Of a stretch of 64,000 nt of DNA, positions 1 to 64,000 are shown piece after piece. How positions within the stretch are numbered: position 1 is the first letter of the stretch; every line of letters starts with the position of its first letter. Position numbers and translations under genes: made by a program. Origin of the DNA: Gemmatimonadota bacterium (lineage in GTDB: Bacteria > Gemmatimonadota > Gemmatimonadetes > Palauibacterales > Palauibacteraceae); contig JBDHIO010000002.1 in NCBI GenBank assembly GCA_039587355.1, positions 95,824 through 159,823 on the forward strand, written 5' to 3'. The notes below the pieces were generated by a model. The model had not been told where the DNA came from. It did not search any database and worked only from the letters and a program-made list of their open reading frames with translations.

Positions 1-906
1 ACCGGCGGCGGCGCCGGGTCGTTGCGCGCGCTCCAGGACGCACACAACGCCGGCGAGATGCGGTTCCGGATGTACTTCTTCCCGAACGGCGGTCTGTTCC
101 GTCAGCTGAACCAGGCGGGGATCCGCACCGGGTTCGGCGATGACTGGCTCCAGATCGGGGCCGTGAAGTACGGAGCCGACGGTTCGGCCTCCGAGCGAAC
201 CATGCGAATGAGCACCCCCTACGTCGGGCGACCGGACGATTACGGCATCCTCACGATGACGCAGGACGAGATCTACGAAGCCGTCGACGAGGCGCACAGC
301 TCCGGCTGGCAGATCGGGATCCATGCGAATGGCGACGTCACGATCGACATGGTCCTGAACGCGTACGAACGGGCCCTCGAGCGTTGGCCGCGCGACGACC
401 CCAGGCACCGGATCGAGCACTGCACGCTCGTCAATCCGAGCCTCGTGCAGCGCATCAAGTCTACGGGCTCAATCCCAACTCCCTTCTACACTTATGTATA
501 CTATCACGGAGACAAGTGGGGAGAGTATGGGGACGAGAAACTCGAGAGCATGTTCGCCCACAAGACGTTCCTCGATGCGGGCATCATGGTCGCCCCGGCG
601 TCGGACTACATGCCCGGTCCGTACGAGCCGATGATGGCCCTCCAGAGCATGGTCACGCGTACCGACTTCCGCGGGAAACAGTGGGGGCCGAACCAGCGCA
701 TTTCGATCGAACAGGCGCTCCGCATCTGCACCTATCACGGAGCGTACGCCTCGCACGAGGAGAACGTGAAAGGGACGATTACGGCCGGGAAGCTCGCGGA
801 CTTCGTGATCCTCGGGCAGGACCCGCACGTGGTCGACCCGAGCGTCCTGAAGGACATTCCGATCGTCCGGACCGTCGTCGGCGGCAAGACGATGTACGAG
901 GCCTGA
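1..906 (+). CDS. Amidohydrolase family protein (metal-dependent hydrolase, YtcJ-like), C-terminal part; 5' end lies outside the window
   Basis: Frame 1 is open from base 1 with no stop until TGA 904-906. The translation shows the conserved C-terminal amidohydrolase region (HANGD...IDM, RIEHCTL, GSIPTPF, GKLADFVIL). Confidence 0.75.
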   Translation, partial: TGGGAGSLRALQDAHNAGEMRFRMYFFPNGGLFRQLNQAGIRTGFGDDWLQIGAVKYGADGSASERTMRMSTPYVGRPDDYGILTMTQDEIYEAVDEAHSSGWQIGIHANGDVTIDMVLNAYERALERWPRDDPRHRIEHCTLVNPSLVQRIKSTGSIPTPFYTYVYYHGDKWGEYGDEKLESMFAHKTFLDAGIMVAPASDYMPGPYEPMMALQSMVTRTDFRGKQWGPNQRISIEQALRICTYHGAYASHEENVKGTITAGKLADFVILGQDPHVVDPSVLKDIPIVRTVVGGKTMYEA

Positions 907-1032
907 CGACTGGCGCGCCCCGACTCGTTCGAGCTGATTCGGGGGAGCCGCGGCGAGCTGATCGCGGTCGTCCTCGCGGGTGCCCTGCACGTCGTCACCG
1001 AGCTCTTCTTCTCGGAGGCCGTCGCCCTGTGG

Positions 1033-1581
1033 GTGAGCGCGGCCGTGTCGGTCGGCTTCCTCGTCTACCTGGTGGCCCGGGCGAAACGGCACCCGGGAAT
1101 GCTACGCGCCTGGGGGATGCGGTGGGACAACTTCGGCGAGACGATCGTCCCTCATCTGACCTTCGCCGCGATCGGTTCGGCGATCGTCCTGTGGATCGGG
1201 TCGACCGTCGGGACGATCGACTTTCCGAACACGTTCTGGCTCACGCTTTTGCTCTACCCGATCTGGGGCGCCGCCCAACAGTTCGCCCTCCAGAACCTGC
1301 TGGCCCGAAACGTCTACGCGTTCACATCCAACATCCTTCTGGTGTCGCTCGTGGCCGCGCTCCTGTTCGGCGCGTCGCACTACCCGCGACTGTGGCTCGT
1401 TGCGTTGACCGCCGGTGCCGGATTCCCCTTCACGATCATGTACCGCCGGTTCCCCAATCTCTGGGCGATCGGGATCGCGCACGGGATTCTGGGATCGTTC
1501 GCAGTCTACGCCGTACTGGGTGAGGATCCCGGCGCGGCGATCCTCTCGATGCTCTGGAAGTGGATCCAGGGAGGTGCATAG
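1033..1581 (+). CDS. CPBP (CAAX protease)-like integral membrane protein. The start is uncertain; it may extend upstream to about 910 with a non-canonical start.
   Basis: Polytopic hydrophobic protein with an FxxxH-like motif (FGASH) and a later HGILG. An ELFFSE segment resembling CPBP motif 1 lies in-frame upstream of the first GTG, where no ATG/GTG/TTG occurs between 907 and 1033. Confidence 0.4.
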   Translation: MSAAVSVGFLVYLVARAKRHPGMLRAWGMRWDNFGETIVPHLTFAAIGSAIVLWIGSTVGTIDFPNTFWLTLLLYPIWGAAQQFALQNLLARNVYAFTSNILLVSLVAALLFGASHYPRLWLVALTAGAGFPFTIMYRRFPNLWAIGIAHGILGSFAVYAVLGEDPGAAILSMLWKWIQGGA

Positions 1582-1584
1582 CCG

Positions 1585-2283
1585 ATGCGAGTAACGCGCC
1601 TTACCCGGGCCGAGAGCGTGCGCCGGGCCGTTGCGGAGGTATTCCTGATCGTTATCGGGATCCTGCTCGCCCTCGCCGCATCCGATTGGGCGGAGCAGCG
1701 ACAGGAGCGCGAGCGCGAGCGGGAGATCCTCGGCGAGATCCGCGAGGCGCTCGTCGAGGATGTCGCGGGCGTGGACAGCGTACTCGCGGTGAAGCGCCTA
1801 CAGCGCGATCGCGTCACATCCCTTCTCGCGCATATCGCCGGCGGCGGTGGGTACGCTGATTCACTGGACGCATCCTTCGGCGCGTCGTACGGGCTGCGAC
1901 CCGTGGCGTTGAATCGTGCCGCGTTCGAGTCCCTCAAGTCACAGGGGCTCGATCTCGTGTCCGATTCGGAGCTCCGATCCGCGATCGCGAGGGTGTACGA
2001 GAGGACGTACCCGAGTCTCGAGCAGGGCATGGAGCTCGAGCGAAACATCGTGCTCGCGGCGATGCGACCGCACTACCTCCGACGCTTCAGGGATCTCCGC
2101 TTCAACCAGAGCGCGACCCCCCTCGACTACGACGATCTCGTGCGCGACCAGGAGTACATAAACCTCCTCGATTACCGCAGGCAGAACCTCGTGCAGGCCG
2201 TGATCCCCTCGCACGAGGCCGCATCGCGCGAGATGTACCGCCTCATCGAACTGCTCGAACCGAATGCGGGCGGGAAGCGATGA
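1585..2283 (+). CDS. Hypothetical single-pass membrane protein, paralog 1 of a tandem family (N-terminal TM then soluble domain)
   Basis: ATG start. N-terminal hydrophobic helix (VFLIVIGILLALAA) followed by W-AEQRQERERE. It shares this N-terminal architecture and motif with the ORFs at 2840 and 3541. High GC3 codon usage. Confidence 0.55.
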   Translation: MRVTRLTRAESVRRAVAEVFLIVIGILLALAASDWAEQRQEREREREILGEIREALVEDVAGVDSVLAVKRLQRDRVTSLLAHIAGGGGYADSLDASFGASYGLRPVALNRAAFESLKSQGLDLVSDSELRSAIARVYERTYPSLEQGMELERNIVLAAMRPHYLRRFRDLRFNQSATPLDYDDLVRDQEYINLLDYRRQNLVQAVIPSHEAASREMYRLIELLEPNAGGKR

Positions 2284-2834
2284 TCGAACCCGCACCGCAG
2301 GTCCGGGCCGATCTCGATCTGCCCGATGTGACAGGGTTCATACTCGCGGGGAAGATCCTCTCGGCGATCGCGCTGCTGGTCGTCCTGGCGGTCCTCCTGA
2401 ACATCTGGCGGCGTGGCTCGTTTCCCGGAGTCTCGTACGGGAGCATCAAACTGTCGCACGGACGACTGCGCTGGCTGTGGACGTCGATCATCATCGGCGC
2501 GGTCGCTCTCGGCTCGGCCGAAGACCCGATCGCGCGCTTCGAAAACACGAGCGAAGACGAAGAGCTTCTCGCGGCCGCCGATTCGCGCAGGCAGACGAGC
2601 CTGGCGATCCCCCTGCCCTTCTATCGGTACGAGCGGCAGCGGATCTACGCCGATGACGAACTCGCGGTCGACAACACCTTCGAAGGATTCCTCATCCCGT
2701 GGGCCCTGCTGTCGGCGCTTCTCGCGTATCTCGTGCTCGTCGTAGGTTGGAACCCGGAGAGCCGACTGGCCCTGAGAGTCCTCCAGGGTCGTCGGCGGCG
2801 ACGCGATCGCCGGACCTTGCAGGAGCGGGACTGA
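2280..2834 (+). CDS. Hypothetical membrane protein (2-3 TM segments)
   Basis: ATGA overlap with the upstream gene. Hydrophobic segments ILSAIALLVVLAVLL, WTSIIIGAVALG and WALLSALLAYLVLVV. No family recognised. Confidence 0.4.
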   Translation: MIEPAPQVRADLDLPDVTGFILAGKILSAIALLVVLAVLLNIWRRGSFPGVSYGSIKLSHGRLRWLWTSIIIGAVALGSAEDPIARFENTSEDEELLAAADSRRQTSLAIPLPFYRYERQRIYADDELAVDNTFEGFLIPWALLSALLAYLVLVVGWNPESRLALRVLQGRRRRRDRRTLQERD

Positions 2835-2839
2835 CTCGC

Positions 2840-3544
2840 ATGGCCGACACGAAACCGACACGACTCCTCACGGAGGGGTTGGTCATCATCCTCAGCATCC
2901 TCGCCGCGTTCGCCATCGACGCCTGGTGGGACGACCGTCAGGAGAACGAGCGTGAGCGCGCGCTGCTATCCGGCATCCTCCAGGATCTTCGCGACTCGGA
3001 GAACGACCTGGAGCTCAAGACCATGCTCTCGGAATCCCTTCTGCAGCGGCAGGATGACGTCCTGAGCCGTCTCGTCGAGCAGCCCGAGGGCGCGACGATC
3101 TTCGTGTCGGTCTACCAGATCGGCTCGCTCGTGAGCGTGCCGACCTACGACGCAAACACCACGATTCTCGATGCGGCCGTCTCCTCCGGCGAATTGGAGC
3201 TGATCCGAAGCCGGAGGATCAAGAACGCCCTTTCCGCATGGCAGAGGGCGTATCGTGACAACAGGGAGGACGAAGAAGCGATCCGCGATCTGACCCATGT
3301 TCAACTTCTTCCCGTCCTGTCGGAGGCGGCCCGCATCGGGGACGTGTTTGACCGGATCACCACGCAAGGGTCTCCTCCCGAGCTGGACGACTCGCCCGCC
3401 CGTGAGATGACGGTCGATCGGCGGCTGGAAGGCCTGATGGGCCTGAGGCTCTTCTACCAGCAATTCGTAGCGGAATCCATGCGGGACCTGACGGAAAGGC
3501 AGCACGAGCTCATCGAGCTGATCGAAGCGGAGCTGGGATCGTGA
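2840..3544 (+). CDS. Hypothetical single-pass membrane protein, paralog 2 of the tandem family
   Basis: The ATG at 2840 gives MADTKPTRLLTEGLVIILSILAAFAIDAWWDDRQENERE. The longer ORF from 2699 has a non-membrane, Pro/Ser-rich N-terminal extension that I consider unlikely. Same TM + W..RQE.ERE juxtamembrane motif as paralog 1. Confidence 0.55.
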   Translation: MADTKPTRLLTEGLVIILSILAAFAIDAWWDDRQENERERALLSGILQDLRDSENDLELKTMLSESLLQRQDDVLSRLVEQPEGATIFVSVYQIGSLVSVPTYDANTTILDAAVSSGELELIRSRRIKNALSAWQRAYRDNREDEEAIRDLTHVQLLPVLSEAARIGDVFDRITTQGSPPELDDSPAREMTVDRRLEGLMGLRLFYQQFVAESMRDLTERQHELIELIEAELGS

Positions 3545-4152
3545 CCGGCCCGACGCGACGATCGGCCGGGCGGACGCTGACCGAGCTGGTCGTGATCTTC
3601 ATCGGCGTGAGCGCGGCGTTCTTCGTCGAGAACTACCGTGAGGATCGTCAGGAACTGCAGGAGCTCGACGAGGCGGTGGACGCCATCGTCTTCGAGCTGG
3701 GCCACTTCTCCGGTCGCACCGTCGTACACGCGGAGGCGATCGAAGACGGGATCGCGTCGTGGGAGGTATCTACGGCGGAAGGAGTGCGGCCGATGCCGGC
3801 CGACTACGTCATCCCCGGAGCGCTCCGACCGCCGACGCCTGCGTGGGAAACGACCGTGGCGTCCGGAACCGCGAACCGGATCGAGCCCACGTTGCTGATG
3901 GATCTGGGGTGGTTCTACAACGAGTTCGTCGGCGTACACGTGAACCATCAACGGCAGGTCGCGTTCAGCGAACGGGAGATCCAGCCTCGGGCGGAGCTCG
4001 GGGCCGACGCCTTCTACGGTCCCGACGGTCACCTCCTTCCGGAATTCCGGGTCCACATGCGTCACCAGGGGGTCTTCGCTGCAGACCTCCGACGGATGGC
4101 CCGGTGGGCCGATTCCCTCCGAACGGTACTCGCCGAGACCAGGGGCCGTTGA
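3541..4152 (+). CDS. Hypothetical single-pass membrane protein, paralog 3 of the tandem family
   Basis: ATGA overlap with paralog 2. N-terminus LTELVVIFIGVSAAFFVENYREDRQELQE repeats the family pattern. Confidence 0.55.
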   Translation: MTGPTRRSAGRTLTELVVIFIGVSAAFFVENYREDRQELQELDEAVDAIVFELGHFSGRTVVHAEAIEDGIASWEVSTAEGVRPMPADYVIPGALRPPTPAWETTVASGTANRIEPTLLMDLGWFYNEFVGVHVNHQRQVAFSEREIQPRAELGADAFYGPDGHLLPEFRVHMRHQGVFAADLRRMARWADSLRTVLAETRGR

Positions 4153-4189
4153 GCGCAGCGTCTCCCCCTCACCCGGTGTCCGGGTAGCC

Positions 4190-5575
4190 ATGCAGGACCT
4201 GACCGAGGGCTCGATTCCGCGACACATCGCGCAGCTGGCCATCCCGATCGCGATCGGGATGGTCTTTCAGACCCTGTACTATCTGGTCGATCTGTACTTC
4301 GTCGGCCAGATCAGCGAGACCGCGGTCGCGGGCCTGACCTCCGCCGGCAACATCCAGTTCATCATCATGGCGCTGACCCAGGTGCTGGGCGTCGGGACCA
4401 TGGCGCTCATCGCGCAGGCAAGCGGTCGAAAGGACCGCGAGGACGCGAACCTGATCTTCAACCAGAGTCTGCTCCTCGCCGCTGTCTGTGCCGCTCTCAC
4501 GCTCGCGGTCGGGTACGGGCTCGGCCGGTGGTACATGGCAACGCTCGCAGCCGACCAGGCGACGGTCGATGCGGGACTCACGTACCTGGACTGGTTCATC
4601 CCGGCGCTCGCGCTCCAGTTCGCGATGATCTCCATGGGGTCTGCTCTGCGCGGAACGGGCATCGTGAAGCCGACGATCATCGTGCAGGTGTCGACGGTGA
4701 TTTTGAACGCGATCCTCGCGCCGTTCATGATTGCTGGATGGGTGACGGGCAAGCCGCTCGGGATCATGGGAGCAGGCCTCTCGACGACGATCTCGGTGGC
4801 CGTCGCGGTCGTCCTGCTGACCTTCTATTTCGTGAAGCTCGAGCGTTTCGTCGTCTTCGACATCTCGATGCTCAGGCCTCGCCTCGACGCGTGGAAGCGG
4901 ATCCTCAAGGTGGGCCTCCCCCCCGGTGGCGAGTTCGCCCTGATGTTCGTGTACATGGCCGTGATCTACTGGGCGATCCGTGGCTTCGGCGCGGAGGCGC
5001 AGGCGGGGTTCGGGGTGGGCTCAAGGGTCATGCAGGCGATCTTCCTGCCGGCGATGGCGGTGGCGTTCGCGACGGCACCCGTAGCCGGACAGAACTTCGG
5101 CGCCGGACGGTTCGACCGCGTCCGGGGCACGCTCAAGTCGGCGTCGCTCGTCGGAAGCGCGATCATGCTGACCCTCACGTTGCTCTGTCAGGTGAGCCCG
5201 GAAGCGCTCGTGGGCTGGCTCACCGATGACCCCGCCGTGGTGACGATCGCCGCGGAGTTCTTGCAGATCATCTCGTGGAACTTCGTCGCGACCGGGCTGA
5301 TCTTCACGTTCTCGGGCGTCTTCCAGGCGCTCGGCAACACCGTTCCCGCGCTGATCGCCGGGGCGACCCGTCTGGCGACCTTCGCGATACCTGCGATCTG
5401 GATCTCCGGTCGACCGGGGTTCGAACTCCGCCATTTGTGGATGCTGTCCGTGGCCACGATCGTGATCCAGACCGCGGTCAGCTGGTGGCTCCTCCAGCTC
5501 GAGTTCCGCCGCAAGCTGGTCGACGACGGAGCGCCACCTTCCGACGTCGCGAGCGAGCCGCTGCCGACCGCGTAG
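4190..5575 (+). CDS. MATE family multidrug/oligosaccharide efflux transporter (NorM/DinF-like)
   Basis: 461 aa, about 12 TM segments. Typical MATE N-terminus (IPRHIAQLAIPIAIGMVFQTLYYLVDLYFVGQIS) and an internal duplication pattern. Confidence 0.85.
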   Translation: MQDLTEGSIPRHIAQLAIPIAIGMVFQTLYYLVDLYFVGQISETAVAGLTSAGNIQFIIMALTQVLGVGTMALIAQASGRKDREDANLIFNQSLLLAAVCAALTLAVGYGLGRWYMATLAADQATVDAGLTYLDWFIPALALQFAMISMGSALRGTGIVKPTIIVQVSTVILNAILAPFMIAGWVTGKPLGIMGAGLSTTISVAVAVVLLTFYFVKLERFVVFDISMLRPRLDAWKRILKVGLPPGGEFALMFVYMAVIYWAIRGFGAEAQAGFGVGSRVMQAIFLPAMAVAFATAPVAGQNFGAGRFDRVRGTLKSASLVGSAIMLTLTLLCQVSPEALVGWLTDDPAVVTIAAEFLQIISWNFVATGLIFTFSGVFQALGNTVPALIAGATRLATFAIPAIWISGRPGFELRHLWMLSVATIVIQTAVSWWLLQLEFRRKLVDDGAPPSDVASEPLPTA

Positions 5576-5640
5576 ATTCCCCGCATGGGCCCGCCGCCAG
5601 TACGGCGCGACCGCCACCGACCACAGAGAAGGACCGAGGC

Positions 5641-6030
5641 ATGACTGAGCTCATGGTCCCGGTGTCACCGGGCGAGTTGCTCGACAAGATCACGATTCTC
5701 GAAATCAAGTCGGAGCGGATCGACGACCCGGAGAAGGTCGCGAACGTCGCCCGCGAGCTCGAGCTGCTGAGCCGGGTCTGGAGCGAGGGCGTGACGGAGG
5801 ACGGCACCGTCGCCGGCGTGCGTTCCCGGCTCAAAGCGATCAACGAGGACCTCTGGGAGATCGAGGACGAGATCCGGGAGGAGGAGGCGCGCGGCGAGTT
5901 CGGATCGCGCTTCATCGAGCTGGCGCGGGCGGTGTACGTCACGAACGATCGACGCGCCGCCGCGAAGCGGGAGGTCAACCTCCACCTCGGCTCGAGCATT
6001 CTCGAAGAGAAGTCGTACAAGGGCGGATGA
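5641..6030 (+). CDS. Small conserved hypothetical protein (about 130 aa; resembles small DUF-type proteins beginning MxxLxVPVSxGELLDKITILEIK)
   Basis: ATG at 5641, charged coiled-coil-like composition and coding-like GC3. The longer ORF from 5275 overlaps the MATE 3' end in another frame and is unlikely. Confidence 0.5.
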   Translation: MTELMVPVSPGELLDKITILEIKSERIDDPEKVANVARELELLSRVWSEGVTEDGTVAGVRSRLKAINEDLWEIEDEIREEEARGEFGSRFIELARAVYVTNDRRAAAKREVNLHLGSSILEEKSYKGG

Positions 6031-6070
6031 CGGGCTTTCCCATGCGTCCGGGCCCGGCGGTTCCGTCGCC

Positions 6071-6799
6071 ATGACCGACGATCGTCGCTTCAGCGAGGTG
6101 GAGGTCGGCGAGATCCTGCGCAGGGCCACCGAGCCCCGGACGACCGGCGACCTGACCCGAACACGTCCGGGCCGCGGCCTGACGCTCGAGGAGGTGCAGG
6201 AGATCGCGGCGGAAGCCGCGATCGATCCGGATCGGGTCGGCGAAGCCGCGCGCGCGCTGAGCCGCACGGTACCATCCTCGCGGCTCGACGCATTCGTCGG
6301 TTCGCCGACGAGCGTTCGCTTCGAGATCGAGCATGACGGCGATCTCGACGAGGACGGACGGACCGAACTCGTGCGGTTGATCCGCGCATCCCTCGGGCGC
6401 CAGGGAGTAGTCGGAGGGCGCGGAGCCGACCTGGAATGGATGGACCAGGACGGCTACGGCAGCCGCAACGTCAACGTCTATCGCACGGCGGCCGGAACGC
6501 GCGTGGAGATGCTGGGCAGTTTCCGGGAGGCCGGTGCGGGGGCTGCGGGGGTCGCGGGCGTGACGGGCGTGGTGGGGGCGATCGCCGTCTCGGCCGCGGT
6601 CCCGGCGGGACCTGCAGGACTGCTGCTCGTCCCGGTCGCGATGGCGGCGATGTACGCCGTCCCGAGACTCACCATCGGAGCGGCGGTCAGACGCGAGACC
6701 CGGGCGTTGGCCGAGCTCCGCGACCGGATCCGAGATCTCCTCAATGCTCGCGAGGCCCGAAGCGAATCGGGTCGTCAAATCGAAACGGAGGACGGGTGA
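6071..6799 (+). CDS. Hypothetical protein with a Gly/Ala-rich C-terminal membrane segment
   Basis: ATG start 40 nt after the previous gene, and a GTGA overlap with the next gene. C-terminal hydrophobic stretch GVTGVVGAIAVSAAVPAGPAGLLLVPVAMAAMYAV. Confidence 0.45.
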   Translation: MTDDRRFSEVEVGEILRRATEPRTTGDLTRTRPGRGLTLEEVQEIAAEAAIDPDRVGEAARALSRTVPSSRLDAFVGSPTSVRFEIEHDGDLDEDGRTELVRLIRASLGRQGVVGGRGADLEWMDQDGYGSRNVNVYRTAAGTRVEMLGSFREAGAGAAGVAGVTGVVGAIAVSAAVPAGPAGLLLVPVAMAAMYAVPRLTIGAAVRRETRALAELRDRIRDLLNAREARSESGRQIETEDG

Positions 6800-7905
6800 G
6801 GTACACTCGGCGCAGATTCGTTCAGACCTCGGCGCTGGCCGGCGCGGCCGTGGGCCTCGGGGCATGTACGCCCGCGGGAGACGACGCGGCCGGTGAGGGC
6901 TCGAGCGATCCCCTCCGCATTCTGATCCTGGGGGGAACGGGTTGGCTGGGGCCGAACCAGGTGCATACGGCCGTGGCTCGCGGGCATGAGGTCACCCTGT
7001 TCAACCGGGGCCAACGGAATCCGGACATGTTCCCGGAGCTCGAGACCCTCATCGGGGACCGCGATGATGACCTCGAGGCGCTGCGCGGCCGCTCGTGGGA
7101 CGTCGCGATCGACAACTCGGCGACGCTCCCCCGCTGGGTGCGCCAGTCCATCGAGGTGCTGGGCGACTCCGTCGCCGCCTACGTGTTCGTCTCCTCGGTC
7201 GGGGTCTACCTGCCGTACGAGACCGCCCCGCTAGCCGAGGACGGGCCGATCGGGACGATTGACGATCCGGCGACCGAGGAGGTGAACGGGGCGACCTACG
7301 GGGCCCTGAAGGCGCTTTCGGAACAGGTGGCCCGCGAGGCCTACCCGGACACGCACCAGGTCGTCCGTCCGGGGTACATCATCGGACCCGAGGATCCGAC
7401 CGACCGCTTCACGTACTGGCCCGCGCGGCTCGCCCGCGGCGGCGACGTGCTCGCGCCCGGCGCGCCCTCGGACCCGATCCAGCAGATCGATGTTCGTGAT
7501 CTCGCCACGTTCATGATCGATCTGGTCGAGCAGCGCGCCTCCGGGACGTTCAACGCCGTTGGCCCGCAGGAGCCCACGACGATGGGCCCCTTCCTCGAGG
7601 ATGTCGGGGTCGCCGTCGGTTCGGACGCAACGCTGGAGTGGGTCGATGCCGATTTCCTGGAGGAGAACCGCGCCCCGTTCATCACATACTGGACAGCCCC
7701 GAGAGGCGAGTACCTCGGGATGCACCAGATCGACGGGTCGAAGGCGTTCGCGCACGGGCTGCGGACGCGGCCGATCGGCGAGACCGCGCGGGACACGCTC
7801 GACTGGTGGAACACGCTCGATGAAGAGCGACGCTCACAGCTCCGCAGCGGGCTCTCGGCGGAACGCGAAGCAGAGCTTCTGACGGCTTTCCGGGCGACAC
7901 GATGA
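6796..7905 (+). CDS. NAD(P)-dependent epimerase/dehydratase (SDR/NmrA-like) with a Tat signal peptide
   Basis: GTG start overlapping the previous stop. N-terminus RRRFVQTSALAGAAVGLGA is a twin-arginine signal. Then ILILGGTGWLG (Rossmann GxxGxxG) and a YxxxK-like region (YGALK). Confidence 0.7.
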   Translation: MRYTRRRFVQTSALAGAAVGLGACTPAGDDAAGEGSSDPLRILILGGTGWLGPNQVHTAVARGHEVTLFNRGQRNPDMFPELETLIGDRDDDLEALRGRSWDVAIDNSATLPRWVRQSIEVLGDSVAAYVFVSSVGVYLPYETAPLAEDGPIGTIDDPATEEVNGATYGALKALSEQVAREAYPDTHQVVRPGYIIGPEDPTDRFTYWPARLARGGDVLAPGAPSDPIQQIDVRDLATFMIDLVEQRASGTFNAVGPQEPTTMGPFLEDVGVAVGSDATLEWVDADFLEENRAPFITYWTAPRGEYLGMHQIDGSKAFAHGLRTRPIGETARDTLDWWNTLDEERRSQLRSGLSAEREAELLTAFRATR

Positions 7906-8252
7906 CGGCGCCGATCAAGGACCCGATCACGATCGACGACCTGGAGAAGCTCGACATCCGGGTCGGGACGATCGTCGCGGTCGGAGACGTCCCCGACTCC
8001 AACAAGCTCGTGAAGCTCACCGTGGATTTCGGGGACCACACGCGGCAGATCCTCGCCGGCATGAAGGGCGAGCGCGATGATCCCTCGGAGATCGAGGGCC
8101 GGCAGAGTCTGTTCGTCGTGAACATGGCGCCACGGAAGATGGCCGGAGAGATGTCCGAGGGGATGCTCTTCGACATCGGATACGAGGATGGGATCCGTCC
8201 GGTGCTGGCCGTGCCCGAGGAGCCGGTACCAAACGGCGTGCGGCTGGGGTGA
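7902..8252 (+). CDS. csaA: tRNA-binding protein (CsaA/EMAP-type OB-fold domain)
   Basis: 116 aa. IDDLEKLDIRVGTIVAV...KLVKLTVDFGD...RQILAGM matches the tRNA-binding (Myf) domain found in CsaA and the MetRS C-terminus. ATGA overlap with the upstream gene. Confidence 0.7.
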   Translation: MTAPIKDPITIDDLEKLDIRVGTIVAVGDVPDSNKLVKLTVDFGDHTRQILAGMKGERDDPSEIEGRQSLFVVNMAPRKMAGEMSEGMLFDIGYEDGIRPVLAVPEEPVPNGVRLG

Positions 8253-8896
8253 CGGCCCGACCGGACCTCACGACCTCCGCACACGCTCTCGCCCTGATCG
8301 CGATAGCGTGTGCCTGTCTGGCAGCGCCGGCCGCGGCTCAGGCACCGCGCGCGTGCGATGCGTCCGGCTGGGCCGCGCTCGTGCTGAAGCACGTCGAACG
8401 GTACCCGCGGCTCGAGGCACCCGACGTCTACAAGCTCCTGCATCAGGCGACGATGGGAAGCGAGCACCACGCCGCCGACCGAGACATGGCCGCGGACTGG
8501 CTCACCCGTGAGATCGCGGGTCTCGGCGCGGGCCCCGCGGAGCCGCTGATCGACCCTCTGGGCGGGGCGGAAGAAACCGTCCGCATCCATCTGCGCACGT
8601 TCCTCGCGCGCGGGGGCGACCCGAAGCAACTCCTGGACGCCTTCATCGGCACGGCGACCGCCGTCGCCCCACGACCGGACGTCCTCGAATGTGCCCTCGA
8701 GGCGGCGGCGGGTCTCACGGTGTCGAGTGATCTGCCGCTCGAGACGGACGAGTTCGAGACGTACGTGGCCGAACGTCGGGCGGCCGGTTTCGAGGCCGTC
8801 CATCACAGCGACGCCTTCGGGCGGCTCTACCGTCCCGCCTACCGGGTCGTCGCCCGCGAGCTGGTTCCCGAAGCCCTGGTCGGCCTGCGGCGCTGA
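8249..8896 (+). CDS. Hypothetical secreted protein
   Basis: GTGA/ATGA-type overlap with csaA. N-terminal signal peptide (ALALIAIACACLAAPAAAQA). No family recognised. Confidence 0.45.
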   Translation: MTARPDLTTSAHALALIAIACACLAAPAAAQAPRACDASGWAALVLKHVERYPRLEAPDVYKLLHQATMGSEHHAADRDMAADWLTREIAGLGAGPAEPLIDPLGGAEETVRIHLRTFLARGGDPKQLLDAFIGTATAVAPRPDVLECALEAAAGLTVSSDLPLETDEFETYVAERRAAGFEAVHHSDAFGRLYRPAYRVVARELVPEALVGLRR

Positions 8897-8956
8897 CCCC
8901 CCCGCGATCGGCGGCCGTCGGGTTGCCCGGCAGGTCGGGCGATCCCAACGTCTGTC

Positions 8957-11035
8957 ATGACGATCAAGAGATTCGGCGCCCTCCCCCTCGCCACCGCGCT
9001 TGTCGCGCTGCCCGCATGCGTCCCCGGCGAAGTGCCGGTCGCGGACCCGTGTCTCGAGCCGGCGAACGAGATCGTCGCGGAGAACTGTCTCAGCGGTAGC
9101 CCCTCGACGGAGTGGGACATCAACGGGTGGGGCGACCCGAGCATTCAGGGCTTCGGCCACGACATGAGTATCGCGGCCGGAGAGACGGTCGACTTCCGGA
9201 TTCTCACCGACTCCGACGATTACCGGATCGACGTATACCGGATGGGCTACTACGGGGGCATGGGAGCCCGCCGCGTAGACACGATCGAGCCGTCAGCCTC
9301 CCTCCCGCAGGATCAACCGGACTGCCTGACCGACCCCGAGACGCGTCTATTCGACTGCGGAAACTGGGAGGTATCCGCGTCGTGGCAGGTGCCGGACGAT
9401 GCCACGTCCGGCATCTACTTCGCTCGCCTCGTGCGAGAGGATCCCGCGCCCCCGGGCATGTGGCGCAACGACCGCTTCGAGCCGTCTTCCCTCCCACGGG
9501 GCTCGCTGAACGACCCCGAGTGGTACCGGACCCGGCCGGTGATGGCCAACGCGCTGGTAGAGCCGCGGGCGAGCCACATCTACTTCATCGTGCGCGACGA
9601 CGAGGGTGGGTCGGACCTGCTCTTTCAAACGTCGGACATGACCTGGCAGGCCTACAACCGGTACGGCGGGCACAGCGTGTATGGCCGGCTGAACCCGGAG
9701 CGGCCCCGAGCCCACGGCGGCCCACCCAGGGCCTACAAGGTCAGCTACAACAGACCGTTCGAGACGCGGGACTACCGGGCGGTGAACATCGTGTTCAACT
9801 CGGAATACCCGATGGTTCGCTGGCTCGAACGAAACGGCTACGACGTCAGCTATACCACCGGCATCGACACGCACCGGCGGGGCGATGAGATCCTCGAGCA
9901 CCGCGTCTTTCTGTCGGTCGGGCACGACGAGTACTGGTCGGGCAGCCAGCGCCGCAACGTCGAGGCCGCGCGGGCCGCGGGCGTAAGCCTCGCGTTCTTC
10001 TCAGGCAACGAGGTGTACTGGAAGACCCGCTGGGAAGACAGCATCGATCCGTCGGGCACCCCCTTCAGAACGCTCGTCACGTACAAGGAGACCCAGGACG
10101 ACGCGAAGATCGATCCCCTCGAGGATGTCTGGACGGGGACGTTCGCCGACGGTCGGCCGATCAACCCGGAGGGGGCGTGGCCGGAGAACGCTCTGACCGG
10201 GACGCTCTTCGCCGTGAACGCCTGGCGAAACGACCCGCTGATCGTCCCGGCCGAATACGGGGGCCTCCGGTTCTGGAGGGGCACCCGGGTCGCCGGGCTC
10301 GCAGAGGGCGAACGCGCCGTGCTCCTCAAGGGACTGCTCGGGCACGAGTGGGACTCGGACGTCGACAACGGGCACCGGCCGCCGGGCCTGTTCCGGCTAT
10401 CCGAAACCACGGTCGACAACGTCCTCGCCTGCTTCTACTACGGCTCGACGTGCGATTCCGGGACCGCCACGCATCACCTCGTCATGTATCGGCACGAGAG
10501 CGGCGCGCTGGTGTTCGGATCGGGCACCGTCCAGTGGCCCTGGGGACTCGACGCGCACCACGATACCGGGACGGGCGTGCCTCCCGAGCGGGCGAACGGC
10601 TGGAACACGCGGGTCGGCGTCGATCCGCACGGACCGGACGCGACGATTCAGCAGGCCACCGTGAACCTGTTCGCGGACATGGGCGTTCAGCCCACTACCC
10701 TCGAGCCGCATCTCCTGCTCGCCGTGGCCTCGACCGACGAGACGGCCCCGGCCACTACGCTGCTTACACCGGTGGACGGCGAGACGATCTCGGGTGTCGT
10801 TCGGATCTCCGGAACGGCCCGGGATGCCGGAGGGGGCGTCGTCGCGGGGGTGGAGGTATCGCTCGACGGAGGCGAGACCTGGCACCCCGCGACGGGGCGC
10901 GAAGAATGGACGCTCGAGTGGCCCCCCTTGGCCGGCGGAGCGCTGACGATCATCGGCCGCGCAGTCGACGACAGCGGGAACATCGGTCCGGGGAGCGCGC
11001 CGATCACGGTTACCGTTCGAGGAGGTGGGGCTTGA
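8957..11035 (+). CDS. Large secreted protein, N,N-dimethylformamidase large(beta)-subunit-like family with a C-terminal Ig-like domain (function unknown)
   Basis: 692 aa with a signal peptide. Motifs GHDEYWS and LLGHEWDSD are as I recall them from DMFase large-subunit homologs. C-terminal beta-rich Ig-like region. The product assignment is from memory of the family and is not certain. Confidence 0.55.
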   Translation: MTIKRFGALPLATALVALPACVPGEVPVADPCLEPANEIVAENCLSGSPSTEWDINGWGDPSIQGFGHDMSIAAGETVDFRILTDSDDYRIDVYRMGYYGGMGARRVDTIEPSASLPQDQPDCLTDPETRLFDCGNWEVSASWQVPDDATSGIYFARLVREDPAPPGMWRNDRFEPSSLPRGSLNDPEWYRTRPVMANALVEPRASHIYFIVRDDEGGSDLLFQTSDMTWQAYNRYGGHSVYGRLNPERPRAHGGPPRAYKVSYNRPFETRDYRAVNIVFNSEYPMVRWLERNGYDVSYTTGIDTHRRGDEILEHRVFLSVGHDEYWSGSQRRNVEAARAAGVSLAFFSGNEVYWKTRWEDSIDPSGTPFRTLVTYKETQDDAKIDPLEDVWTGTFADGRPINPEGAWPENALTGTLFAVNAWRNDPLIVPAEYGGLRFWRGTRVAGLAEGERAVLLKGLLGHEWDSDVDNGHRPPGLFRLSETTVDNVLACFYYGSTCDSGTATHHLVMYRHESGALVFGSGTVQWPWGLDAHHDTGTGVPPERANGWNTRVGVDPHGPDATIQQATVNLFADMGVQPTTLEPHLLLAVASTDETAPATTLLTPVDGETISGVVRISGTARDAGGGVVAGVEVSLDGGETWHPATGREEWTLEWPPLAGGALTIIGRAVDDSGNIGPGSAPITVTVRGGGA

Positions 11036-11478
11036 GGACGTTCACGATTACCCCGGACCGAGCGGAGGACCTCGCCGCGCTGTTCGACGGCTACCGCGTG
11101 TTTTACGAACAGGCCTCCGATCTGGCGGCCGCCCGGGCGTTCGTTTCCGAACGACTTTCTCGTGGCGACTCGCACATCATCGGGGCGGAGATCGATGGAA
11201 AGCTGGCTGGCTTCACCCAGCTCTACCCGAGCTTTTCCTCCGTGCGCATGCGCCGCACCTGGGTGCTGAACGATCTTTACGTGGCTCCCGCGGCCCGGCG
11301 CCGGGGGGTCGCGCAGGCGCTCATGCGGTCGGCCCTGCGCCACGCTATCGAGACGGGCGCGGCGTACCTTACGCTGGAGACCGCGCGGGACAACACGCCG
11401 GCGCAGGCGCTCTACGTGGCCGAGGGGTGGACGCTCGATGACGAGTACTGCCACTTCAATCGCGAGACGGGCGTCTGA
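11032..11478 (+). CDS. GNAT family N-acetyltransferase
   Basis: TTG start overlapping the upstream TGA and preceded by GGAGGTGGGG (SD). Acetyl-CoA binding motif RRRGVAQALM (Q/RxxGxG/A). Confidence 0.75.
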   Translation: MRTFTITPDRAEDLAALFDGYRVFYEQASDLAAARAFVSERLSRGDSHIIGAEIDGKLAGFTQLYPSFSSVRMRRTWVLNDLYVAPAARRRGVAQALMRSALRHAIETGAAYLTLETARDNTPAQALYVAEGWTLDDEYCHFNRETGV

Positions 11479-11514
11479 CCTGACGACAGCCAGAACGCAG
11501 ACTGGACGGTTTAC

Positions 11515-12144
11515 ATGATCAACACCCTCGGCAGGAACCGGCTGACCGCCGCCATCATGGTCCTCATGCCGGTCATGCTCCTTTCGACGGCAGGGGCGCA
11601 GGCGCAGGAACGCCCGATCGTGGTGATCGATGCGGGTCACGGAGGCGAAGAAGCCGGAGTCGTTCACGGAGACATCCTCGAGAAGGACATCATCCTTCGC
11701 GTCGCGTTCAACATGGCTGCGGAGTTCGTGAAGCACGGCTTCGACGTCCGACTCACGCGCACGGGCGACTACAACGTGGCGTGGGACCGACGTCGGGAGA
11801 TCGCCGAAGAGGCCGGCGCCGATCTACTCCTCATGCTTCACGCGATGGGCCAGGAAGACGAGAGCGTCCACGGGGCGGAGATCTACTTCCAGGAGGAGAG
11901 CGCGGTCAGCAGTCGTGCCGCGCGCCTCGTCGGAGAGGAGATGGAAGCCGGCGGCACCGCGGTGGCGCTTCTGCCGCGACCGTGGCCGTTCCTGCAGTCA
12001 CCGACGGTACCGACGGTCATGATCGAGCTCGGGCACCTGAGCAATCCGCTCGAACGCCGTGCGCTGTTATCTGATTCCTATCACCGTGAACTGGCGCGCT
12101 CGATGATGCGTGTTACCGAGGCGCTCGCCGAAGACGGGCGCTGA
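11515..12144 (+). CDS. N-acetylmuramoyl-L-alanine amidase (Amidase_3 family) with signal peptide
   Basis: IVVIDAGHGG...GV signature of Amidase_3 near the N-terminus after a signal peptide. Conserved E and H later (MIELGHLSN). Confidence 0.75.
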   Translation: MINTLGRNRLTAAIMVLMPVMLLSTAGAQAQERPIVVIDAGHGGEEAGVVHGDILEKDIILRVAFNMAAEFVKHGFDVRLTRTGDYNVAWDRRREIAEEAGADLLLMLHAMGQEDESVHGAEIYFQEESAVSSRAARLVGEEMEAGGTAVALLPRPWPFLQSPTVPTVMIELGHLSNPLERRALLSDSYHRELARSMMRVTEALAEDGR

Positions 12145-12166
12145 TCCAGACCCCACGGACGAATCC

Positions 12167-12415
12167 ATGCCGATCTACGAATACACCTGCACCGACTGTT
12201 CACACGAGTTCGAGCTGTTGATCCGCGGCGACGAGACACCCGCCTGCCCATCCTGCAGCAGCACGAGCCTGGAGAAGCGGTTTTCGCTTCCCCGCGTACA
12301 CTCGGAGGGCCGGAAGGCCCGTAGCCTCACCGCCGCGAAGAAGCGCGACCAGAAACAGGGGAGCGAGCGCGTGCGGGCCCAGCGAGAGTACGAGCTGAAC
12401 CACGACGATCACTGA
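12167..12415 (+). CDS. FmdB family zinc-ribbon protein (putative regulatory protein)
   Basis: MPIYEYTCTDCSHEFE...CPSCSS. The YEYxCxxC...CPxC pattern is the FmdB zinc ribbon. Confidence 0.7.
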   Translation: MPIYEYTCTDCSHEFELLIRGDETPACPSCSSTSLEKRFSLPRVHSEGRKARSLTAAKKRDQKQGSERVRAQREYELNHDDH

Positions 12416-12449
12416 GGCGGGCACCCCGCCGATCCCCCGGGAGGGTACG

Positions 12450-14063
12450 ATGAGCATGGAACGTCGGGACTTCCTCAAAGTCGCCGCGACGGGGGCCGCC
12501 GCGTCCGCCCTGGACCCGCGGACGCTGTCGGGCCTTTCGGGAGATCCGGCCGCCATGCCGGCCGCCGTGCGCCAGCCGGCGCAGGAGGCGGCGATCCCGC
12601 TCGGAAACGGAGAGCCCCCCGCCCTTCAGTTCCAGGCCTACCCGGGGGGGACGGGCGCGCTGATGGAGAAGCTCTGGCGCGAGCATGAAGGCCACCCGTT
12701 CGCACGCACCCCCATCGAGATCGAGCCCTGGTCCGGGCCGGTCCCGACGGACGAGGAGGACGTCGCGTTTCTTCCCGTCCACCGCCTCGCTGCTCTCCTT
12801 CGAGAGCGTCATTTCTCGTCGACCGATTTGCTGGACATCTACTTGGCCCGCATGAACCGCTACGACCCCGCGTTGCTCTGTGCCGTCTCGATCCTCGAGG
12901 GCCACGCCCGGGAGGCGGCGGAACAGGCGGACGCGGAGATCCGGGCCGGCGATTGGCGCGGTCCTCTGCACGGAATCCCCTACGGTGTGAAGGACCTGTT
13001 CTCTGTCCGCGGGACGAGAACCACCTGGGGTTCCGCGGACTTCGAGAACCGCATCATCGACGAGGACGCCGAGGTCGTGCTCCGACTTCGCGAGGCCGGG
13101 GCCGTGCTGATGGCGAAGCTCGCAACTGGTGAATTCGCGCGCGGCGACATGTGGTACCGGGGGCGTACACGGAACCCGTGGAACCCCGAGCAGGGATCGA
13201 GCGGCTCGTCCGCGGGTCCGGGATCGGCCACCGCCGCCGCGTGCGTGGCGTTCGGGATCGGGACGGAAACCCGTGGGTCCATCGTCTCGCCCGCGCGTCG
13301 TAACGGATTGAGCGCGCTTCGCCCGACCTTCGGGCGCGTTAGCCGGTACGGAGGGATGGTCCTGGCCTGGAGCATGGACAAGACGGGGCCGATGTGCCGG
13401 ACGATCGAGGACTGTGCGCTGGTCTTCAACGAGATTCACGGATCGGACGAAAAGGACCCGGCATCGCTCACCGCTCCCTTCCGCTTCGACAGATCCATCG
13501 ACCTTGCGTCGCTTCGCATCGGGTACACCGAGGACGCGCCGGAGTCATTCATCACCACGCTTCGCGAGCTCGGCGCCGATCCCCGGCCCATGCCGGAGTT
13601 GCCGCGCTCGCCGTCCAGCGCGCTCGGGGCCGAGTCGGCCTCCGCCTTCGACTTCCACATCGCCCCCGGAGGCGAGTTGCCGGAAATCCCCGAAGACGCG
13701 ACGGATCAGGAGCGCCGTCGGATGAGCCGCTTCCGGGGCGGCCGCGACGACCTGGCGATGGATTTCGTGCACTCCCAGCGCCGACGCCTCATCGCCATGA
13801 AGGCGATGGCGGAGGCCATGGAAGACTTCGACATGTTCGCAACGGGGAGTGGCCAGGTCGGCCTGACGAACGAGACGGGACACCCGGCGGCGATCGTCCA
13901 GTACGGCTTCGGTGTCCGCGACCCCGACGCGGACTCGTTGCATGAGCAGCCGTTGACGACGACGCTCATCGGGGACCTGTTCGCGGACGACAAGATCCTC
14001 GGCGTGGCGCACAGGTTTCAGGTAGCGACAGACTGGCACACCCGGCGCCCGGCACTCGACTGA
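12450..14063 (+). CDS. Amidase (amidase-signature family) with a Tat signal peptide
   Basis: RRDFLKVAATGAAASAL Tat motif. AS-family signature GSSGSSAGPGSATAAA... and Ser-cisSer-Lys triad context (GIPYGVKD...). Confidence 0.85.
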   Translation: MSMERRDFLKVAATGAAASALDPRTLSGLSGDPAAMPAAVRQPAQEAAIPLGNGEPPALQFQAYPGGTGALMEKLWREHEGHPFARTPIEIEPWSGPVPTDEEDVAFLPVHRLAALLRERHFSSTDLLDIYLARMNRYDPALLCAVSILEGHAREAAEQADAEIRAGDWRGPLHGIPYGVKDLFSVRGTRTTWGSADFENRIIDEDAEVVLRLREAGAVLMAKLATGEFARGDMWYRGRTRNPWNPEQGSSGSSAGPGSATAAACVAFGIGTETRGSIVSPARRNGLSALRPTFGRVSRYGGMVLAWSMDKTGPMCRTIEDCALVFNEIHGSDEKDPASLTAPFRFDRSIDLASLRIGYTEDAPESFITTLRELGADPRPMPELPRSPSSALGAESASAFDFHIAPGGELPEIPEDATDQERRRMSRFRGGRDDLAMDFVHSQRRRLIAMKAMAEAMEDFDMFATGSGQVGLTNETGHPAAIVQYGFGVRDPDADSLHEQPLTTTLIGDLFADDKILGVAHRFQVATDWHTRRPALD

Positions 14064-14116
14064 GCCCCGACACCGGACGAGCCTGACCCGGCTCCCACGC
14101 GTTCGAGGTCTCCCGG

Positions 14117-15004
14117 CTACTCCTCGTCGACGACGACTGCCTGGTCGTCGTGCACGGGGTCGGGCTTGAACGCGTAGACCGGACAATCCGTCCGCCGCAG
14201 GACGCCCTCCGCGACGCTACCCAACAGCGCCCGATCGAGACCGGAGTGCCCATGCGTGGGCATCACCAGAAGATCGGCGTGGCTGGCCCGTCGCGAGATC
14301 TCCCGCACCGCCCGGCCGACCAGGATGTGCGTCGTCACTTCGATGTCTCCGCGTACCGGCTCGGCGAGCGCATCCAAACGCTCATGAACGGTCGCGGTGA
14401 CGTTCTTCATGTCCAGCACCAGGGTGCCCGCCGGCATGTAGAAGTCCGGCATGGTGGGCGGATCGATGGAGTGGACCAGCTCGAGCCGCGCCGAGAACCT
14501 CCGCGCCAGCATCGTCGCGACCTCGATCTGCTGCTCCGTCATCGGAGAGAAGTCCACGGGTGCGAGGATCCGCTCGTAGGTCAGCGAGTCGGGGTCGCCG
14601 GCCGCCTCGGCGTGAACGATCAATACGGGACACCGGCTGGCCCGCAGCACTTCTTCCGCGACACTCCCGAGGAGAAGCCGCGGAACGCCACGGCGCCCGT
14701 GCGAGCCCATTACGATCAGATCGATCTCGTTCTCCTCGGCGTAGTCGATCACCGTAGGTCCGACCGTGATCCCTCGCCGGACCTGACGCACGTCAGGAAC
14801 GTCGCCCGTCGGCAGACGCATGAGCTCGTTCCTGGCTTCCGTCTCATCGGGAAACTCATCGATCAGAGGAGACGTGGGTCCGAACGGAACCTGGACCGTG
14901 AGCAGGTGCACCTCGCCGTCGAACGCGTGTGCGAATCGCACCGCGTGCGAAAGGGCGGCGGCGGCGTGCCGGGAGAAGTCGGTCGGTACCAGAATGCGCT
15001 GCAT
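14117..15004 (-). CDS. Universal stress protein (tandem UspA domains)
   Basis: MQRILVPTDFS..., two Usp domains each ending with the G-x2-G-x9-G-S ATP-binding motif (GSHGRRG..LLGSVAEEVL and PTHGHSGLDRALLGSVAEGVL). Confidence 0.85.
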   Translation of the reverse strand: MQRILVPTDFSRHAAAALSHAVRFAHAFDGEVHLLTVQVPFGPTSPLIDEFPDETEARNELMRLPTGDVPDVRQVRRGITVGPTVIDYAEENEIDLIVMGSHGRRGVPRLLLGSVAEEVLRASRCPVLIVHAEAAGDPDSLTYERILAPVDFSPMTEQQIEVATMLARRFSARLELVHSIDPPTMPDFYMPAGTLVLDMKNVTATVHERLDALAEPVRGDIEVTTHILVGRAVREISRRASHADLLVMPTHGHSGLDRALLGSVAEGVLRRTDCPVYAFKPDPVHDDQAVVVDEE

Positions 15005-15372
15005 CGCTCGGCTCCTGAATTTCGCGTTGGGCCGGCCCCGTGTCAGTCACGGCGCGGGTTGCCGGCGCCCGCAACATACCGTTCGCACACCATGTGCCCG
15101 CCATGGGGGTACGGCGCAGCCCCCTGAAAACCCCGCTACACGGACGTTCCCGCCCCTTCGACCGCGTACCGGACATCGGCGGTCGGGCCAATATGTCCCG
15201 GCCACGCGGCCAATGTGACCCGCGCCCCACCCACCGCACGCTCCGACATACGGGCCGTCACCCACGTAACTGGTTGTTATGTTGAGACTTAACAGATCTA
15301 CATCGGTGACTCGGGGCACATCGAGATAGGGCACGATCCTCGCCGGCACGGTGATCGGGACGACGGTACACC

Positions 15373-15951
15373 ATGAACCCAACAGGCAGGACGGAAATGA
15401 CTCGTTTGAGAGACATCATGACCGCGGACGTTCATGCGGTCTCCTCGGACGCCACCCTACAGGAGCTCGCGGAGTTCTTCACGGAGGAGAACGTGTCCGG
15501 GGCACCCGTGCTGGACGGCGAGAAGCTGGTGGGGGTCGTATCCGTCACGGATCTCATCGAATTCGATGCCGACGGGCGCGGCGTCCCCAGGTACGAAGCA
15601 ATCGAAACCGACGAGTTCAACGAGGAAGCAAGGGACCCCGCGGCGCCCACGGCACCGGGCTTCTTCACCGACCCATGGGACGATGCTCGCGTCCGCGTGC
15701 GCAGCCGGCTCTCCGCGGGAGGGGCGCTCTGGAGCTCGCTCCAGGACCAGACCGTGGCCGACGTCATGACGCGAGACTTGCTGACCATGCCTGCGACCGC
15801 CGAGGTCGGCGATGCAGCGCGGTCGATGATGAAGGCCGGGGTTCACCGGCTGCTCGTCATGGAGGGCGCGGACCTGGCCGGCGTGGTTACGACGACGGAC
15901 ATCGTACGGGCCGTGGCGAGATACGGCCTCGGTTCGAAAGATTCGGATTGA
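15373..15951 (+). CDS. CBS domain pair protein
   Basis: Two CBS modules (LRDIMTADVHAV... and VADVMTRDLLTM...GVHRLLVMEG..LAGVVTTTDIVRAV). Alternative ATG at 15397. Confidence 0.75.
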   Translation: MNPTGRTEMTRLRDIMTADVHAVSSDATLQELAEFFTEENVSGAPVLDGEKLVGVVSVTDLIEFDADGRGVPRYEAIETDEFNEEARDPAAPTAPGFFTDPWDDARVRVRSRLSAGGALWSSLQDQTVADVMTRDLLTMPATAEVGDAARSMMKAGVHRLLVMEGADLAGVVTTTDIVRAVARYGLGSKDSD

Positions 15952-16863
15952 TTGGAGCGAACGGTGAAGACCCGCTGGGCGATCGTACTACCGATCTCGG
16001 CCGTAACGATCACGTGTGCCTACAATCCGCCGCCCGCGCCGATATCCGGGGACGCCGAGACGATCGGTTTCCTGGCCGGGGAGTGGAGCGGGACGTACGA
16101 GAGCCGTGACACCGGCCGCAACGGGAGCATCTACTTCCGCCTGTCGGCGGGAGCCGACACGGCGCAGGGCGAGGTTCTGATGGCCCCGTCGTACGACGCG
16201 TATGCCCGCGTCGAGGATCTGCGCCCCGGCGACCCCGATCCGTTGCCTGCGATCAAGGCCCCGCCGGTCGTGACGATTCGGTTCGTCCGCGCCGGCGGTG
16301 AGTGGATCTACGGCGAGCTGGACGAGTATCGCGACCCGGTGACGGGCGCGTTGCTCCAGACGACCTTCAGCGGACGCATCGATGGGGAGCGCATTCACGG
16401 ACAGTTCGAGTCCGCGCCCGTCGGTACCGCCGTGGTGTCGCTCGGCACCTGGAGTGCGGACCGCTCCGGGCCTCCGCCACGCCCCCGGGCGCTGGCTGCA
16501 GCCCCGGCCGCCCGTCCCGTCCCGGGGGATACCGTGGGTGTCGGACCCGACCCGGAGGAGATGCTGGCGCTCGGCCGTGAGCTCTTCCAGGATCTCGGAT
16601 GCGCGTTCTGCCACGGCCCGGAGGGGCGCGCGCGCATCGCCCCCGACCTGTCGTCCACGCTTCCACACCGGAGCTTCGACTGGGTCTACAGGATGATCCT
16701 CCAGCCCGACTCAATGGTCCGGAACGACCCGGTGGCGAAGGGCATGTACGAGCAGTACGAGCTTCAGATGCCCGATCGGGCGGTCACCCCGTGGGAGGCG
16801 CTGGTCCTGTACGAATACATGGTGGAGGAGGTGCTGAAGGACCCCGAACCCCTAAACCGCTAG
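15952..16863 (+). CDS. Lipoprotein/secreted protein with a C-terminal mono-heme cytochrome c domain
   Basis: N-terminal signal/lipobox-like AVTITC and a CAFCHG (CxxCH) heme-binding motif near residue 217. TTG start immediately after the CBS gene stop. Confidence 0.65.
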   Translation: MERTVKTRWAIVLPISAVTITCAYNPPPAPISGDAETIGFLAGEWSGTYESRDTGRNGSIYFRLSAGADTAQGEVLMAPSYDAYARVEDLRPGDPDPLPAIKAPPVVTIRFVRAGGEWIYGELDEYRDPVTGALLQTTFSGRIDGERIHGQFESAPVGTAVVSLGTWSADRSGPPPRPRALAAAPAARPVPGDTVGVGPDPEEMLALGRELFQDLGCAFCHGPEGRARIAPDLSSTLPHRSFDWVYRMILQPDSMVRNDPVAKGMYEQYELQMPDRAVTPWEALVLYEYMVEEVLKDPEPLNR

Positions 16864-18086
16864 GAGTCCCGTCTCTCGAAACGCGCCGGGTCGAAGGGCG
16901 CCAGATCGATCTCGGACCGGCCCTCGAGCACGAGTTGTGCGAGGGCCTTTCCGGTCGATGGAGCGAGCGTGACGCCGAGCATCTGGTGACCGGTAGCCAC
17001 GAAGACGCCGGGCACGGATCCCCAGGAACCGATGGCCGGGAGCCCATCCGGGGTGAGCGGCCGCATGCCGACCCACTCCTCGACCCTCGTTCCATTCAGC
17101 GCCTCCGGCACCACCCCCTTCACCACGCGGCGAATCGAATCGAGGCGACGGCGTTCGAGGGTCCGGTTGATGCCCGACAGCTCCATGGTCCCCCCGATCC
17201 GGAGGCTCCCCTCGTAGGGTGTCATGCCGATCTTGCCGTCGCAGAGGTACAGGGGGCTGCGGATCCGAATCGCCGGGTCGTGTACCGTGAGGCTGTACCC
17301 CTTGCCCGCCTGTAGCGGAAGATGGGGTCCGGGTCCCGATAGAAGCCCTCCCGTCTCCGCCCCGGCCGCGACGATCACGGCCGAAGCTTCGACCGCCCCC
17401 GCCGGACCCTCGAGGACGACACCCGACTCGATGACCCTGATCGCATCGACGCGGAACCCCTCTTCGACCCGGACGCCGTCTCGGGCCGACGCGTCGGCGA
17501 CGGCCGCACACACGCTACTCGCGAGAACGTGACGGTCGGTGCGCACGTGCAGGGCCCCCGCGAACGTCCGGGGGAGGGCGGGCTCCCTGCTCGCGAGCTC
17601 GTCGGCGGACCACTCTTCGACTCGCGCGGCCCCGACCACCTCGATCACGCGTCTCTCGGCTTCCAGGGCCTCGCGCCGCAGGGACACGAACGTCAAACCG
17701 GCCGAGGCCGACTCGAATTCAAGCCCGTCCGCGGCGAGCTCATCGTACAGGTGCATGGTCGAACGGCTCAGCTCGGTCAGCGCTCGTGACCCGGACGCGA
17801 AATCGGCCTCGTTGCAGTGGCTCCGGAACCGCAACAACCACGGGCTCAGCCCCGGCATGGCCGAGGGCTTGATGTAGAGAGGCGAATCGGAATCGAGCAT
17901 CGAAGCGACCGATCGCACGCCCAGCCCCGGGGCCGGAAGAGGCGACGAGATCGAGGGGCAGACCCAACCGAGGTTGCCCCACGAGCACCCACGGCCGACG
18001 CCGTCGCGTTCGAGGATCGTGACGTCGGCCCCGGCCCTCCTCAGGTAGTGGGCACACATCAACCCGATGATGCCGCCGCCGACCAC
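16860..18086 (-). CDS. FAD-dependent oxidoreductase (D-amino acid dehydrogenase / glycine oxidase-like, DAO family). Start uncertain.
   Basis: VAVVGGGIIGLMCAHYL dinucleotide-binding motif near the N-terminus, and a DAO-like C-terminus (GLPAIGSW...GVFVATGHQMLGVTLAPSTG). There is no canonical in-frame start upstream of the Rossmann strand before the upstream gene. The nearest candidate is the GTG at 18086, which truncates beta-1. Confidence 0.65.
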   Translation of the reverse strand: MVGGGIIGLMCAHYLRRAGADVTILERDGVGRGCSWGNLGWVCPSISSPLPAPGLGVRSVASMLDSDSPLYIKPSAMPGLSPWLLRFRSHCNEADFASGSRALTELSRSTMHLYDELAADGLEFESASAGLTFVSLRREALEAERRVIEVVGAARVEEWSADELASREPALPRTFAGALHVRTDRHVLASSVCAAVADASARDGVRVEEGFRVDAIRVIESGVVLEGPAGAVEASAVIVAAGAETGGLLSGPGPHLPLQAGKGYSLTVHDPAIRIRSPLYLCDGKIGMTPYEGSLRIGGTMELSGINRTLERRRLDSIRRVVKGVVPEALNGTRVEEWVGMRPLTPDGLPAIGSWGSVPGVFVATGHQMLGVTLAPSTGKALAQLVLEGRSEIDLAPFDPARFERRDS

Positions 18087-18112
18087 GGCGACCGACTCGG
18101 GAGGACGCGCGG

Positions 18113-18958
18113 TCAGCGTTCCCCGGCTGCGGCGATCGAAGCGCGAATCCGATCGGCGGTCAGGTTGGCCCGGTATTCCAGAAGCTTCTTCCCGATCTCG
18201 ACGGTCTTCTCCTTCGGGGCGATCGGTACACCGTTGATCTTCGCCAGACCCGCCTTCACTCGCTGGTCGTAACGAACCACGGTCGGATCCGTCACCATCA
18301 TCAGGCTCGTGATGCCGAAGCTGTCGTGGATGCCGTCGTTCTCGGTCTCTTCGATTCCCAGCTCGTCCCTGAGGAAGGCTCCGCCTCCGTACCGGTAATA
18401 CTCCGGGATGTGGTGCGCGGTGGCATCCGTCCACCGTTCGTTCAGGGCTGCGGCCACGTTCACCATGCCGTCCGTGTTCGAGCCGCTGTCCCCGATGAAG
18501 ACGATGTGCCGGAACCCGTGGACCCTCAGGCTGGATGCGACGTCCGTCAGAAGGGCTTCGAACGTCTCGTCCCGGAGCGCGATCGTGCCCGGGTATCGCA
18601 TGTGGCCGGACGGCTCGTCGATGTCGCCCTCGGGGACGAGCTTCACGATCGGGGCGCACAGGGCGTTACCCAGGGCCCGCGCGATCGCCGGACAGGAGCT
18701 CTGCAGTACGTAGTTGTGCTTGCCGGTCGCGACGTACGGCCCGTTCTGCTCGATTCCCCCGGTCGGGATGATGGCGGTCGTCTTCCCCTCAGCCAGCAGG
18801 TCGCGCACTTCCATCCAGGTGAGCTCTTCGATCCAGACCGAGTCGTACGCCTCGATCGGCCGGGGCGCGTCGAGGGCGTCCTGAAGCCCCTGCCCTGCGG
18901 CGCCAGGAGCGGCGATGATCAGCATCAGAACAGCGAGCGAGAACACGGACCGTCTCAT
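18113..18958 (-). CDS. Creatininase family amidohydrolase, secreted (signal peptide)
   Basis: The ATG at 18958 is preceded by GGGAGAG (SD). Signal peptide then AIIPTGGIEQNGPYVATGKHN, resembling the creatininase metal-binding region. Confidence 0.6.
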   Translation of the reverse strand: MRRSVFSLAVLMLIIAAPGAAGQGLQDALDAPRPIEAYDSVWIEELTWMEVRDLLAEGKTTAIIPTGGIEQNGPYVATGKHNYVLQSSCPAIARALGNALCAPIVKLVPEGDIDEPSGHMRYPGTIALRDETFEALLTDVASSLRVHGFRHIVFIGDSGSNTDGMVNVAAALNERWTDATAHHIPEYYRYGGGAFLRDELGIEETENDGIHDSFGITSLMMVTDPTVVRYDQRVKAGLAKINGVPIAPKEKTVEIGKKLLEYRANLTADRIRASIAAAGER

Positions 18959-19114
18959 TTGTGACTCTCCCAAGAGCGTGTTCGCCGACGGGGTTCGTCG
19001 GGGTCCGCTATTGATTTACCCGCTTCTGTGCCGCAAATCGAGGCGGGGGTGCTCGCCACCCCGGGGTCGGTTGCGCCGCGACTCGACCCGTCCGGCAATC
19101 GGGACTGAACCGCC

Positions 19115-19564
19115 ATGGGCTACAAATCGATACGCGACGACGGGGCGCACGCCGAGACGGTCGCGCGCCTGCGGCGGCTAGGCCCCGACTGCGAGCGGGC
19201 GTGGGGTGTCATGAACCACGACCAGTTGCTACCGCACCTCGTCGATGGGCTCAGACTCGCCATGACCGGCACCGACAGAGTGGCGAAGGGCATCTTCTCG
19301 ACTGGCCTGATGCGGCACCTCCTCGTACACCGACTCAAGTGGCCCGAAGGGAAAGCGCAGGCGCCGAAGGGCGCCTTTCAGCGGGTCTGCGAGGATTGGG
19401 ACAGCGATCGGGCCGAGCTTCTCCGCCTGATCGACGAGTACCGCGCGACACCCCCGCACGGCCTCGGGAACGCGCACCCCATATTCGGTCCGATGACCGC
19501 ACGAGATTGGGACGTCCTGGTCTGGCGGCATCTCGACCACCATCTGCGCCAGTTCGGCTGCTAG
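19115..19564 (+). CDS. DinB/YfiT-like family protein (DUF1569-type four-helix bundle)
   Basis: 149 aa. C-terminal WRHLDHHLRQFG is the conserved motif of this family. Confidence 0.6.
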   Translation: MGYKSIRDDGAHAETVARLRRLGPDCERAWGVMNHDQLLPHLVDGLRLAMTGTDRVAKGIFSTGLMRHLLVHRLKWPEGKAQAPKGAFQRVCEDWDSDRAELLRLIDEYRATPPHGLGNAHPIFGPMTARDWDVLVWRHLDHHLRQFGC

Positions 19565-19619
19565 GAGGCGTCATGAGCGACGAGCGCATTATCCAGGTCC
19601 TCGACGGACGGAACGAGCG

Positions 19620-21461
19620 CTAGCGAGCCGGTTCCGGAATCTCGGCGCTGTTGTTCGCGGGGTTCGAGTCGAGAATCCATCCGTCGGGATCGAGGACGAC
19701 CTCCGAGGGGCGTGACTCCGTAACGAACTCCACGCGCTGCTGCACGACGCGATCGGTCAGCCGGCGCTCCTCCGCCCCGACGCGAAGGGTCACTGGCATC
19801 CATGCATCGCCTGTCCGGATGACCTCGACCACCGTCCGCCACGCGCCATCGAGCTCCTCCTGCTCGACCTCGCCGATTCCGTAGTCGAGCGTGTCCGTCG
19901 TGTGCAGCCACTGCTCGAAGAACCACTCGAGGTCCTCGCCGGTCACGGCCTCCGCCGTCGTACGCAGCGCCTCCTCGGTCACGTGTCGCAGTGCCCAGCG
20001 GTCGTAGTACGCGCGCATGATCTCCCGGAACGCCTCGTCTCCGACCAGGCCATGCAGCATTCGAAAGAAGAACGAACCCCGGGTATACGCCATGTAGTTG
20101 TAGAGCCCGAAGCCCTCGAACTCGTCGGAGATCGTCGACATCGGCTGCGTGAAGCCCGCGGCCTCCGTCGGGGCCATCCGGTCGCGTGTCTGGACCCACA
20201 TGCCCGGGTTGTTCTCCTCGAAGGCCCAACTCGTGAGGAAGGACGCGAATCCCTCGTCCAGCCACGCCTCCTTCCACTCGTTGTTCCCGAAGATCCCGTG
20301 AGCGTACTGATGCGCGGTCTCGTGCATGATCAGGCCGGCGGACGCGGATCCGTCCATGATCACCATCGGGAACTCCGTGCCGCCTCCCTCCAGTCGGTGG
20401 ACGTTCGTCAGCTGCGGCCAGGGGTAGGGACCGAACACGCTCTCGAGGAAGAGCAGAGCGAACACGGTTCGCTCGACGGCCTGTCCGTTGCCCCAGGAGT
20501 CCTGGTCGCCGGGCCGGTAAAGAACGTTCACCTCGATCGGTGTGTCGCGCTCGTCGGTCGCCGGCACCTCGCCGCCCTCGTGCATGTACTCCGGCGTGGT
20601 CGTCCAGGCGAAGTGGTGTACGTCGTCCGCGAAGAACCGGACGCGCTTTCGATCGATCTCACGGCTGATGTCGAGCAGCCCCAGGCGCTGACGCGCTCCC
20701 GGCCGGTCGCCGTAGAACCCGCGCGTTCCCGGCTCGACGCCCCAGCCCGGGTCGCCCTCGATCGGCGCCCCCGTCGCACCGACGACCTGGTCTTCGGCGA
20801 GGTCGAGCGTGACGTCGTACGACCCGAAGGACCCGTAGAACTCGCCCTGAGGGTACAGCGGGTGAGCCGCCCATCCATCCTCGTCGTACGGGGCGATCCG
20901 GGGATACCACTGCGCGAAGTCGTAGTGTCGCCCCGCGCGGCACTGGCGTCGGCAGGTGGTGGACGGACGTGCGAGCCAGTCGAGCTGCAGAGCGATGGTC
21001 TCACCCGGTTCGAGCGGGTCGGGCAGCGGGATCTCTACGACTGTCGAGTCCGGAGCCCCCGGGTAGGACCAGCGGAGCGCCCGGCCAACCGTCTCGGATC
21101 CGCCCGCACCGACCGGCAGCGTGCGGGCTCCCAGAAGGCGCTCGAACGCGTGGTCGGGATCCCGGAGGTTCGTGAAGTCGGGGTTCGGTCGCTGGCCCGA
21201 GGTGGCCCAGGCGCTGTTCGGTCGGAACGCGTTCAGGTGCTGGTGGAAGAACAGCCGGTCGAGCGTGTCCGGAGATCGATTCGTGTACGTGAACCGCGCA
21301 CGCGCGCGCAGCGTTTCCGAAGCCTCGTCGAGCTCCGCCTCGATGATGTATTCGATCCCCTGCTGCCACGCCTCCTGCCCAGTCACGGGCCCGGCCAGGG
21401 TCATTCCCACGCCCACCCAGACCACGCACGCCACCGTCCTGCGAACCGCCTGCCCGAACAT
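19620..21461 (-). CDS. M1 family zinc metallopeptidase (aminopeptidase N-like), secreted
   Basis: Signal peptide. HETAHQY (HExxH) followed by WLDEGFASF (the third zinc ligand E) 19 residues later, and an upstream GAMEN-like region. Confidence 0.85.
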   Translation of the reverse strand: MFGQAVRRTVACVVWVGVGMTLAGPVTGQEAWQQGIEYIIEAELDEASETLRARARFTYTNRSPDTLDRLFFHQHLNAFRPNSAWATSGQRPNPDFTNLRDPDHAFERLLGARTLPVGAGGSETVGRALRWSYPGAPDSTVVEIPLPDPLEPGETIALQLDWLARPSTTCRRQCRAGRHYDFAQWYPRIAPYDEDGWAAHPLYPQGEFYGSFGSYDVTLDLAEDQVVGATGAPIEGDPGWGVEPGTRGFYGDRPGARQRLGLLDISREIDRKRVRFFADDVHHFAWTTTPEYMHEGGEVPATDERDTPIEVNVLYRPGDQDSWGNGQAVERTVFALLFLESVFGPYPWPQLTNVHRLEGGGTEFPMVIMDGSASAGLIMHETAHQYAHGIFGNNEWKEAWLDEGFASFLTSWAFEENNPGMWVQTRDRMAPTEAAGFTQPMSTISDEFEGFGLYNYMAYTRGSFFFRMLHGLVGDEAFREIMRAYYDRWALRHVTEEALRTTAEAVTGEDLEWFFEQWLHTTDTLDYGIGEVEQEELDGAWRTVVEVIRTGDAWMPVTLRVGAEERRLTDRVVQQRVEFVTESRPSEVVLDPDGWILDSNPANNSAEIPEPAR

Positions 21462-21568
21462 ATGCTTCGCTCCCGTGAGGTAATCCCTGGATCGCGCCTG
21501 AAGCTAGCGCGGGTCCCACGGCTTCCAAACCGCGGCACCGGCCACCGTCTCTTGATACGGGTCGGGCC

Positions 21569-21587
21569 GTTCGGCAGGTTGCCGAAC
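21569..21587. promoter_or_regulatory. Perfect inverted repeat GTTCGGCA-GGT-TGCCGAAC in the divergent M1-peptidase/gyrA intergenic region (candidate operator)
   Basis: Seen directly: 8-bp arms with a 3-nt spacer, about 80 nt upstream of the gyrA GTG. No T-tract follows on either strand, so a terminator is unlikely. Confidence 0.3.
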
Positions 21588-21667
21588 ATTCTCCGAAGAC
21601 CGGCACAACCGCACCCCGCGGCGCTCCGGGACCGGGATGAAGACGAGGAAGAGGGAGGAGAGGTTAC

Positions 21668-24199
21668 GTGTCGCAGTCCACCGTCCAGCGCGAACGCATC
21701 GAAGTTCGCTTCATCGAGCAGGAAATGCGGGACTCGTTCATCGACTACTCGATGAGCGTGATCGTACAGCGGGCCTTGCCGGATGCCCGCGATGGTCTGA
21801 AGCCGGTGCACCGGCGGATCCTCTACGCGATGCGTGAGGAGGGCCTGAACCCCTCGCGACCTCACAAGAAGAGCGCGACGGTCGTGGGTGACGTGCTCGG
21901 TCGGTACCACCCCCACGGCGACAGCGCGGTCTACGATTCGATCGTGCGCATGGCGCAGAACTTCTCGCTCCGGTATCCCCTGGTGGACGGTCAGGGGAAT
22001 TTCGGATCGATCGATGGCGACCCCGCGGCCGCCTATCGATACACGGAGGTCCGGCTCACACCGGTGGCCGAAGAGCTCCTGCGCGACATCGACAGCGAGA
22101 CCGTGGACGAACGGCCGAACTTCGATGGTCGCCTGATGGAGCCTGAAGTCCTCCCGGCTCGCCTCCCCCACCTCCTCCTGAACGGCTCCGACGGGATCGC
22201 GGTCGGCATGGCGACGAAGATCCCTCCGCATAACGCGGGGGAGCTTCTCGGCGCCGTCGATCACCTCGTGCAGAACCCGGACTGCGATGTCGAGGCCCTG
22301 ATGAAGCTCGTTCCCGGACCCGACTTTCCGACCGGGGGGTTCATCTGGGGGCGCGCGGGGATCGACAAGGCCTACCGAACCGGCCGGGGCCGGCTCGAGA
22401 TGCGGGGCCGCATTCATGCCGAAGAGGGGCGTTTCGGAAAGAGCGCCCTCGTCGTGACCGAGCTGCCCTACCAGGTGAACAAAACCCGCGTGATCGAACA
22501 GATCGCGAAGATGGTGAAGGCGGGTCGGGGCGATGAGATCACCGAGCTTCGCGACGAATCCGATCGCGACGGGATCCGGCTCGTCATCGAGCTCAAGCGC
22601 GATGCGAAGCCGGACGCGGTGGTGCAGAAGCTCTTCAAGAAGACACAGCTGAAGTACACGTTCGGCGTGATCATGCTGGCGCTGGTCGACGGCCGGCCGG
22701 TGGAACTCGACCTCAAGGCCGCCCTCGACTGCTGGGTACGTCATCGACTCGACGTCATCCGCCGCCGTGCCGCGTTCGATCTCGAGCACGCGGAGGCGCG
22801 CGCGCACATCGTCGATGGGTTGCTGATCGCGCTGAACGACATCGATCGGGTGATCGAAATCATCAGGAGCAGTCGCAACCCCGACTCGGCGCGGAACAAG
22901 CTCCGGAAGGAGTTCGAGCTCTCCGAGGCACAGGCCAACGCGATCCTCGCGATGCGGCTCGCGCAGCTCACCGGCCTCGAGCACAAGAAGCTCGCCGAAG
23001 AGCTCGCGCTGCTGAAGAGCGATATCGCGGCCTTCTCGAAGCTCGTGACGGACGACGCCACTCGCCGGGTTTTCCTGCGCGAGGAGATCCACGAGCTCCG
23101 CGAGCGATACGGCGACCCACGACGCACGGAAATCGTGGAGGACGAGAAGTCCTTCAAGGTGGCCAGGGGCGGCGACCAGGGAACGCGTCTCGTCCTCGTG
23201 AGTCGACAGGGGTACATCAAGGCCCAGCCGGCCGGCGCTGGCGGCGGTCTCGCGGGCGCGGAGGCCATGGAGGCCCGCGAAGGCGATTTCGCGCGCGAGG
23301 CTTTCCTCTGCGGCCCCTCGCACTCCCTGCTGGTGATGAGCGCCAGAGGAAACGCCTACGTCCTGCCAATGAGCAGCCTTCCCCACGGCACTCGGAGTTC
23401 GCGCGGGAAGCGTCTCGATGACTTCATCAGCCTCGAACTCGGGGACGAGGTCGCGGCGGTCATGCCGATCGACGGCTTCCCGGACGACCGGTTCCTCGTG
23501 ATCGCGACGCGTCAGGGACAGGTCAAGCGCACGGCGTTGTCGGAGTACTCGAACGCCCGCGCCGGCGGGATCAAGGGCGCGGGCCTGGCGAAGGGCGACG
23601 AGGTCCTCGGCGCCTTCGTGACGGACGGGTCGCGGGATGTACTGCTGGCCACACGGGCGGGTCAGGCGATTCGGTTCCAGGAAGCCGACATGCGACCGAT
23701 GGGCCGGTCGGCAAAGGGGGTCCGCGGGATCGATCTACCGAAGGGCGACGTCGTCGTTTCCGCGCTCGCACCCCGGCCCGACTCCGACCTGCTCGCGGCG
23801 TCCGAGGCGGGCTTCGGCAAACGGATCCCGTTCACCGAGTTCAAGATGCAGGGTAGGGCCGGCAAGGGGCTCATGGTGCTTCCGGAACGGAAGCGGGTCG
23901 GCAACCTCGTGGGGCTCCTCGAGGTGCACCCGGCAGACGACGTCGCGTGGGAGCGGTCGGACTCGACGATCGACACCACGGCGGCCGCCGACATCCTCAC
24001 GCGAGCGCGTCGCGAAGCGGGGCGGCCGGCGATCGAGTTGCCGGCCGGGGTGGCGGTGGAGGCCGTACACCCGATCCGGTCTGCACCTACGGCACCGTCG
24101 GAGCCGGAGCCCGCGGCTCCGATCGACACCGAGGGGGACGCGGCCGGATCCGACGGCGACGAGACGACGACACAGACCGAGATGGGATTCGAGGGGTGA
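21668..24199 (+). CDS. gyrA: DNA gyrase subunit A (type IIA topoisomerase A subunit; ParC not excluded)
   Basis: GTG start preceded by GGGAGGAGAGG. N-terminus ...[14 protein letters not shown], active-site region, six C-terminal beta-pinwheel blades and an acidic tail. 843 aa. Confidence 0.8.
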
Positions 24200-24368
24200 G
24201 TTGACCGACCCCGACTCCGGTCATGCCGTCCAGGCCACGGACGAACAGGGCCGGAGATACCGGGCCGGCGTCTACGACCCGATCGATGAGAGCGACCTAG
24301 AGGACGCTCCCGACGACCCGGGCTATCCGGCGCGAGGCACCGGACCGGCATTCAAGCGCGTGGCGAGC

Positions 24369-25925
24369 ATGCCGCGCGTCCCGAAGGTCCGACACCTGGT
24401 GGGGCCCTCCGTGATCGCGGCGGGTATGGGCCTGGGCGCCGGCGAGTTTCTGCTCTGGCCCAACCTGATCACCGTGAACGGCTACGGGATCTGGTGGCTG
24501 TTCTGGATCGGCGTGCTCACTCAATTCCTCGTGATCGGCGAGATCGAGCGGTGGACGATCGCCACCGGCGAGTCGGTCTTCGGCGGTATGGCCCGGCTGG
24601 ATCGGTTCTCCTTCTGGCCGTGGTTCTTCCTCGTCGCGACGCTGTTCAGCTTCTTCTGGCCGGGGTGGGCGTCATTGTCCGGAGAGTTCGTCGGCGAGAT
24701 CGTCTTCCTCCTGACGGGCACGCAGCTCGCGTGGCAACCGCTCGCGATCGTGATGCTGCTCTTCATCTGGGTCGGGCTCGCCGCCTCGAAGATCGTATAC
24801 AACGCGCTGGAGCGCTTCGAGATCGGCCTGGTCCTCGGGTTCTTCCCGCTGCTCCTGACCACGCTGCTCATCGTGGGCCTCCTCCCGTCCGACCTCCTCG
24901 ACCTGGCGAAGGGCGCCGTGTCGATCGGGACGGCCCCACCCGAACTCCTGACCGGGGACCAGTTCCCGACCCTCCTTCTCGCCGTGGCATATGCCGGCAC
25001 GGGCGGCACGCTGCTGCTCGCCCAGTCGTTGTGGATTCGCGACAAGGGATTCGGAATGGCGATCCACCAGGGGCGAATCGCCGGCATCCGCGGCGAGAAC
25101 GAGGACATCAGCGATACGGGGTTCGTCTTCGATCCGGACGACATGACCTCGCTGGAGCGCTTCCGCGCCTGGATGCGAGCTTCTCACAAGGAGCTGCTCG
25201 TCACGTTCGTCGTGCTGACCATTGTGAGCGTCGTGATTACCTGCATGCTCGTGACCTCGACCCTCGGCGTCGGGAATTTCGATCTGGCCGGTGACCAGTC
25301 CACGATGGTCTCTCGCCAGGGACAGGCGATTCAGGAAGCCGGCGGCGTATGGCTCCGGATCGCGTTCCTGCTCGGCGGGTCGTTCATCCTGTTCTCGACG
25401 CAGATCGGGATCGTCGACACCGTGACCCGGATCTCCGGAAGCATCTTCTACGAGCGATTCGGTCGGAATACGACGTTCTGGACGCTCAAGCGGACGTTCC
25501 TGCTGTTCCTCACCGTCCTCACCTTCGCGGCGATCGGGATCATCGCGGTGTCGTGGCTCGGCGATCAGGCTCTGGGCGCGCTCCAGCCGACGTTCCTCCT
25601 CCTCGTCGCCGGGCCGTTCACGATCTCGAGCATGTACGCCTACACGCTGGTCGTCGGGTACATGAACTCGGCGATGCTGCCGGTCGCCCTGTCGTCGCCG
25701 GCGTGGAAGCGATGGGGAATGCTGTGGGCAGCGACACTTTGGGGCTGGTTCACCACAGAGGTCGTCGCGAGGGCCGTGATGGGAGGCATCGGAGTCGATG
25801 CCGCGACCGTCGAGTCCCTTTCGTGGCACCCGATCCGTCTCGCGTGTTACGGGTTGTGGATCGGCTCGCTGCTCTGGTTCGCGCTTCGGGTCGTCCCCCG
25901 AAAGGGCCGCCAGGCCGTCTCCTAG
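24369..25925 (+). CDS. Polytopic integral membrane protein (about 11-12 TM; Nramp/APC-like fold suspected)
   Basis: Very hydrophobic 518-aa product. Start chosen at ATG 24369 (MPRVPKVRHLVGPS...). An alternative TTG at 24201 lies 2 nt after the gyrA stop. Confidence 0.5.
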   Translation: MPRVPKVRHLVGPSVIAAGMGLGAGEFLLWPNLITVNGYGIWWLFWIGVLTQFLVIGEIERWTIATGESVFGGMARLDRFSFWPWFFLVATLFSFFWPGWASLSGEFVGEIVFLLTGTQLAWQPLAIVMLLFIWVGLAASKIVYNALERFEIGLVLGFFPLLLTTLLIVGLLPSDLLDLAKGAVSIGTAPPELLTGDQFPTLLLAVAYAGTGGTLLLAQSLWIRDKGFGMAIHQGRIAGIRGENEDISDTGFVFDPDDMTSLERFRAWMRASHKELLVTFVVLTIVSVVITCMLVTSTLGVGNFDLAGDQSTMVSRQGQAIQEAGGVWLRIAFLLGGSFILFSTQIGIVDTVTRISGSIFYERFGRNTTFWTLKRTFLLFLTVLTFAAIGIIAVSWLGDQALGALQPTFLLLVAGPFTISSMYAYTLVVGYMNSAMLPVALSSPAWKRWGMLWAATLWGWFTTEVVARAVMGGIGVDAATVESLSWHPIRLACYGLWIGSLLWFALRVVPRKGRQAVS

Positions 25926-26905
25926 GAGGGGCTCACGGGAACCGCGGCCCCGGCACTCGCGGCCATCTCCTCGGCGGTCTTCATTCGCGACAGGTCGAGA
26001 CTGAAGTCCGGGCGCTCGCCCGGGGCGATCTTCTCCTTGAACTCACGCATCTCGCGCGCCGACATCCCGCACTCGGCCATCGCGTCCGTGGAGAGACCTG
26101 CCCCGTCCCGCGCCGCCACCCCATCCTCGGTCGCCTCCAGCAAGGCGCCCAGCGCCCGCCGGTCCGCGTCCGTGAGCCGGCCGCCCAGGACCTCGTAGTC
26201 GAGCCACGCTTCATAGCTGAGAGGGGCGACCCGCTGGAGCATCCCCGCCATCACCCGCCCGTACTCCTGGATCTCGAACTGCGCGTGATCATCCACACGG
26301 AGTCGGAGAAAGTGCAGCAGGTTGTGGAGGTCGATCTTCCAGTACCACTGGGTGTAGGTCGAAAGCGGCAGATCGATGCGCGCGAGCTCCCGCGCCACAT
26401 CCTCCTCGATCATCCAGCCGTAGGTCTCCGAGGCGTCGGCCCGCAGCCGCTCCCAGCGTTCGATCGACTCCTCGTAGAGCTCGGCCGGGGCCGGTTCGTC
26501 CTGGCGCCCCTGGTTGTTCACGGTGCTCTGCAGCGCGAAGCTCGACGAGGTGGGCTCGTAGAACAGAAGCGGCATCAGCGAATAGCGCCCGCTGAGTTCG
26601 TTCACCGATGCCGTGCGGTGCCGAATCCACTGACGCGCGATGAAGATCGGCATCGAGCAATGGAACTTGAACTCGACCATCTCGCTGGGCGTCGTATGAG
26701 CGTGACGCCGGAGATAGCGGATGAGGCCGCGCGTCGCGCTGACCTTTCGCGTCCCGTATCCGTAGCTGACACGGGCCGCTCTCTCCACATCCTCGTCGGT
26801 CCCCATGTAGTCCACGAGAGACACGAATCCGTGATCGAGGACGGGGAAGTATCCGCCGAGAATCTCCTCGGCGGCGGCGCTGGTCGGTCGTTTGGTCTGC
26901 GTCAT
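25922..26905 (-). CDS. thyX: FAD-dependent thymidylate synthase ThyX
   Basis: ThyX signature RHRTASVNELSGRY (RHRx7S) and flavin-binding context (HTTPSEMVEFKFHC...). Confidence 0.85.
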   Translation of the reverse strand: MTQTKRPTSAAAEEILGGYFPVLDHGFVSLVDYMGTDEDVERAARVSYGYGTRKVSATRGLIRYLRRHAHTTPSEMVEFKFHCSMPIFIARQWIRHRTASVNELSGRYSLMPLLFYEPTSSSFALQSTVNNQGRQDEPAPAELYEESIERWERLRADASETYGWMIEEDVARELARIDLPLSTYTQWYWKIDLHNLLHFLRLRVDDHAQFEIQEYGRVMAGMLQRVAPLSYEAWLDYEVLGGRLTDADRRALGALLEATEDGVAARDGAGLSTDAMAECGMSAREMREFKEKIAPGERPDFSLDLSRMKTAEEMAASAGAAVPVSPS

Positions 26906-26983
26906 GCGCGAGAATACGGGACGTGGGCGACGCTCGCCAGAAGGCTGCAGTGCGAGCCTCCCGTGCGGGGCACGATGTACTTC

Positions 26984-28492
26984 CTAGGGATCCGTCTGGC
27001 CGGCCCGGCCGGCCGACAGAACCCGCTCCACCGCGACGCGCCAGCCGGCGTAGAGATCGGCCCGGCGAGCCTCCTCCATCGCCGGCTCCCACTCCCGATC
27101 GAGTCGCCAGGTCGCCGCGACATCCGCCGTCGAATCGAAGACGCCGCTCGCGAGCCCCGCGAGGCTCGCGGCTCCCAGAGCAGTGGTCTCCGTCACGTGC
27201 GGCCGCTGAACCGTTATCCCGACCTGGTCCGCGACGAACTGCATCGCCCACTCGTTCGCGGTGAGCCCACCGTCGACGCGAAGGGTCGAGGGCTCGGCTC
27301 CGTCGGCCGCCATCGCGTCGAGGAGGTCGCGCGTCTGGTACCCGATCGCTTCCAGAGTCGCCCGCGCGACCTCGGCTCGACCCGAGTCGCGAGTGAGCCC
27401 GACCACCGCCCCCCGGGCCTCGGAGTCCCAGTACGGCGCGCCGAGTCCGACGAACGCGGGAACGACGTACACGCCGCCCGTATCGTCAACGGTGCGAGCG
27501 AGGTCCTCGGTCTCGGTCGCCGAGTCGATGATGCGGATGCCGTCGCGGAGCCACTGCACCGCGGCACCCGCTACGAAGATGCTCCCCTCCAGGGCGTAGG
27601 TGGTCTCGCCGTCGAGGCTCCAGGCGATCGTCGTCAGGAGACGGTTCTGCGAATCGACTCTCCGTGACCCCGTGTTGAGCAGAGCGAACGCACCGGTCCC
27701 GTATGTGCACTTCATCGCCCCGGGGGCGAACGCTGCCTGGCCGAACGTCGCCGCCTGCTGGTCGCCGGCGATTCCGCGGATCGGGATCGGGGCACCGAAC
27801 AGATCCGGGGGTGTCCGGCCGTAGTCCGCGGCAGAGTCTCGCACGTCCGGCAACAGCGTGCGAGGGATGTCGAAGAGATCGAGTAGCTCGCCGGACCAGG
27901 CAACCTCGTCGATATCGAGGAGCATCGTGCGGGACGCGTTCGAGACGTCTGTGGCGTGGACGGCGCCACCGGTGAGGTTCCAGAGGACCCAGGTGTCCAT
28001 CGTGCCGAACGCGAGTTCGCCCCGGCCGGCCGCGTCGCGAGCCCCGTCCACGTGATCGAGAATCCACGCGAGCTTCGTCGCGGAAAAGTACGGATCGAGC
28101 AGAAGGCCGGTTCGCGCCCGGACGACGGCCTCGTGCCCCTCTTCTCGTAGCCGCCGGCACGCGCCGGCGGTCCTGCGATCCTGCCAGACGATCGCCGGGT
28201 GGATCGGCGTTCCGGTCGAACGTTCCCAGACGACGGTCGTCTCACGCTGGTTCGTGATCCCGATGGCCGCGACGCCGACGGCACCCTTCTCCAGACTCGC
28301 GATGACCTCGCGGCAGCATTCCAGCGCGTCGTCGCGAATCCGCTCTGCGTCGTGTTCCACCCAGCCAGGCCGCGGGAACCCCTGCGGCAACTCACGCTGC
28401 GCCACGGCGATTTGCCTGCCCGAAGAATCGAACGCGATCGCCCGGGTGGACGTCGTGCCCTGGTCGATCGCCAGTAGGATCAGATCACTCAC
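26984..28492 (-). CDS. glpK: Glycerol kinase
   Basis: The GTG at 28492 gives VSDLILLAIDQGTTSTRAIAFD... (FGGY N-terminus). C-terminal FGGY domain with GGLTANEWAMQFVADQ. 503 aa. The ORF-track N-terminal extension (Gly/Arg-rich) was rejected. Confidence 0.85.
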   Translation of the reverse strand: MSDLILLAIDQGTTSTRAIAFDSSGRQIAVAQRELPQGFPRPGWVEHDAERIRDDALECCREVIASLEKGAVGVAAIGITNQRETTVVWERSTGTPIHPAIVWQDRRTAGACRRLREEGHEAVVRARTGLLLDPYFSATKLAWILDHVDGARDAAGRGELAFGTMDTWVLWNLTGGAVHATDVSNASRTMLLDIDEVAWSGELLDLFDIPRTLLPDVRDSAADYGRTPPDLFGAPIPIRGIAGDQQAATFGQAAFAPGAMKCTYGTGAFALLNTGSRRVDSQNRLLTTIAWSLDGETTYALEGSIFVAGAAVQWLRDGIRIIDSATETEDLARTVDDTGGVYVVPAFVGLGAPYWDSEARGAVVGLTRDSGRAEVARATLEAIGYQTRDLLDAMAADGAEPSTLRVDGGLTANEWAMQFVADQVGITVQRPHVTETTALGAASLAGLASGVFDSTADVAATWRLDREWEPAMEEARRADLYAGWRVAVERVLSAGRAGQTDP

Positions 28493-28563
28493 GGGTGGTC
28501 CGCTACGACGAGCGCGTCCTTCGCGACCGGGCGTCGACCCTCCATGCCAGCCCCCTCTCGGGA

Positions 28564-29676
28564 TCAGTGTGACGGACGCGTCTCCCGGCTCTCCCCCAAC
28601 CGGTAGACCCGTACTTCCGTACCGTATAGTGCGATCAAACGATCGCCCGACACCGCCGCGTCCACCAGTCCCCGATAGACCTCCGGCGCCCCCGTCACCC
28701 CCACGCGCTCGCCGGGCCACACCGAGAGCGCGATGAGCCGCGCGCTCGGGGAAGGGACAAGCCAGAGCCGGCTCCCGTCCATATGCATCCCCTTGAATGG
28801 AACCATGAACTCCCCGGTCGCGAACTCCGGTGGCACCGTTCTTCGGACCGCCTCCGTCTCCTCGTCGAGCATCGCGTACAACCAGCGAGGCAACGGCACC
28901 GGGACCACGTCCGCGATGCGGCTCCCTTCTCGATCGAGGATGACCCGCCAGAGCCGAAAGTCGGTCCCGTGCCGGTTGCGCAACAACGCGATCGACCCGT
29001 CGGGCAAACCCTCGAGAAGCAGTCCGTCGAGAGACATCCGATCGCCCGGGCCCCGGGTCAGTTCCTCGGGGATGACATCGGGAGCGATCGGAAGGTCGAC
29101 GGCCCCGCCCTCCGCAACACGCGCGAGCAGTGTTCGGGCACTGAGCGTGGGGACGAGGGGTGATCCGTCCCGAGCGATACCGAAATTCACCGGCGGGTAT
29201 GGCGTCCGGAACTCACCGACCATCGACCCCATTGGGTCGAACCGCGACAGCGTGCCCACGGCGGGTTCCGCGATCCACACATCCCCGTCCGGTGCGACCG
29301 CGAGCGACATGGGAGCGGTCAGCTCCCCCGGACCTGCTCCGGGGCGTCCGATGGGGTCTCCCAGCAGAATCCCATCCAGGTCGAAGGAGAGAACGCGCTG
29401 CGCCATACCATCGAGGACATGGAAGCGATCGCCTGCCACGGAGAGGCCGCGCGCAGACTCGATAACCGGCCCCGTGGTGCCGGCGACCTCAGCCGGGAAC
29501 CGGCTCATGAGATCGCCGGCGACGAGCATTCGCTCGGGCCCATCACCCGGCGCGGCATCGCGCGCGGTGTCCTCCGCGAGGCCACACGACACGAACAGCA
29601 CCCAGGCGCCCAGGGCGAGGCCCACGCGACCGCGGGGGATTCGCGTCGCCGTCCCGCCAGACGGCGTGTCACTCAT
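28564..29676 (-). CDS. Hypothetical secreted protein, beta-propeller-like repeats (NHL/6-blade type suspected)
   Basis: The ATG at 29676 (MSDTPSGG...) followed by a signal/anchor RVGLALGAWVLFVSCG. Repetitive G/D-rich beta-strand segments (VAPDGDVWIAEP..., IARDGSPLVP...). Confidence 0.5.
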   Translation of the reverse strand: MSDTPSGGTATRIPRGRVGLALGAWVLFVSCGLAEDTARDAAPGDGPERMLVAGDLMSRFPAEVAGTTGPVIESARGLSVAGDRFHVLDGMAQRVLSFDLDGILLGDPIGRPGAGPGELTAPMSLAVAPDGDVWIAEPAVGTLSRFDPMGSMVGEFRTPYPPVNFGIARDGSPLVPTLSARTLLARVAEGGAVDLPIAPDVIPEELTRGPGDRMSLDGLLLEGLPDGSIALLRNRHGTDFRLWRVILDREGSRIADVVPVPLPRWLYAMLDEETEAVRRTVPPEFATGEFMVPFKGMHMDGSRLWLVPSPSARLIALSVWPGERVGVTGAPEVYRGLVDAAVSGDRLIALYGTEVRVYRLGESRETRPSH

Positions 29677-30043
29677 ACGTTTCAACACCCGGGAATCCGC
29701 CGCTGCAGCGCAAGGATGTGCTCCGCTTGAGCAGTCTGTTGCCATCCGCGTTCACGTATGCATACCAGCATTCGCAGACGGAGCATTCCGCCCGGATCGA
29801 CGGCGCGAGCTGCACAGACCCGATGCGAAGAGCACCCTCCCACTCGAAGGCCTGCACGCAGAACCCGTGCGTGAACTCCGCCCAGCAGCCCGCACCGCAG
29901 TCGACCTTCGATTCGCAGCTGATCACTCCCGAGTCCCGAGCGGCCGCGTGCCCCGCCGTGACGCCGACCACCGGTGTCTGCCCCAGCGCGACCGCCCAGA
30001 TCGCGAGCGACAGTACACGCGCGCGCCTCGTCCAATTCCTCAT
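29669..30043 (-). CDS. Small cysteine-rich secreted protein (hypothetical)
   Basis: The ATG at 30043 is preceded by GGGGAGGA (SD). Signal peptide RARVLSLAIWAVALGQ. 11 Cys in about 95 mature residues. Its stop overlaps the downstream start (ATGAGTGA). Confidence 0.4.
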   Translation of the reverse strand: MRNWTRRARVLSLAIWAVALGQTPVVGVTAGHAAARDSGVISCESKVDCGAGCWAEFTHGFCVQAFEWEGALRIGSVQLAPSIRAECSVCECWYAYVNADGNRLLKRSTSLRCSGGFPGVETYE

Positions 30044-30209
30044 CCCGATCCTCCCCATCCCGTGTCCGGGGAGGACCGAACGCCCTCCCGCGACACACAG
30101 ATTCGCCGGAGAGGTCAACCGGCTCTCAAACAGAAACGCGAAAAGCCCCGGGGTCCGGGGCTTTCGCTCACATCACCTTCGCGACGTGTCCGTCGAGAAC
30201 GCCGACCGG

Positions 30210-32553
<2,344 letters not shown>

Positions 32554-33746
32554 CGATCCAGATCCCCGCCTCGCAACTCGATGTCGCCCGTCTTGGGCGC
32601 CGTCAGAATCACCTGCCCCGACCGGCCCGTTTCGAACAGGTCGAGCAGTCGCCGAGAGCGCCCTTCGTCCAGCTCGGCGAATACGTCGTCGAGCAAATAC
32701 AGCGGCTCCCGGCCCAGCCCCTCGTGCAACCGATCCGCCTCGAGCAACCGCAGGGCGAGAGCCGCCGTGCGCTGCTGTCCGCTCGACCCGTAACCCCGAA
32801 GGTCCCTGGCGCCTTCCGCACCCTCCAGCGGAAACCGCAGATCGTCCCTGTGCGGACCGACCACTGTCATGGCCCGGCGCCGTTCACGATCCGCACTCTC
32901 CGCCAGTGCCGCGCGGAAGCGATCCCTCCAGACGTCCGATTCCTCGGGCGCATCGGACGGATGCCGCAGCGACGCCCCCCGCGCGATTGACGATGAGTAC
33001 ACGACATCGGCCCGGTCACCGTCCGAGACCGTTTCGTAGTACCGCGCATAGCGCTCGCGGCCTTCGATCACCCATCGCTGACGCGTCGTCGTGATCCGGG
33101 CGCCGGTCTCGATCAGTCCCTCCGACCAGGCGGCGAGCTCGTCTTGCGACACACCGCGTCGCAGGGCCTCGTTCCGCTGACCCAGGAGGACCCGGTATTT
33201 CTGGAGCGCGGTGAGGTAGGTCGGCTCGGCGAGGGACAGCGAGACATCCAAGAACCGACGGCGCGACTTCGGGCCGCCCCTGATGATGTCGATGTCCTCC
33301 AGACGGAAGACGGCCACCCCGAGCCTCCCGATCCCATCCGACACCCGCTCCACCTCCTGCCTTCCGACTTCCGCCTTCTTGATCTTGCGGCCCCTGTCGT
33401 ACGCCGCGGCAACGACTCCCGCGTCACCCGACATGGTCCCCTCGATACGGAACACGTCCTGCCCGAACCTCACGAGCTGGGAGTCCGGGACTCCCCTGAA
33501 CGACCGGAAGACCTCGAGGTAGTAGATCGCCTCGAGCAGGTTCGTCTTCCCCGAACCGTTCGGTCCGATGATCGCCACACCGGGACCCGGAAACTCGCAT
33601 TCGAGTTCCTCGAAGTTCCGAAAATTGTGCAGCGTCAGGTGTCCGAGATGGGGCGTTGCGTGCGCCAAATTGGCGCGAACCGACTGTGCTTCGGAGGCCG
33701 TCATTATGGGGAAGCAAAATAGGCCGGAAACCCTTGTGGCGCAAGG

Positions 33747-33776
33747 AAAACCCGGCGGTCGGCAGGGGCTGCCGAC
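33747..33776 (-). terminator. Weak intrinsic-terminator-like hairpin downstream of hbd (GTCGGCAG-CCC-CTGCCGAC then CGCCGGGTTTT on the minus strand)
   Basis: Seen directly: 8-bp GC-rich stem with a 3-nt loop, then a 4-T run after 7 nt. The U-tract is short and not adjacent, so function is doubtful. It could instead be a regulatory palindrome upstream of recF. Confidence 0.25.
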
Positions 33777-33872
33777 ACCCTGCGACACGGTTCCCTGAGG
33801 TGGGGTGCGAGGCGCCGGCCCGACCGGGGCCGGCGCTCGCGATCGGGGATCGGGCCCCCGACCTGCTCGGAC

Positions 33873-34760
33873 CTACTGAACGAAGTCGGAGACCACCGGC
33901 TCGTCGTCGCTGTAGTCGTAAAAGCCCTTCCCCGTCTTCCGACCGTGGTAGCCGGCCAGGAACATCCGGCGGAGCAGCGAGGGCGCGGCGAACCGGGCGT
34001 CCTTGTACTCGTCGAACATGATCTCGGTGATGTGATACAGAGTGTCCAGGCCGACAAAGTCACCCAGCGTGAACGGCCCCATCGGGTACCCGCACCCGAG
34101 TCGCATGCCCGTGTCGATGTCCGGAATCGACCCCACGCCTTCTTCGTAGGCTCGGATGGCGTCGAGCATGTAGGGCACGAGAAGTCGATTCACCACGAAT
34201 CCCGTGTTGTCGCGGCAGGCGATCGCGCTCTTGCCGAGCGAGGTGCCGAAGGCGAACGCGGCCTTGAACGTCTCCTCCGACGTCGTCCCGCACCGCACGA
34301 CCTCGAGCAACGGCATGACCGGGACCGGGTTGAAGAAATGCAGACCGACGAATCGGTCGGGACGGTCCGTACCGGCGGCCAGCTCGGTGATCGAGAGGCT
34401 CGACGTGTTCGACGCGAAGATCGCGGCCGCCTTGCAGATCGCGCCGAGGCTGTTGAAGAGATCGTGCTTGGCGTCGAGGTTCTCGACGATAGCCTCGATG
34501 ACGATGTCGCACTCCGCGAGGTCGGTGAGATCGAGCGTCGCGTTCAGCCGCCCGAGCACTTCGTCGCGGTCCGATTCGGTCATCTTCTCCTTCGCGACAG
34601 CGCGGTCGAGGTTCTTCTGGAGCGCTCCCATCCCGCGATCGAGCAACCCCTGCTCTACTTCACGCACCACCGTCCGATACCCCGCCTGCGCGCTGATCTG
34701 GGCGATCCCGCTGCCCATCAGACCGCACCCGACCACTCCGACCGTCTGTATCTCGCTCAA
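33873..34760 (-). CDS. hbd: 3-hydroxybutyryl-CoA dehydrogenase (3-hydroxyacyl-CoA dehydrogenase, NAD-binding)
   Basis: The TTG at 34760 is preceded by GAGGAG. VGVVGCGLMGSGIAQ Rossmann motif. 3HCDH N- and C-terminal domains. Confidence 0.8.
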   Translation of the reverse strand: MSEIQTVGVVGCGLMGSGIAQISAQAGYRTVVREVEQGLLDRGMGALQKNLDRAVAKEKMTESDRDEVLGRLNATLDLTDLAECDIVIEAIVENLDAKHDLFNSLGAICKAAAIFASNTSSLSITELAAGTDRPDRFVGLHFFNPVPVMPLLEVVRCGTTSEETFKAAFAFGTSLGKSAIACRDNTGFVVNRLLVPYMLDAIRAYEEGVGSIPDIDTGMRLGCGYPMGPFTLGDFVGLDTLYHITEIMFDEYKDARFAAPSLLRRMFLAGYHGRKTGKGFYDYSDDEPVVSDFVQ

Positions 34761-34779
34761 TTCGCGCTCCTCGCGTGTG

Positions 34780-35691
34780 TTATTGTGATTCGCCTTCGAT
34801 CCCCGCGGACCGAAGCAACTTCTGGTGCCACGGCTCACCTTCGCCGGGCTCGAGTGTCTCGCCTCGTTCGAGTCGATCCAGCAGACCGAGTAGCGTGAGC
34901 TCCATGCGCTCGCGTTCCTTCTGGAGGTGCCGTCGCCCGGCAAAACGGGCCGTCGCCAGTCCTCCCGCCACGAGGGCTCCCGCGCCGACGAAGGCCAGCG
35001 CCGCGCCGCCGGTCGACAGGATGAGTCCCAGCGACGGGCCGATACTCGCCAACGACATTCCAAACATCCAGCCCCCGGCGGCCTCAGATCGCAGGTTCGC
35101 CATGTCCGCCGTCAGGGTGACGAGGGACCAGCCGCTCTCGAGCGGCTCCACGGCGACCTGCAGACGCTTCGCTTTCGCGATGGTATAGCCGTGTCCACCG
35201 ACATCCATCGCACGCCGCATCGACGAGACGAGCCCGCCCGCCGGCTCCCAGAGGGATCGGCCACGCTGCGCTCTCACGGGCTTGAGCAGTTCCTTGTCCT
35301 TCAGGTACTGCTCCAGGTTCCGCTCCACATCCACCTGGTTCCCCGGGACGACCCGGCTGACGCGGACGGTCGCGGGTCCGGCCCATTTCGCCATGAACCC
35401 ATCGTCCTCGACCGCCGCCGGCACGAGCGCTTCCGCCTCGATCTCGGCGAGGGCCTGCTGCACGTGCCGCGGTTCGATCCCGACCTCTTCGCCGATCCGC
35501 ACGACCTCGGCCTTGTCGAGAGTGCTCGGGAGGTGCGTCGAACTCTTGAACTGGAGGTCCGACGCCCGCCGGATCACCCGCTCGAGCTGCTCCTGGGTGA
35601 TCGGCGGCCCGCTCTCCGCGCGATGGGCCGGCGGGGGGCCCGACCCGGGGGGCTCGGGCAGTTCGGCGCCGGGGTGGTCAGTCGGCGGCAT
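34780..35691 (-). CDS. Hypothetical protein with a C-terminal membrane segment
   Basis: The ATG at 35691 ([15 protein letters not shown]...) avoids an Arg/Pro-rich extension. 14-nt overlap with the upstream SPFH gene end. C-terminal hydrophobic [36 protein letters not shown]. Confidence 0.45.
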
Positions 35692-36661
35692 CGGTCCCGC
35701 GATCGACGGTCTCGCGCTCGGCGGCCGGCGCGGCGGCCGTGTCTCCGGAAGGCAGCATCGACGCCTCGTCGACGGACGCCAGCGTCCGCTCCTCGCTTCC
35801 GGTAAGGAAGTTCGCTTCCTCAACCGCGGCGGCGTGTGCCGCCGCGTCCTCAACCGCGGCGGCGCGTGCCGCCGCGTCGTCTACCGCGGCGGCGGCGTCG
35901 GGCGCACCCATGAGGTTGCCGAACAGCCCCTTGAACGACCCGAAGTCGATCGGCAACGGGAACAGCGTCGTGGAGTTGTTCTCCGCGGCGATCTCCGTGG
36001 CCGTCTGCAAGAACCGCAGTTGCAGCGAAGCCGGATACTTGCTGAGCTGTTTCGCGGCATCCCGGAGGTTCGCGGACGCCTGCAACTCGCCCTGGGCGCT
36101 GATGACCTTCGCCCGCCGCTCTCTCTCCGCCTCGGCCTGCCGGGCGATCGCGCGCTTCATCTCCTGCGGCAGGTCGACGTCCTTCACCTCGACGCCGGTG
36201 ACGTCGATGCCCCAGGCGTCCGTTCCCTGGTCGATGATGTCGCGGAGGATCTGATTGAACTTCTCGCGCTCGGCCAGCACCTCGTCCAGCTCGGCCTGCC
36301 CGATCACGGATCGCAGCGTCGTCTGGGCGAGCTGCGAGGTCGCGAACAGGTAGTCCTCGATCTCGAGGATCGCCCGCATTGGATCGGACACTCGGAAGTA
36401 CAGGACCGCATTCACCTTCACCGAGACGTTGTCGCGCGTGATGACATCCTGCGGCGGGATGTCCATCGCGATGATCCGGAGGCTGACTCGCTCCATGCGC
36501 TCGATACCGAACGGGACGAGGAAGATCAGTCCGGGCCCCCTCGACGGACGCGCGCGTCCCAGCCGGAACACGACCCCCCGTTCGTACTCCTTCAGAATCC
36601 GAAGGCTCGTTGCGAGCGCGATCGCGCCCGCGCCCGCCAGCACCGCTAGAAACGGTTCCAC
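35678..36661 (-). CDS. SPFH/band-7 domain protein (stomatin/prohibitin-like) with an Ala-rich repeat tail
   Basis: N-terminal TM plus SPFH core ([17 protein letters not shown]..., [16 protein letters not shown]). The C-terminus carries AAAV(D/E)(D/E)AAA(R/H) decapeptide repeats. Confidence 0.8.
35817..35900. repeat. 30-bp tandem direct repeat, 2.8 copies (CCTCAACCGCGGCGGCGYGTGCCGCCGCGT), inside the SPFH gene
   Basis: Read directly from the sequence. Units at 35817-35846, 35847-35876 and a partial third copy. In-frame and encoding Ala-rich decapeptides. Confidence 0.8.
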
Positions 36662-36731
36662 AGCAACCTCTCCGGCTCGACGGTCCCGACGACGACCAGG
36701 CGGCCGCCGGCGAGGCCATGACCCCCTCGCG

Positions 36732-37928
36732 TTAGCTCTCGACCTGAACGATCACGGCGGCGCCCTGTCCTCCGCCGATGCAGGCGGTTCCAAGACCGAT
36801 GCCTCCACCCCGACGCTTCAGCTCGTGCAGCAGGTGGGTCGTGATGCGGGCTCCGGTCATCGCCAGGGGGTGGGTGAGAGCGATCGCGCCCCCATCGACG
36901 TTCACCTTGTCCCGGTCCAGTTCGAGCTCGCGTTCGACCGCGACGTACTGCGGCGCGAACGCCTCGTTCACCTCGATGAGGTCCACGTCATCGAGGGTGA
37001 GTCCCGCTCGCTCCAGAGCCGCCCGGGACGCGGGCGCGGGTCCGATCCCCATGATCCGTGGCGGCACGCCCACGACCGCCGACGACAGCAGGCGGCCGAT
37101 GGGCTCGAGCCCGTTGCTCGAGGCGTATTCGGAGCTCGCCATCACGAGCGCCGCGGCACCGTCTCCGATCCCGCTGGCGTTTCCGGCCGTGACGAGACCG
37201 TCCTCCTTGAAGTACGGGCGGAGCGCTCCGAGGCCCTCCATCGTCGTGTCCGGACGGAGATGCTCGTCCCGGTCGAACGCCTTTTCGCGCCCTTTTCTGC
37301 CGACCATCACCGGGACCACTTCATCGGCGAACCTGCCCTCGTCCCATGCATCCTTTGCCAGCTTCTGGCTGCGGACCGCGACCTCGTCGACCTCGGATCG
37401 ACTGATCCCATACTCCTCTGCGAGGTTCTCCGCCGTCTGGGCCATCGAGAACCCGCAATACGGATCGGTCAACGCCTCCCAGAGCGAATCCTCCAGCTGA
37501 CCCGCGGGCCCCAGACGGAGCCCCCAGCGGGCGCCCCGGACGATGTGGGGAGCCTGGCTCATCGACTCCGTTCCGCCGACGAGGCAGACGTCCGCATCAC
37601 CGAGCCGGATCTCCTGGGAGCCGTCGATCACGGCCTGGAACCCCGAGCCGCACAGTCGATTGACGGTGAGCGCGGGGGTCTCGATCGGGAGCCCTGCGCG
37701 AAGCCCGACGTGACGGGCCATGTAGATCGCGTCCGCCGAAGTCTGCATCACGTTCCCGAAGATGACGTGCCCGAAATCCGCGACGGGAACGCCGGAGCGC
37801 TCGACCGCGGCTTCCGACGCGACGACCCCGAGATCGATCGCGCTCTTGTCCTTCAGGCTTCCGCCGAACGTGCCCATGGCCGTTCTGGCGGCCGACAGAA
37901 AGACGATGCCGTTCCCATTTCCGCTCAT
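36732..37928 (-). CDS. Acetyl-CoA C-acetyltransferase (thiolase II)
   Basis: N-terminal active-site Cys context ([11 protein letters not shown]), C-terminal catalytic His and Cys motifs ([32 protein letters not shown]). Confidence 0.9.
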
Positions 37929-38042
37929 CGATGGACTCCTCTATGCACACGGATACGTGTTTTCATTCAGCGTCTGAAAGTATCGAACGGGAGCACTTCG
38001 CGCAGAGGGGCCCGATCGGGGGAAACGCCGGAGGCGAGGGGG

Positions 38043-39107
38043 TCAGGCCCCGTGTTGCCGGACCCATTCGCACAGCCAGTCGCCGACCTCGCCGGTCGAT
38101 GACGACCCGCCGATATCCGGTGTCCGCGGACCGTCGGCCAGCGCGGCATCGACGGCGGAATCGAGCAGTCGCGCGGCCTCTACCGCCCCCTGGTCGGCGA
38201 GCAGCATCGCCGCGCTGAGGATCGCCGCCATCGGGTTGGCCTTGCCGGAGCCGACGAGGTCCGGGGCACTCCCGTGGACCGGCTCGTAGAGACCATGCCG
38301 GCCCGGGTTCAGGTTGGCCGAAGGGGCCAGCCCCGGACCTCCGACGAGCTCCGCCGCGAGGTCCGAAAGGATATCCCCGAAGAGGTTGTCCGTGACGATG
38401 ATCCCGAAACGCTCGGGTGCCCGAACCATCTCCATCGCCAACGCGTCGACGTACCTCGTCTCCGAGGGGACGTCATCGTACTCGGTAGCGATCTCGAGGA
38501 AGACCCGCCGCCACAGTCCATACATATGGGGTACCGCGTTCGCCTTGTCGGACAGCGTCACCCTCGCGCCGGTGGCGCGGGCGTCCTCGAACGCGAGCCG
38601 GACGATCCGCTCCACCGCCCGCCGGCTGGCGACGCCTTCGCTCGTCGCCACCTCCTCGGGTGTGCCCTCATGCTCCAGACGCCCGATGCCGCCGTAGAGG
38701 CTCTCGGTGTTCTCGCGGTAGATCACGAAGTCGATCGGTACCTGGTCCGCCCGCCTCAAGGGCGACAGAACGGCGGATCTGAGCTTCGCAGGGCGGCGAT
38801 TCAGGAAGAGGTCGAGCCGGAATCGCAGCCCGAGCAAGAGGTCGCGCGCGTGACGGCCGTCCGGCACGCGCGCATCTCCCACGGCCCCGAACAGAATCGC
38901 GTCGAACTCGTCCCGTAGCGTCGCGAACGTCTCATCCGATAGCGTCTCACCCGTCTTCAGGTAGTGCTCGGCCCCGTGAGGAAACTCCGTGAAGGCGGGA
39001 TTGACGAGACCGCGCTCCGCCGCGGCGGAAACGACCCGACAGGCCTGCTCGGTGACCTCGGGACCGACACCGTCCCCGCCGATCACCGCGATTCGAATCG
39101 GCGTCAC
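38043..39107 (-). CDS. Isopropylmalate/isocitrate/tartrate dehydrogenase family protein (LeuB-like beta-decarboxylating dehydrogenase)
   Basis: The GTG at 39107 gives VTPIRIAVIGGDGVGPEV. Family signature NLFGDILSDLAAELVGGPGLAPSANL. Confidence 0.75.
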   Translation of the reverse strand: MTPIRIAVIGGDGVGPEVTEQACRVVSAAAERGLVNPAFTEFPHGAEHYLKTGETLSDETFATLRDEFDAILFGAVGDARVPDGRHARDLLLGLRFRLDLFLNRRPAKLRSAVLSPLRRADQVPIDFVIYRENTESLYGGIGRLEHEGTPEEVATSEGVASRRAVERIVRLAFEDARATGARVTLSDKANAVPHMYGLWRRVFLEIATEYDDVPSETRYVDALAMEMVRAPERFGIIVTDNLFGDILSDLAAELVGGPGLAPSANLNPGRHGLYEPVHGSAPDLVGSGKANPMAAILSAAMLLADQGAVEAARLLDSAVDAALADGPRTPDIGGSSSTGEVGDWLCEWVRQHGA

Positions 39108-39913
39108 GGCGCGAGCGAGCGCCCGCACCGGGGGCAGAACGACCAGTCGGGCTCGAGGCGATCGCCGCAGGCGGTGCAGCGCGGTGCCTCCTGGTCCGAG
39201 CCGCAGTGCGGGCAGTACTTCAGCCCATCGCGGTCCGGGAGCTCGGCATCGCAGGACCAGCAGGGACCGGGCGCCGGTACGGACGGCGCCGACTGCTCGG
39301 GGTCGGGCTCCGCCTGCGGCTCGTTCGCGTCCGTTTCGGGGGCCGGCGACGCCGGGATCTCCGAAGCGGGCTCCGTCTCGCCTGGCTCCACCTCGGGCGC
39401 CGGAGAGATCGGCTCGGACGGCTCCGGCGTCGTCTGGACCGGCACGGGCACGTCCGCGGCCTCCTCCGCCGCGGGCTCGATCGCCTCGGGCCCGGGAGGG
39501 TCCACGTCGTCCGTCGGGGTCTCGACCGGCTCGTCCATCAGCCGATCGACGAGCGATGCGACGTCGGTCTCCCCCTCGAGCGATTCTGGAGCATCCGTCG
39601 ACCGTCGGAGTCGGAGAAGTCGGTCCGCGAGCGAGCGCGCGAACCCCAGACCGGGTTCCGTCCCCTCGAGCTCGCGCCTCGCCGCCGCCTCGACCGCGGG
39701 GTCCACCTGCAGGAGCGATCGATCGACCAGGAGACCGAGGAGCGCGACATCGTATTCACCCTTCCCCGCCATCCCCAGCGCCGCGCGCGCGACGGGGTAG
39801 GACAGGTGGGTGTCCAGCAGCCGCGCGAGGGTGACCGCGCGACCGGGATCTCCAGCCTCCGCGAGTCGGTCGTGGAGCAGGCGGGCCAGCCTGTCCGGCG
39901 AGGTCACCTTCAT
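39104..39913 (-). CDS. Hypothetical protein with a Pro/Glu-rich linker and a C-terminal double zinc-ribbon
   Basis: ATG at 39913 (MKVTSPDRLARLL...). C-terminus CWSCDAELPDRDGLKYCPHCG...CTACGDRLEPDWSFCPRCG. The long upstream extension in the ORF track is Arg/Ser-rich and was rejected. Confidence 0.5.
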   Translation of the reverse strand: MKVTSPDRLARLLHDRLAEAGDPGRAVTLARLLDTHLSYPVARAALGMAGKGEYDVALLGLLVDRSLLQVDPAVEAAARRELEGTEPGLGFARSLADRLLRLRRSTDAPESLEGETDVASLVDRLMDEPVETPTDDVDPPGPEAIEPAAEEAADVPVPVQTTPEPSEPISPAPEVEPGETEPASEIPASPAPETDANEPQAEPDPEQSAPSVPAPGPCWSCDAELPDRDGLKYCPHCGSDQEAPRCTACGDRLEPDWSFCPRCGRSLAP

Positions 39914-39938
39914 GGATTCGTCCTTCCGGAGAGGTCTC

Positions 39939-41033
39939 TCAGCGCTCGATCTCGAGGGCCCCGAGACGAGCCGAGTCCTCGATGAACGCTCGCGGACTCT
40001 CGAAGGACACCGAACCACCGGTGATGTCGTGGAGCCTGATGGCCTCCGCCCGCATGAAGTCGGCGAGCGACTTCGTGGGATCCCGACGGTCCCGCATGGT
40101 GCGGACGATGGTGTCCCAATCCCCTTCGAATACGATCCCATCCGCGGATCTGACGCGGTGCGACTCCTCCAGCCCGACCTCCGGCGGCCGTCCGAAGAGG
40201 TCGAGCTGGGCACGCACCCACGACGAACGGAGCCCCGCGGCGTCGGACTCGATCTCGGCGAGCAGCCGTTCCTCGGGGGTTGGCTCGGTCGCCAGTTCCT
40301 CGAGCACGAGCATGTACGGCCGAAGCTCTGGCGCGTTCTCGGCAAGGTCGTAGACGCGTCTCTTCAGCTCGATCAGCCTCCACGCGACGACGGGATCCGT
40401 CACCTGAGTCGGGGGAATCCGCTCGAGCTGCTCGAGGGCGGAAGCGAACTCGCCGAGCTCGTAAAGGATGTTCCCGTACAACGCTCGCGCATCCGAGAAC
40501 CCGGGATCGAGTCGCACGGCCTCGCGACTCCAGTTCAGGGCACCGTCGGTCACGCCGGCGCGGTAGGACGCATACGCGAGATCGAGCGCCACATCGGGGT
40601 TGAGGGGGTCCGCCTGTCGGGCGAGTCGGAAGAACCGCTCCGCCCGATCGATCAGCCCCTCCCGAAGCAGACTGCGGCCGGCACAGAGCATGAGCTCGAC
40701 GTCGGTGTCGTATCCCATCTCGATGAGGAGATCGAACGCCCGGAAGGCGCCGGCCCGGTCGCCGAGCCGCAGCTTGGCCTCCCCGATGCCGGCGAGAGCC
40801 TCTTCGTGGTCGGGATCGAGCCACAACGCGTGGTCGAACGCGTTGTGCGCCCACGGGAATTCCTCTCGCGCGAGACGCGTGTAGCCGAGAGAGACGTGTA
40901 GCTCGGGGGACTCCGGGTAGCGACCGAGCGCACGCTTCAAGACATCCAGCGCCTGGTCGTATTCGCCGGCTTCGTAGAGGCGTTGAGCCTCGGCGTCGTA
41001 TTGATCCCCGTTCCAGTAGCCGGGTTCGATCAC
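39939..41033 (-). CDS. Tetratricopeptide (TPR) repeat protein
   Basis: Multiple 34-residue TPR-like units (YEAGEYDQALDVLKRAL..., GDRAGAFRAFDLLIEMG..., GEFASALEQLERI...). Confidence 0.6.
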   Translation of the reverse strand: MIEPGYWNGDQYDAEAQRLYEAGEYDQALDVLKRALGRYPESPELHVSLGYTRLAREEFPWAHNAFDHALWLDPDHEEALAGIGEAKLRLGDRAGAFRAFDLLIEMGYDTDVELMLCAGRSLLREGLIDRAERFFRLARQADPLNPDVALDLAYASYRAGVTDGALNWSREAVRLDPGFSDARALYGNILYELGEFASALEQLERIPPTQVTDPVVAWRLIELKRRVYDLAENAPELRPYMLVLEELATEPTPEERLLAEIESDAAGLRSSWVRAQLDLFGRPPEVGLEESHRVRSADGIVFEGDWDTIVRTMRDRRDPTKSLADFMRAEAIRLHDITGGSVSFESPRAFIEDSARLGALEIER

Positions 41034-41172
41034 CCTGATGACCGCTCGAACGTTCGGGTTTCGGTTGAACGACTTTGCGATTGATCCGCGCGTTTCTTAT
41101 ACGCTACCGAGCACCCTCTGAGCAACTCCGCGCGAACTGCGGGCCCCGCCGAATTCCCGTCGAAGACGCGAC

Positions 41173-42525
41173 TCACGACGCTTCCGAGCTCGCCGAGTCG
41201 GTCGGCGACGACCGCTCGCGGGCACCTCGAAGCTCGAGGCTCGTGATCCGCCGCTCGGTGAGTTCGAGGACGCGCAACTCGGCCTCGCCGATCGCGACGG
41301 AATCTCCCTCCTCGGGGATTCTGCCCAGCGTCGCGAGCACGTAACCCGCCATCGTGTCGTATTCGTCGGCATTCTCAAATCCGCCAAGCTCGAACCGATC
41401 AACGATTTCCGAGAACGACGCGCCTCCGTCGAGGATCACGCGGCCGTCGGGTCGGACGGCGACGTCGTCTTCCGCGATGTCGTGTTCATCGTAGATCTCG
41501 CCGACGATCTCCTCGAGCAGATCCTCCAGCGTGACGATCCCGTCGGTCCCTCCGAACTCGTCCAGGACGACCGCCATGTGCGTCTTTCGATGCCTCAACT
41601 CGGCGATCAGATCGTCGACCGGTTTCGTGTCGGGGACGAAGAACGGCTCACGCATCACCGCCGACGCTCCGGCGCCGTCGTCGCCGCTGACCACCCGGCC
41701 GAGCACGTCTTTCACGACCACGATGCCGATGATCTCATCGAGCGATTCCCTGAAGACCGGGAATCGCGAGAAGCCCGACTCGGCCGCCGTCTCGAGGATC
41801 ACCCCGATCGACGCCTCCGCGTCGACGCCGACGATGTCCGGACGCGGCGTCATGACCTCCCGCACGACGGTTCGAGTCAGCTCGAACACGCCCTGGATCA
41901 TCGCCTGCTCGTCCTCTTCGACCACCCCGCTCCGCTGGCTCTCGCTCACGAGCATTTCGATCTCGTCCGGGCTGTGGACCCGGTCGAACGCACTGGTCGC
42001 CGGTAGCCGGAGGAGGCGCAGCACGACATGCGATGACTGGTTCAGAAACCAGATCCAGGGCGCCATCAGTCGGTTGAACCCGTTCAGCGGTCCGGCGACG
42101 AACCGGCTCACGGCCTCCGGATACAGCAGGGCCGCGGTCTTGGGAGCGAGCTCACCGAGGACGATGTGGAGGTAGACGATCAGGACGAACGCGACGACGA
42201 TCGCCAGAGCATGCACGACGGCGGGCGCCGCCGATGTTCCGGCGGAAATCAGCAGGGATTCGATGACCCGGGCGATAGCCGGTTCGCCGATCCACCCGAG
42301 CGTCAGCGTCGCCAGCGTGACCCCGAGCCGGGTCCCGGATATCGCACGATCCAGATCCTGCTGGGCACGGGCGACACGTACGGCGCTCCGATACCCCGCG
42401 TCGATCAGTTCGCGGACGCGCGTGCGGCGTGCCCTGGCGAGCGCGTACTCCGCCGAGACGAAGAACCCGTTCGCCAGGACGAGGGCGAGTACGGCCAGGA
42501 GCCGGAGGACGACTCCTGAGTCCAT
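41173..42525 (-). CDS. HlyC/CorC (CNNM) family transporter: DUF21 membrane domain + CBS pair + CorC_HlyC transporter-associated domain
   Basis: N-terminal DUF21 (LALVLANGFFVSAEYALARARRTRVREL), tandem CBS and C-terminal CorC domain. 450 aa. Confidence 0.85.
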   Translation of the reverse strand: MDSGVVLRLLAVLALVLANGFFVSAEYALARARRTRVRELIDAGYRSAVRVARAQQDLDRAISGTRLGVTLATLTLGWIGEPAIARVIESLLISAGTSAAPAVVHALAIVVAFVLIVYLHIVLGELAPKTAALLYPEAVSRFVAGPLNGFNRLMAPWIWFLNQSSHVVLRLLRLPATSAFDRVHSPDEIEMLVSESQRSGVVEEDEQAMIQGVFELTRTVVREVMTPRPDIVGVDAEASIGVILETAAESGFSRFPVFRESLDEIIGIVVVKDVLGRVVSGDDGAGASAVMREPFFVPDTKPVDDLIAELRHRKTHMAVVLDEFGGTDGIVTLEDLLEEIVGEIYDEHDIAEDDVAVRPDGRVILDGGASFSEIVDRFELGGFENADEYDTMAGYVLATLGRIPEEGDSVAIGEAELRVLELTERRITSLELRGARERSSPTDSASSEAS

Positions 42526-42592
42526 CAGTCGAGCAAGGACCGGCTGATGCCGGCCCGTTCAGGTCCCGGGTCGTCCGGGGACGGAAGCTCGC

Positions 42593-42991
42593 TCAGGCTG
42601 CGCTTACCTCGCCGGTATCGATCACTTCCTCTTCGCTCGCACCGACCGCCTCGACCACGACTTCCTCGGCGGTCGCCACCGCGACCTCGATCTCTTCCGC
42701 GTTCTCTGCCGCGTTCTCCTCGACGTCTTCGTCCGCCTCGGTCTTCGCCGCGGCAGCCCGACCCCCGTGCGAGATCGCGGGGGCGCAGTACCGCTCCCCG
42801 ATGGCCCTGAGGGCGACGAGCTCGTCCGGAGTCAGTTCGGGATAGCGCTCCCCGAGGTATTCGATGGTGTCATCGAACCACTCGGAACGCTGATCATCTT
42901 CTGCTTCCAACACACCGCAACGACGAATATGACTGAAGAGCTCATCTCGAGCCCGATCGATCGAATTCGGAACGTATCCACCTTTTCCCAA
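42593..42991 (-). CDS. Hypothetical protein with an acidic C-terminal tail
   Basis: ATG start with coding-like GC3. Glu/Ala/Val-rich tail. No family recognised. Confidence 0.4.
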   Translation of the reverse strand: MGKGGYVPNSIDRARDELFSHIRRCGVLEAEDDQRSEWFDDTIEYLGERYPELTPDELVALRAIGERYCAPAISHGGRAAAAKTEADEDVEENAAENAEEIEVAVATAEEVVVEAVGASEEEVIDTGEVSAA

Positions 42992-43081
42992 GGCACCTCC
43001 TGATTGGTTTCAGTCTTGTTCTGCGTGGCGCGAATATACCCCGCGCCTGGGCTAGACGCCAAAACGGCCGCCGCAACGCGG

Positions 43082-43887
43082 CTATCCGTCGCCCGGCTCG
43101 AGCTCGCTCAGGTACATGTTCATCTCTCCGACCTTCATCTTCGACTTCAGCTGCACGATCACGCGGCGATGGTCATCGCTGATATAGACCTCGGCCTCGC
43201 CCTCTTCGGAGAAAATGCCGTCCGTCCGGATGACGGGCCGAACCACGATCGTCTCGAAGCGGCCGGCCCGGACTCGAACGCTCTCGCGTCTCAGCACCTC
43301 GACAACGATCGGGTTCCCGCGCTCGAGGAAGTAGTTGTCGAAGCTGTACACCTCTCCCACCTCGAGCGGGAGCGTCCTCACCAGGTAGAGAAAGGAGATC
43401 TCGTCCAGCGCGTTCTGCGGAATCTCGATGTCCCGGTCTTCCGGATGGGGCCGATAGCCACCGGCCTGCTCGTCCCAGTCCTCGCGAACGTAGGTCGACG
43501 AGGTGTGGTCCATCTCCCAGCGGCGATGCCGCTCGTACCCGCCCTGGTCGAGAATCTGTTCGAAGCGGAGCGAGCGGTACGGCGTCGTGGCGAGCCAGCC
43601 GACCTGGCGGTCGTCAATCTTGTAGAAGAAGGGCCCGCCCTCGAGCTCGAGCGCGAGCCGAAACGCCTCCGTGTCGCGGACACGCTCCCGGGCCTCGATG
43701 GCCAGCGAGGCCCGTCCGACCCGGATGGGGCCGAACGTGACGTCGTACGTGGCGCTCTCCCCGACGAGAAACGGCCATTCGGCGACGAAGGGGCCGGCAT
43801 CCGGGAGCGATTCGTCGGCCATCTGGGCCGACCCGGCGCTGAACGACAGGCCGATGGCCAGCGCCACCAGCGGGATCCGCGCTCGCA
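43082..43887 (-). CDS. DUF3108 domain protein (secreted; outer-membrane-associated beta-barrel-like family)
   Basis: ATG at 43887 overlapping the upstream GT2 stop. Signal peptide MRARIPLVALAIGLSFSAGSAQ. The length and beta-rich composition fit DUF3108. Confidence 0.55.
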
Positions 43888-44670
43888 TCACGCGGCGGCC
43901 GATCTCGCACGTTCGGCCGCTTCGCGAATCGATGGATCCCGGCGCGCATGCATCAGGGCCCTGAGCTGCGGCCACGGCTGGAATCGGCTCTCGCGGTACC
44001 GCCGCACACGCGTCGGCGACGGATCGATGACCTCCCCGCGTCGGACGGTCGGGAGGACCCTCAGCAGGAGCTCCGCGTTCGCGGCCCAGCCCTTCTGCCC
44101 GAGTAACGCGTTCCCCTCGCCCGCGTCCGCGAGCGCGCGACCCAGCGTGAATAGCCGGTAGAGCCTGAGGCTCGCATAGGGGTCGTGCGGCTCCTCGGCG
44201 ATCCGCAGACCGCGGGAGAGCAGGTTCGCGCCCGCCCGGATCAGGCGCTGCGGCCGCGGGCCGGCCGCCGGAGGCGAGATCGTGACCAGGTCGGCACCGC
44301 CCTCGAACCGTCGCATCATCTCCGGCACACACTCCGGAGCATCCGTGAAGTCCGCCTGCATCGTGACGAGAGCATCCCGCTTCGGATACCCGGACCGGGC
44401 CGCGGCCTCGCGGACGATCATCTCCAGCGTCGTCGCGTATCCCAGACAGGCGTCGTTGCGGATCAGGGTCATGGGCAACACGCGAGTGTATTTCTCGAGC
44501 ACCTCTTCGGTCCCGTCCGACGACGCATCGTCCACCACGATGACGTGGAACTCGCGTCGCTCCCCATAGAGCAACTCCCGAATCCGCCACAGAAGGGGTC
44601 CGATCGTGTGCCGCTCGTCGTGTACCGGAATGCCTATGTAGATCACTGTTCCAAGCCCCCCGTTTTCCAC
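43888..44670 (-). CDS. Glycosyltransferase family 2 (polyprenyl-phosphate sugar transferase-like)
   Basis: IGIPVHDERHTIGPLL...VIVVDDASSDGT (GT-A DxD context). 260 aa. Confidence 0.7.
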   Translation of the reverse strand: MENGGLGTVIYIGIPVHDERHTIGPLLWRIRELLYGERREFHVIVVDDASSDGTEEVLEKYTRVLPMTLIRNDACLGYATTLEMIVREAAARSGYPKRDALVTMQADFTDAPECVPEMMRRFEGGADLVTISPPAAGPRPQRLIRAGANLLSRGLRIAEEPHDPYASLRLYRLFTLGRALADAGEGNALLGQKGWAANAELLLRVLPTVRRGEVIDPSPTRVRRYRESRFQPWPQLRALMHARRDPSIREAAERARSAAA

Positions 44671-45458
44671 CGCCGATGAAACCAGAAGTACTGCTCGGGT
44701 CGCTCCCTCACGGCCTCCTCAAGTACAGACACCCAGACCCTCGTCGCCGTCACGGCGTCGCCCGCCTCGAGGGCCTCCTCCGCGATCGACTTCACCTCGA
44801 CAAGGTAACCTTTGCCTTCACGCACCAGGCTCCCGAAGACCAGCGGGACTCCGGCCGAGATTGCCAGGCGCGCCGGGCCCAATCGCCACATCGCGGGCCT
44901 TCCCAGAAACGGGATCGGCTCGCCGGCCCAGAAGTGTTGATCCGCCGCGAGCGCCACGCAACGACCGCTCCGAAGAGCCCGGTAGAGCGGCCGCACGCCC
45001 GCATCCTGATCGAGGACCTCCAGACCTATCTCCGATCGTAGCGCGCTCAGCCTGGACCCGAATCTACCGGCCTGCCGGCGCGCGACCGCCGTCAGAGGCA
45101 CCCCCACACTCGCGAGGTACGACCCGGCCAGCTCCCAGTTTCCGAGGTGCCCGGTGACGATGACGGCACCCCGATTCCCGCCCCCGATGCTCGAGAGGAT
45201 ATCGGCCGCCGCCCCCGGGTCGCGGACAGTGCCGAGCGCCCCCCGGACCGCTGTGACGCCGGATGCGAGCAGGCCAAATTCCTCGCCGAAGTGACGGTAG
45301 GAGGCTCTCGCCGTCCGCTTGACCCAAGAATCATCTCGATCCGGAAAGCTCTCGCGAATCTGCGTCTCGACGACACGCCGACGGACGCGTAGCCCCGCGT
45401 GGGCCAGGCCAGCGATCGCCCTTCCCGCGCGACGACCGAGCATCGAACGGTCAGGCAC
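44643..45458 (-). CDS. Lipid A biosynthesis (Kdo2-lipid IVA) acyltransferase, LpxL/HtrB family lysophospholipid acyltransferase
   Basis: Family-typical segments RHFGEEFGLL..., IVTGHLGNWEL (HX4D-like acyltransferase motif region), ALAADQHF. Confidence 0.65.
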   Translation of the reverse strand: MPDRSMLGRRAGRAIAGLAHAGLRVRRRVVETQIRESFPDRDDSWVKRTARASYRHFGEEFGLLASGVTAVRGALGTVRDPGAAADILSSIGGGNRGAVIVTGHLGNWELAGSYLASVGVPLTAVARRQAGRFGSRLSALRSEIGLEVLDQDAGVRPLYRALRSGRCVALAADQHFWAGEPIPFLGRPAMWRLGPARLAISAGVPLVFGSLVREGKGYLVEVKSIAEEALEAGDAVTATRVWVSVLEEAVRERPEQYFWFHRRWKTGGLEQ

Positions 45459-45473
45459 GAATCTCGATCTCGT

Positions 45474-47300
45474 TCACGATGTCGGTGTCATCTGCTCCAG
45501 CTGCCTCGCGAAGAGCCGCGCGTACGCCCCGTCGCGCGCCAGCAGTTCGTCATGCGTCCCCTCCTGGACGAGCCGTCCTTCCTCCAGGACGAGGATCCGG
45601 TCCGCCGCCCGCACGGTGGACAGCCGATGCGCGATGATTAGCACCGTCCGCCCGCGGAACAGCTCGCTCAACGCGTCCTGCACGTGCGTCTCGCTCTCCG
45701 AATCGAGGGCCGAAGTCGCCTCATCCAGAATGAGAATGGGAGAATCACGAAGCACGGCACGCGCGATGCCGATCCTCTGCCGCTGCCCGCCGGAGAGGCG
45801 GGTTCCCCGGTCTCCGAGCACCGTCCCGTAGCCCTCCGGCAACTCCTCGATGAACCCGTCCGCGTGGGCCGCCCGGGCTGCCGCGCGAACCGCGTCGTCC
45901 AGGCCCCCGGCCTCGCCGTAGGCGATGTTCGCGCTAACGGTGTCGTGAAACACCACCGTATCCTGGCTGACGAGTCCGACGAGACGCCGCAGCGAAGCCA
46001 GCGTGAGGTCCCGGATATCCGTCCCATCGATGAGGATCCTGCCCGCGCTCGGATCGGCGAACCTCGGGATCAGGTCGACCAGCGTACTCTTGCCTGCTCC
46101 CGACTGCCCGACTAGAGCCACCATCTCCCCGCGCTCGATCACGAGGTCGACATCGTGGAGGACCGGAAGGTCGCTGCCGTAGGAGAAGGTCACTCCCTCG
46201 AAACGGATTTCGGACTCGAGGCCGGTCGCTTCGATTCCTCCGCCCGACGGCTCAGGGTCCTCTTCGAGGATCTCCTTGAAACGCGCCGCCGCGGCGATGC
46301 CCTGGTGGAACTGAGGCGGCAGCTGCGAGAGCGCCTTGATGGGCGAGATCGCGCGCAGCGCCAGAGTGACAAAGGCGAGAAACTGATCCGGTCCCAGACC
46401 ATTGGACCCGAGCGTGAGACCGGCGCCGATCCACACGAGCGCCAGGGCCACGATCGACGCGAGCGTCTCGGACACGGGCGAGGCGAGATGCCCCACCATG
46501 TTCGTCTTCATGCTCGCGGAAGCGAACCGGGCGGAGCGCGTGGCGAATCTCCTCGCCTCCAGATCCTCCGTGCCCGACGCCTTCACGAGCCTCATGCCGG
46601 TGAGGTTCTCCTGGAGCGCGCTCGTCACTTCGCCGCGATAGTCGAACACGCGAGTCCATGCGGATCGCAGGCGTCCGAGAATCGGCCTCAACGCGAAGAT
46701 CATGATCGGTATGAGAACGAGGGCCAGGAGCGACAACCGCCAGGAGAGGACGACCAGCCCCGCGACGTGGGCCAGGATGGACGCCACGTGCCGCACGTAC
46801 ATGGACCCCACGGACGGGATCAGGCGAGCTTCGCGGGTATCCGACTCCACCCGCGCGATGAGCTGTCCTGTCTTGTCCTTGCCGAAGAACGCGAGCGGAA
46901 GGCGCTGCATGTGCGCCTGAACGGCGTTCCGAAGGTCGCGAATCAGCGACTCCTCGACGCGAATCGACAGGGCCGTCGCGCCGAACAACGAGACGTTCTT
47001 GACGATCGTTACGAGAATGACCACCAGGCAGACGAGCCGCAGCGCCGCGAGCCCCTCGGAATCCCCGATAATCCAGCCGAACAGGGTTTCGATCAGGCGC
47101 TCGGCGGAGTTCCTCCCCCCGCCCGGAAGGACCGCCCCCATGTCGAAGAGCGAACGGAGAAACGGGATGAGGAGCAGGATGCCGAAGGCGTCGAGTGCGG
47201 ATCCGAGAACGCCGAGGACCAGCGACGCCGCGAACGCGGCCCGGTAGGGCCTCAGGTACGACAGGACCAGGTGTAAGGGGGCTTCTTCGAGGATCCTCAT
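45474..47300 (-). CDS. ABC transporter permease/ATP-binding protein, MsbA-like lipid A/lipid exporter
   Basis: Six-TM domain followed by an NBD with Walker A GQSGAGKST, signature LSGGQRQRIGIARA and Walker B ILILDEATSALD. ATGA overlap with the upstream regulator gene. Confidence 0.85.
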   Translation of the reverse strand: MRILEEAPLHLVLSYLRPYRAAFAASLVLGVLGSALDAFGILLLIPFLRSLFDMGAVLPGGGRNSAERLIETLFGWIIGDSEGLAALRLVCLVVILVTIVKNVSLFGATALSIRVEESLIRDLRNAVQAHMQRLPLAFFGKDKTGQLIARVESDTREARLIPSVGSMYVRHVASILAHVAGLVVLSWRLSLLALVLIPIMIFALRPILGRLRSAWTRVFDYRGEVTSALQENLTGMRLVKASGTEDLEARRFATRSARFASASMKTNMVGHLASPVSETLASIVALALVWIGAGLTLGSNGLGPDQFLAFVTLALRAISPIKALSQLPPQFHQGIAAAARFKEILEEDPEPSGGGIEATGLESEIRFEGVTFSYGSDLPVLHDVDLVIERGEMVALVGQSGAGKSTLVDLIPRFADPSAGRILIDGTDIRDLTLASLRRLVGLVSQDTVVFHDTVSANIAYGEAGGLDDAVRAAARAAHADGFIEELPEGYGTVLGDRGTRLSGGQRQRIGIARAVLRDSPILILDEATSALDSESETHVQDALSELFRGRTVLIIAHRLSTVRAADRILVLEEGRLVQEGTHDELLARDGAYARLFARQLEQMTPTS

Positions 47301-48874
47301 TTCGGGGTCAGCAGGGCCGCCGGCATGATCATCTCATCCGGACTGACACCGCCGTGCAGGAAGCTGTCCCGATACCGGTTCTGATACTCCCGCAGCTTCG
47401 TCGGATAGACGAAGAAGTAGTCCTCTCGACAGAGCACGTACGTCTGCTTCAACCCGCCGGGCGGTAACCGCAGCTCGTCCGCGTCGGACGTCGCGAAGAC
47501 GGCTGAGGGATTCTCGACCCGCAGATCGTCCCCGAACTTGTACCGCAGGTTCGCCGTGGCGTCCCGTTTCGCGTAGACGGTCGCGGGTCGGTGACAGTGC
47601 AGCGACCCGTGATCCGTGGTCAGCAGGACCCTCACTCCCCGCTGCGCCGCGATCCGGAGCGCGCGAAACGCCGCGGAGCGCTTGAACCAGTTCACCGTCA
47701 GGGCACGGAGCGCGCTCGTATCCGGCGCCATCTCCCAGATCAGCCTCGACTCGGACCGGCCGTGCGTCAGCATGTCGACGAATCCGAAGACGAGCGCCGT
47801 GGCCGAGGGACTCGAGAGATAGCCCTCGAGTCGGCCGAGCATAGCATCGCCTTCGCCCGCCGAGAAGATCTTTTCGTAGTGCGTCGGCATCCGGCCACCG
47901 GCGAGCTCCGCGACGTGGCGATCGAACAGCTCATCCTCGAACGAGTTGTATCCGATCTCGTCCCCGCGCTCCCACCACTCGGGGCGCAATTCCGCGAGCT
48001 CATCCGGAAACAGACCGCTGAACAGGGCGTTTCGCGCATACGGCGTGGCCGTCGGGAGAATCGAGGAATAGAGCTCCTCCTCGATCTCGAAGAACTCCGA
48101 CACCAGTGGCGCGATCGCGCGCCACTGCCCCAGCCGCATGCAGTCCATGACGATCAACAGCGAGGCCGGGTCTTCGGTCAGCAGGGGGCTGAACATGCGG
48201 CGCAGCACGTCGACGGACAGAGTCGGACCCTCCTCGCCGCCCTCGTGCACCCACTCGCCGTATCGATCCGCGACGAAGTCGCAGAACCCCCGGCGGAGGT
48301 CCACCACCAGCGTGTCGAGGATGTCGCGGAGCCCGCTCTCTTGGGCCTCCTCGAGCTTGAGATCCCAGTCGATCATCTCCGAGTAGAGAGACGACCAGTC
48401 GGTCCACGAACGCGCGGTGGAGCACGCATCCCGGAGTTCCCCGAAACGTCGGGAGAAATCGCGAGCGATCTGCTCGTGTCGGAGGGCCGGGCCCGCGAGT
48501 AGCCGCGTCACGACGGAGAGGACCTGTCGGGGACTCGTCGGCTTCACGATGTAGTCGTCGGCTCGCCGCCCAATCGCCTCGTGCATCGTCGAGTCTTCCT
48601 CGCTCTTCGTCACCATGACGATGGGAAGACGCGGCGACGTGCGTCGGACACGATCGAGCACCTCGATGCCCCTGAGACCCGGCATCTGTTCGTCGAGGAG
48701 GACGAGGTCGTACGTCCTGCTCGCGAGAAGCTCCAGCGCGTCCTGGCCGTTCATGATCGCGTCGACCTGGTACCCCTCCGAGCGCAACAGCATGAGGTGC
48801 GGACGCAGGAGGTCCACCTCATCGTCCACCCAGAGGATCTTCCCTGCCCGAACGCCCTGCGTGGCTTCCGGCAC
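47297..48874 (-). CDS. Response regulator with receiver (REC) domain fused to a PglZ (alkaline-phosphatase-like) domain, PorX-like
   Basis: N-terminal REC (ILWVDDEVDLL..., phospho-acceptor context DLVLLDEQMPG, KP in IVKPT). C-terminal PglZ motifs including LLTTDHGSLHCHR (TxDHG). About 525 aa, as in PorX. Confidence 0.75.
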   Translation of the reverse strand: MPEATQGVRAGKILWVDDEVDLLRPHLMLLRSEGYQVDAIMNGQDALELLASRTYDLVLLDEQMPGLRGIEVLDRVRRTSPRLPIVMVTKSEEDSTMHEAIGRRADDYIVKPTSPRQVLSVVTRLLAGPALRHEQIARDFSRRFGELRDACSTARSWTDWSSLYSEMIDWDLKLEEAQESGLRDILDTLVVDLRRGFCDFVADRYGEWVHEGGEEGPTLSVDVLRRMFSPLLTEDPASLLIVMDCMRLGQWRAIAPLVSEFFEIEEELYSSILPTATPYARNALFSGLFPDELAELRPEWWERGDEIGYNSFEDELFDRHVAELAGGRMPTHYEKIFSAGEGDAMLGRLEGYLSSPSATALVFGFVDMLTHGRSESRLIWEMAPDTSALRALTVNWFKRSAAFRALRIAAQRGVRVLLTTDHGSLHCHRPATVYAKRDATANLRYKFGDDLRVENPSAVFATSDADELRLPPGGLKQTYVLCREDYFFVYPTKLREYQNRYRDSFLHGGVSPDEMIMPAALLTPK

Positions 48875-48875
48875 T

Positions 48876-49943
48876 TCAGTCCCCCGCGCCCCGATACCGA
48901 TCCCTCAACACTGCCAGCTTCTCTATGACATCCTCCTCCGAGATCGACTCCATGTTGCCCGGCCGCGTGACCCGAGATGGCTCCGTTTCACCGGGTCTGG
49001 TATACCGGTCCACGAGCAGATCGGCAAAGCGGCGGTACGGTCCGACACGCTTCGGATCCGTAAACCCGAACAGACCGATCGTAGGGGTGCCCAGCGCCAC
49101 CGCAATGTGCAGCGGGCCGGTGTCGGGACTCAGAACGGCGTCGCTCGCATCGAGCAGCCACGTCATCCGCCGCAAATCACGGTGCAACTCGACGTCCGGT
49201 GGGTGTCGGCAGAGGTCCCCCAAACGGGCCGCATCCGCCGCCTCCCCGGCCGACGGTCCCCCAACGAGGATCGTGCGATACCCGAAGTCCCGAGCGGCCA
49301 CATCCAGTACCCGGGCCGTCCGGTCCAGGATCCAGTCCTTCTCCGGCCGGGAAGAGCGGGTGGCGACGGCCAGGATCGGACGCCCATCGCCCTTCTCGAG
49401 CCAGCGACCGCGCGCCTCGCGCTCCTCCGGAGTGAAGTGGAAGTCCCATTCCGGGACCGTCGGCACGCCGATGTAGTCGAGGAACTCGAAGTACTGATCC
49501 TGCACGTGCCCCGGCGGACGTGCCGGAATCCGGCGATTCGTCGCGAGCCAGCTCAGATCGCGGGAACGGGCGCGGTCGTACCCCACGCGGAGCGGAGCAT
49601 CCATGAGCCGGGTAACGACGGCGGCCTTGAAGTACGGGTGCATGTCGAGCACCAGATCGAAGGACCTGTTGGCGATGTCTCGGCGGAAGTCACGATACGC
49701 CCTTACGCCACGTTCCCGATGAAAGAGCACGAACTCGTCGACATCGGGACGACCGCGCATGAGCTCGTGCGGGAGTGGCTGGATCACCCAGGTGATGTGA
49801 CACGACGGCCACGCGCGGCGAATGGAGGCCGCAACGGGGATTGCGTGGACCGTGTCGCCGATGGCGCTCATGCGCACGAGGGCGACTCGATCCGGCGGCC
49901 GATCGAGGTCGAGCCGGCCGGTCATGTCGGCGGATTCAAGCAC
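48876..49943 (-). CDS. LPS heptosyltransferase (glycosyltransferase family 9, WaaC/WaaF/RfaQ-like)
   Basis: GT9 pattern (RVALVRMSAIGDTVHAIPVAASIRR...). C-terminal DTGPLHIAVALGTPTIGLFG. Confidence 0.75.
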   Translation of the reverse strand: MLESADMTGRLDLDRPPDRVALVRMSAIGDTVHAIPVAASIRRAWPSCHITWVIQPLPHELMRGRPDVDEFVLFHRERGVRAYRDFRRDIANRSFDLVLDMHPYFKAAVVTRLMDAPLRVGYDRARSRDLSWLATNRRIPARPPGHVQDQYFEFLDYIGVPTVPEWDFHFTPEEREARGRWLEKGDGRPILAVATRSSRPEKDWILDRTARVLDVAARDFGYRTILVGGPSAGEAADAARLGDLCRHPPDVELHRDLRRMTWLLDASDAVLSPDTGPLHIAVALGTPTIGLFGFTDPKRVGPYRRFADLLVDRYTRPGETEPSRVTRPGNMESISEEDVIEKLAVLRDRYRGAGD

Positions 49944-50030
49944 GCCCGGACCTCCTCACCGCCTCGGCGGTACTGATCTCCGGCCTCAGGAACGGCTGAC
50001 AAACGGGAAGAGGGACCGTACTCTCGAATC

Positions 50031-51504
50031 GATGAGCATCCTCACACGCTATCTGTTGCGGCTCCAAGTGGCCCCGTTCGTCTTCGCGGTGACCGGGCTC
50101 ACGCTGCTGCTCCTGCTCGACCAGGTCAGCAAGCGGTTCGCGGACCTGATCGGGAAAGACCTCCACTGGACGGTGATCGTGGAGGTCTTCGTGTACTCGG
50201 TACCGTTCATTCTCGCCCAGACCCTGCCGATGGCGGTGCTCATCGCGGTCCTCTACACGTTCAACCGTCTCGCCGGCAACTACGAAATCACCGCGATCCG
50301 CGCCAGCGGCGTGTCGCTCATCCGCATCATGGCTCCGTTGATGGTCGCGGCCACGATTCTCGCGGGGGCGATGACCTGGTTCAACAACACGATTCTCCCC
50401 GAGTCGAATCACACGCTCCAGGCGCTGCTCACGAGCATCGGTCGCAAGAAGCCGACGTTCTATCTACGCGAACGAACGATCAACGAGGTACTCCCGTCGC
50501 GGCTGTACGTGCAACCCGGCCCGATCCATCGCGAGCGCAGCGCGTTCGATGATGTCGTCATCTACGACGAGCGAGGGAGCAAAAGCCGGACGATCTACGC
50601 CGACAGCGGCCGCATGGCGTTTGGTGGAGGCGGCGAAGATCTCTACCTCACGCTTCTCGACGGGACGCTGCAGGAACGCGTCGAAGACAGCCCGCACTCT
50701 TTTCAACGGATCAAGTTCCACCGGATGGTGATGAAGGTGGAGGATGTGTCCAACCTCCTCGAGCGCGACACGCTGAACAGCTACCGCAGTGATCGCGAGA
50801 TGAACATCCAGGACATGCACGAGATGGTCGTGGAGGGCGAACAGAGGGTCGCCCTCGCTCGAGCCGAGTCGCAGGAATACGCGATCGCGCTCGCGGAACG
50901 GCTCACCCGGTTCAGCGAGCCTCTCGAGGCGGCGGGCGAGATAGAAGGCAATCCGGTGGACGACCCCGCGCGCTCGCCGCTCGAGGCAGCGGACCCGACT
51001 GCCGAACGACTCGAGTCGCTTCGTCAGGACGGGGCGCGATCACCACCCGGAGCAGGGGAAGAAATCGTCGACCCGGGCACCAAGCTACAGGCACCGTCGG
51101 CGGACTCGGCGCGGGCGCTCGCTCGAGCCGCGGCCGAGCGCTTCGTCGCGGCGGTAGACGCGACCAACCGGTTCGACGCGTACCACCAGCGCGACCTGTC
51201 CGGGCAGGCACAGATCAACAAGTTCTGGGTCGAAATCCACAAGAAGGGGTCCATCCCCGCGGCCTGCATCGTATTCGTGTTGATCGGAGCCCCCATCGCG
51301 GTCCGCTACCCACGGGCCGGCGTCGCGCTCGTCGTGGGCGTCAGCCTGGTGTTCTTCGGCGCCTACTACGTCTCGCTCGTCGGCGGCGAGGAGCTCGCGG
51401 ATCGGAGGCTCATCTCCCCGCTCTGGGCCATGTGGGGACCCAACGTGCTCTTCGGCGTGGTCGGTCTCATCGCCCTGCTCCAGGCGAGACGGGTCTCCTC
51501 GTGA
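50031..51504 (+). CDS. lptF: LPS export ABC transporter permease LptF (YjgP/YjgQ family)
   Basis: ATG at 50031 gives MSILTRYLLRLQVAPFVFAVTGLTLLLL (typical LptF/G start). Three N-terminal TM segments, periplasmic beta-jellyroll, three C-terminal TM segments. Confidence 0.75.
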
Positions 51505-51514
51505 GTGTCCACGA

Positions 51515-61318: not shown

Positions 61319-63280
61319 TCACGATCCGTCGGCGCCCCCCGGGACCTGACGGCTGCCGGGAAGCTCGCGCAGATGCAGGTCGAGGAACTCGCGGATCTTT
61401 CGATATCCTTCGAGCTGGTTGTCCTTCTTCCTGAACCCGTGGCCTTCGTCGGGAAACAGGACGTACTCGACCGGGACCCCGTTCGCTCGCACCGCATCGA
61501 CGATCTCGTCGGACTCGACCTGAAGTACCCTCGGGTCGTTCGCCCCCTGCAGGACCATCAGCGGGCGGACGATCTGGTCTGCGTGAAAGATCGGCGACTT
61601 CGCGCGGAAGAACTCGTCGTCGTCGAAGTCCCCCATCTCGTGCTCGAGGGCGTCCTTCTGCGATCCCCACCACGGCGGGATGTTGTTCACGGTGCGGTGC
61701 CAGTTCGAGATCCCGAAGATATCCACGCCCACCGCGAACTCCTCGGGGCGGAACGTTAGAGCGGCGAGGGTCATGTACCCGCCGTAGCTACCGCCGATGA
61801 TCCCGATCCGCTCGGAATCGACCCAGCCGGTGTCGATGAGCAACTGCTTGCTCGCCACCACGTCGTCGAGATCCGCGTCCCCGTGCTTCCGATCGTCCAG
61901 GCCGAAGAAGGTCTTCCCGTACCCGGAACTCCCCCGGTTGTTGATCGCATAGACGGCGTATCCATGGTTGACCAGATACTGGATCAACCCGTTGTATTCG
62001 ACGCGAGACTGTCCTCCGGGTCCGCCGTGCACCCAGACCAGTGCGGGGACGGGAGTGCCGGGCGACGCCTGATGCGGCTTGTAGAGAACCCCCGGCACCT
62101 CGAGACCATCGTACGAGGCGAAGCGCGCCACCTCTCCGTCGACGAGGTGCCCGGCATCGATCGCCGCGTTCAACGAACTCGTCAGACGTATCGGCGTACG
62201 GCCAATCTCGGAGACGTAGAGGTTCGCCGGCGTGCGCGACGACGACGCGTACATGGCCAGCCTCGATTCGTCCGGCGAGACCCCCGCGTTCGCGATGTTC
62301 AGGTCCCCCATGTCGGGCAGGGTCACCTCGGACATGCCCGGCATCTCGAAGAGCCGGAGATCCGTCTCCGCGTCGGCGTTTATCGCCACGGTCATGTACC
62401 GGTCGTTCTTCGAGAACGAGGCGCCCAACACGTCCCAACCGGGGTCCAGCAGCGTCTGCATCTCTCCCGTTCCGAGGTCCATGATCGCGAGACGCATGAA
62501 CTCTCCGCCCTCGTTCGTCGTCAGGTAGAGCGACGAATTGTCGGGAGTGAACGCGACGGCCGAGTACGTGGCGTCCCCCTCGTGCGGAGTCAGGTGCCGC
62601 CGCTCACCCGTCTGGCGATCGAACAGAAACAGGTCCGAGTCGGACGAGAGATTGGTCTTCGAAAGGGCCAGCCAGCGCTTGTCGTCCGAGATCGCCGAGA
62701 CGTCGAGGCCCTCGTCGTTCTGGTAGAACAACGTTCGCGCGTAGCCGTTGGTCGCCACCTCGTAGGCGTCGAAGAACAACGGATTCCGTTCGTTCGTCAT
62801 CACGAAGAACGACTGATCGTCGGCCGCCCACCCGCCGAAGGTCGCGATCAGATCGTCGCCCGGCGTGACGTCGATGGTCGAACCGTCCGCCTCGCGCACG
62901 TAGATATGCGACAGCTCGTTCCCGCCCTGATCCGAGCTGTACACGATGCGGTCGTCCTCAGGGAAGTAGCCCGCCACCATGATCGCGTCGGTCTCGGAGT
63001 CCGTGAGCTGCTCGGGTGCCGAGCCGTCCACGGGCACCGCGTAGGCGTTGAAGATCCCGCTCTCGTCGCTGCTCACGAGGATCTTCGTGCCGTCGGGCGA
63101 GAAACTCGTCCCGAAAACGCCGGTGGTGCCGAGGAACTGCTCGATCGTGTACTGCGAAAAGCCGCCCTGTACCTCGGTCTCGTTCGGTGTACCGGCCGAA
63201 TCCGTTCCCGTCGAGCATCCGGAGGCCGTGGCTGCCAAGAGCAGGGCGAGCCCCCCGGTTCGTGGATAACGCATGTGCAT
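61319..63280 (-). CDS. S9 family serine peptidase (prolyl oligopeptidase/dipeptidyl-peptidase-like) with an N-terminal beta-propeller; lipoprotein
   Basis: Lipobox LLAATASGCS. C-terminal alpha/beta hydrolase with GGSYGGYM (GxSxGG nucleophile) and later D and H (PDEGHGF). Confidence 0.85.
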   Translation of the reverse strand: MHMRYPRTGGLALLLAATASGCSTGTDSAGTPNETEVQGGFSQYTIEQFLGTTGVFGTSFSPDGTKILVSSDESGIFNAYAVPVDGSAPEQLTDSETDAIMVAGYFPEDDRIVYSSDQGGNELSHIYVREADGSTIDVTPGDDLIATFGGWAADDQSFFVMTNERNPLFFDAYEVATNGYARTLFYQNDEGLDVSAISDDKRWLALSKTNLSSDSDLFLFDRQTGERRHLTPHEGDATYSAVAFTPDNSSLYLTTNEGGEFMRLAIMDLGTGEMQTLLDPGWDVLGASFSKNDRYMTVAINADAETDLRLFEMPGMSEVTLPDMGDLNIANAGVSPDESRLAMYASSSRTPANLYVSEIGRTPIRLTSSLNAAIDAGHLVDGEVARFASYDGLEVPGVLYKPHQASPGTPVPALVWVHGGPGGQSRVEYNGLIQYLVNHGYAVYAINNRGSSGYGKTFFGLDDRKHGDADLDDVVASKQLLIDTGWVDSERIGIIGGSYGGYMTLAALTFRPEEFAVGVDIFGISNWHRTVNNIPPWWGSQKDALEHEMGDFDDDEFFRAKSPIFHADQIVRPLMVLQGANDPRVLQVESDEIVDAVRANGVPVEYVLFPDEGHGFRKKDNQLEGYRKIREFLDLHLRELPGSRQVPGGADGS

Positions 63281-63306
63281 CTCCTTTCGGCCGCCGCGAA
63301 CGGTGC

Positions 63307-64000
63307 CTATCGCTCGATGAGTCGCCCGTGACGGGCGAGGATTCGCCGCACTTCTGACTCCGGCAGTTCATCGACCCGGTTGCCATCCCGTCCGATCATC
63401 GTCTCGGCCGCCACCATGGCGTTCGTGATCGCCTCCTCCGTCGCCAGCGCAACGGCCTGGAGCAGCGGGGAGATCGCGTCGTTCGACACCATCTCCACGG
63501 TCGTGTTGGAGTCCCGACTCCAGGCTCCGTCGTTCGCGGTCGAGAACGCGATGAAGATGTCCCCGGAGCTGTTGCTCCCGTAGCCACCCATGCGACCGAT
63601 CCCCGCGGGGACTCGGCGCGCCATCCGCTTGAGCTGGTGCGGGAGCAGCGGGGCATCGGTCGCGACGACGACGATGATCGATCCGACGTCGGACGGCGGG
63701 TCCGGGCTTTCCGGCCCGTCATCATCCTCCGGCGCGCCGGCCCAATCGACGAGCTCTTCTCCCACGGGCACTCCAGCGATCAGCAGATCCGGCCTGCGAC
63801 CGTAGTTGCACTGAACGAGTACGCCCACCGTGTAGTCGCTCACGACCCGCGACGAGGTCCCGATCCCGCCCTTGAATCCGTTGCAGACCATCCCGGTCCC
63901 GCCGCCCACCGATCCTTCGGTGACGCTCCCTCCCGTCGCGCCCTCGATCGCCGAGAACGTGTGCTCCTTGGTGACGTGGAATCCGTTGATATCGTTCAGC
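63307..64000 (-). CDS. DmpA/ArgJ-fold peptidase (S58 / P1 family L-aminopeptidase-like), 5' end outside the window
   Basis: GGGTGMVCNGFKGGIGTSSR matches the DmpA family self-processing region. The frame stays open upstream of the annotated GTG to the window end (...NGFHVTKEHTFSAIEGATGGSVTEGSV...). Confidence 0.6.
   Translation of the reverse strand, partial: LNDINGFHVTKEHTFSAIEGATGGSVTEGSVGGGTGMVCNGFKGGIGTSSRVVSDYTVGVLVQCNYGRRPDLLIAGVPVGEELVDWAGAPEDDDGPESPDPPSDVGSIIVVVATDAPLLPHQLKRMARRVPAGIGRMGGYGSNSSGDIFIAFSTANDGAWSRDSNTTVEMVSNDAISPLLQAVALATEEAITNAMVAAETMIGRDGNRVDELPESEVRRILARHGRLIER

What the first reader, a model, noticed from the sequence alone, without database searches (positions are those of the whole stretch)
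1585..5575. Tandem array of three paralogous single-pass membrane proteins (plus an unrelated 3-TM protein) coupled to a MATE exporter
ORFs 1585-2283, 2840-3544 and 3541-4152 each begin with a short cytoplasmic stretch and one TM helix, then an aromatic residue and an acidic RQE-rich juxtamembrane motif: W-AEQRQERERE, W-WDDRQENERE, Y-REDRQELQE. Each then has a 170-200 aa, largely alpha-helical periplasmic domain. The sequence has diverged but the architecture is conserved, which is typical of old tandem duplication. They are chained by 4-nt overlaps (2280-2283, 3541-3544). A 184-aa 3-TM protein is interleaved, and a MATE transporter follows 38 nt downstream. I cannot assign the family. The arrangement looks like a dedicated membrane module, for example sensor or anti-sigma-like or adaptor subunits for the exporter.
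Basis: seen in the sequence. Interest (0 to 1): 0.6.

Follow-up and report, generated by a model that had tools for sequence, protein, structure and literature searches.

The report
Three paralogous membrane-anchored helical-bundle proteins
Three neighbouring genes encode anciently diverged copies of a very large, uncharacterised bacterial family (Pfam DUF6090) of inner-membrane-anchored periplasmic four-helix bundles, and their position next to a MATE exporter gene is local gene order, not a conserved partnership.

Summary
A (1585-2283) and C (2840-3544) are clear homologues, with hhalign probability 99.4% and E 3.6e-11 even without the TM region. D (3541-4152) is a remote member. Its support is a C-D profile match, the same predicted helix order, and a D-type gene inside a 13-gene array of the family in Rubrivirga.

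The family can be assigned. A passes the Pfam DUF6090 threshold. An A+C profile finds 24,861 cluster representatives, nearly all stand-alone proteins of about 230 aa. Predicted architecture: a 14-aa cytoplasmic tail, one TM helix, and a periplasmic up-down four-helix bundle.

The MATE link fails. It appears only in two close relatives where the whole 15-kb block is syntenic. Of 39 other D-type loci with enough downstream sequence, one has a MATE gene, and that one is such a relative. Large arrays elsewhere have no MATE, CPBP or B gene.

One new point emerged. The TM "head" is the most conserved part and resembles the heads of other paralogues in the same genome. The ectodomains form old subfamilies shared across phyla. 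I infer TM-mediated docking or oligomerisation, with ectodomains giving specificity.

Function is unknown. This is a new member of a catalogued family, of modest interest.

The parts
1585..2283 (+). Paralogue A: DUF6090-family protein, 232 aa. Cytoplasmic tail 1-13, TM about 14-36, acidic juxtamembrane helix 37-50, periplasmic four-helix bundle to 224.
2840..3544 (+). Paralogue C: DUF6090-superfamily protein, 234 aa, same architecture. It falls below the Pfam threshold itself.
   Evidence: hhalign against the A family gives 99.4%, E 9e-22, and E 3.6e-11 without the TM region. The A-family HMM hits it at E 1e-10. Three of 24 C-family members touch PF19578.
3541..4152 (+). Paralogue D: remote member of a distinct, well-conserved subfamily, 203 aa. 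It has the same TM head and the same helix order.
2280..2834 (+). B: unrelated membrane protein of 184 aa with 2-3 hydrophobic segments, interleaved in the array. It is a neighbour, not a family member.
   Evidence: No Pfam, NCBIfam, PADLOC or PHROG match. The A, C and D profiles do not hit it. Homologues were found only in the close relatives L006-L009 and L022.
1033..1581 (+). CPBP/Rce1-like intramembrane protease gene, 3 nt upstream of A. It is context conserved in close relatives only.
   Evidence: PF02517 gives 28.6 bits against a cut-off of 22.4. It is 85% identical in L006 and L008. No copy was detected at any other family locus: phmmer with the window's CPBP protein found it only in L006-L009 and L022, and Pfam scans of selected flanking ORFs showed none. 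CPBP proteins are divergent, so a single-sequence search could miss a remote one.
4190..5575 (+). MATE-family efflux transporter gene, 37 nt downstream of D. It is a neighbour, and no conserved link to the family was found.
   Evidence: PF01554 E 5.5e-44 and TIGR00797 208.6 bits. Linkage to D-type genes is seen in 1 of 39 informative metagenomic loci.

Best explanation
A, C and D are three anciently diverged paralogues of the DUF6090 superfamily. Each is a type-II (N-in) single-pass inner-membrane protein. A strongly conserved TM helix continues into the first helix of a periplasmic up-down four-helix bundle.

The proteins are modular. The "head" is the short basic tail, the TM helix and the charged juxtamembrane turn. 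The TM helix carries an acidic residue at its cytoplasmic end, a small-xxx-small motif (G25/A29 in A) and a polar residue plus Trp/Tyr at its periplasmic end. I infer that this head is a helix-packing module. Through it, the paralogues either associate with one another or dock on a common membrane partner. The ectodomain gives each paralogue its own periplasmic ligand or target.

They are not accessory subunits of the neighbouring MATE pump. The array sits in a conserved syntenic block of one Gemmatimonadota clade, in which A/C-type copies come and go.

Shown here: the paralogy, the family assignment, the predicted topology and fold, the lack of conserved MATE linkage, arrays as a family trait, and the head/ectodomain mosaic.

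Inferred: TM-mediated association, ligand or target binding by the bundle, and any physiological role.

The confidence of 0.55 is a composite: about 0.9 for the identity statements and about 0.35-0.4 for the docking or oligomerisation mechanism.
For: Family.
- PF19578 is above threshold for A.
- The A+C profile finds 24,861 cluster representatives at E<=1e-3. The top 150 are all stand-alone proteins of about 180-300 aa, apart from one kinase-fragment fusion.
- Sixteen of 61 sampled hits match DUF6090, and none matches any other Pfam family.

Paralogy.

Topology.
- In 269 members the N-tail averages 14 aa with net charge +2.25.
- The 15 residues after the TM have net charge -1.3.
- The charge difference points N-in in 95% of members. 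Only 3% have a second hydrophobic segment.

Fold.
- The AF2 pLDDT is 93.9 and 89.7, with the same helix order in both models.

The head is the functional core.
- Conservation is 0.69 in the TM helix, against about 0.3 in most of the ectodomain.
- E18, G25, A29 and W35 are near-invariant.

Arrays.
- Rubrivirga has 13 consecutive genes. All 12 junctions checked are ATGA overlaps.
- Robiginitomaculum has 7 and 5 copies, and another Gemmatimonadota locus has 4.

Mosaic.
- Head identity is 68-76% within arrays, against 15-18% for ectodomains.
- The window A ectodomain is 40-41% identical to single members of the Rubrivirga and Robiginitomaculum arrays. The D ectodomain is 34% identical to the Rubrivirga D-type copy. 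The heads of those pairs are only 18-25% identical.
- Within the window the heads are 32-46% identical, while the ectodomains barely align.
- Third-codon positions show this is selection, not recent gene conversion.

No MATE link.
Against: - No experiment or paper exists for the family.
- The fold match is generic. De novo designed bundles score highest, so it says little about function.
- TM segments have low complexity, so identity comparisons between heads are noisy.
- No partner gene was found in any neighbourhood, which leaves the docking idea untested.
- D's homology beyond the TM region is marginal at the sequence level.
- CPBP-B-D-MATE is conserved in three genomes. Those genomes are too close (80-94% identical neighbours) to tell function from descent, so a clade-specific functional link cannot be strictly excluded.
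Confidence: 0.55

Rival explanations
1. One reading: the three proteins, with B, are sensor, anti-sigma or adaptor subunits dedicated to the downstream MATE exporter and co-transcribed with it.
For: The genes are tightly packed on one strand with gaps of 37 nt or less, and no terminator-like site lies between them. B-D-MATE adjacency is conserved in L006 and L008.
Against: - L006 and L008 are close relatives that are collinear over about 15 kb.
- Only 1 of 39 informative D-type loci has a MATE gene, and it is such a relative.
- Distant D homologues (L010, L012) are single genes next to unrelated genes.
- The arrays in three other genomes lack a MATE gene.
- Four-nt overlaps are generic in this lineage.
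- Only about 14 residues are cytoplasmic, so no anti-sigma domain is possible.
- There is no HlyD/MFP domain.
- MATE pumps are known to work as single polypeptides (established knowledge).
Confidence: 0.05
2. The proteins are substrates or partners of the upstream CPBP (Rce1-like) intramembrane protease. The protease would cleave or bind the conserved TM head and so release or regulate the periplasmic bundle. CPBP-B-D would be the functional unit.
For: The CPBP stop codon lies 3 nt before the start of A. CPBP-B-D order is kept in L006 and L008, with 4-nt overlaps in L006. The head is unusually conserved for a simple anchor. CPBP proteases act within or near membranes (established knowledge).
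Against: The link is seen only in the one closely related clade. phmmer with the window's CPBP protein found no copy at any other A-, C- or D-type locus or at the large arrays, although CPBP proteins are divergent and a single-sequence search could miss one. Pfam scans of array flanks show no PF02517.
Confidence: 0.1
3. They are accessory membrane regulators of signalling proteins, of the YycH/YycI type. They would dock by their TM helix on Ser/Thr kinases or other sensors and modulate them according to what the periplasmic bundle binds.
For: - A-type genes lie next to Pkinase+Tricorn/PD40 kinases in L001 (4-nt overlap, kinases on both sides) and in L105.
- P0058 in L005 is a kinase-fragment::DUF6090 fusion.
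- The bundle has the topology of chemoreceptor and kinase sensor domains but no transmitter.
- YycH and YycI are single-pass accessory proteins of WalK (PMC7355866, PMC5013275).
Against: - No kinase of that type was detected anywhere in the 64-kb window (phmmer with the L001 kinase).
- None was detected in the other A-type loci or at the large arrays.
- These kinases may simply be numerous in Gemmatimonadota genomes (my own expectation, not tested here), which would make adjacency by chance plausible.
- The P0058 fusion lacks the TM head and looks like a deletion product.
Confidence: 0.12
4. They are immunity or other conflict-system proteins. The arrays would be diversified periplasmic immunity genes against envelope-targeting toxins or phages.
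For: The family forms tandem arrays of highly diverged paralogues. Some A-type copies lie in islands with integrase, IS and Prim-Pol genes. D and C evolve faster (57-67% identity) than their neighbours (80-94%).
Against: - Ectodomain subfamilies are conserved across phyla at 34-41% identity, so they are not fast-evolving.
- D-type genes usually sit singly among housekeeping genes such as RecN-like and LpxA genes.
- No toxin, secretion or defence gene lies nearby.
- There are no meaningful PADLOC or PHROG hits.
- No relatives were found on plasmids or viral contigs.
Confidence: 0.08
5. D is not a true homologue of A and C. It is an unrelated single-pass helical protein that shares only a similar TM anchor, so the array holds two paralogues, not three.
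For: Without the TM and juxtamembrane region, A-D is not significant and C-D reaches only E 3.5e-4 at 37% probability. No D-family member was seen to match PF19578 (for D itself). Four-helix bundles arise easily by convergence.
Against: - The full-length C-D profile alignment spans 198 columns at 95.5%.
- An S-G-x-L/A-x-L/R-I ... L-R/M motif is shared at the start of helix 3 (alignments).
- The order of secondary-structure elements is identical.
- A Rubrivirga protein with a D-type ectodomain (E 2e-35) carries the same head as its 12 A/C-type neighbours and sits in the middle of their array.
Confidence: 0.15

Closest known systems
Pfam DUF6090 (PF19578), family of unknown function
   Same: A matches above the gathering score over model positions 1-174 of 182. 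The length (about 230 aa) and the N-terminal TM plus helical domain are the same. Sampled relatives of A and C match only this family.
   Different: C and D do not reach the Pfam threshold. The superfamily reached with an A+C profile (24,861 cluster representatives) appears wider than the current Pfam model, which matched only 16 of 61 sampled members. No function is attached to the family, and no paper mentions it.
Four-helix-bundle periplasmic sensor domains of chemoreceptors and sensor kinases (Tar/Tsr and PilJ ligand-binding domains, 4HB type)
   Different: There is no second TM helix and no cytoplasmic signalling domain. There is no sequence match to any 4HB Pfam family. De novo designed bundles score higher, so the resemblance is generic.
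YycH/YycI, single-pass accessory regulators of the WalK kinase in Firmicutes (PMC7355866, PMC5013275)
   Same: They are paralogous N-terminally anchored extracytoplasmic proteins encoded side by side. They act on a partner in the membrane and not through a cytoplasmic domain of their own. This is an analogy for how A, C and D could work.
   Different: The fold is different and there is no sequence relation. YycH and YycI are always encoded with their kinase. Here no partner gene is conserved.
Minor pilin / pseudopilin gene clusters (type IV pili, type II secretion)
   Same: They are tandem, often overlapping genes for paralogues. A conserved N-terminal hydrophobic helix with an acidic residue mediates assembly, and the periplasmic domains have diverged. 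The logic of the Rubrivirga and Robiginitomaculum arrays is similar.
   Different: There is no prepilin-peptidase site: no Gly at -1 and no Glu at +5 in register (sequence). The domain is all-helical, not an alpha-beta pilin fold. No pilus or secretion genes lie nearby.

Membership tests
DUF6090 (PF19578) | Match to the Pfam HMM at or above the gathering score: protein A | tested here: met
   29.6 bits against a cut-off of 23.5, E 7.3e-7, residues 18-195 on model positions 1-174 of 182.
DUF6090 (PF19578) | Match to the Pfam HMM at or above the gathering score: proteins C and D | tested here: not met
   No PF19578 hit for C or D at E<=1. Only 3 of 24 C-family members reach E<=0.01. They are placed in the superfamily by profile-profile evidence only.
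DUF6090 superfamily (as delimited here) | Profile-profile homology to the A family beyond the TM helix | tested here: inconclusive
   C is met: E 9e-22 full length and 3.6e-11 when trimmed. D gives C-D E 1.6e-8 full length but 3.5e-4 when trimmed, and A-D is not significant when trimmed. D is supported indirectly by array membership in Rubrivirga.
DUF6090 superfamily (as delimited here) | Architecture: short basic N-tail, a single conserved TM helix ([ED]-x6-[GS]-x3-[GA]-x5-[WY] register), and an all-helical C-terminal domain of about 170-200 aa | tested here: met
   Hydropathy, charge bias in 269 members, conservation profile, head alignment, and AF2 models.
Anti-sigma factors (ZAS/RskA/FecR-type) | A cytoplasmic anti-sigma domain N-terminal to the TM helix, and an adjacent ECF sigma gene | tested here: not met
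   Only 10-17 residues precede the TM helix. There is no anti-sigma or sigma-70 Pfam hit in A-D or in the neighbours scanned.
Periplasmic adaptor (membrane fusion, HlyD-type) proteins of efflux pumps | HlyD/biotin-lipoyl/beta-barrel domains, and conserved pairing with the pump gene | tested here: not met
   No such Pfam or NCBIfam hits. The models are all-helical. Pump linkage is not conserved.
4HB chemoreceptor/sensor-kinase ligand-binding domain | A periplasmic up-down four-helix bundle flanked by two TM helices and followed by a cytoplasmic transmitter | tested here: not met
   The bundle topology is present. However, a second hydrophobic segment occurs in only 3% of members and there is no cytoplasmic domain. 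There is no 4HB Pfam match.
MATE efflux transporter (the neighbour at 4190-5575) | Two MatE repeats, with a match to PF01554 / TIGR00797 | tested here: met
   PF01554 E 5.5e-44 in 2 stretches. TIGR00797 gives 208.6 bits against a cut-off of 147.4.
Known anti-phage defence systems (PADLOC) | Match to any PADLOC model | tested here: not met
   The only hit is a spurious 13-bit match to GajB for A. There is nothing for B, C or D.

The most novel reading that the evidence does not exclude
DUF6090 proteins may form a previously unrecognised modular envelope system. A lineage-homogenised TM "head" with a GxxxG-like packing motif and a conserved acidic residue would assemble many different ancient ectodomain "cassettes". 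These are encoded in translationally coupled arrays of up to 13 or more genes. The products would form one hetero-oligomeric periplasmic complex, or would plug into one shared membrane machine. On this reading A, C and D are three subunits or adaptors of such an apparatus in Gemmatimonadota. The evidence leaves this open: head/ectodomain mosaic, ATGA-chained arrays across three phyla, and no partner found.
Probability: 0.2. Interest if true: 0.65.

Novelty: new member of a known kind. Interest (0 to 1): 0.3.

Why it matters
For this window the result is mostly a clarification. The unassignable triplet belongs to a catalogued domain-of-unknown-function family, and the attractive exporter-module story does not survive a synteny survey.

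The wider value lies in the family. It is very large, with about 25,000 clusters at 50% identity, and occurs at least in Gemmatimonadota, Rhodothermales and Proteobacteria. It is entirely unstudied.

It also shows an unusual evolutionary pattern. The TM anchor is more conserved than the soluble domain. The anchor resembles those of paralogues in the same genome or lineage more than those of orthologues in other phyla. Ectodomain subfamilies are shared across phyla. Gene arrays are chained by start/stop overlaps.

That pattern gives a concrete, testable hypothesis for an orphan family: TM-mediated assembly or docking. It also suggests that the Pfam model under-covers the family.

Tried and rejected
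- Anti-sigma and HlyD-adaptor readings. Rejected on architecture and the absence of the domains.
- Defence or phage origin. There are no meaningful PADLOC or PHROG hits, no viral structural match, and no relatives in viral contigs or plasmids.
- Relatives with solved structures, by sequence. None were found.
- Prepilin-like signal. The acidic residue is not in register with a Gly(-1)/Glu(+5) site.
- Tat signal. A twin arginine occurs in the MILRR-type heads, but it is separated from the hydrophobic stretch and is not conserved in the A family.
- Recent gene conversion as the cause of head similarity. Third-codon positions are near chance in the window, and far less conserved than positions 1+2 in Robiginitomaculum.
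- A conserved partner gene around D-type loci. Only housekeeping neighbours recur: a RecN-like gene in 17 loci and LpxA in 9.
- Promoter and terminator scan. Uninformative.
- tRNA and Rfam scans of the window. Nothing found.
- Foldseek against AFDB. The library was unavailable.
- First attempt at a genome scan with the broad A1 alignment. It failed for lack of a conserved stretch and was redone with A4.
- Literature searches for DUF6090 and PF19578. Zero papers.

Full report
**What is in the sequence.** On the + strand the genes run as follows.

| Gene | Coordinates | Junction |
|---|---|---|
| CPBP/Rce1-like | 1033-1581 | stop 3 nt before A |
| A | 1585-2283 | overlaps B by ATGA (2280-2283) |
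| B | 2280-2834 | 5-nt gap to C |
| C | 2840-3544 | overlaps D by GTGA (3541-3544) |
| D | 3541-4152 | 37-nt gap to MATE |
| MATE | 4190-5575 | followed by a DUF6165 gene at 5641-6030 |

A, C and D each have one N-terminal hydrophobic segment. B has two strong hydrophobic segments and one weaker one. Homologues that cover 99-100% of A and C support the long start codons.

**Are the three proteins paralogues?** A and C certainly are.
- BLASTP gives E 7e-8 over the full length.
- An HMM of A's homologues hits C at E 1e-10.
- hhalign of the two family alignments gives 99.4% probability, E 9e-22.
- It still gives E 3.6e-11 after the TM helix and acidic motif are cut away.

D is a remote member.
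- C-D aligns over 198 columns at 95.5%, E 1.6e-8, and A-D at 83%.
- Without the TM region, C-D drops to E 3.5e-4 and A-D to noise.

Three independent results rescue D.
- AlphaFold models of A (pLDDT 93.9) and D (89.7) have the same order of elements. A long TM-plus-stalk helix is followed by a short broken helix, a long helix, a small hairpin or loop, and a long C-terminal helix.
- In Rubrivirga, a gene with a D-type ectodomain (E 2e-35 to the D profile) sits in the middle of an array of A/C-type genes and carries the same N-terminal head as they do.

I put D's membership at about 0.85.

**Which family.**
- A passes the Pfam gathering score for DUF6090 (PF19578). C and D do not.
- An exhaustive HMMER search with an A+C profile finds 24,861 representatives of 50%-identity clusters at E<=1e-3, and 14,576 at 1e-10.
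- The best 150 are all stand-alone proteins of about 180-300 aa matched end to end. The one exception is a kinase-fragment fusion.
- Of 61 sampled hits, 16 match DUF6090 and none matches anything else.
- No paper in the library mentions the family.
- There is no relative with a solved structure by sequence.
- There is no meaningful PADLOC, PHROG or NCBIfam match.

**Architecture.**
- In 269 members the N-terminal tail averages 14 residues with net charge +2.25.
- The 15 residues after the TM helix have net charge -1.3.
- The charge difference points N-in in 95% of members. Only 3% have a second hydrophobic stretch.
- The C-terminal 170-200 residues are therefore predicted to be periplasmic. 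They fold as an up-down four-helix bundle continuous with the TM helix.
- This is the layout of a chemoreceptor-type sensor domain, but with no second TM helix and no cytoplasmic output.

**The MATE link.**
- Two metagenomic relatives, L006 and L008, share the order amidohydrolase - CPBP - B - D - MATE - DUF6165 - ... - tRNA-binding protein.
- They are close relatives. MATE is 80% identical, CPBP 85%, and the amidohydrolase 87-94%. The whole block is collinear, so this is conservation by descent.
- Even there the paralogue content differs. L006 lacks A. L008 lacks C and has a different family member right after the amidohydrolase.
- In 80 further D-type loci from metagenomes, 76 carry a single copy. 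The only locus with MATE, CPBP or B is the same contig as L009, a close relative.
- Thirty-nine of these loci have at least 1 kb downstream, which is enough to see a MATE gene.
- Recurrent neighbours of D-type genes are housekeeping genes: a RecN-like gene in 17 loci and LpxA in 9.
- Distant D homologues, including one in Woeseiaceae, are single genes in unrelated contexts.
- A- and C-type homologues sit next to Ser/Thr kinases, MacB/FtsX permeases, IS/integrase islands, glyoxalases and methyltransferases, and never next to MATE.
- Four-nt overlaps are the normal junction in this lineage. In L006 they make up 11 of 19 junctions, including junctions between an epimerase, a tRNA-binding protein, an acetyltransferase and an amidase. 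The same is seen in the window at 7902-7905 and 8249-8252.

**What turned up instead.** Tandem arrays are a trait of the family.
- A complete Rubrivirga genome (locus L018) has 13 consecutive same-strand genes of the family. All 12 junctions checked are ATGA overlaps.
- Two Robiginitomaculum assemblies have 7 and 5 copies. Another Gemmatimonadota contig has 4.
- The flanks of these arrays are unrelated housekeeping genes.

Within these arrays the first 40 residues are 68-76% identical among paralogues, and 55% identical between the two phyla. The consensus is MILRRIxQHVRDQNWTAVxIDFxIVVVGVFxGIQ. The remaining roughly 200 residues are only 15-18% identical.

The ectodomains are nevertheless old orthologous subfamilies.
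- The window A ectodomain is 40-41% identical to one Rubrivirga and one Robiginitomaculum array member.
- The window D ectodomain is 34% identical to the Rubrivirga D-type copy.
- The heads of these cross-phylum pairs are only 18-25% identical.
- Inside the window the heads of A, C and D are 32-46% identical, although their ectodomains barely align.

Third-codon positions argue for selection on the protein and not for recent gene conversion. They are 55% identical, against 85% at positions 1+2, in Robiginitomaculum. In the window they are near chance.

Across 61 diverse members the TM helix is the most conserved segment, at 0.69 against about 0.3 for most of the ectodomain. Near-invariant positions are an acidic residue at the cytoplasmic end (E18 in A), a small-xxx-small pair (G25 and A29) and an interfacial Trp (W35). 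A second conserved patch lies at 112-140 (G121, L130, R131). From the helix order this patch should lie near the membrane, but that placement is an inference.

**How it most likely works.**
- Shown: identity, topology, fold class, modular conservation, and the absence of a conserved partner gene or MATE link.
- Inferred: the head is a helix-packing module. Small-xxx-small motifs are classic TM association motifs (established knowledge). The paralogues of one genome would use it either to assemble with each other or to dock on one shared membrane component. Assembly with each other would fit the translational coupling in the arrays. Each ectodomain subfamily would contribute its own periplasmic binding specificity.
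- My confidence in this modular docking or oligomerisation picture is about 0.35-0.4. My confidence in the identity statements is about 0.9.

Rivals, with my estimates:
- CPBP substrate or partner module: 0.1.
- YycH/YycI-like accessory regulators of Ser/Thr kinases or other sensors: 0.12. These kinases flank one A-type gene, face another convergently, and a kinase fragment is fused to a third.
- Immunity or conflict proteins: 0.08.
- MATE accessory subunits: 0.05.
- D as a convergent non-member: 0.15. This is a separate question and is not exclusive with the others.

**Comparison with what is known, and novelty.** This is a new member (A), plus two sub-threshold relatives (C and D), of a catalogued family of unknown function. 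Nothing in the window itself is unusual for that family. The array is small, and its neighbours are explained by local synteny. Hence the modest interest score of 0.3.

The family-level pattern is unreported, as far as the searchable literature shows. It consists of a lineage-homogenised head, ancient ectodomain cassettes, and overlap-chained arrays in at least three phyla. It is the most novel reading left open, with probability about 0.2 that it reflects a new kind of envelope assembly.

**Limits.**
- No structure coordinates were available for superposition or surface mapping.
- The AFDB fold libraries were unavailable.
- Neighbour detection in raw loci used single-sequence phmmer for MATE, CPBP and B, plus Pfam scans of selected ORFs. 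A very divergent partner could have been missed.
- Many metagenomic loci are short.

Noticed in passing
L018 (Rubrivirga sp. IMCC45206, NZ_CP177357) 6-9692: Thirteen consecutive same-strand genes of the family. All 12 junctions checked are ATGA overlaps. One gene has a D-type ectodomain (2759-3460). Two genes (3457-4329 and 4326-5126) have an extra Pro-rich N-terminal extension of about 30 aa. The array runs off the left end of the locus, so it may be longer.
   Followed up: partly
L016 72-6544 and L015 4582-10151 (Robiginitomaculum MAGs); L018: A nearly invariant 40-residue N-terminus (MILRRVIKHFRNQEWTAIFLDFLIVVVGVFVGLQVQNWN) is shared by paralogues whose remaining sequence is about 15% identical. 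It is 55% identical between an alphaproteobacterium and a member of the Rhodothermales. This suggests either horizontal spread of arrays or a common partner.
   Followed up: partly
L001 3326-9717; L105 5001-8583; L005 6001-7044 (P0058): A-type genes are flanked by, or convergent with, large Ser/Thr kinases (Pkinase + Tricorn/PD40 propeller). One 347-aa ORF fuses a kinase fragment to a DUF6090 ectodomain that lacks its TM head. It looks like a deletion product of a kinase-DUF6090 gene pair.
   Followed up: partly
L002/L003 and L102/L103: Some A-type copies lie in islands with a tyrosine integrase, Prim-Pol/PriCT, and IS110, IS1595 and rve transposases. Part of the family therefore travels with mobile DNA in Gemmatimonadota.
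   Followed up: no
window 5641-6030, and L006 9077-9481, L008 9027-9407: A DUF6165 gene (PF19662, E 3.5e-10) follows the MATE gene in the window and in both close relatives. It is another uncharacterised family, and its function was not examined.
   Followed up: no
window 1585 and 2840 against database proteins P0001 and P0068: Public gene calls for A and C start 11 and 13 codons downstream of the starts supported by homologue coverage. For C this removes the first residues of the TM helix, so it looks like a start-codon mis-call in the source annotation.
   Followed up: partly
window 906-1033 against L006 3900-5093 and L008 3600-5526: Both close relatives carry a 397-399-aa gene without Pfam hits between the amidohydrolase and the CPBP gene. 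L008 also carries a 244-aa family member there. The window has neither, so this spot of the syntenic block is an indel hotspot.
   Followed up: no
L006 whole locus; window 7902-7905 and 8249-8252: Four-nt start/stop overlaps join 11 of 19 gene junctions in L006, and also join unrelated genes in the window. In this lineage they are a genome style, not a sign of functional coupling.
   Followed up: yes
protein P0256 (family member from the exhaustive search): One source names this 244-aa family member 'alpha-D-ribose 1-methylphosphonate 5-triphosphate synthase subunit PhnH'. Other members of the same cluster are named 'hypothetical protein'. This is probably an annotation error.
   Followed up: no
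L005 2547-5686 and 7596-10558; L017 2990-5653: PadR regulator plus MacB_PCD/FtsX permease pairs surround the A-type gene in L005, and one such permease lies near the A-type gene in L017. These may belong to an expanded gene family in the phylum (my own expectation, not tested), so the adjacency may be chance.
   Followed up: no

What the first reader, a model, noticed from the sequence alone, without database searches (positions are those of the whole stretch)
43082..49943. LPS/lipid A operon with an embedded PorX-like REC-PglZ response regulator
Six minus-strand genes are packed with 1-28 nt overlaps or gaps in this order: GT9 heptosyltransferase -> REC::PglZ regulator -> MsbA-like ABC exporter -> LpxL-type lipid A acyltransferase -> GT2 -> DUF3108 secreted protein. 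Divergent lptF-lptG (50031-52591) sits immediately upstream. PorX-type regulators are known from Bacteroidota, where they act as orphan regulators of type IX secretion. A REC-PglZ gene translationally coupled (ATGA overlap at 47297-47300, 1-nt gap at 48875) inside a lipid A/core LPS biosynthesis and export operon is not an arrangement I know to be described. It suggests phosphorylation-controlled (or PglZ phosphodiesterase-controlled) remodelling or export of LPS.
Basis: partly seen in the sequence, partly recalled or inferred. Interest (0 to 1): 0.75.

Follow-up and report, generated by a model that had tools for sequence, protein, structure and literature searches.

The report
PorX regulator inside Gemmatimonadota LPS operon

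Summary
Six minus-strand genes (43082-49943) encode a GT9 glycosyltransferase, a REC-PglZ protein, an MsbA-like ABC exporter, an LpxL-type acyltransferase, a GT2 and a signal-peptide DUF3108 protein. Junctions run from a 4-nt overlap to a 30-nt gap. lptF and lptG are divergent upstream.

The REC-PglZ protein is a real PorX ortholog. It scores 544 bits against NCBIfam PorX (cut-off 300) and aligns end to end with solved PorX structures. All receiver and metal-site residues are kept, and they are essentially invariant in 133 Gemmatimonadota homologs.

In 24 of 24 Gemmatimonadota loci that extend past porX, msbA follows it. The gap is -4 to +5 nt in 18, or 19 with an alternative L004 start; one further start could not be placed. 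One subclade adds lpxL-GT2-DUF3108. None of 60 loci from other phyla of the Fibrobacterota-Chlorobiota-Bacteroidota (FCB) superphylum has this. There porX is followed by tsaE/ubK, and preceded by sprA, a histidine kinase, or a divergent lpxD-lpxC/fabZ-lpxA cluster.

So this is a lineage-specific, strongly conserved context for a known regulator. Control of LPS by PorX is unproven, and I could not establish whether these organisms have a T9SS. Novelty: new variant of a known kind. Interest is moderate.

The parts
48876..49943 (-). First gene of the cluster: a GT9 glycosyltransferase (355 aa). Its best matches are LPS heptosyltransferases (WaaC type), below equivalog cut-offs.
   Evidence: Pfam PF01075, 130 bits. 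TIGR02193 heptosyltransferase I, 112 bits against a cut-off of 185. Same gene call in L001. Found upstream on the same strand only in the window's close relatives L001-L005.
47297..48874 (-). porX ortholog: an N-terminal receiver domain fused to a PglZ / alkaline-phosphatase-superfamily domain (525 aa), with no DNA-binding domain.
   Evidence: NF052313 T9SS_RR_PorX, 543.8 bits (cut-off 300), positions 2-513 of 513. Matches P. gingivalis PorX 7pv7 at E 1.4e-117 over residues 7-525, and the 8ted/8p6f chains at 1e-105; 8ted is F. johnsoniae PorX by my own recollection. D17, D18, D61, T89, K111, D244, T277, D367, H371, D421, H422 and H507 are all kept. They are invariant in 133 Gemmatimonadota homologs, apart from a conservative T-to-S at two positions.
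47297..47300 (-). ATGA: the porX stop codon (TGA) overlaps the msbA start codon (ATG).
   Evidence: Sequence read. A gap of -4 to +5 nt is seen in 18 of 24 Gemmatimonadota loci, or 19 with an alternative start in L004.
45474..47300 (-). MsbA-like half-size ABC exporter (608 aa), the probable lipid A-core flippase.
   Evidence: PF00664 and PF00005. The best NCBIfam family is TIGR02203 MsbA, 515 bits, below its cut-off of 602. With the membrane domain alone, the 15 best solved-structure matches are all MsbA. The basic residues that contact lipid A in E. coli/Salmonella MsbA (R78, R148, K299) align with K101, R170 and K322.
44643..45443 (-). LpxL-type (lipid A late) acyltransferase, 266 aa.
   Evidence: PF03279 Lip_A_acyltrans, 112 bits. 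No NCBIfam equivalog reaches its cut-off. The H-x4-E motif GHLGNWE is visible in the translation. It follows msbA in L001-L016 wherever the downstream DNA was recovered (L003, L010 and L015 end too early).
43888..44646 (-). GT2 glycosyltransferase (252 aa), soluble type.
   Evidence: PF00535, 58 bits. Only weak NCBIfam matches, among them ArnC (undecaprenyl-phosphate aminoarabinose transferase) at E 1e-5. Conserved after lpxL in L001-L016 wherever the downstream DNA was recovered.
43082..43888 (-). DUF3108 protein (268 aa) with an N-terminal signal peptide; last gene of the cluster.
   Evidence: PF11306, 114 bits. The signal-like N-terminus MRARIPLVALAIGLSFSAGSAQ is visible. No solved relative by sequence. 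The family has been described as an outer-membrane beta-barrel with a YmcC fold (PMC4364669).
49944..50031 (.). 88-nt divergent intergenic region between the GT9 gene and lptF; the presumed promoter region for both units (inferred).
   Evidence: Sequence. No sigma-70-type consensus was found there, but that scan is not tuned to this phylum.
50032..51504 (+). lptF (490 aa), with an insertion of roughly 130 residues relative to the family profile.
   Evidence: PF03739, 255 bits in two stretches. TIGR04407 LptF, 173 bits.
51515..52591 (+). lptG (358 aa).
   Evidence: PF03739, 241 bits. TIGR04408 LptG, 184 bits.

Best explanation
Shown:
- The window comes from a Gemmatimonadota genome.
- Bases 43082-49943 form one tightly packed unit for late LPS assembly and export: GT9 core glycosyltransferase, porX, msbA, lpxL-type acyltransferase, GT2, and an exported DUF3108 protein. 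It is transcribed away from lptF-lptG.
[quoted passage not shown] It has an intact phospho-acceptor site and an intact two-zinc phosphodiesterase site.
- The porX-msbA junction (overlapping or nearly abutting stop and start codons) is conserved across the phylum, and PorX of the phylum forms one clade. The pairing therefore most probably arose once in the phylum's ancestor. It occupies the position that tsaE/ubK holds after porX in other FCB phyla.

Inferred:
- The six genes are one transcript, and msbA translation is coupled to porX translation, so PorX is made in step with LPS export capacity.
- PorX most likely still works as it does elsewhere. An unlinked kinase phosphorylates D61, the protein dimerises, and it then acts through protein partners and through hydrolysis of signalling oligonucleotides. 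It does not act on LPS itself.
- The likely benefit is to tie a regulator of outer-membrane surface assembly to the supply of LPS. That assembly would be type IX secretion if the organism has it, whose cargo is anchored to LPS in P. gingivalis.
For: Family assignments.

PorX orthology and active-site conservation.

Organism: best homologs are named Gemmatimonadota or Candidatus Palauibacter, and the contig is identical to one in GCA_039586785.1.

Synteny:
- Same six genes plus lptFG at 67-78% PorX identity.
- porX-msbA-lpxL-GT2-DUF3108 at 54-59% identity.
- porX-msbA alone, with a divergent RfaF-like GT9, in Gemmatimonadales at 48-52% identity.

Intergenic distances: -4 to +5 nt in 18 of 24 loci, or 19 with an alternative L004 start.

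Phylogeny: in a neighbour-joining tree the 25 Gemmatimonadota PorX sequences form one clade, and each of the two synteny types forms a subclade.

No promoter-like site, and no terminator-like signal above shuffled expectation, inside the cluster.

MsbA identity: membrane domain closest to solved MsbA, and the lipid A-contacting basic residues are kept.

Known PorX biochemistry: PMC9757075, PMC11320123, PMC4800418, PMC5005315.

LPS anchoring of T9SS cargo: PMC8545088.
Against: - No transcript data: co-transcription and translational coupling are inferred from spacing only.
- I could not show that this organism, or any Gemmatimonadota genome, encodes a T9SS.
- No sprA, histidine kinase or tsaE lies within 10 kb of porX in 26 loci.
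- No type A C-terminal sorting domain was detected in the window or those loci with a small home-made HMM. The literature only says T9SS 'may also be present' in the phylum (PMC11285876).
- Four loci break the tight junction: 31 nt, 34-100 nt, 309 nt and a 2.2-kb insertion. Coupling is therefore not obligatory.
- Conserved gene order alone cannot tell functional coordination from inherited synteny.
Confidence: 0.5

Rival explanations
1. In Gemmatimonadota, PorX is a dedicated post-translational controller of LPS export or remodelling. Phosphorylated PorX would bind MsbA (or LptFG/LptB) and tune flipping. Alternatively its PglZ phosphodiesterase would act on a cytoplasmic LPS precursor or on a nucleotide signal that gates LPS assembly.
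For: - Phylum-wide, codon-overlapping porX-msbA pairing.
- The catalytic residues of both domains are essentially invariant.
- PorX has no DNA-binding domain and is known to act by binding a membrane-protein cytoplasmic domain, PorL (PMC5005315).
- porX lies near other LPS genes in other phyla: lptFG in Ignavibacteria-like MAGs and lpxD-lpxC/fabZ-lpxA in Bacteroidota.
- No T9SS signature was found near porX in Gemmatimonadota.
Against: - No direct evidence of any PorX-LPS biochemical link.
- The known substrates are cyclic and linear oligoadenylates (PMC9757075).
- The protein shows no obvious lineage-specific domain or insertion relative to P. gingivalis PorX.
- In Bacteroidota the lpx genes are on the opposite strand, one gene away, which is weak linkage.
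Confidence: 0.2
2. Inherited or neutral synteny. porX was already next to envelope genes in an FCB ancestor, and msbA and its neighbours were later inserted downstream. The tight spacing reflects genome compaction and shared expression level only, with no regulatory relationship between PorX and LPS.
For: - lptG-lptF divergent from a sprA-porX-tsaE block in five Ignavibacteria/Chlorobi-like loci mirrors lptG-lptF divergent from GT9-porX-msbA here.
- The genes around the porX-msbA pair vary between Gemmatimonadota subclades.
- A few loci tolerate insertions between porX and msbA.
Against: - Adjacency is retained in 24 of 24 species-level lineages whose PorX sequences are as little as 46% identical to one another (48% or more to the window). 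Overlapping codons are retained in most.
- That is stronger conservation than neutral order usually shows. The flanking genes were reshuffled while this junction was kept.
Confidence: 0.25
3. The REC-PglZ gene is not PorX but a defence-type PglZ (BREX/Pgl-like), or another PglZ response regulator that only resembles PorX.
For: It does hit the general PglZ Pfam model, and weakly the BREX-3 PglZ model (58.7 bits, cut-off 250).
Against: - PorX equivalog at 544 bits over the whole model.
- Full-length alignment to solved PorX at E 1e-117.
- Length of 525 aa is typical of PorX, whereas BREX PglZ proteins have at least 600 (PMC9757075).
- No BREX genes nearby.
Confidence: 0.02

Closest known systems
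PorX of Porphyromonas gingivalis (PGN_1019; PDB 7PV7) and Flavobacterium johnsoniae (Fjoh_2906; PDB 8TED by my own recollection)
   Same: - Same architecture and length.
- 36% identity to the P. gingivalis protein over the whole chain.
- Identical receiver and PglZ catalytic residues.
- No DNA-binding domain.
- No adjacent histidine kinase.
   Different: - Here it is the second gene of an LPS operon, with its stop overlapping the msbA start.
- In Bacteroidota it is followed by tsaE/ubK and is not in an LPS operon.
- A role in type IX secretion is untested here.
- Tyr79, the UbK1 target in P. gingivalis, is Arg here.
The porX-ubK1 (tsaE) gene pair reported in P. gingivalis (PMC13241743)
   Same: A conserved gene immediately downstream of porX, used in that paper to infer a functional partner.
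   Different: - In Gemmatimonadota the downstream partner is msbA, not tsaE.
- My survey extends the tsaE pairing to 39 of 59 non-Gemmatimonadota FCB loci. It is absent from all 26 Gemmatimonadota loci.
Proteobacterial LPS late-step clusters (msbA-lpxK, waa operons, lptFG); comparison from general knowledge
   Same: MsbA, a late acyltransferase, core glycosyltransferases and lptFG clustered as envelope housekeeping genes.
   Different: To my knowledge those clusters carry no response regulator, and none with a PglZ domain.
pmrCAB (eptA-pmrA-pmrB) type lipid A modification operons; comparison from general knowledge
   Same: A response regulator and an alkaline-phosphatase-superfamily enzyme encoded together with LPS functions.
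   Different: - PmrA is a DNA-binding regulator with its kinase next door.
- EptA is a separate, membrane-bound periplasmic transferase.
- Here the receiver and the phosphatase-fold domain are one cytoplasmic protein, with no kinase nearby.
BREX/Pgl PglZ proteins
   Same: They share the PglZ fold and the metal-binding residues.
   Different: They have no receiver domain, are longer, and sit in a defence-island context. The match here is weak (58.7 bits against a cut-off of 250).

Membership tests
PorX (T9SS response regulator, REC-PglZ) | Full-length match to the curated PorX equivalog model and to solved PorX structures | tested here: met
   NF052313, 543.8 bits (cut-off 300), model positions 2-513 of 513. 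7pv7 at E 1.4e-117 over residues 7-525.
PorX (T9SS response regulator, REC-PglZ) | Receiver-domain phospho-acceptor Asp and its acidic, Thr and Lys partners (P. gingivalis D14, D15, D58, T86, K108) | tested here: met
   D17, D18, D61, T89 and K111. Invariant in 133 Gemmatimonadota homologs, apart from a conservative T-to-S at position 89 in 8.
PorX (T9SS response regulator, REC-PglZ) | PglZ two-zinc site and Thr nucleophile (D239, T272, D361, H365, D415, H416, H500) | tested here: met
   D244, T277, D367, H371, D421, H422 and H507. Invariant in 133 homologs, apart from one T-to-S at position 277.
PorX (T9SS response regulator, REC-PglZ) | No DNA-binding output domain; length about 500-530 aa | tested here: met
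   Only Response_reg and PglZ are found, in 525 aa.
PorX (T9SS response regulator, REC-PglZ) | Host genome encodes a type IX secretion system, and PorX controls it (binds SigP and PorL) | tested here: inconclusive
   - No sprA, kinase or tsaE within 10 kb of porX in 26 Gemmatimonadota loci.
- No sorting domain found in the window or those loci with a 7-sequence HMM.
- No T9SS gene among the window proteins scanned.
- Whole genomes could not be searched.
- The literature says only 'may be present'.
PorX (T9SS response regulator, REC-PglZ) | Usual neighbourhood in other FCB phyla: tsaE/ubK immediately downstream | tested here: not met
   tsaE sits at +1 or +2 in 39 of 59 non-Gemmatimonadota loci. 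Here msbA is at +1. This is a context feature and does not define the protein family.
MsbA (lipid A-core flippase) | Half-size type IV ABC exporter (membrane domain plus ATP-binding domain) | tested here: met
   PF00664 and PF00005.
MsbA (lipid A-core flippase) | Score above the curated MsbA equivalog cut-off | tested here: not met
   TIGR02203, 515 bits against a cut-off of 602. It is nevertheless the best-scoring family.
MsbA (lipid A-core flippase) | Basic residues that contact lipid A phosphates in E. coli/Salmonella MsbA (R78, R148, K299; from general knowledge) | tested here: met
   K101, R170 and K322 align with them. With the membrane domain alone, the best solved matches are all MsbA.
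LpxL/LpxM late acyltransferases | Lip_A_acyltrans domain with the H-x4-D/E motif | tested here: met
   PF03279, 112 bits. GHLGNWE is visible in the translation. No NCBIfam equivalog cut-off is reached, so substrate specificity is unknown.
GT9 LPS heptosyltransferases | GT9 domain; equivalog-level match to WaaC, WaaF or WaaQ | tested here: inconclusive
   PF01075, 130 bits. The best equivalog, heptosyltransferase I, scores 112 bits against a cut-off of 185.
Single operon (co-transcription) | One transcript covering all six genes | not testable with these tools
   Only indirect support. Gaps run from -4 to +30 nt. No promoter-like site lies inside the cluster, and the one terminator-like hairpin lies within the DUF3108 coding sequence.

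The most novel reading that the evidence does not exclude
In Gemmatimonadota, PorX is not a secretion regulator. It would be a phosphorylation-gated cytoplasmic partner of the MsbA/Lpt pathway: a checkpoint that couples an envelope signal or a nucleotide second messenger to LPS flipping. The recurrent placement of porX beside LPS genes in three FCB lineages (lptFG, lpxD-C-A, msbA-lpxL) would then mean that LPS and outer-membrane assembly is the ancestral business of the PorX family. This would give a physiological role to its so far unexplained PglZ phosphodiesterase.
Probability: 0.15. Interest if true: 0.8.

Novelty: new variant of a known kind. Interest (0 to 1): 0.5.

Why it matters
PorX is studied as a drug target and as the master switch of type IX secretion, but several things about it remain unsettled:
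- the in vivo role of its PglZ enzyme domain;
- its true kinase;
- its reported DNA binding, although it has no DNA-binding domain.

A phylum-wide, codon-overlapping pairing with the lipid A flippase gene gives a concrete, testable partner hypothesis outside Bacteroidota. T9SS cargo is anchored to LPS, and a lipid A phosphatase in P. gingivalis depends on a working T9SS (PMC8545088, PMC12704123). A genomic tie between PorX and LPS export therefore fits a known but poorly understood physiological link.

The survey also maps PorX neighbourhoods across the FCB superphylum. An adjacent histidine kinase appears in several phyla, which could help identify the ancestral cognate kinase.

If the link is only shared expression, the finding is a useful annotation note for Gemmatimonadota LPS operons and little more.

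Tried and rejected
1. BREX-type PglZ was rejected: 58.7 bits against 544 for PorX.
2. Chance adjacency was rejected by the synteny survey.
3. A promoter and terminator scan found no promoter-like site inside the cluster and no terminator-like signal above shuffled expectation; the one hairpin hit lies within the DUF3108 coding sequence. The scan is generic and weak for this phylum.
4. Rfam over the whole window gave no RNA family.
5. Attempts to decide whether Gemmatimonadota have a T9SS all failed to settle it:
   - tblastn with sprA, the porX-linked kinase, tsaE, tsaB and the HD protein against the window and 26 loci found nothing.
   - I built a sorting-domain HMM from seven C-termini found near porX in other phyla. 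It recovered eight strong and two weaker hits in non-Gemmatimonadota loci but none in Gemmatimonadota DNA. Only about 0.5 Mb was searched, with a narrow model, so this is inconclusive.
   - Scanning 150 C-terminal fragments against NCBIfam in alignment mode was uninformative, because only the 25 commonest families are listed; GT4 glycosyltransferases dominated.
   - Papers on Palauibacterales and on marine Gemmatimonadota do not mention secretion systems.
6. DUF3108 has no solved relative by sequence. I did not model it, because only a single-sequence prediction was allowed without spending a database search.
7. My early guess that the dnaA-dnaN origin region lies at about 35-38 kb was wrong. 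Those genes are a thiolase, a 3-hydroxyacyl-CoA dehydrogenase and an unassigned ORF.
8. The two remaining large protein searches were not used. A SprA query would return only its closest relatives and could not reveal Gemmatimonadota homologs.

Full report
**What is in the window**

The region is 66% G+C, like the rest of the window. Between 43082 and 49943 the minus strand carries six open reading frames with the third-position G+C bias of real genes. A public contig with identical proteins (GCA_039586785.1, locus L001) carries the same six gene calls.

| Gene | Coordinates | Pfam result |
|---|---|---|
| GT9 | 48876-49943 | Glyco_transf_9 |
| REC-PglZ | 47297-48874 | Response_reg + PglZ |
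| ABC exporter | 45474-47300 | ABC_membrane + ABC_tran |
| Acyltransferase | 44643-45443 | Lip_A_acyltrans |
| GT2 | 43888-44646 | Glycos_transf_2 |
| DUF3108 (signal-peptide-like N-terminus) | 43082-43888 | DUF3108 |

lptF (50032-51504) and lptG (51515-52591) are transcribed in the opposite direction from an 88-nt intergenic region.

I read the junctions directly:
- The GT9 TGA is followed by one base and then the GTG of the regulator.
- The regulator's TGA and the ATG of the exporter share ATGA at 47297-47300.
- The other junctions are a 15-30 nt gap, a 4-nt overlap and a 1-nt overlap.

A generic scan finds no promoter-like site inside the cluster. Its one terminator-like hairpin there lies within the DUF3108 coding sequence, and such hits are no more frequent than in shuffled sequence. 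One promoter-like site lies just after the last stop codon. Rfam finds nothing in the window.

**What the regulator is**

NCBIfam's curated equivalog model for the T9SS response regulator PorX matches end to end at 543.8 bits against a cut-off of 300. The next families match only the receiver domain, and a BREX PglZ model reaches 58.7 bits against a cut-off of 250. The protein aligns over residues 7-525 with crystallised P. gingivalis PorX (7pv7, E 1.4e-117, 36% identity). It also matches the 8ted and 8p6f chains, which I take to be the F. johnsoniae protein.

Every residue shown to matter in P. gingivalis PorX is present:
- The receiver residues D14, D15, D58, T86 and K108 correspond to D17, D18, D61, T89 and K111.
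- The zinc ligands and Thr nucleophile D239, T272, D361, H365, D415, H416 and H500 correspond to D244, T277, D367, H371, D421, H422 and H507 (residue roles from PMC9757075).

In an alignment of 133 Gemmatimonadota homologs these positions are invariant, apart from a conservative T-to-S change at two of them. This is a functional PorX ortholog, not a look-alike.

**What the neighbours are**

- **ABC exporter.** Its best family is MsbA, at 515 bits, below the strict cut-off of 602. With the membrane domain alone, the fifteen best solved structures are all MsbA. The basic residues that hold lipid A in E. coli/Salmonella MsbA (R78, R148, K299, from general knowledge) align with K101, R170 and K322. 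I therefore call it MsbA with good but not complete confidence.
- **GT9 protein.** It is closest to heptosyltransferase I, but below cut-off.
- **Acyltransferase.** It has the family domain and an H-x4-E motif, but no equivalog-level match.
- **GT2.** It is generic.
- **DUF3108.** It has no solved relative by sequence. The family has been described as an outer-membrane barrel with a YmcC fold (PMC4364669).
- **Beyond lptG.** A GDP-mannose 4,6-dehydratase and an epimerase lie there.

The locus is thus a late-step LPS assembly and export neighbourhood.

**Organism and conservation**

The closest homologs of the regulator are all from Gemmatimonadota, one of them named Candidatus Palauibacter. 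I looked up contigs encoding homologs at decreasing identity:
- At 78%, 72% and 67% identity, the whole arrangement is kept, including lptFG. One locus has a Kdo kinase inserted, and another has an extra gene before DUF3108.
- At 59% identity, the upstream genes differ, but porX-msbA-lpxL-GT2-DUF3108 remains, with a 4-nt porX/msbA overlap.

A profile of 57 diverse PorX sequences then retrieved 80 loci from species-representative genomes. Twenty are Gemmatimonadota. Sixty come from other phyla: Bacteroidota, Ignavibacteria and Chlorobi-like MAGs, Eisenbacteria, Latescibacteria, Zixibacteria, KSB1, Calditrichota, Poribacteria and others.

tblastn with the window's proteins gives a clean result:
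- msbA lies downstream of porX on the same strand in every Gemmatimonadota locus that extends past porX: 24 of 24, counting the window's own contig. It is the very next gene in all but one, where a 2.2-kb insertion intervenes.
- lpxL-GT2-DUF3108 follow in one subclade (L001-L016) wherever the downstream DNA was recovered.
- The Gemmatimonadales subclade (L017-L026) keeps only porX-msbA. It often has a divergent RfaF-like GT9 gene just upstream, seen in five loci in the neighbour clustering, and other glycosyltransferases nearby.
- None of the 60 non-Gemmatimonadota loci has msbA, lpxL, GT2 or DUF3108 within 10 kb.

The distance from the porX stop to the msbA start breaks down as follows:
- -4 to +5 nt in 18 loci, or 19 if the alternative start in L004 is used;
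- 13-17 nt in L005 (and in L004 with its other start);
- the start could not be placed in L010, where the msbA match itself begins inside the porX stop;
- exceptions of 31 nt, 34-100 nt, 309 nt and one 2.2-kb insertion.

In a neighbour-joining tree the Gemmatimonadota PorX sequences form one clade, and each synteny type is a subclade. The simplest history is a single origin of the porX-msbA pair in the ancestor of the phylum, followed by strong retention.

**What surrounds porX elsewhere**

Clustering the neighbours in the 59 usable non-Gemmatimonadota loci shows a different, equally conserved context:
- **Downstream.** tsaE sits directly downstream, at +1 or +2, in 39 loci. tsaB and accD usually follow, or alanine dehydrogenase in Bacteroidota. 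tsaE is the gene called ubK1 in P. gingivalis. A 2026 paper used the porX-ubK1 adjacency in 81 P. gingivalis strains to show that UbK1 phosphorylates PorX on Tyr79 (PMC13241743). That tyrosine is Arg in the window and is rarely conserved.
- **Upstream, Ignavibacteria/Chlorobi-like loci.** The T9SS translocon gene sprA is on the same strand in nine loci. In five of these, lptG-lptF are divergent from it.
- **Upstream, other phyla.** A histidine kinase is on the same strand in 14 loci of Eisenbacteria, Latescibacteria, Zixibacteria, Poribacteria and relatives.
- **Upstream, Bacteroidota.** In 12 loci there is a gene with HD-type motifs, followed by lpxD, lpxC/fabZ and lpxA on the opposite strand.

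Two points follow. First, the msbA pairing is specific to Gemmatimonadota and occupies the position of the tsaE pairing. Second, proximity of porX to LPS genes of one sort or another recurs in three lineages. Part of the LPS flavour of the window, notably lptFG, may therefore be old synteny rather than a new functional invention.

**Does the organism have a T9SS?**

This matters for interpretation, and I could not settle it.
- No T9SS gene appears among the window proteins I scanned.
- sprA, the porX-linked kinase and tsaE are absent from all 26 Gemmatimonadota loci.
- A sorting-domain HMM built from seven C-termini found near porX in other phyla recovers eight strong and two weaker hits outside Gemmatimonadota, but none in about 0.5 Mb of Gemmatimonadota DNA. 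The model is narrow and the sample small.
- A review states only that T9SS 'may also be present' in Gemmatimonadetes (PMC11285876).

**How it most likely works**

Shown:
- The gene order and the overlaps.
- The orthology and the conservation of active sites.
- The phylum-wide retention of the pair.

Inferred:
- The six genes form one transcript.
- Ribosomes finishing porX start msbA.
- PorX keeps its known mode of action. That is phosphorylation of D61 by an unlinked kinase, dimerisation, zinc-dependent oligonucleotide phosphodiesterase activity, and binding to protein partners (PMC9757075, PMC11320123, PMC4800418, PMC5005315).

The most economical reading is that placing porX in the LPS export operon ties the amount of this surface-assembly regulator to LPS supply. 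This makes sense because T9SS cargo is anchored to LPS (PMC8545088). I give that reading about 0.5.

It is compatible with the data and is the more exciting reading, but nothing here shows it (0.2). Neutral or inherited synteny remains possible (0.25). It has to explain why this one junction was kept while everything around it was reshuffled.

**Novelty and verdict**

I found no paper describing PorX in an LPS operon, or PorX in Gemmatimonadota beyond automatic annotation. The protein is a new member of a known family. The conserved, codon-overlapping pairing with msbA is a new variant of that family's genomic setting. It gives a testable hypothesis about a regulator whose enzymatic domain still lacks a physiological role.

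It is a context observation only, so I score interest at 0.5. The most novel reading not excluded is that PorX acts as a checkpoint on LPS export. I give that a probability of 0.15 and an interest of 0.8 if true.

Noticed in passing
L028, L042-L046, L055, L056, L060, L064, L067, L079, L083, L084 (gene at -1 or -2 relative to porX): In 14 loci from non-Bacteroidota FCB phyla (Eisenbacteria, Latescibacteria, Zixibacteria, Poribacteria and others) a histidine kinase of about 410-480 aa lies directly upstream of porX on the same strand. PorX is therefore not an orphan regulator there. This kinase family could point to the ancestral cognate kinase, which is debated in P. gingivalis.
   Followed up: partly
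L027, L033, L034, L041, L049, L051, L062, L066, L076: The T9SS translocon gene sprA (TIGR04189, 1077 bits for L062) lies immediately upstream of porX on the same strand. In five of these loci lptG-lptF are divergent from sprA. This mirrors the lptG-lptF / GT9-porX layout of the window.
   Followed up: partly
L054, L061, L063, L069, L073-L075, L077, L080, L082, L085, L086: In 12 Bacteroidota loci the lipid A genes lpxD, lpxC/fabZ (fused) and lpxA lie one gene away from porX. The gene in between has HD-type motifs, and the lpx genes are on the opposite strand. This is a second, independent case of porX lying near lipid A genes.
   Followed up: partly
L029, L030, L032 (two), L037, L044, L050, L060: Proteins with a T9SS type A C-terminal sorting domain (the NPFNP...SG[IV]Y...K[ML]xL[IL]K pattern) lie within 10 kb of porX in seven loci, six from non-Bacteroidota FCB lineages and one (L032) labelled uncultured Bacteroidetes. 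No such domain was found in the window or in the 26 Gemmatimonadota loci.
   Followed up: partly
window 42593-42991 (-): A 132-aa ORF with an acidic C-terminal half and no family match. It follows DUF3108 after a promoter-like site (43062-43033). It is conserved (49-80% identity) downstream of the cluster in L002, L004-L007, L009 and L016, usually before the CNNM/CorC transporter gene.
   Followed up: partly
window 50032-51504 (+): LptF is 490 aa and matches the LptF/LptG profile in two stretches. An insertion of about 130 residues, rich in Glu, Ala and Arg, lies in the middle of the protein. Relatives have LptF proteins of 440-498 aa.
   Followed up: no
L013 11557-13819; L005 10867-11682: Two loci have insertions in the conserved block. 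L013 has about 2.2 kb, with an 808-aa ORF on the opposite strand, between porX and msbA. L005 has a Kdo kinase gene (PF06293) on the opposite strand between msbA and lpxL.
   Followed up: no
window 47297-48874 (-), residue 82 of the protein: Tyr79 is the site at which UbK1 phosphorylates P. gingivalis PorX. It is Arg in the window and Tyr in only 2 of 57 diverse PorX sequences, so that modification is unlikely to be general.
   Followed up: yes
L006-L008, L011 (genes -3 to -1 relative to porX): In one Gemmatimonadota subclade, porX is preceded on the same strand by three genes: a large TPR protein, a 440-aa protein, and a 222-aa protein whose C-terminus looks TonB-like by eye. The unit may be longer there.
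   Followed up: no
window and L002-L026, C-termini of 150 large ORFs: Nine of 150 large ORFs around porX in Gemmatimonadota are GT4-type glycosyltransferases. The porX region is generally a glycan and LPS assembly neighbourhood in this phylum.
   Followed up: no
window 52598-54870 (-): Two sugar-nucleotide genes sit next to lptG: a GalE-like NAD-dependent epimerase (52598-53566) and a GDP-mannose 4,6-dehydratase (53563-54870, TIGR01472, 420 bits against a cut-off of 415). They extend the envelope-polysaccharide character of the locus.
   Followed up: no

What the first reader, a model, noticed from the sequence alone, without database searches (positions are those of the whole stretch)
47297..48874. 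REC-PglZ protein retains the catalytic-looking TxDHG motif and the phospho-acceptor Asp
The receiver has the acidic pocket (VDDEVD) and DLVLLDEQMPG with the conserved Asp, plus the downstream T/S and K (IVKPT). The PglZ part has LLTTDHGSLHCHR, matching the alkaline-phosphatase-superfamily metal-binding T-D-H cluster reported as essential in PorX. This argues for an enzymatically active output domain (nucleotide/phosphodiester hydrolysis) rather than a degenerate one. There is no DNA-binding domain, so the output is enzymatic or by protein-protein contact.
Basis: partly seen in the sequence, partly recalled or inferred. Interest (0 to 1): 0.6.

Follow-up and report, generated by a model that had tools for sequence, protein, structure and literature searches.

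The report
PorX-type response regulator, active site intact
This gene encodes an ordinary but complete copy of PorX, the known signalling protein that controls type IX secretion in Bacteroidetes relatives. It comes from a Gemmatimonadota genome, keeps every catalytic and metal-binding residue, and sits unusually inside a lipopolysaccharide assembly and export operon.

Summary
Window 47297-48874 (minus strand) is a real 525-aa gene encoding a receiver domain, a three-helix bundle and a PglZ/alkaline-phosphatase-type domain, and every quoted motif is present.

It is a PorX orthologue:
- NCBIfam's PorX equivalog model scores 543.8 bits (cutoff 300) over the full length. The best BREX PglZ model scores 58.7 bits (cutoff 250).
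- It matches the P. gingivalis and F. johnsoniae PorX crystal structures by sequence (E 1e-117 and 1e-105).
- An AlphaFold model (pLDDT 88.9) matches them with TM 0.86-0.90. The best BREX PglZ gives TM 0.46.

All seven PorX metal and catalytic residues are kept (D244, T277, D367, H371, D421, H422, H507), as are D61, T89 and K111. All but T89 (T or S) are invariant in 40 Gemmatimonadota homologues. About 14% of family representatives have lost ligands, so retention is informative.

One correction: the nucleophile is T277 in ILPTAT, not the Thr of TTDHG, and D421/H422 are the Zn2 ligands.

The main difference is context. The gene lies in a conserved GT9-porX-msbA-lpxL-GT2-DUF3108 operon, not next to tsaE/ubK as in other lineages.

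Verdict: new member of a known kind, low interest. Enzyme activity and a link to type IX secretion are inferred, not shown.

The parts
47297..48874 (-). porX-like gene, 525 aa (GTG start at 48874, TGA stop at 47297-47299)
   Evidence: NCBIfam NF052313 T9SS_RR_PorX scores 543.8 bits against a cutoff of 300. PDB PorX E=1.4e-117.
48497..48841 (-). Receiver (CheY-like) domain, residues 12-126. Acidic pocket D17/D18 (48821-48826), phospho-acceptor D61 (48692-48694), T89 (48608-48610), K111 (48542-48544).
   Evidence: Pfam Response_reg E=1e-25. Residue mapping to PorX D58/T86/K108. Coordinates checked.
48251..48493 (-). Three-helix bundle linker, residues 128-208
   Evidence: The AF2 model has helices 128-153, 157-176 and 180-208. 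The full-length superposition on the PorX structures gives TM 0.86-0.90.
47300..48226 (-). PglZ / alkaline-phosphatase-superfamily domain, residues 217-525. D244 (48143-48145); ILPTAT with nucleophile T277 (48044-48061); D367..H371 (47762-47776); TTDHG with D421/H422 (47606-47620); H507 (47354-47356, first codon of the HGG triplet at 47348-47356).
   Evidence: Pfam PglZ. Ligand mapping. Ligands invariant in alignment A1. Coordinates checked.
48876..49943 (-). Upstream gene of the same operon: a GT9 (heptosyltransferase-family) glycosyltransferase. Its stop codon lies 1 nt before the porX start.
   Evidence: Pfam Glyco_transf_9 E=1e-37. Junction sequence.
45474..47300 (-). Downstream MsbA-like ABC exporter. 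Its ATG overlaps the porX TGA (ATGA, 4-nt overlap).
   Evidence: Pfam ABC_membrane plus ABC_tran. TIGR02203 MsbA scores 515 bits, below its 602 cutoff. Junction sequence. The same overlap occurs in L030 and L031.
44643..45458 (-). LpxL-like lipid A late acyltransferase
   Evidence: Pfam Lip_A_acyltrans E=3e-32.
43888..44670 (-). GT2 glycosyltransferase ORF (the upper limit is the longest ORF; the true start may lie further downstream)
   Evidence: Pfam Glycos_transf_2 E=1.5e-15. The same gene order occurs in L030 and L031.
43082..43890 (-). DUF3108 gene. The domain lies at residues 281-494 of the long ORF 43082-44590; the start is approximate.
   Evidence: Pfam DUF3108 E=5e-32.
49822..52591 (+). 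Divergently transcribed lptF/lptG-like LPS export permease pair (49822-51504 and 51515-52591)
   Evidence: Pfam LptF_LptG E=3e-75 and 3e-71.

Best explanation
The gene encodes a PorX-family orphan response regulator from a Gemmatimonadota bacterium. The architecture is a receiver domain, a three-helix bundle and a PglZ/alkaline-phosphatase-type phosphodiesterase domain.

Shown here: full-length orthology to PorX by sequence and predicted fold; an intact phospho-acceptor site (D17/D18, D61, T89, K111); and an intact two-zinc active site (Zn2: D244, T277, D421, H422; Zn1: D367, H371, H507; nucleophile T277).

Inferred from the characterised P. gingivalis and F. johnsoniae proteins:
- Phosphorylation of D61 by an unlinked PorY-like kinase (or by acetyl phosphate), and/or zinc binding, drives formation of an intertwined dimer.
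- That dimer switches on zinc-dependent phosphodiesterase activity towards phosphodiester substrates: bis-pNPP for PorX-Fj; cyclic and linear oligoadenylates cleaved, and pGpG bound in the inactive-mutant crystal, for PorX-Pg.
- The receiver domain also signals by protein contact with the T9SS motor protein (PorL/GldL), and PorX as a whole with an ECF sigma factor.

Specific to this lineage, the gene is apparently co-transcribed and translationally coupled with LPS core, lipid A and export genes (GT9-porX-msbA-lpxL-GT2-DUF3108).
For: - NCBIfam PorX equivalog: 543.8 bits (cutoff 300), residues 12-525 against model positions 2-513 of 513.
- phmmer against PDB: PorX-Pg 7pv7/7pva E=1.4e-117; PorX-Fj 8p6f/8ted E about 1e-105.
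- AF2 model with pLDDT 88.9. Foldseek against PDB puts all 17 PorX chains on top, E 2e-60 to 3e-52, TM 0.82-0.90.
- All seven ligands, R281 and D61/T89/K111 are conserved. All of them except T89 (T in 35, S in 5) are invariant in 40 homologues of 60-94% identity.
- 56 of 65 family representatives keep the DTDHDHH ligand pattern and 9 do not, so retention is informative.
- The host phylum belongs to the FCB group. PorX is reported to be confined to that group (PMC9757075), and a T9SS is reported as possibly present there (PMC11285876).
- The mechanistic facts come from PMC9757075, PMC11320123 and PMC10951265.
- Operon junctions. Conserved synteny.
Against: - No enzyme assay exists for this protein or for any Gemmatimonadota PorX.
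- No T9SS gene, PorY-type kinase or ECF sigma factor was found among the genes of the 64-kb window scanned with Pfam. The presence of a T9SS in this organism could not be tested.
- The auxiliary phosphate-binding Asn (Pg N358, Fj N357) is Gly364 here, so substrate preference may differ.
- The PglZ dimer-interface serines S385/S389 are A391/N395 here.
- The tsaE/ubK gene that follows porX in other lineages is absent here, and the UbK1 target Tyr79 is Arg82.
Confidence: 0.8

Rival explanations
1. The protein is a PorX-like enzyme that this Gemmatimonadota clade has redeployed, partly or wholly, to coordinate lipopolysaccharide and outer-membrane biogenesis (MsbA flipping, lipid A acylation, core glycosylation, Lpt export). 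In this reading it does not regulate a T9SS, or does so only in addition.
For: - porX lies 1 nt after a GT9 gene, and its stop overlaps the msbA-like start.
- The block GT9-porX-msbA-lpxL-(GT2)-DUF3108 with divergent lptFG is kept in 29 Gemmatimonadota loci.
- The porX-msbA-lpxL-GT2-DUF3108 core is also kept in homologues of only 59% and 66% identity.
- More distant lineages carry a different neighbourhood, porX-tsaE-tsaB.
- No T9SS gene was found in the window.
- Saran et al. note that the structural neighbours of the APS domain act in nucleotide and lipid signalling.
Against: - Gene order alone shows co-expression, not function. In other lineages porX is likewise embedded among housekeeping genes.
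- The active site and overall fold are the same as in T9SS PorX.
- The loci with this synteny belong to one phylum, so shared ancestry could explain it.
- A literature search found no report linking PorX to MsbA or lipid A synthesis.
Confidence: 0.13
2. The PglZ domain is a catalytically dead scaffold, and the protein signals only through protein-protein contacts.
For: - Nine of 65 family representative clusters have lost at least one metal ligand, so such pseudo-enzymes seem to exist in the family.
- N358 is replaced by G364 at the auxiliary phosphate site.
Against: - All seven ligands, the nucleophile Thr and R281 are present, and they are invariant in 40 close homologues.
- The predicted fold superposes on active PorX.
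Confidence: 0.05
3. The PglZ domain belongs to a BREX or Pgl phage-defence system.
For: The generic Pfam PglZ domain hits, and there are weak PADLOC PglZ hits of at most 43.9 bits.
Against: - NCBIfam BREX-3 PglZ scores 58.7 bits against a cutoff of 250.
- The best BREX structure, 9zn5_B, gives TM 0.46/0.30.
- None of the window genes scanned is a BrxC, PglX or BrxL homologue. The immediate neighbours are LPS genes, and the four other nearby proteins scanned with PADLOC gave no BREX-family hit.
- The N-terminal receiver domain is the PorX architecture.
Confidence: 0.01

Closest known systems
PorX of Porphyromonas gingivalis (PDB 7PV7, 7PVA, 7PVK; PMC9757075)
   Same: - Same three-part architecture over the full length, at 35-36% identity and TM 0.86-0.88.
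- Phospho-acceptor Asp (D58 -> D61).
- All seven Zn and catalytic residues, plus R276 -> R281.
- Orphan gene with no adjacent histidine kinase.
- No canonical DNA-binding domain.
   Different: - Host phylum is Gemmatimonadota, not Bacteroidota.
- N358 -> G364 at the second phosphate site.
- Dimer-interface S385/S389 -> A391/N395.
- I129 -> R132.
- The UbK1 phosphosite Y79 -> R82.
- The downstream gene is msbA-like, not ubK1/tsaE.
- No experimental data.
PorX-Fj of Flavobacterium johnsoniae (PDB 8P6F, 8TED/8TEF/8TFF/8TFM/8THP; PMC10951265, PMC11320123)
   Same: - Best structural match, TM 0.88-0.90 and rmsd about 3 A over 520 columns.
- Identical set of catalytic residues (T271, D360, H364, H499, D237, D414, H415).
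   Different: - 32-33% identity.
- Auxiliary-site N357 is Gly here.
- Interaction with GldL is untested.
- Different genomic context.
BREX PglZ (for example BREX-1 PglZ; PDB 9ZN5 chain B; PMC12205998)
   Same: The same PglZ/alkaline-phosphatase core fold and the same metal-ligand positions.
   Different: - No receiver domain or three-helix bundle in BREX PglZ.
- Scores far below the family cutoffs (58.7 against 250 bits; TM 0.46).
- No BREX partner genes nearby.
ENPP-type nucleotide pyrophosphatases/phosphodiesterases and PhnA (alkaline phosphatase superfamily)
   Same: A two-zinc site with a Thr nucleophile. The PorX papers name these as the nearest non-PglZ structural relatives.
   Different: These are secreted or stand-alone enzymes without a receiver domain. 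They were not compared directly here.

Membership tests
PorX (T9SS response regulator, REC + three-helix bundle + PglZ/APS) | Full-length match above the curated family threshold | tested here: met
   NF052313 equivalog scores 543.8 bits against a cutoff of 300, covering residues 12-525 against model positions 2-513 of 513.
PorX (T9SS response regulator, REC + three-helix bundle + PglZ/APS) | Receiver domain with acidic pocket, phospho-acceptor Asp, and conserved Thr and Lys | tested here: met
   D17/D18, D61 (= Pg D58), T89 and K111. The Asp and Lys residues are invariant in alignment A1, and T89 is T or S.
PorX (T9SS response regulator, REC + three-helix bundle + PglZ/APS) | Three-helix bundle between the domains, and the overall PorX fold | tested here: met
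   AF2 helices 128-208. TM 0.82-0.90 to all PorX chains in the PDB. This rests on a predicted structure, not a solved one.
PorX (T9SS response regulator, REC + three-helix bundle + PglZ/APS) | Two-zinc site: D239, T272, D361, H365, D415, H416, H500 (Pg numbering) | tested here: met
   D244, T277, D367, H371, D421, H422 and H507 are all present and invariant in 40 homologues.
PorX (T9SS response regulator, REC + three-helix bundle + PglZ/APS) | Auxiliary phosphate-binding residues (Pg R276/N358; Fj R275/K329/N357) | tested here: inconclusive
   R281 is kept. The Asn is Gly364 here (G in 31 of 40 Gemmatimonadota homologues, N in 45 of 66 family-wide). The equivalent of K329 was not mapped with certainty.
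PorX (T9SS response regulator, REC + three-helix bundle + PglZ/APS) | Zn-dependent phosphodiesterase activity and phosphorylation- or Zn-induced dimerisation | not testable with these tools
   This needs biochemistry. It is inferred only from conserved residues.
PorX (T9SS response regulator, REC + three-helix bundle + PglZ/APS) | Occurs in an organism that has a type IX secretion system; partners are PorY, SigP and PorL/GldL | not testable with these tools
   None of these genes was found among the window genes scanned with Pfam. The literature says only that a T9SS 'may be present' in Gemmatimonadetes. The phylum is in the FCB group.
PorX (T9SS response regulator, REC + three-helix bundle + PglZ/APS) | porX followed by ubK1/tsaE (a conserved neighbourhood reported for P. 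gingivalis) | tested here: not met
   The downstream gene here is msbA-like. tsaE follows porX in L033-L037. This is a contextual feature, not a defining feature of the protein family.
BREX / Pgl PglZ | Match above a BREX PglZ family threshold | tested here: not met
   BREX_PglZ_3 scores 58.7 bits against a cutoff of 250. PADLOC PglZ models score at most 43.9 bits.
BREX / Pgl PglZ | Encoded next to BrxC/PglY, PglX and other BREX genes | tested here: not met
   The neighbours are GT9, MsbA-like, LpxL, GT2, DUF3108 and LptF/G.

The most novel reading that the evidence does not exclude
In one Gemmatimonadota clade, PorX has been captured into an LPS core/lipid A/export operon and is translationally coupled to the MsbA-like flippase. 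In this reading its phosphorylation- and zinc-gated phosphodiesterase couples an envelope signal to LPS assembly or export. This might be the ancestral link between T9SS cargo anchoring and LPS. The lineage-specific Asn-to-Gly change at the second phosphate site could indicate a different substrate.
Probability: 0.12. Interest if true: 0.55.

Novelty: new member of a known kind. Interest (0 to 1): 0.2.

Why it matters
As it stands, this is a correct functional call for a protein that public records label only 'response regulator' or 'bifunctional response regulator/alkaline phosphatase family protein'.

It extends the set of fully intact PorX enzymes to Gemmatimonadota, a little-cultured phylum where type IX secretion is only suspected.

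It also gives two small testable leads:
- a clade-specific operon link between PorX and LPS export;
- a natural Asn-to-Gly variant at the auxiliary phosphate pocket, which could help define what PorX really hydrolyses in cells.

None of this changes current understanding of the family.

Tried and rejected
- **BREX/defence reading:** rejected on NCBIfam, PADLOC, fold and neighbourhood evidence.
- **Degenerate-domain reading:** rejected by ligand mapping.
- **T9SS genes, a PorY-type kinase or an ECF sigma factor in the window:** searched by scanning about 55 ORFs with Pfam. None was found. The CNNM protein at 41173-42525 scores below the GldE threshold (192 against 376 bits), so it is not counted as GldE.
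- **Whether the organism has a T9SS:** this could not be settled.
- **Promoter and terminator scan of 42000-52800:** counts were no higher than in shuffled sequence, so it is uninformative for operon limits.
- **Rfam and tRNA scans of the whole window:** nothing found.
- **Literature search for a PorX-MsbA or PorX-lipid A link:** it returned only papers on A-LPS attachment of T9SS cargo, and no direct connection.
Full report
**Observation.** The reported interval is exactly one ORF on the minus strand (47297-48874, GTG start, 525 aa).
- WVDDEVD (D17, D18);
- YDLVLLDEQMPG (D61);
- DYIVKPT (K111);
- VLLTTDHGSLHCHR (T419-G423).

The codon-position GC pattern is that of a real gene in this 67% GC sequence (GC3 0.85, GC2 0.44). 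Pfam finds a receiver domain (residues 13-122, E=1e-25) and a PglZ domain (240-430, E=1e-11) and nothing else.

**What it is.**
- NCBIfam's equivalog model for the type IX secretion response regulator PorX (NF052313) matches end to end: residues 12-525 against model positions 2-513 of 513. It scores 543.8 bits against a curated cutoff of 300.
- The best BREX PglZ model scores 58.7 bits against a cutoff of 250. PADLOC PglZ models reach at most 43.9 bits.
- Against the PDB by sequence, the top hits are the crystal structures of P. gingivalis PorX (7PV7/7PVA, E=1.4e-117; 7PVK) and F. johnsoniae PorX (8P6F, 8TED and others, E about 1e-105). The next hits are isolated receiver domains at E about 1e-17.
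- An AlphaFold2 model built on 40 homologues has mean pLDDT 88.9. It shows a CheY-like domain, three long helices (128-208) and an alpha/beta domain.
- Foldseek against the PDB returns all 17 PorX chains first (E 2e-60 to 3e-52, TM 0.82-0.90, about 518 aligned columns). The best BREX PglZ (9ZN5_B) has E=7e-11 and TM 0.46/0.30.

**Catalytic and regulatory residues.** Schmitz et al. (PMC9757075) list the metal-coordinating residues of PorX-Pg as D239, T272, D361, H365, D415, H416 and H500.
- T272 is the catalytic Thr.
- Zn2 is bound by T272, D415, H416 and D239.
- D361 and H365 bind Zn1.

Saran et al. (PMC11320123) give the equivalent set for PorX-Fj. Mapping through the HMMER alignment gives D244, T277, D367, H371, D421, H422 and H507 in the window protein, all identical. 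Also identical are:
- R281 (Pg R276, which contacts a substrate phosphate);
- the fold-core residues L273, P274, T275, T420, G423, R444, F488, G508, G509, E514 and P518;
- the receiver residues D61 (D58), T89 (T86) and K111 (K108).

In an alignment of 40 homologues at 60-94% identity, all seven ligands, D17, D18, D61, K111 and R281 are invariant. T89 is T or S.

Retention is not trivial. I aligned 65 full-length representatives of 50%-identity clusters found by an exhaustive HMMER search (345 clusters at E<=1e-30). Of these, 56 keep the DTDHDHH ligand pattern. Nine have one or more ligands replaced, although most of them keep the receiver residues. The window protein belongs to the intact majority.

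The Thr of TTDHG adjacent to the Asp is the equivalent of Pg T414, which is described as a fold-core residue. The nucleophile is T277, in the ILPTAT motif. The residues shown to be essential by mutagenesis were T272A and D361A/H365A in Pg, and T271V and D360A/H364A in Fj. D415/H416 are structural Zn2 ligands that were not mutated in the texts I read.

**Differences from the characterised proteins.**
- The Asn that binds the second phosphate (Pg N358, Fj N357) is Gly364 here. Gly occurs in 31 of 40 Gemmatimonadota homologues but in only 2 of 66 sequences in the family-wide alignment, where Asn has 45.
- The PglZ dimer-interface serines S385/S389 are A391/N395, and these positions vary within the clade.
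- The tyrosine that UbK1 phosphorylates in PorX-Pg (Y79; PMC13241743) is Arg82 here. That position is variable across the family.

**Organism and context.**
- The closest genomes are Gemmatimonadota MAGs, up to 91% identity in the best aligned segment. Candidatus Palauibacter is at 78%.
- NCBI taxonomy places Gemmatimonadota in the FCB group. Schmitz et al. report that PorX is confined to that group, and a review says a T9SS 'may also be present' there (PMC11285876).
- Public records call a near-identical cluster member 'bifunctional response regulator/alkaline phosphatase family protein', and the Palauibacter homologue (78% identical) 'T9SS response regulator signal transducer PorX'.

On the minus strand the gene order is:
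- GT9 glycosyltransferase (48876-49943, stop 1 nt before the porX start);
- porX;
- an MsbA-like ABC exporter (45474-47300), whose ATG overlaps the porX TGA;
- an LpxL-like acyltransferase (44643-45458);
- a GT2 gene (about 43888-44670);
- a DUF3108 gene.

lptF/lptG-like genes run divergently (49822-52591), and beyond them lie sugar-nucleotide dehydratase/epimerase genes.

This block is conserved, in whole or as far as the contigs reach, in 29 Gemmatimonadota loci. The porX-msbA(overlap)-lpxL-GT2-DUF3108 core is also found around homologues of only 59% and 66% identity.

More distant homologues (41-44% identity) have a different context:
- In five of six loci (Chitinivibrionales, KSB1 and three unlabelled), porX is followed directly by tsaE and, in four of the five, tsaB. 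tsaE belongs to the UbK family.
- In one of those five, the T9SS translocon gene sprA lies directly upstream.
- A sixth locus, labelled Gemmatimonadetes, has neither arrangement. It does carry an S8 peptidase with a faint T9SS sorting-domain hit.

None of the window ORFs scanned with Pfam (about 55) is a T9SS component, a histidine kinase next to porX, or an ECF sigma factor. PorX is also an orphan regulator in P. gingivalis.

**How it most likely works.**

*Shown here:* orthology, predicted fold, an intact phospho-acceptor site and an intact di-zinc site.

*Inferred by homology:*
- D61 is phosphorylated by an unlinked sensor kinase or by acetyl phosphate.
- Phosphorylation and/or zinc binding produces the intertwined dimer.
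- Only the dimer has zinc-dependent phosphodiesterase activity, with T277 as nucleophile. Known substrates are bis-pNPP (PorX-Fj) and cyclic and linear oligoadenylates (PorX-Pg); pGpG was seen bound in the inactive T272A mutant of PorX-Pg.
- The receiver domain contacts the T9SS motor protein (PorL/GldL). PorX as a whole binds an ECF sigma factor, an interaction the authors tentatively assign to the PglZ end.

*Inferred from gene order:* the protein is made together with LPS assembly and export proteins in this clade. Whether that reflects a functional link (T9SS cargo is anchored to LPS in P. gingivalis) or only co-expression with housekeeping genes is open. I put the LPS-linked reading at roughly 12-13%.

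**Novelty and score.** This is a new member of a known kind: a canonical, apparently active PorX in a phylum where none has been studied. It has a clade-specific genomic context and one notable pocket substitution. A specialist would not be surprised. Interest is 0.2.

Noticed in passing
L033 7001-9293; L034 4154-7159; L035 379-9760; L036 5372-8120; L037 4462-7170: In five of six distant PorX loci from other FCB lineages, porX is followed directly by tsaE (PF02367, the UbK kinase family), and in four of these five also by tsaB. In L035 the T9SS translocon gene sprA lies immediately upstream. The porX-ubK1 adjacency has been reported only across P. gingivalis strains (PMC13241743). It appears to be far older, and it is replaced by msbA in the window's clade.
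   Followed up: partly
alignment A2 (proteins P0141, P0153, P0177, P0200, P0209, P0219, P0226, P0237, P0238): Nine of 65 full-length REC-PglZ representative clusters have one or more of the seven metal ligands replaced. Seven of the nine keep all five receiver residues. These are probable pseudo-enzyme PorX relatives.
   Followed up: partly
window 47783-47785 (codon of Gly364): The auxiliary phosphate-binding Asn of PorX (Pg N358, Fj N357) is Gly in the window protein and in 31 of 40 Gemmatimonadota homologues. Family-wide, Asn occurs in 45 of 66 sequences. This may be a lineage-specific change in substrate pocket.
   Followed up: partly
window 55289-56893 (+) and 56898-57980 (+): An HD_5/HD-domain protein (HD-GYP-like, a possible cyclic-nucleotide phosphodiesterase) is followed by a protein with a weak GIY-YIG hit. 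Both lie about 6 kb from porX and are partly syntenic in related loci (L003, L004, L006).
   Followed up: no
window 52598-53560 (-) and 53563-54520 (-): Two adjacent NAD-dependent sugar-nucleotide enzymes (a GalE-like epimerase and a GDP-mannose 4,6-dehydratase) lie next to lptG. The long ORFs listed mechanically (52598-54571 and 53563-54870) over-extend both genes.
   Followed up: partly
window 21668-24199 (+) and 30210-33788 (-): gyrA lies on the plus strand, and recF-dciA-gyrB form a cluster on the minus strand. This is the kind of gene set often found near a chromosomal origin. No dnaA or dnaN was seen in the window.
   Followed up: no
window 24200-25920 and 16860-18110: Two stretches of 1.2-1.7 kb have no ORF with normal codon-position GC. 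ORF 24521-25144 (-) has GC3 0.91 but GC1 only 0.43, and no Pfam hit. No Rfam family or tRNA was found anywhere in the 64 kb.
   Followed up: partly
window 41173-42525 (-): A CNNM/CBS/CorC protein lies downstream of the LPS block. Its best NCBIfam hits are PaeA and GldE, but both are well below cutoff (GldE 192 against 376 bits), so it should not be read as a gliding or T9SS marker.
   Followed up: yes
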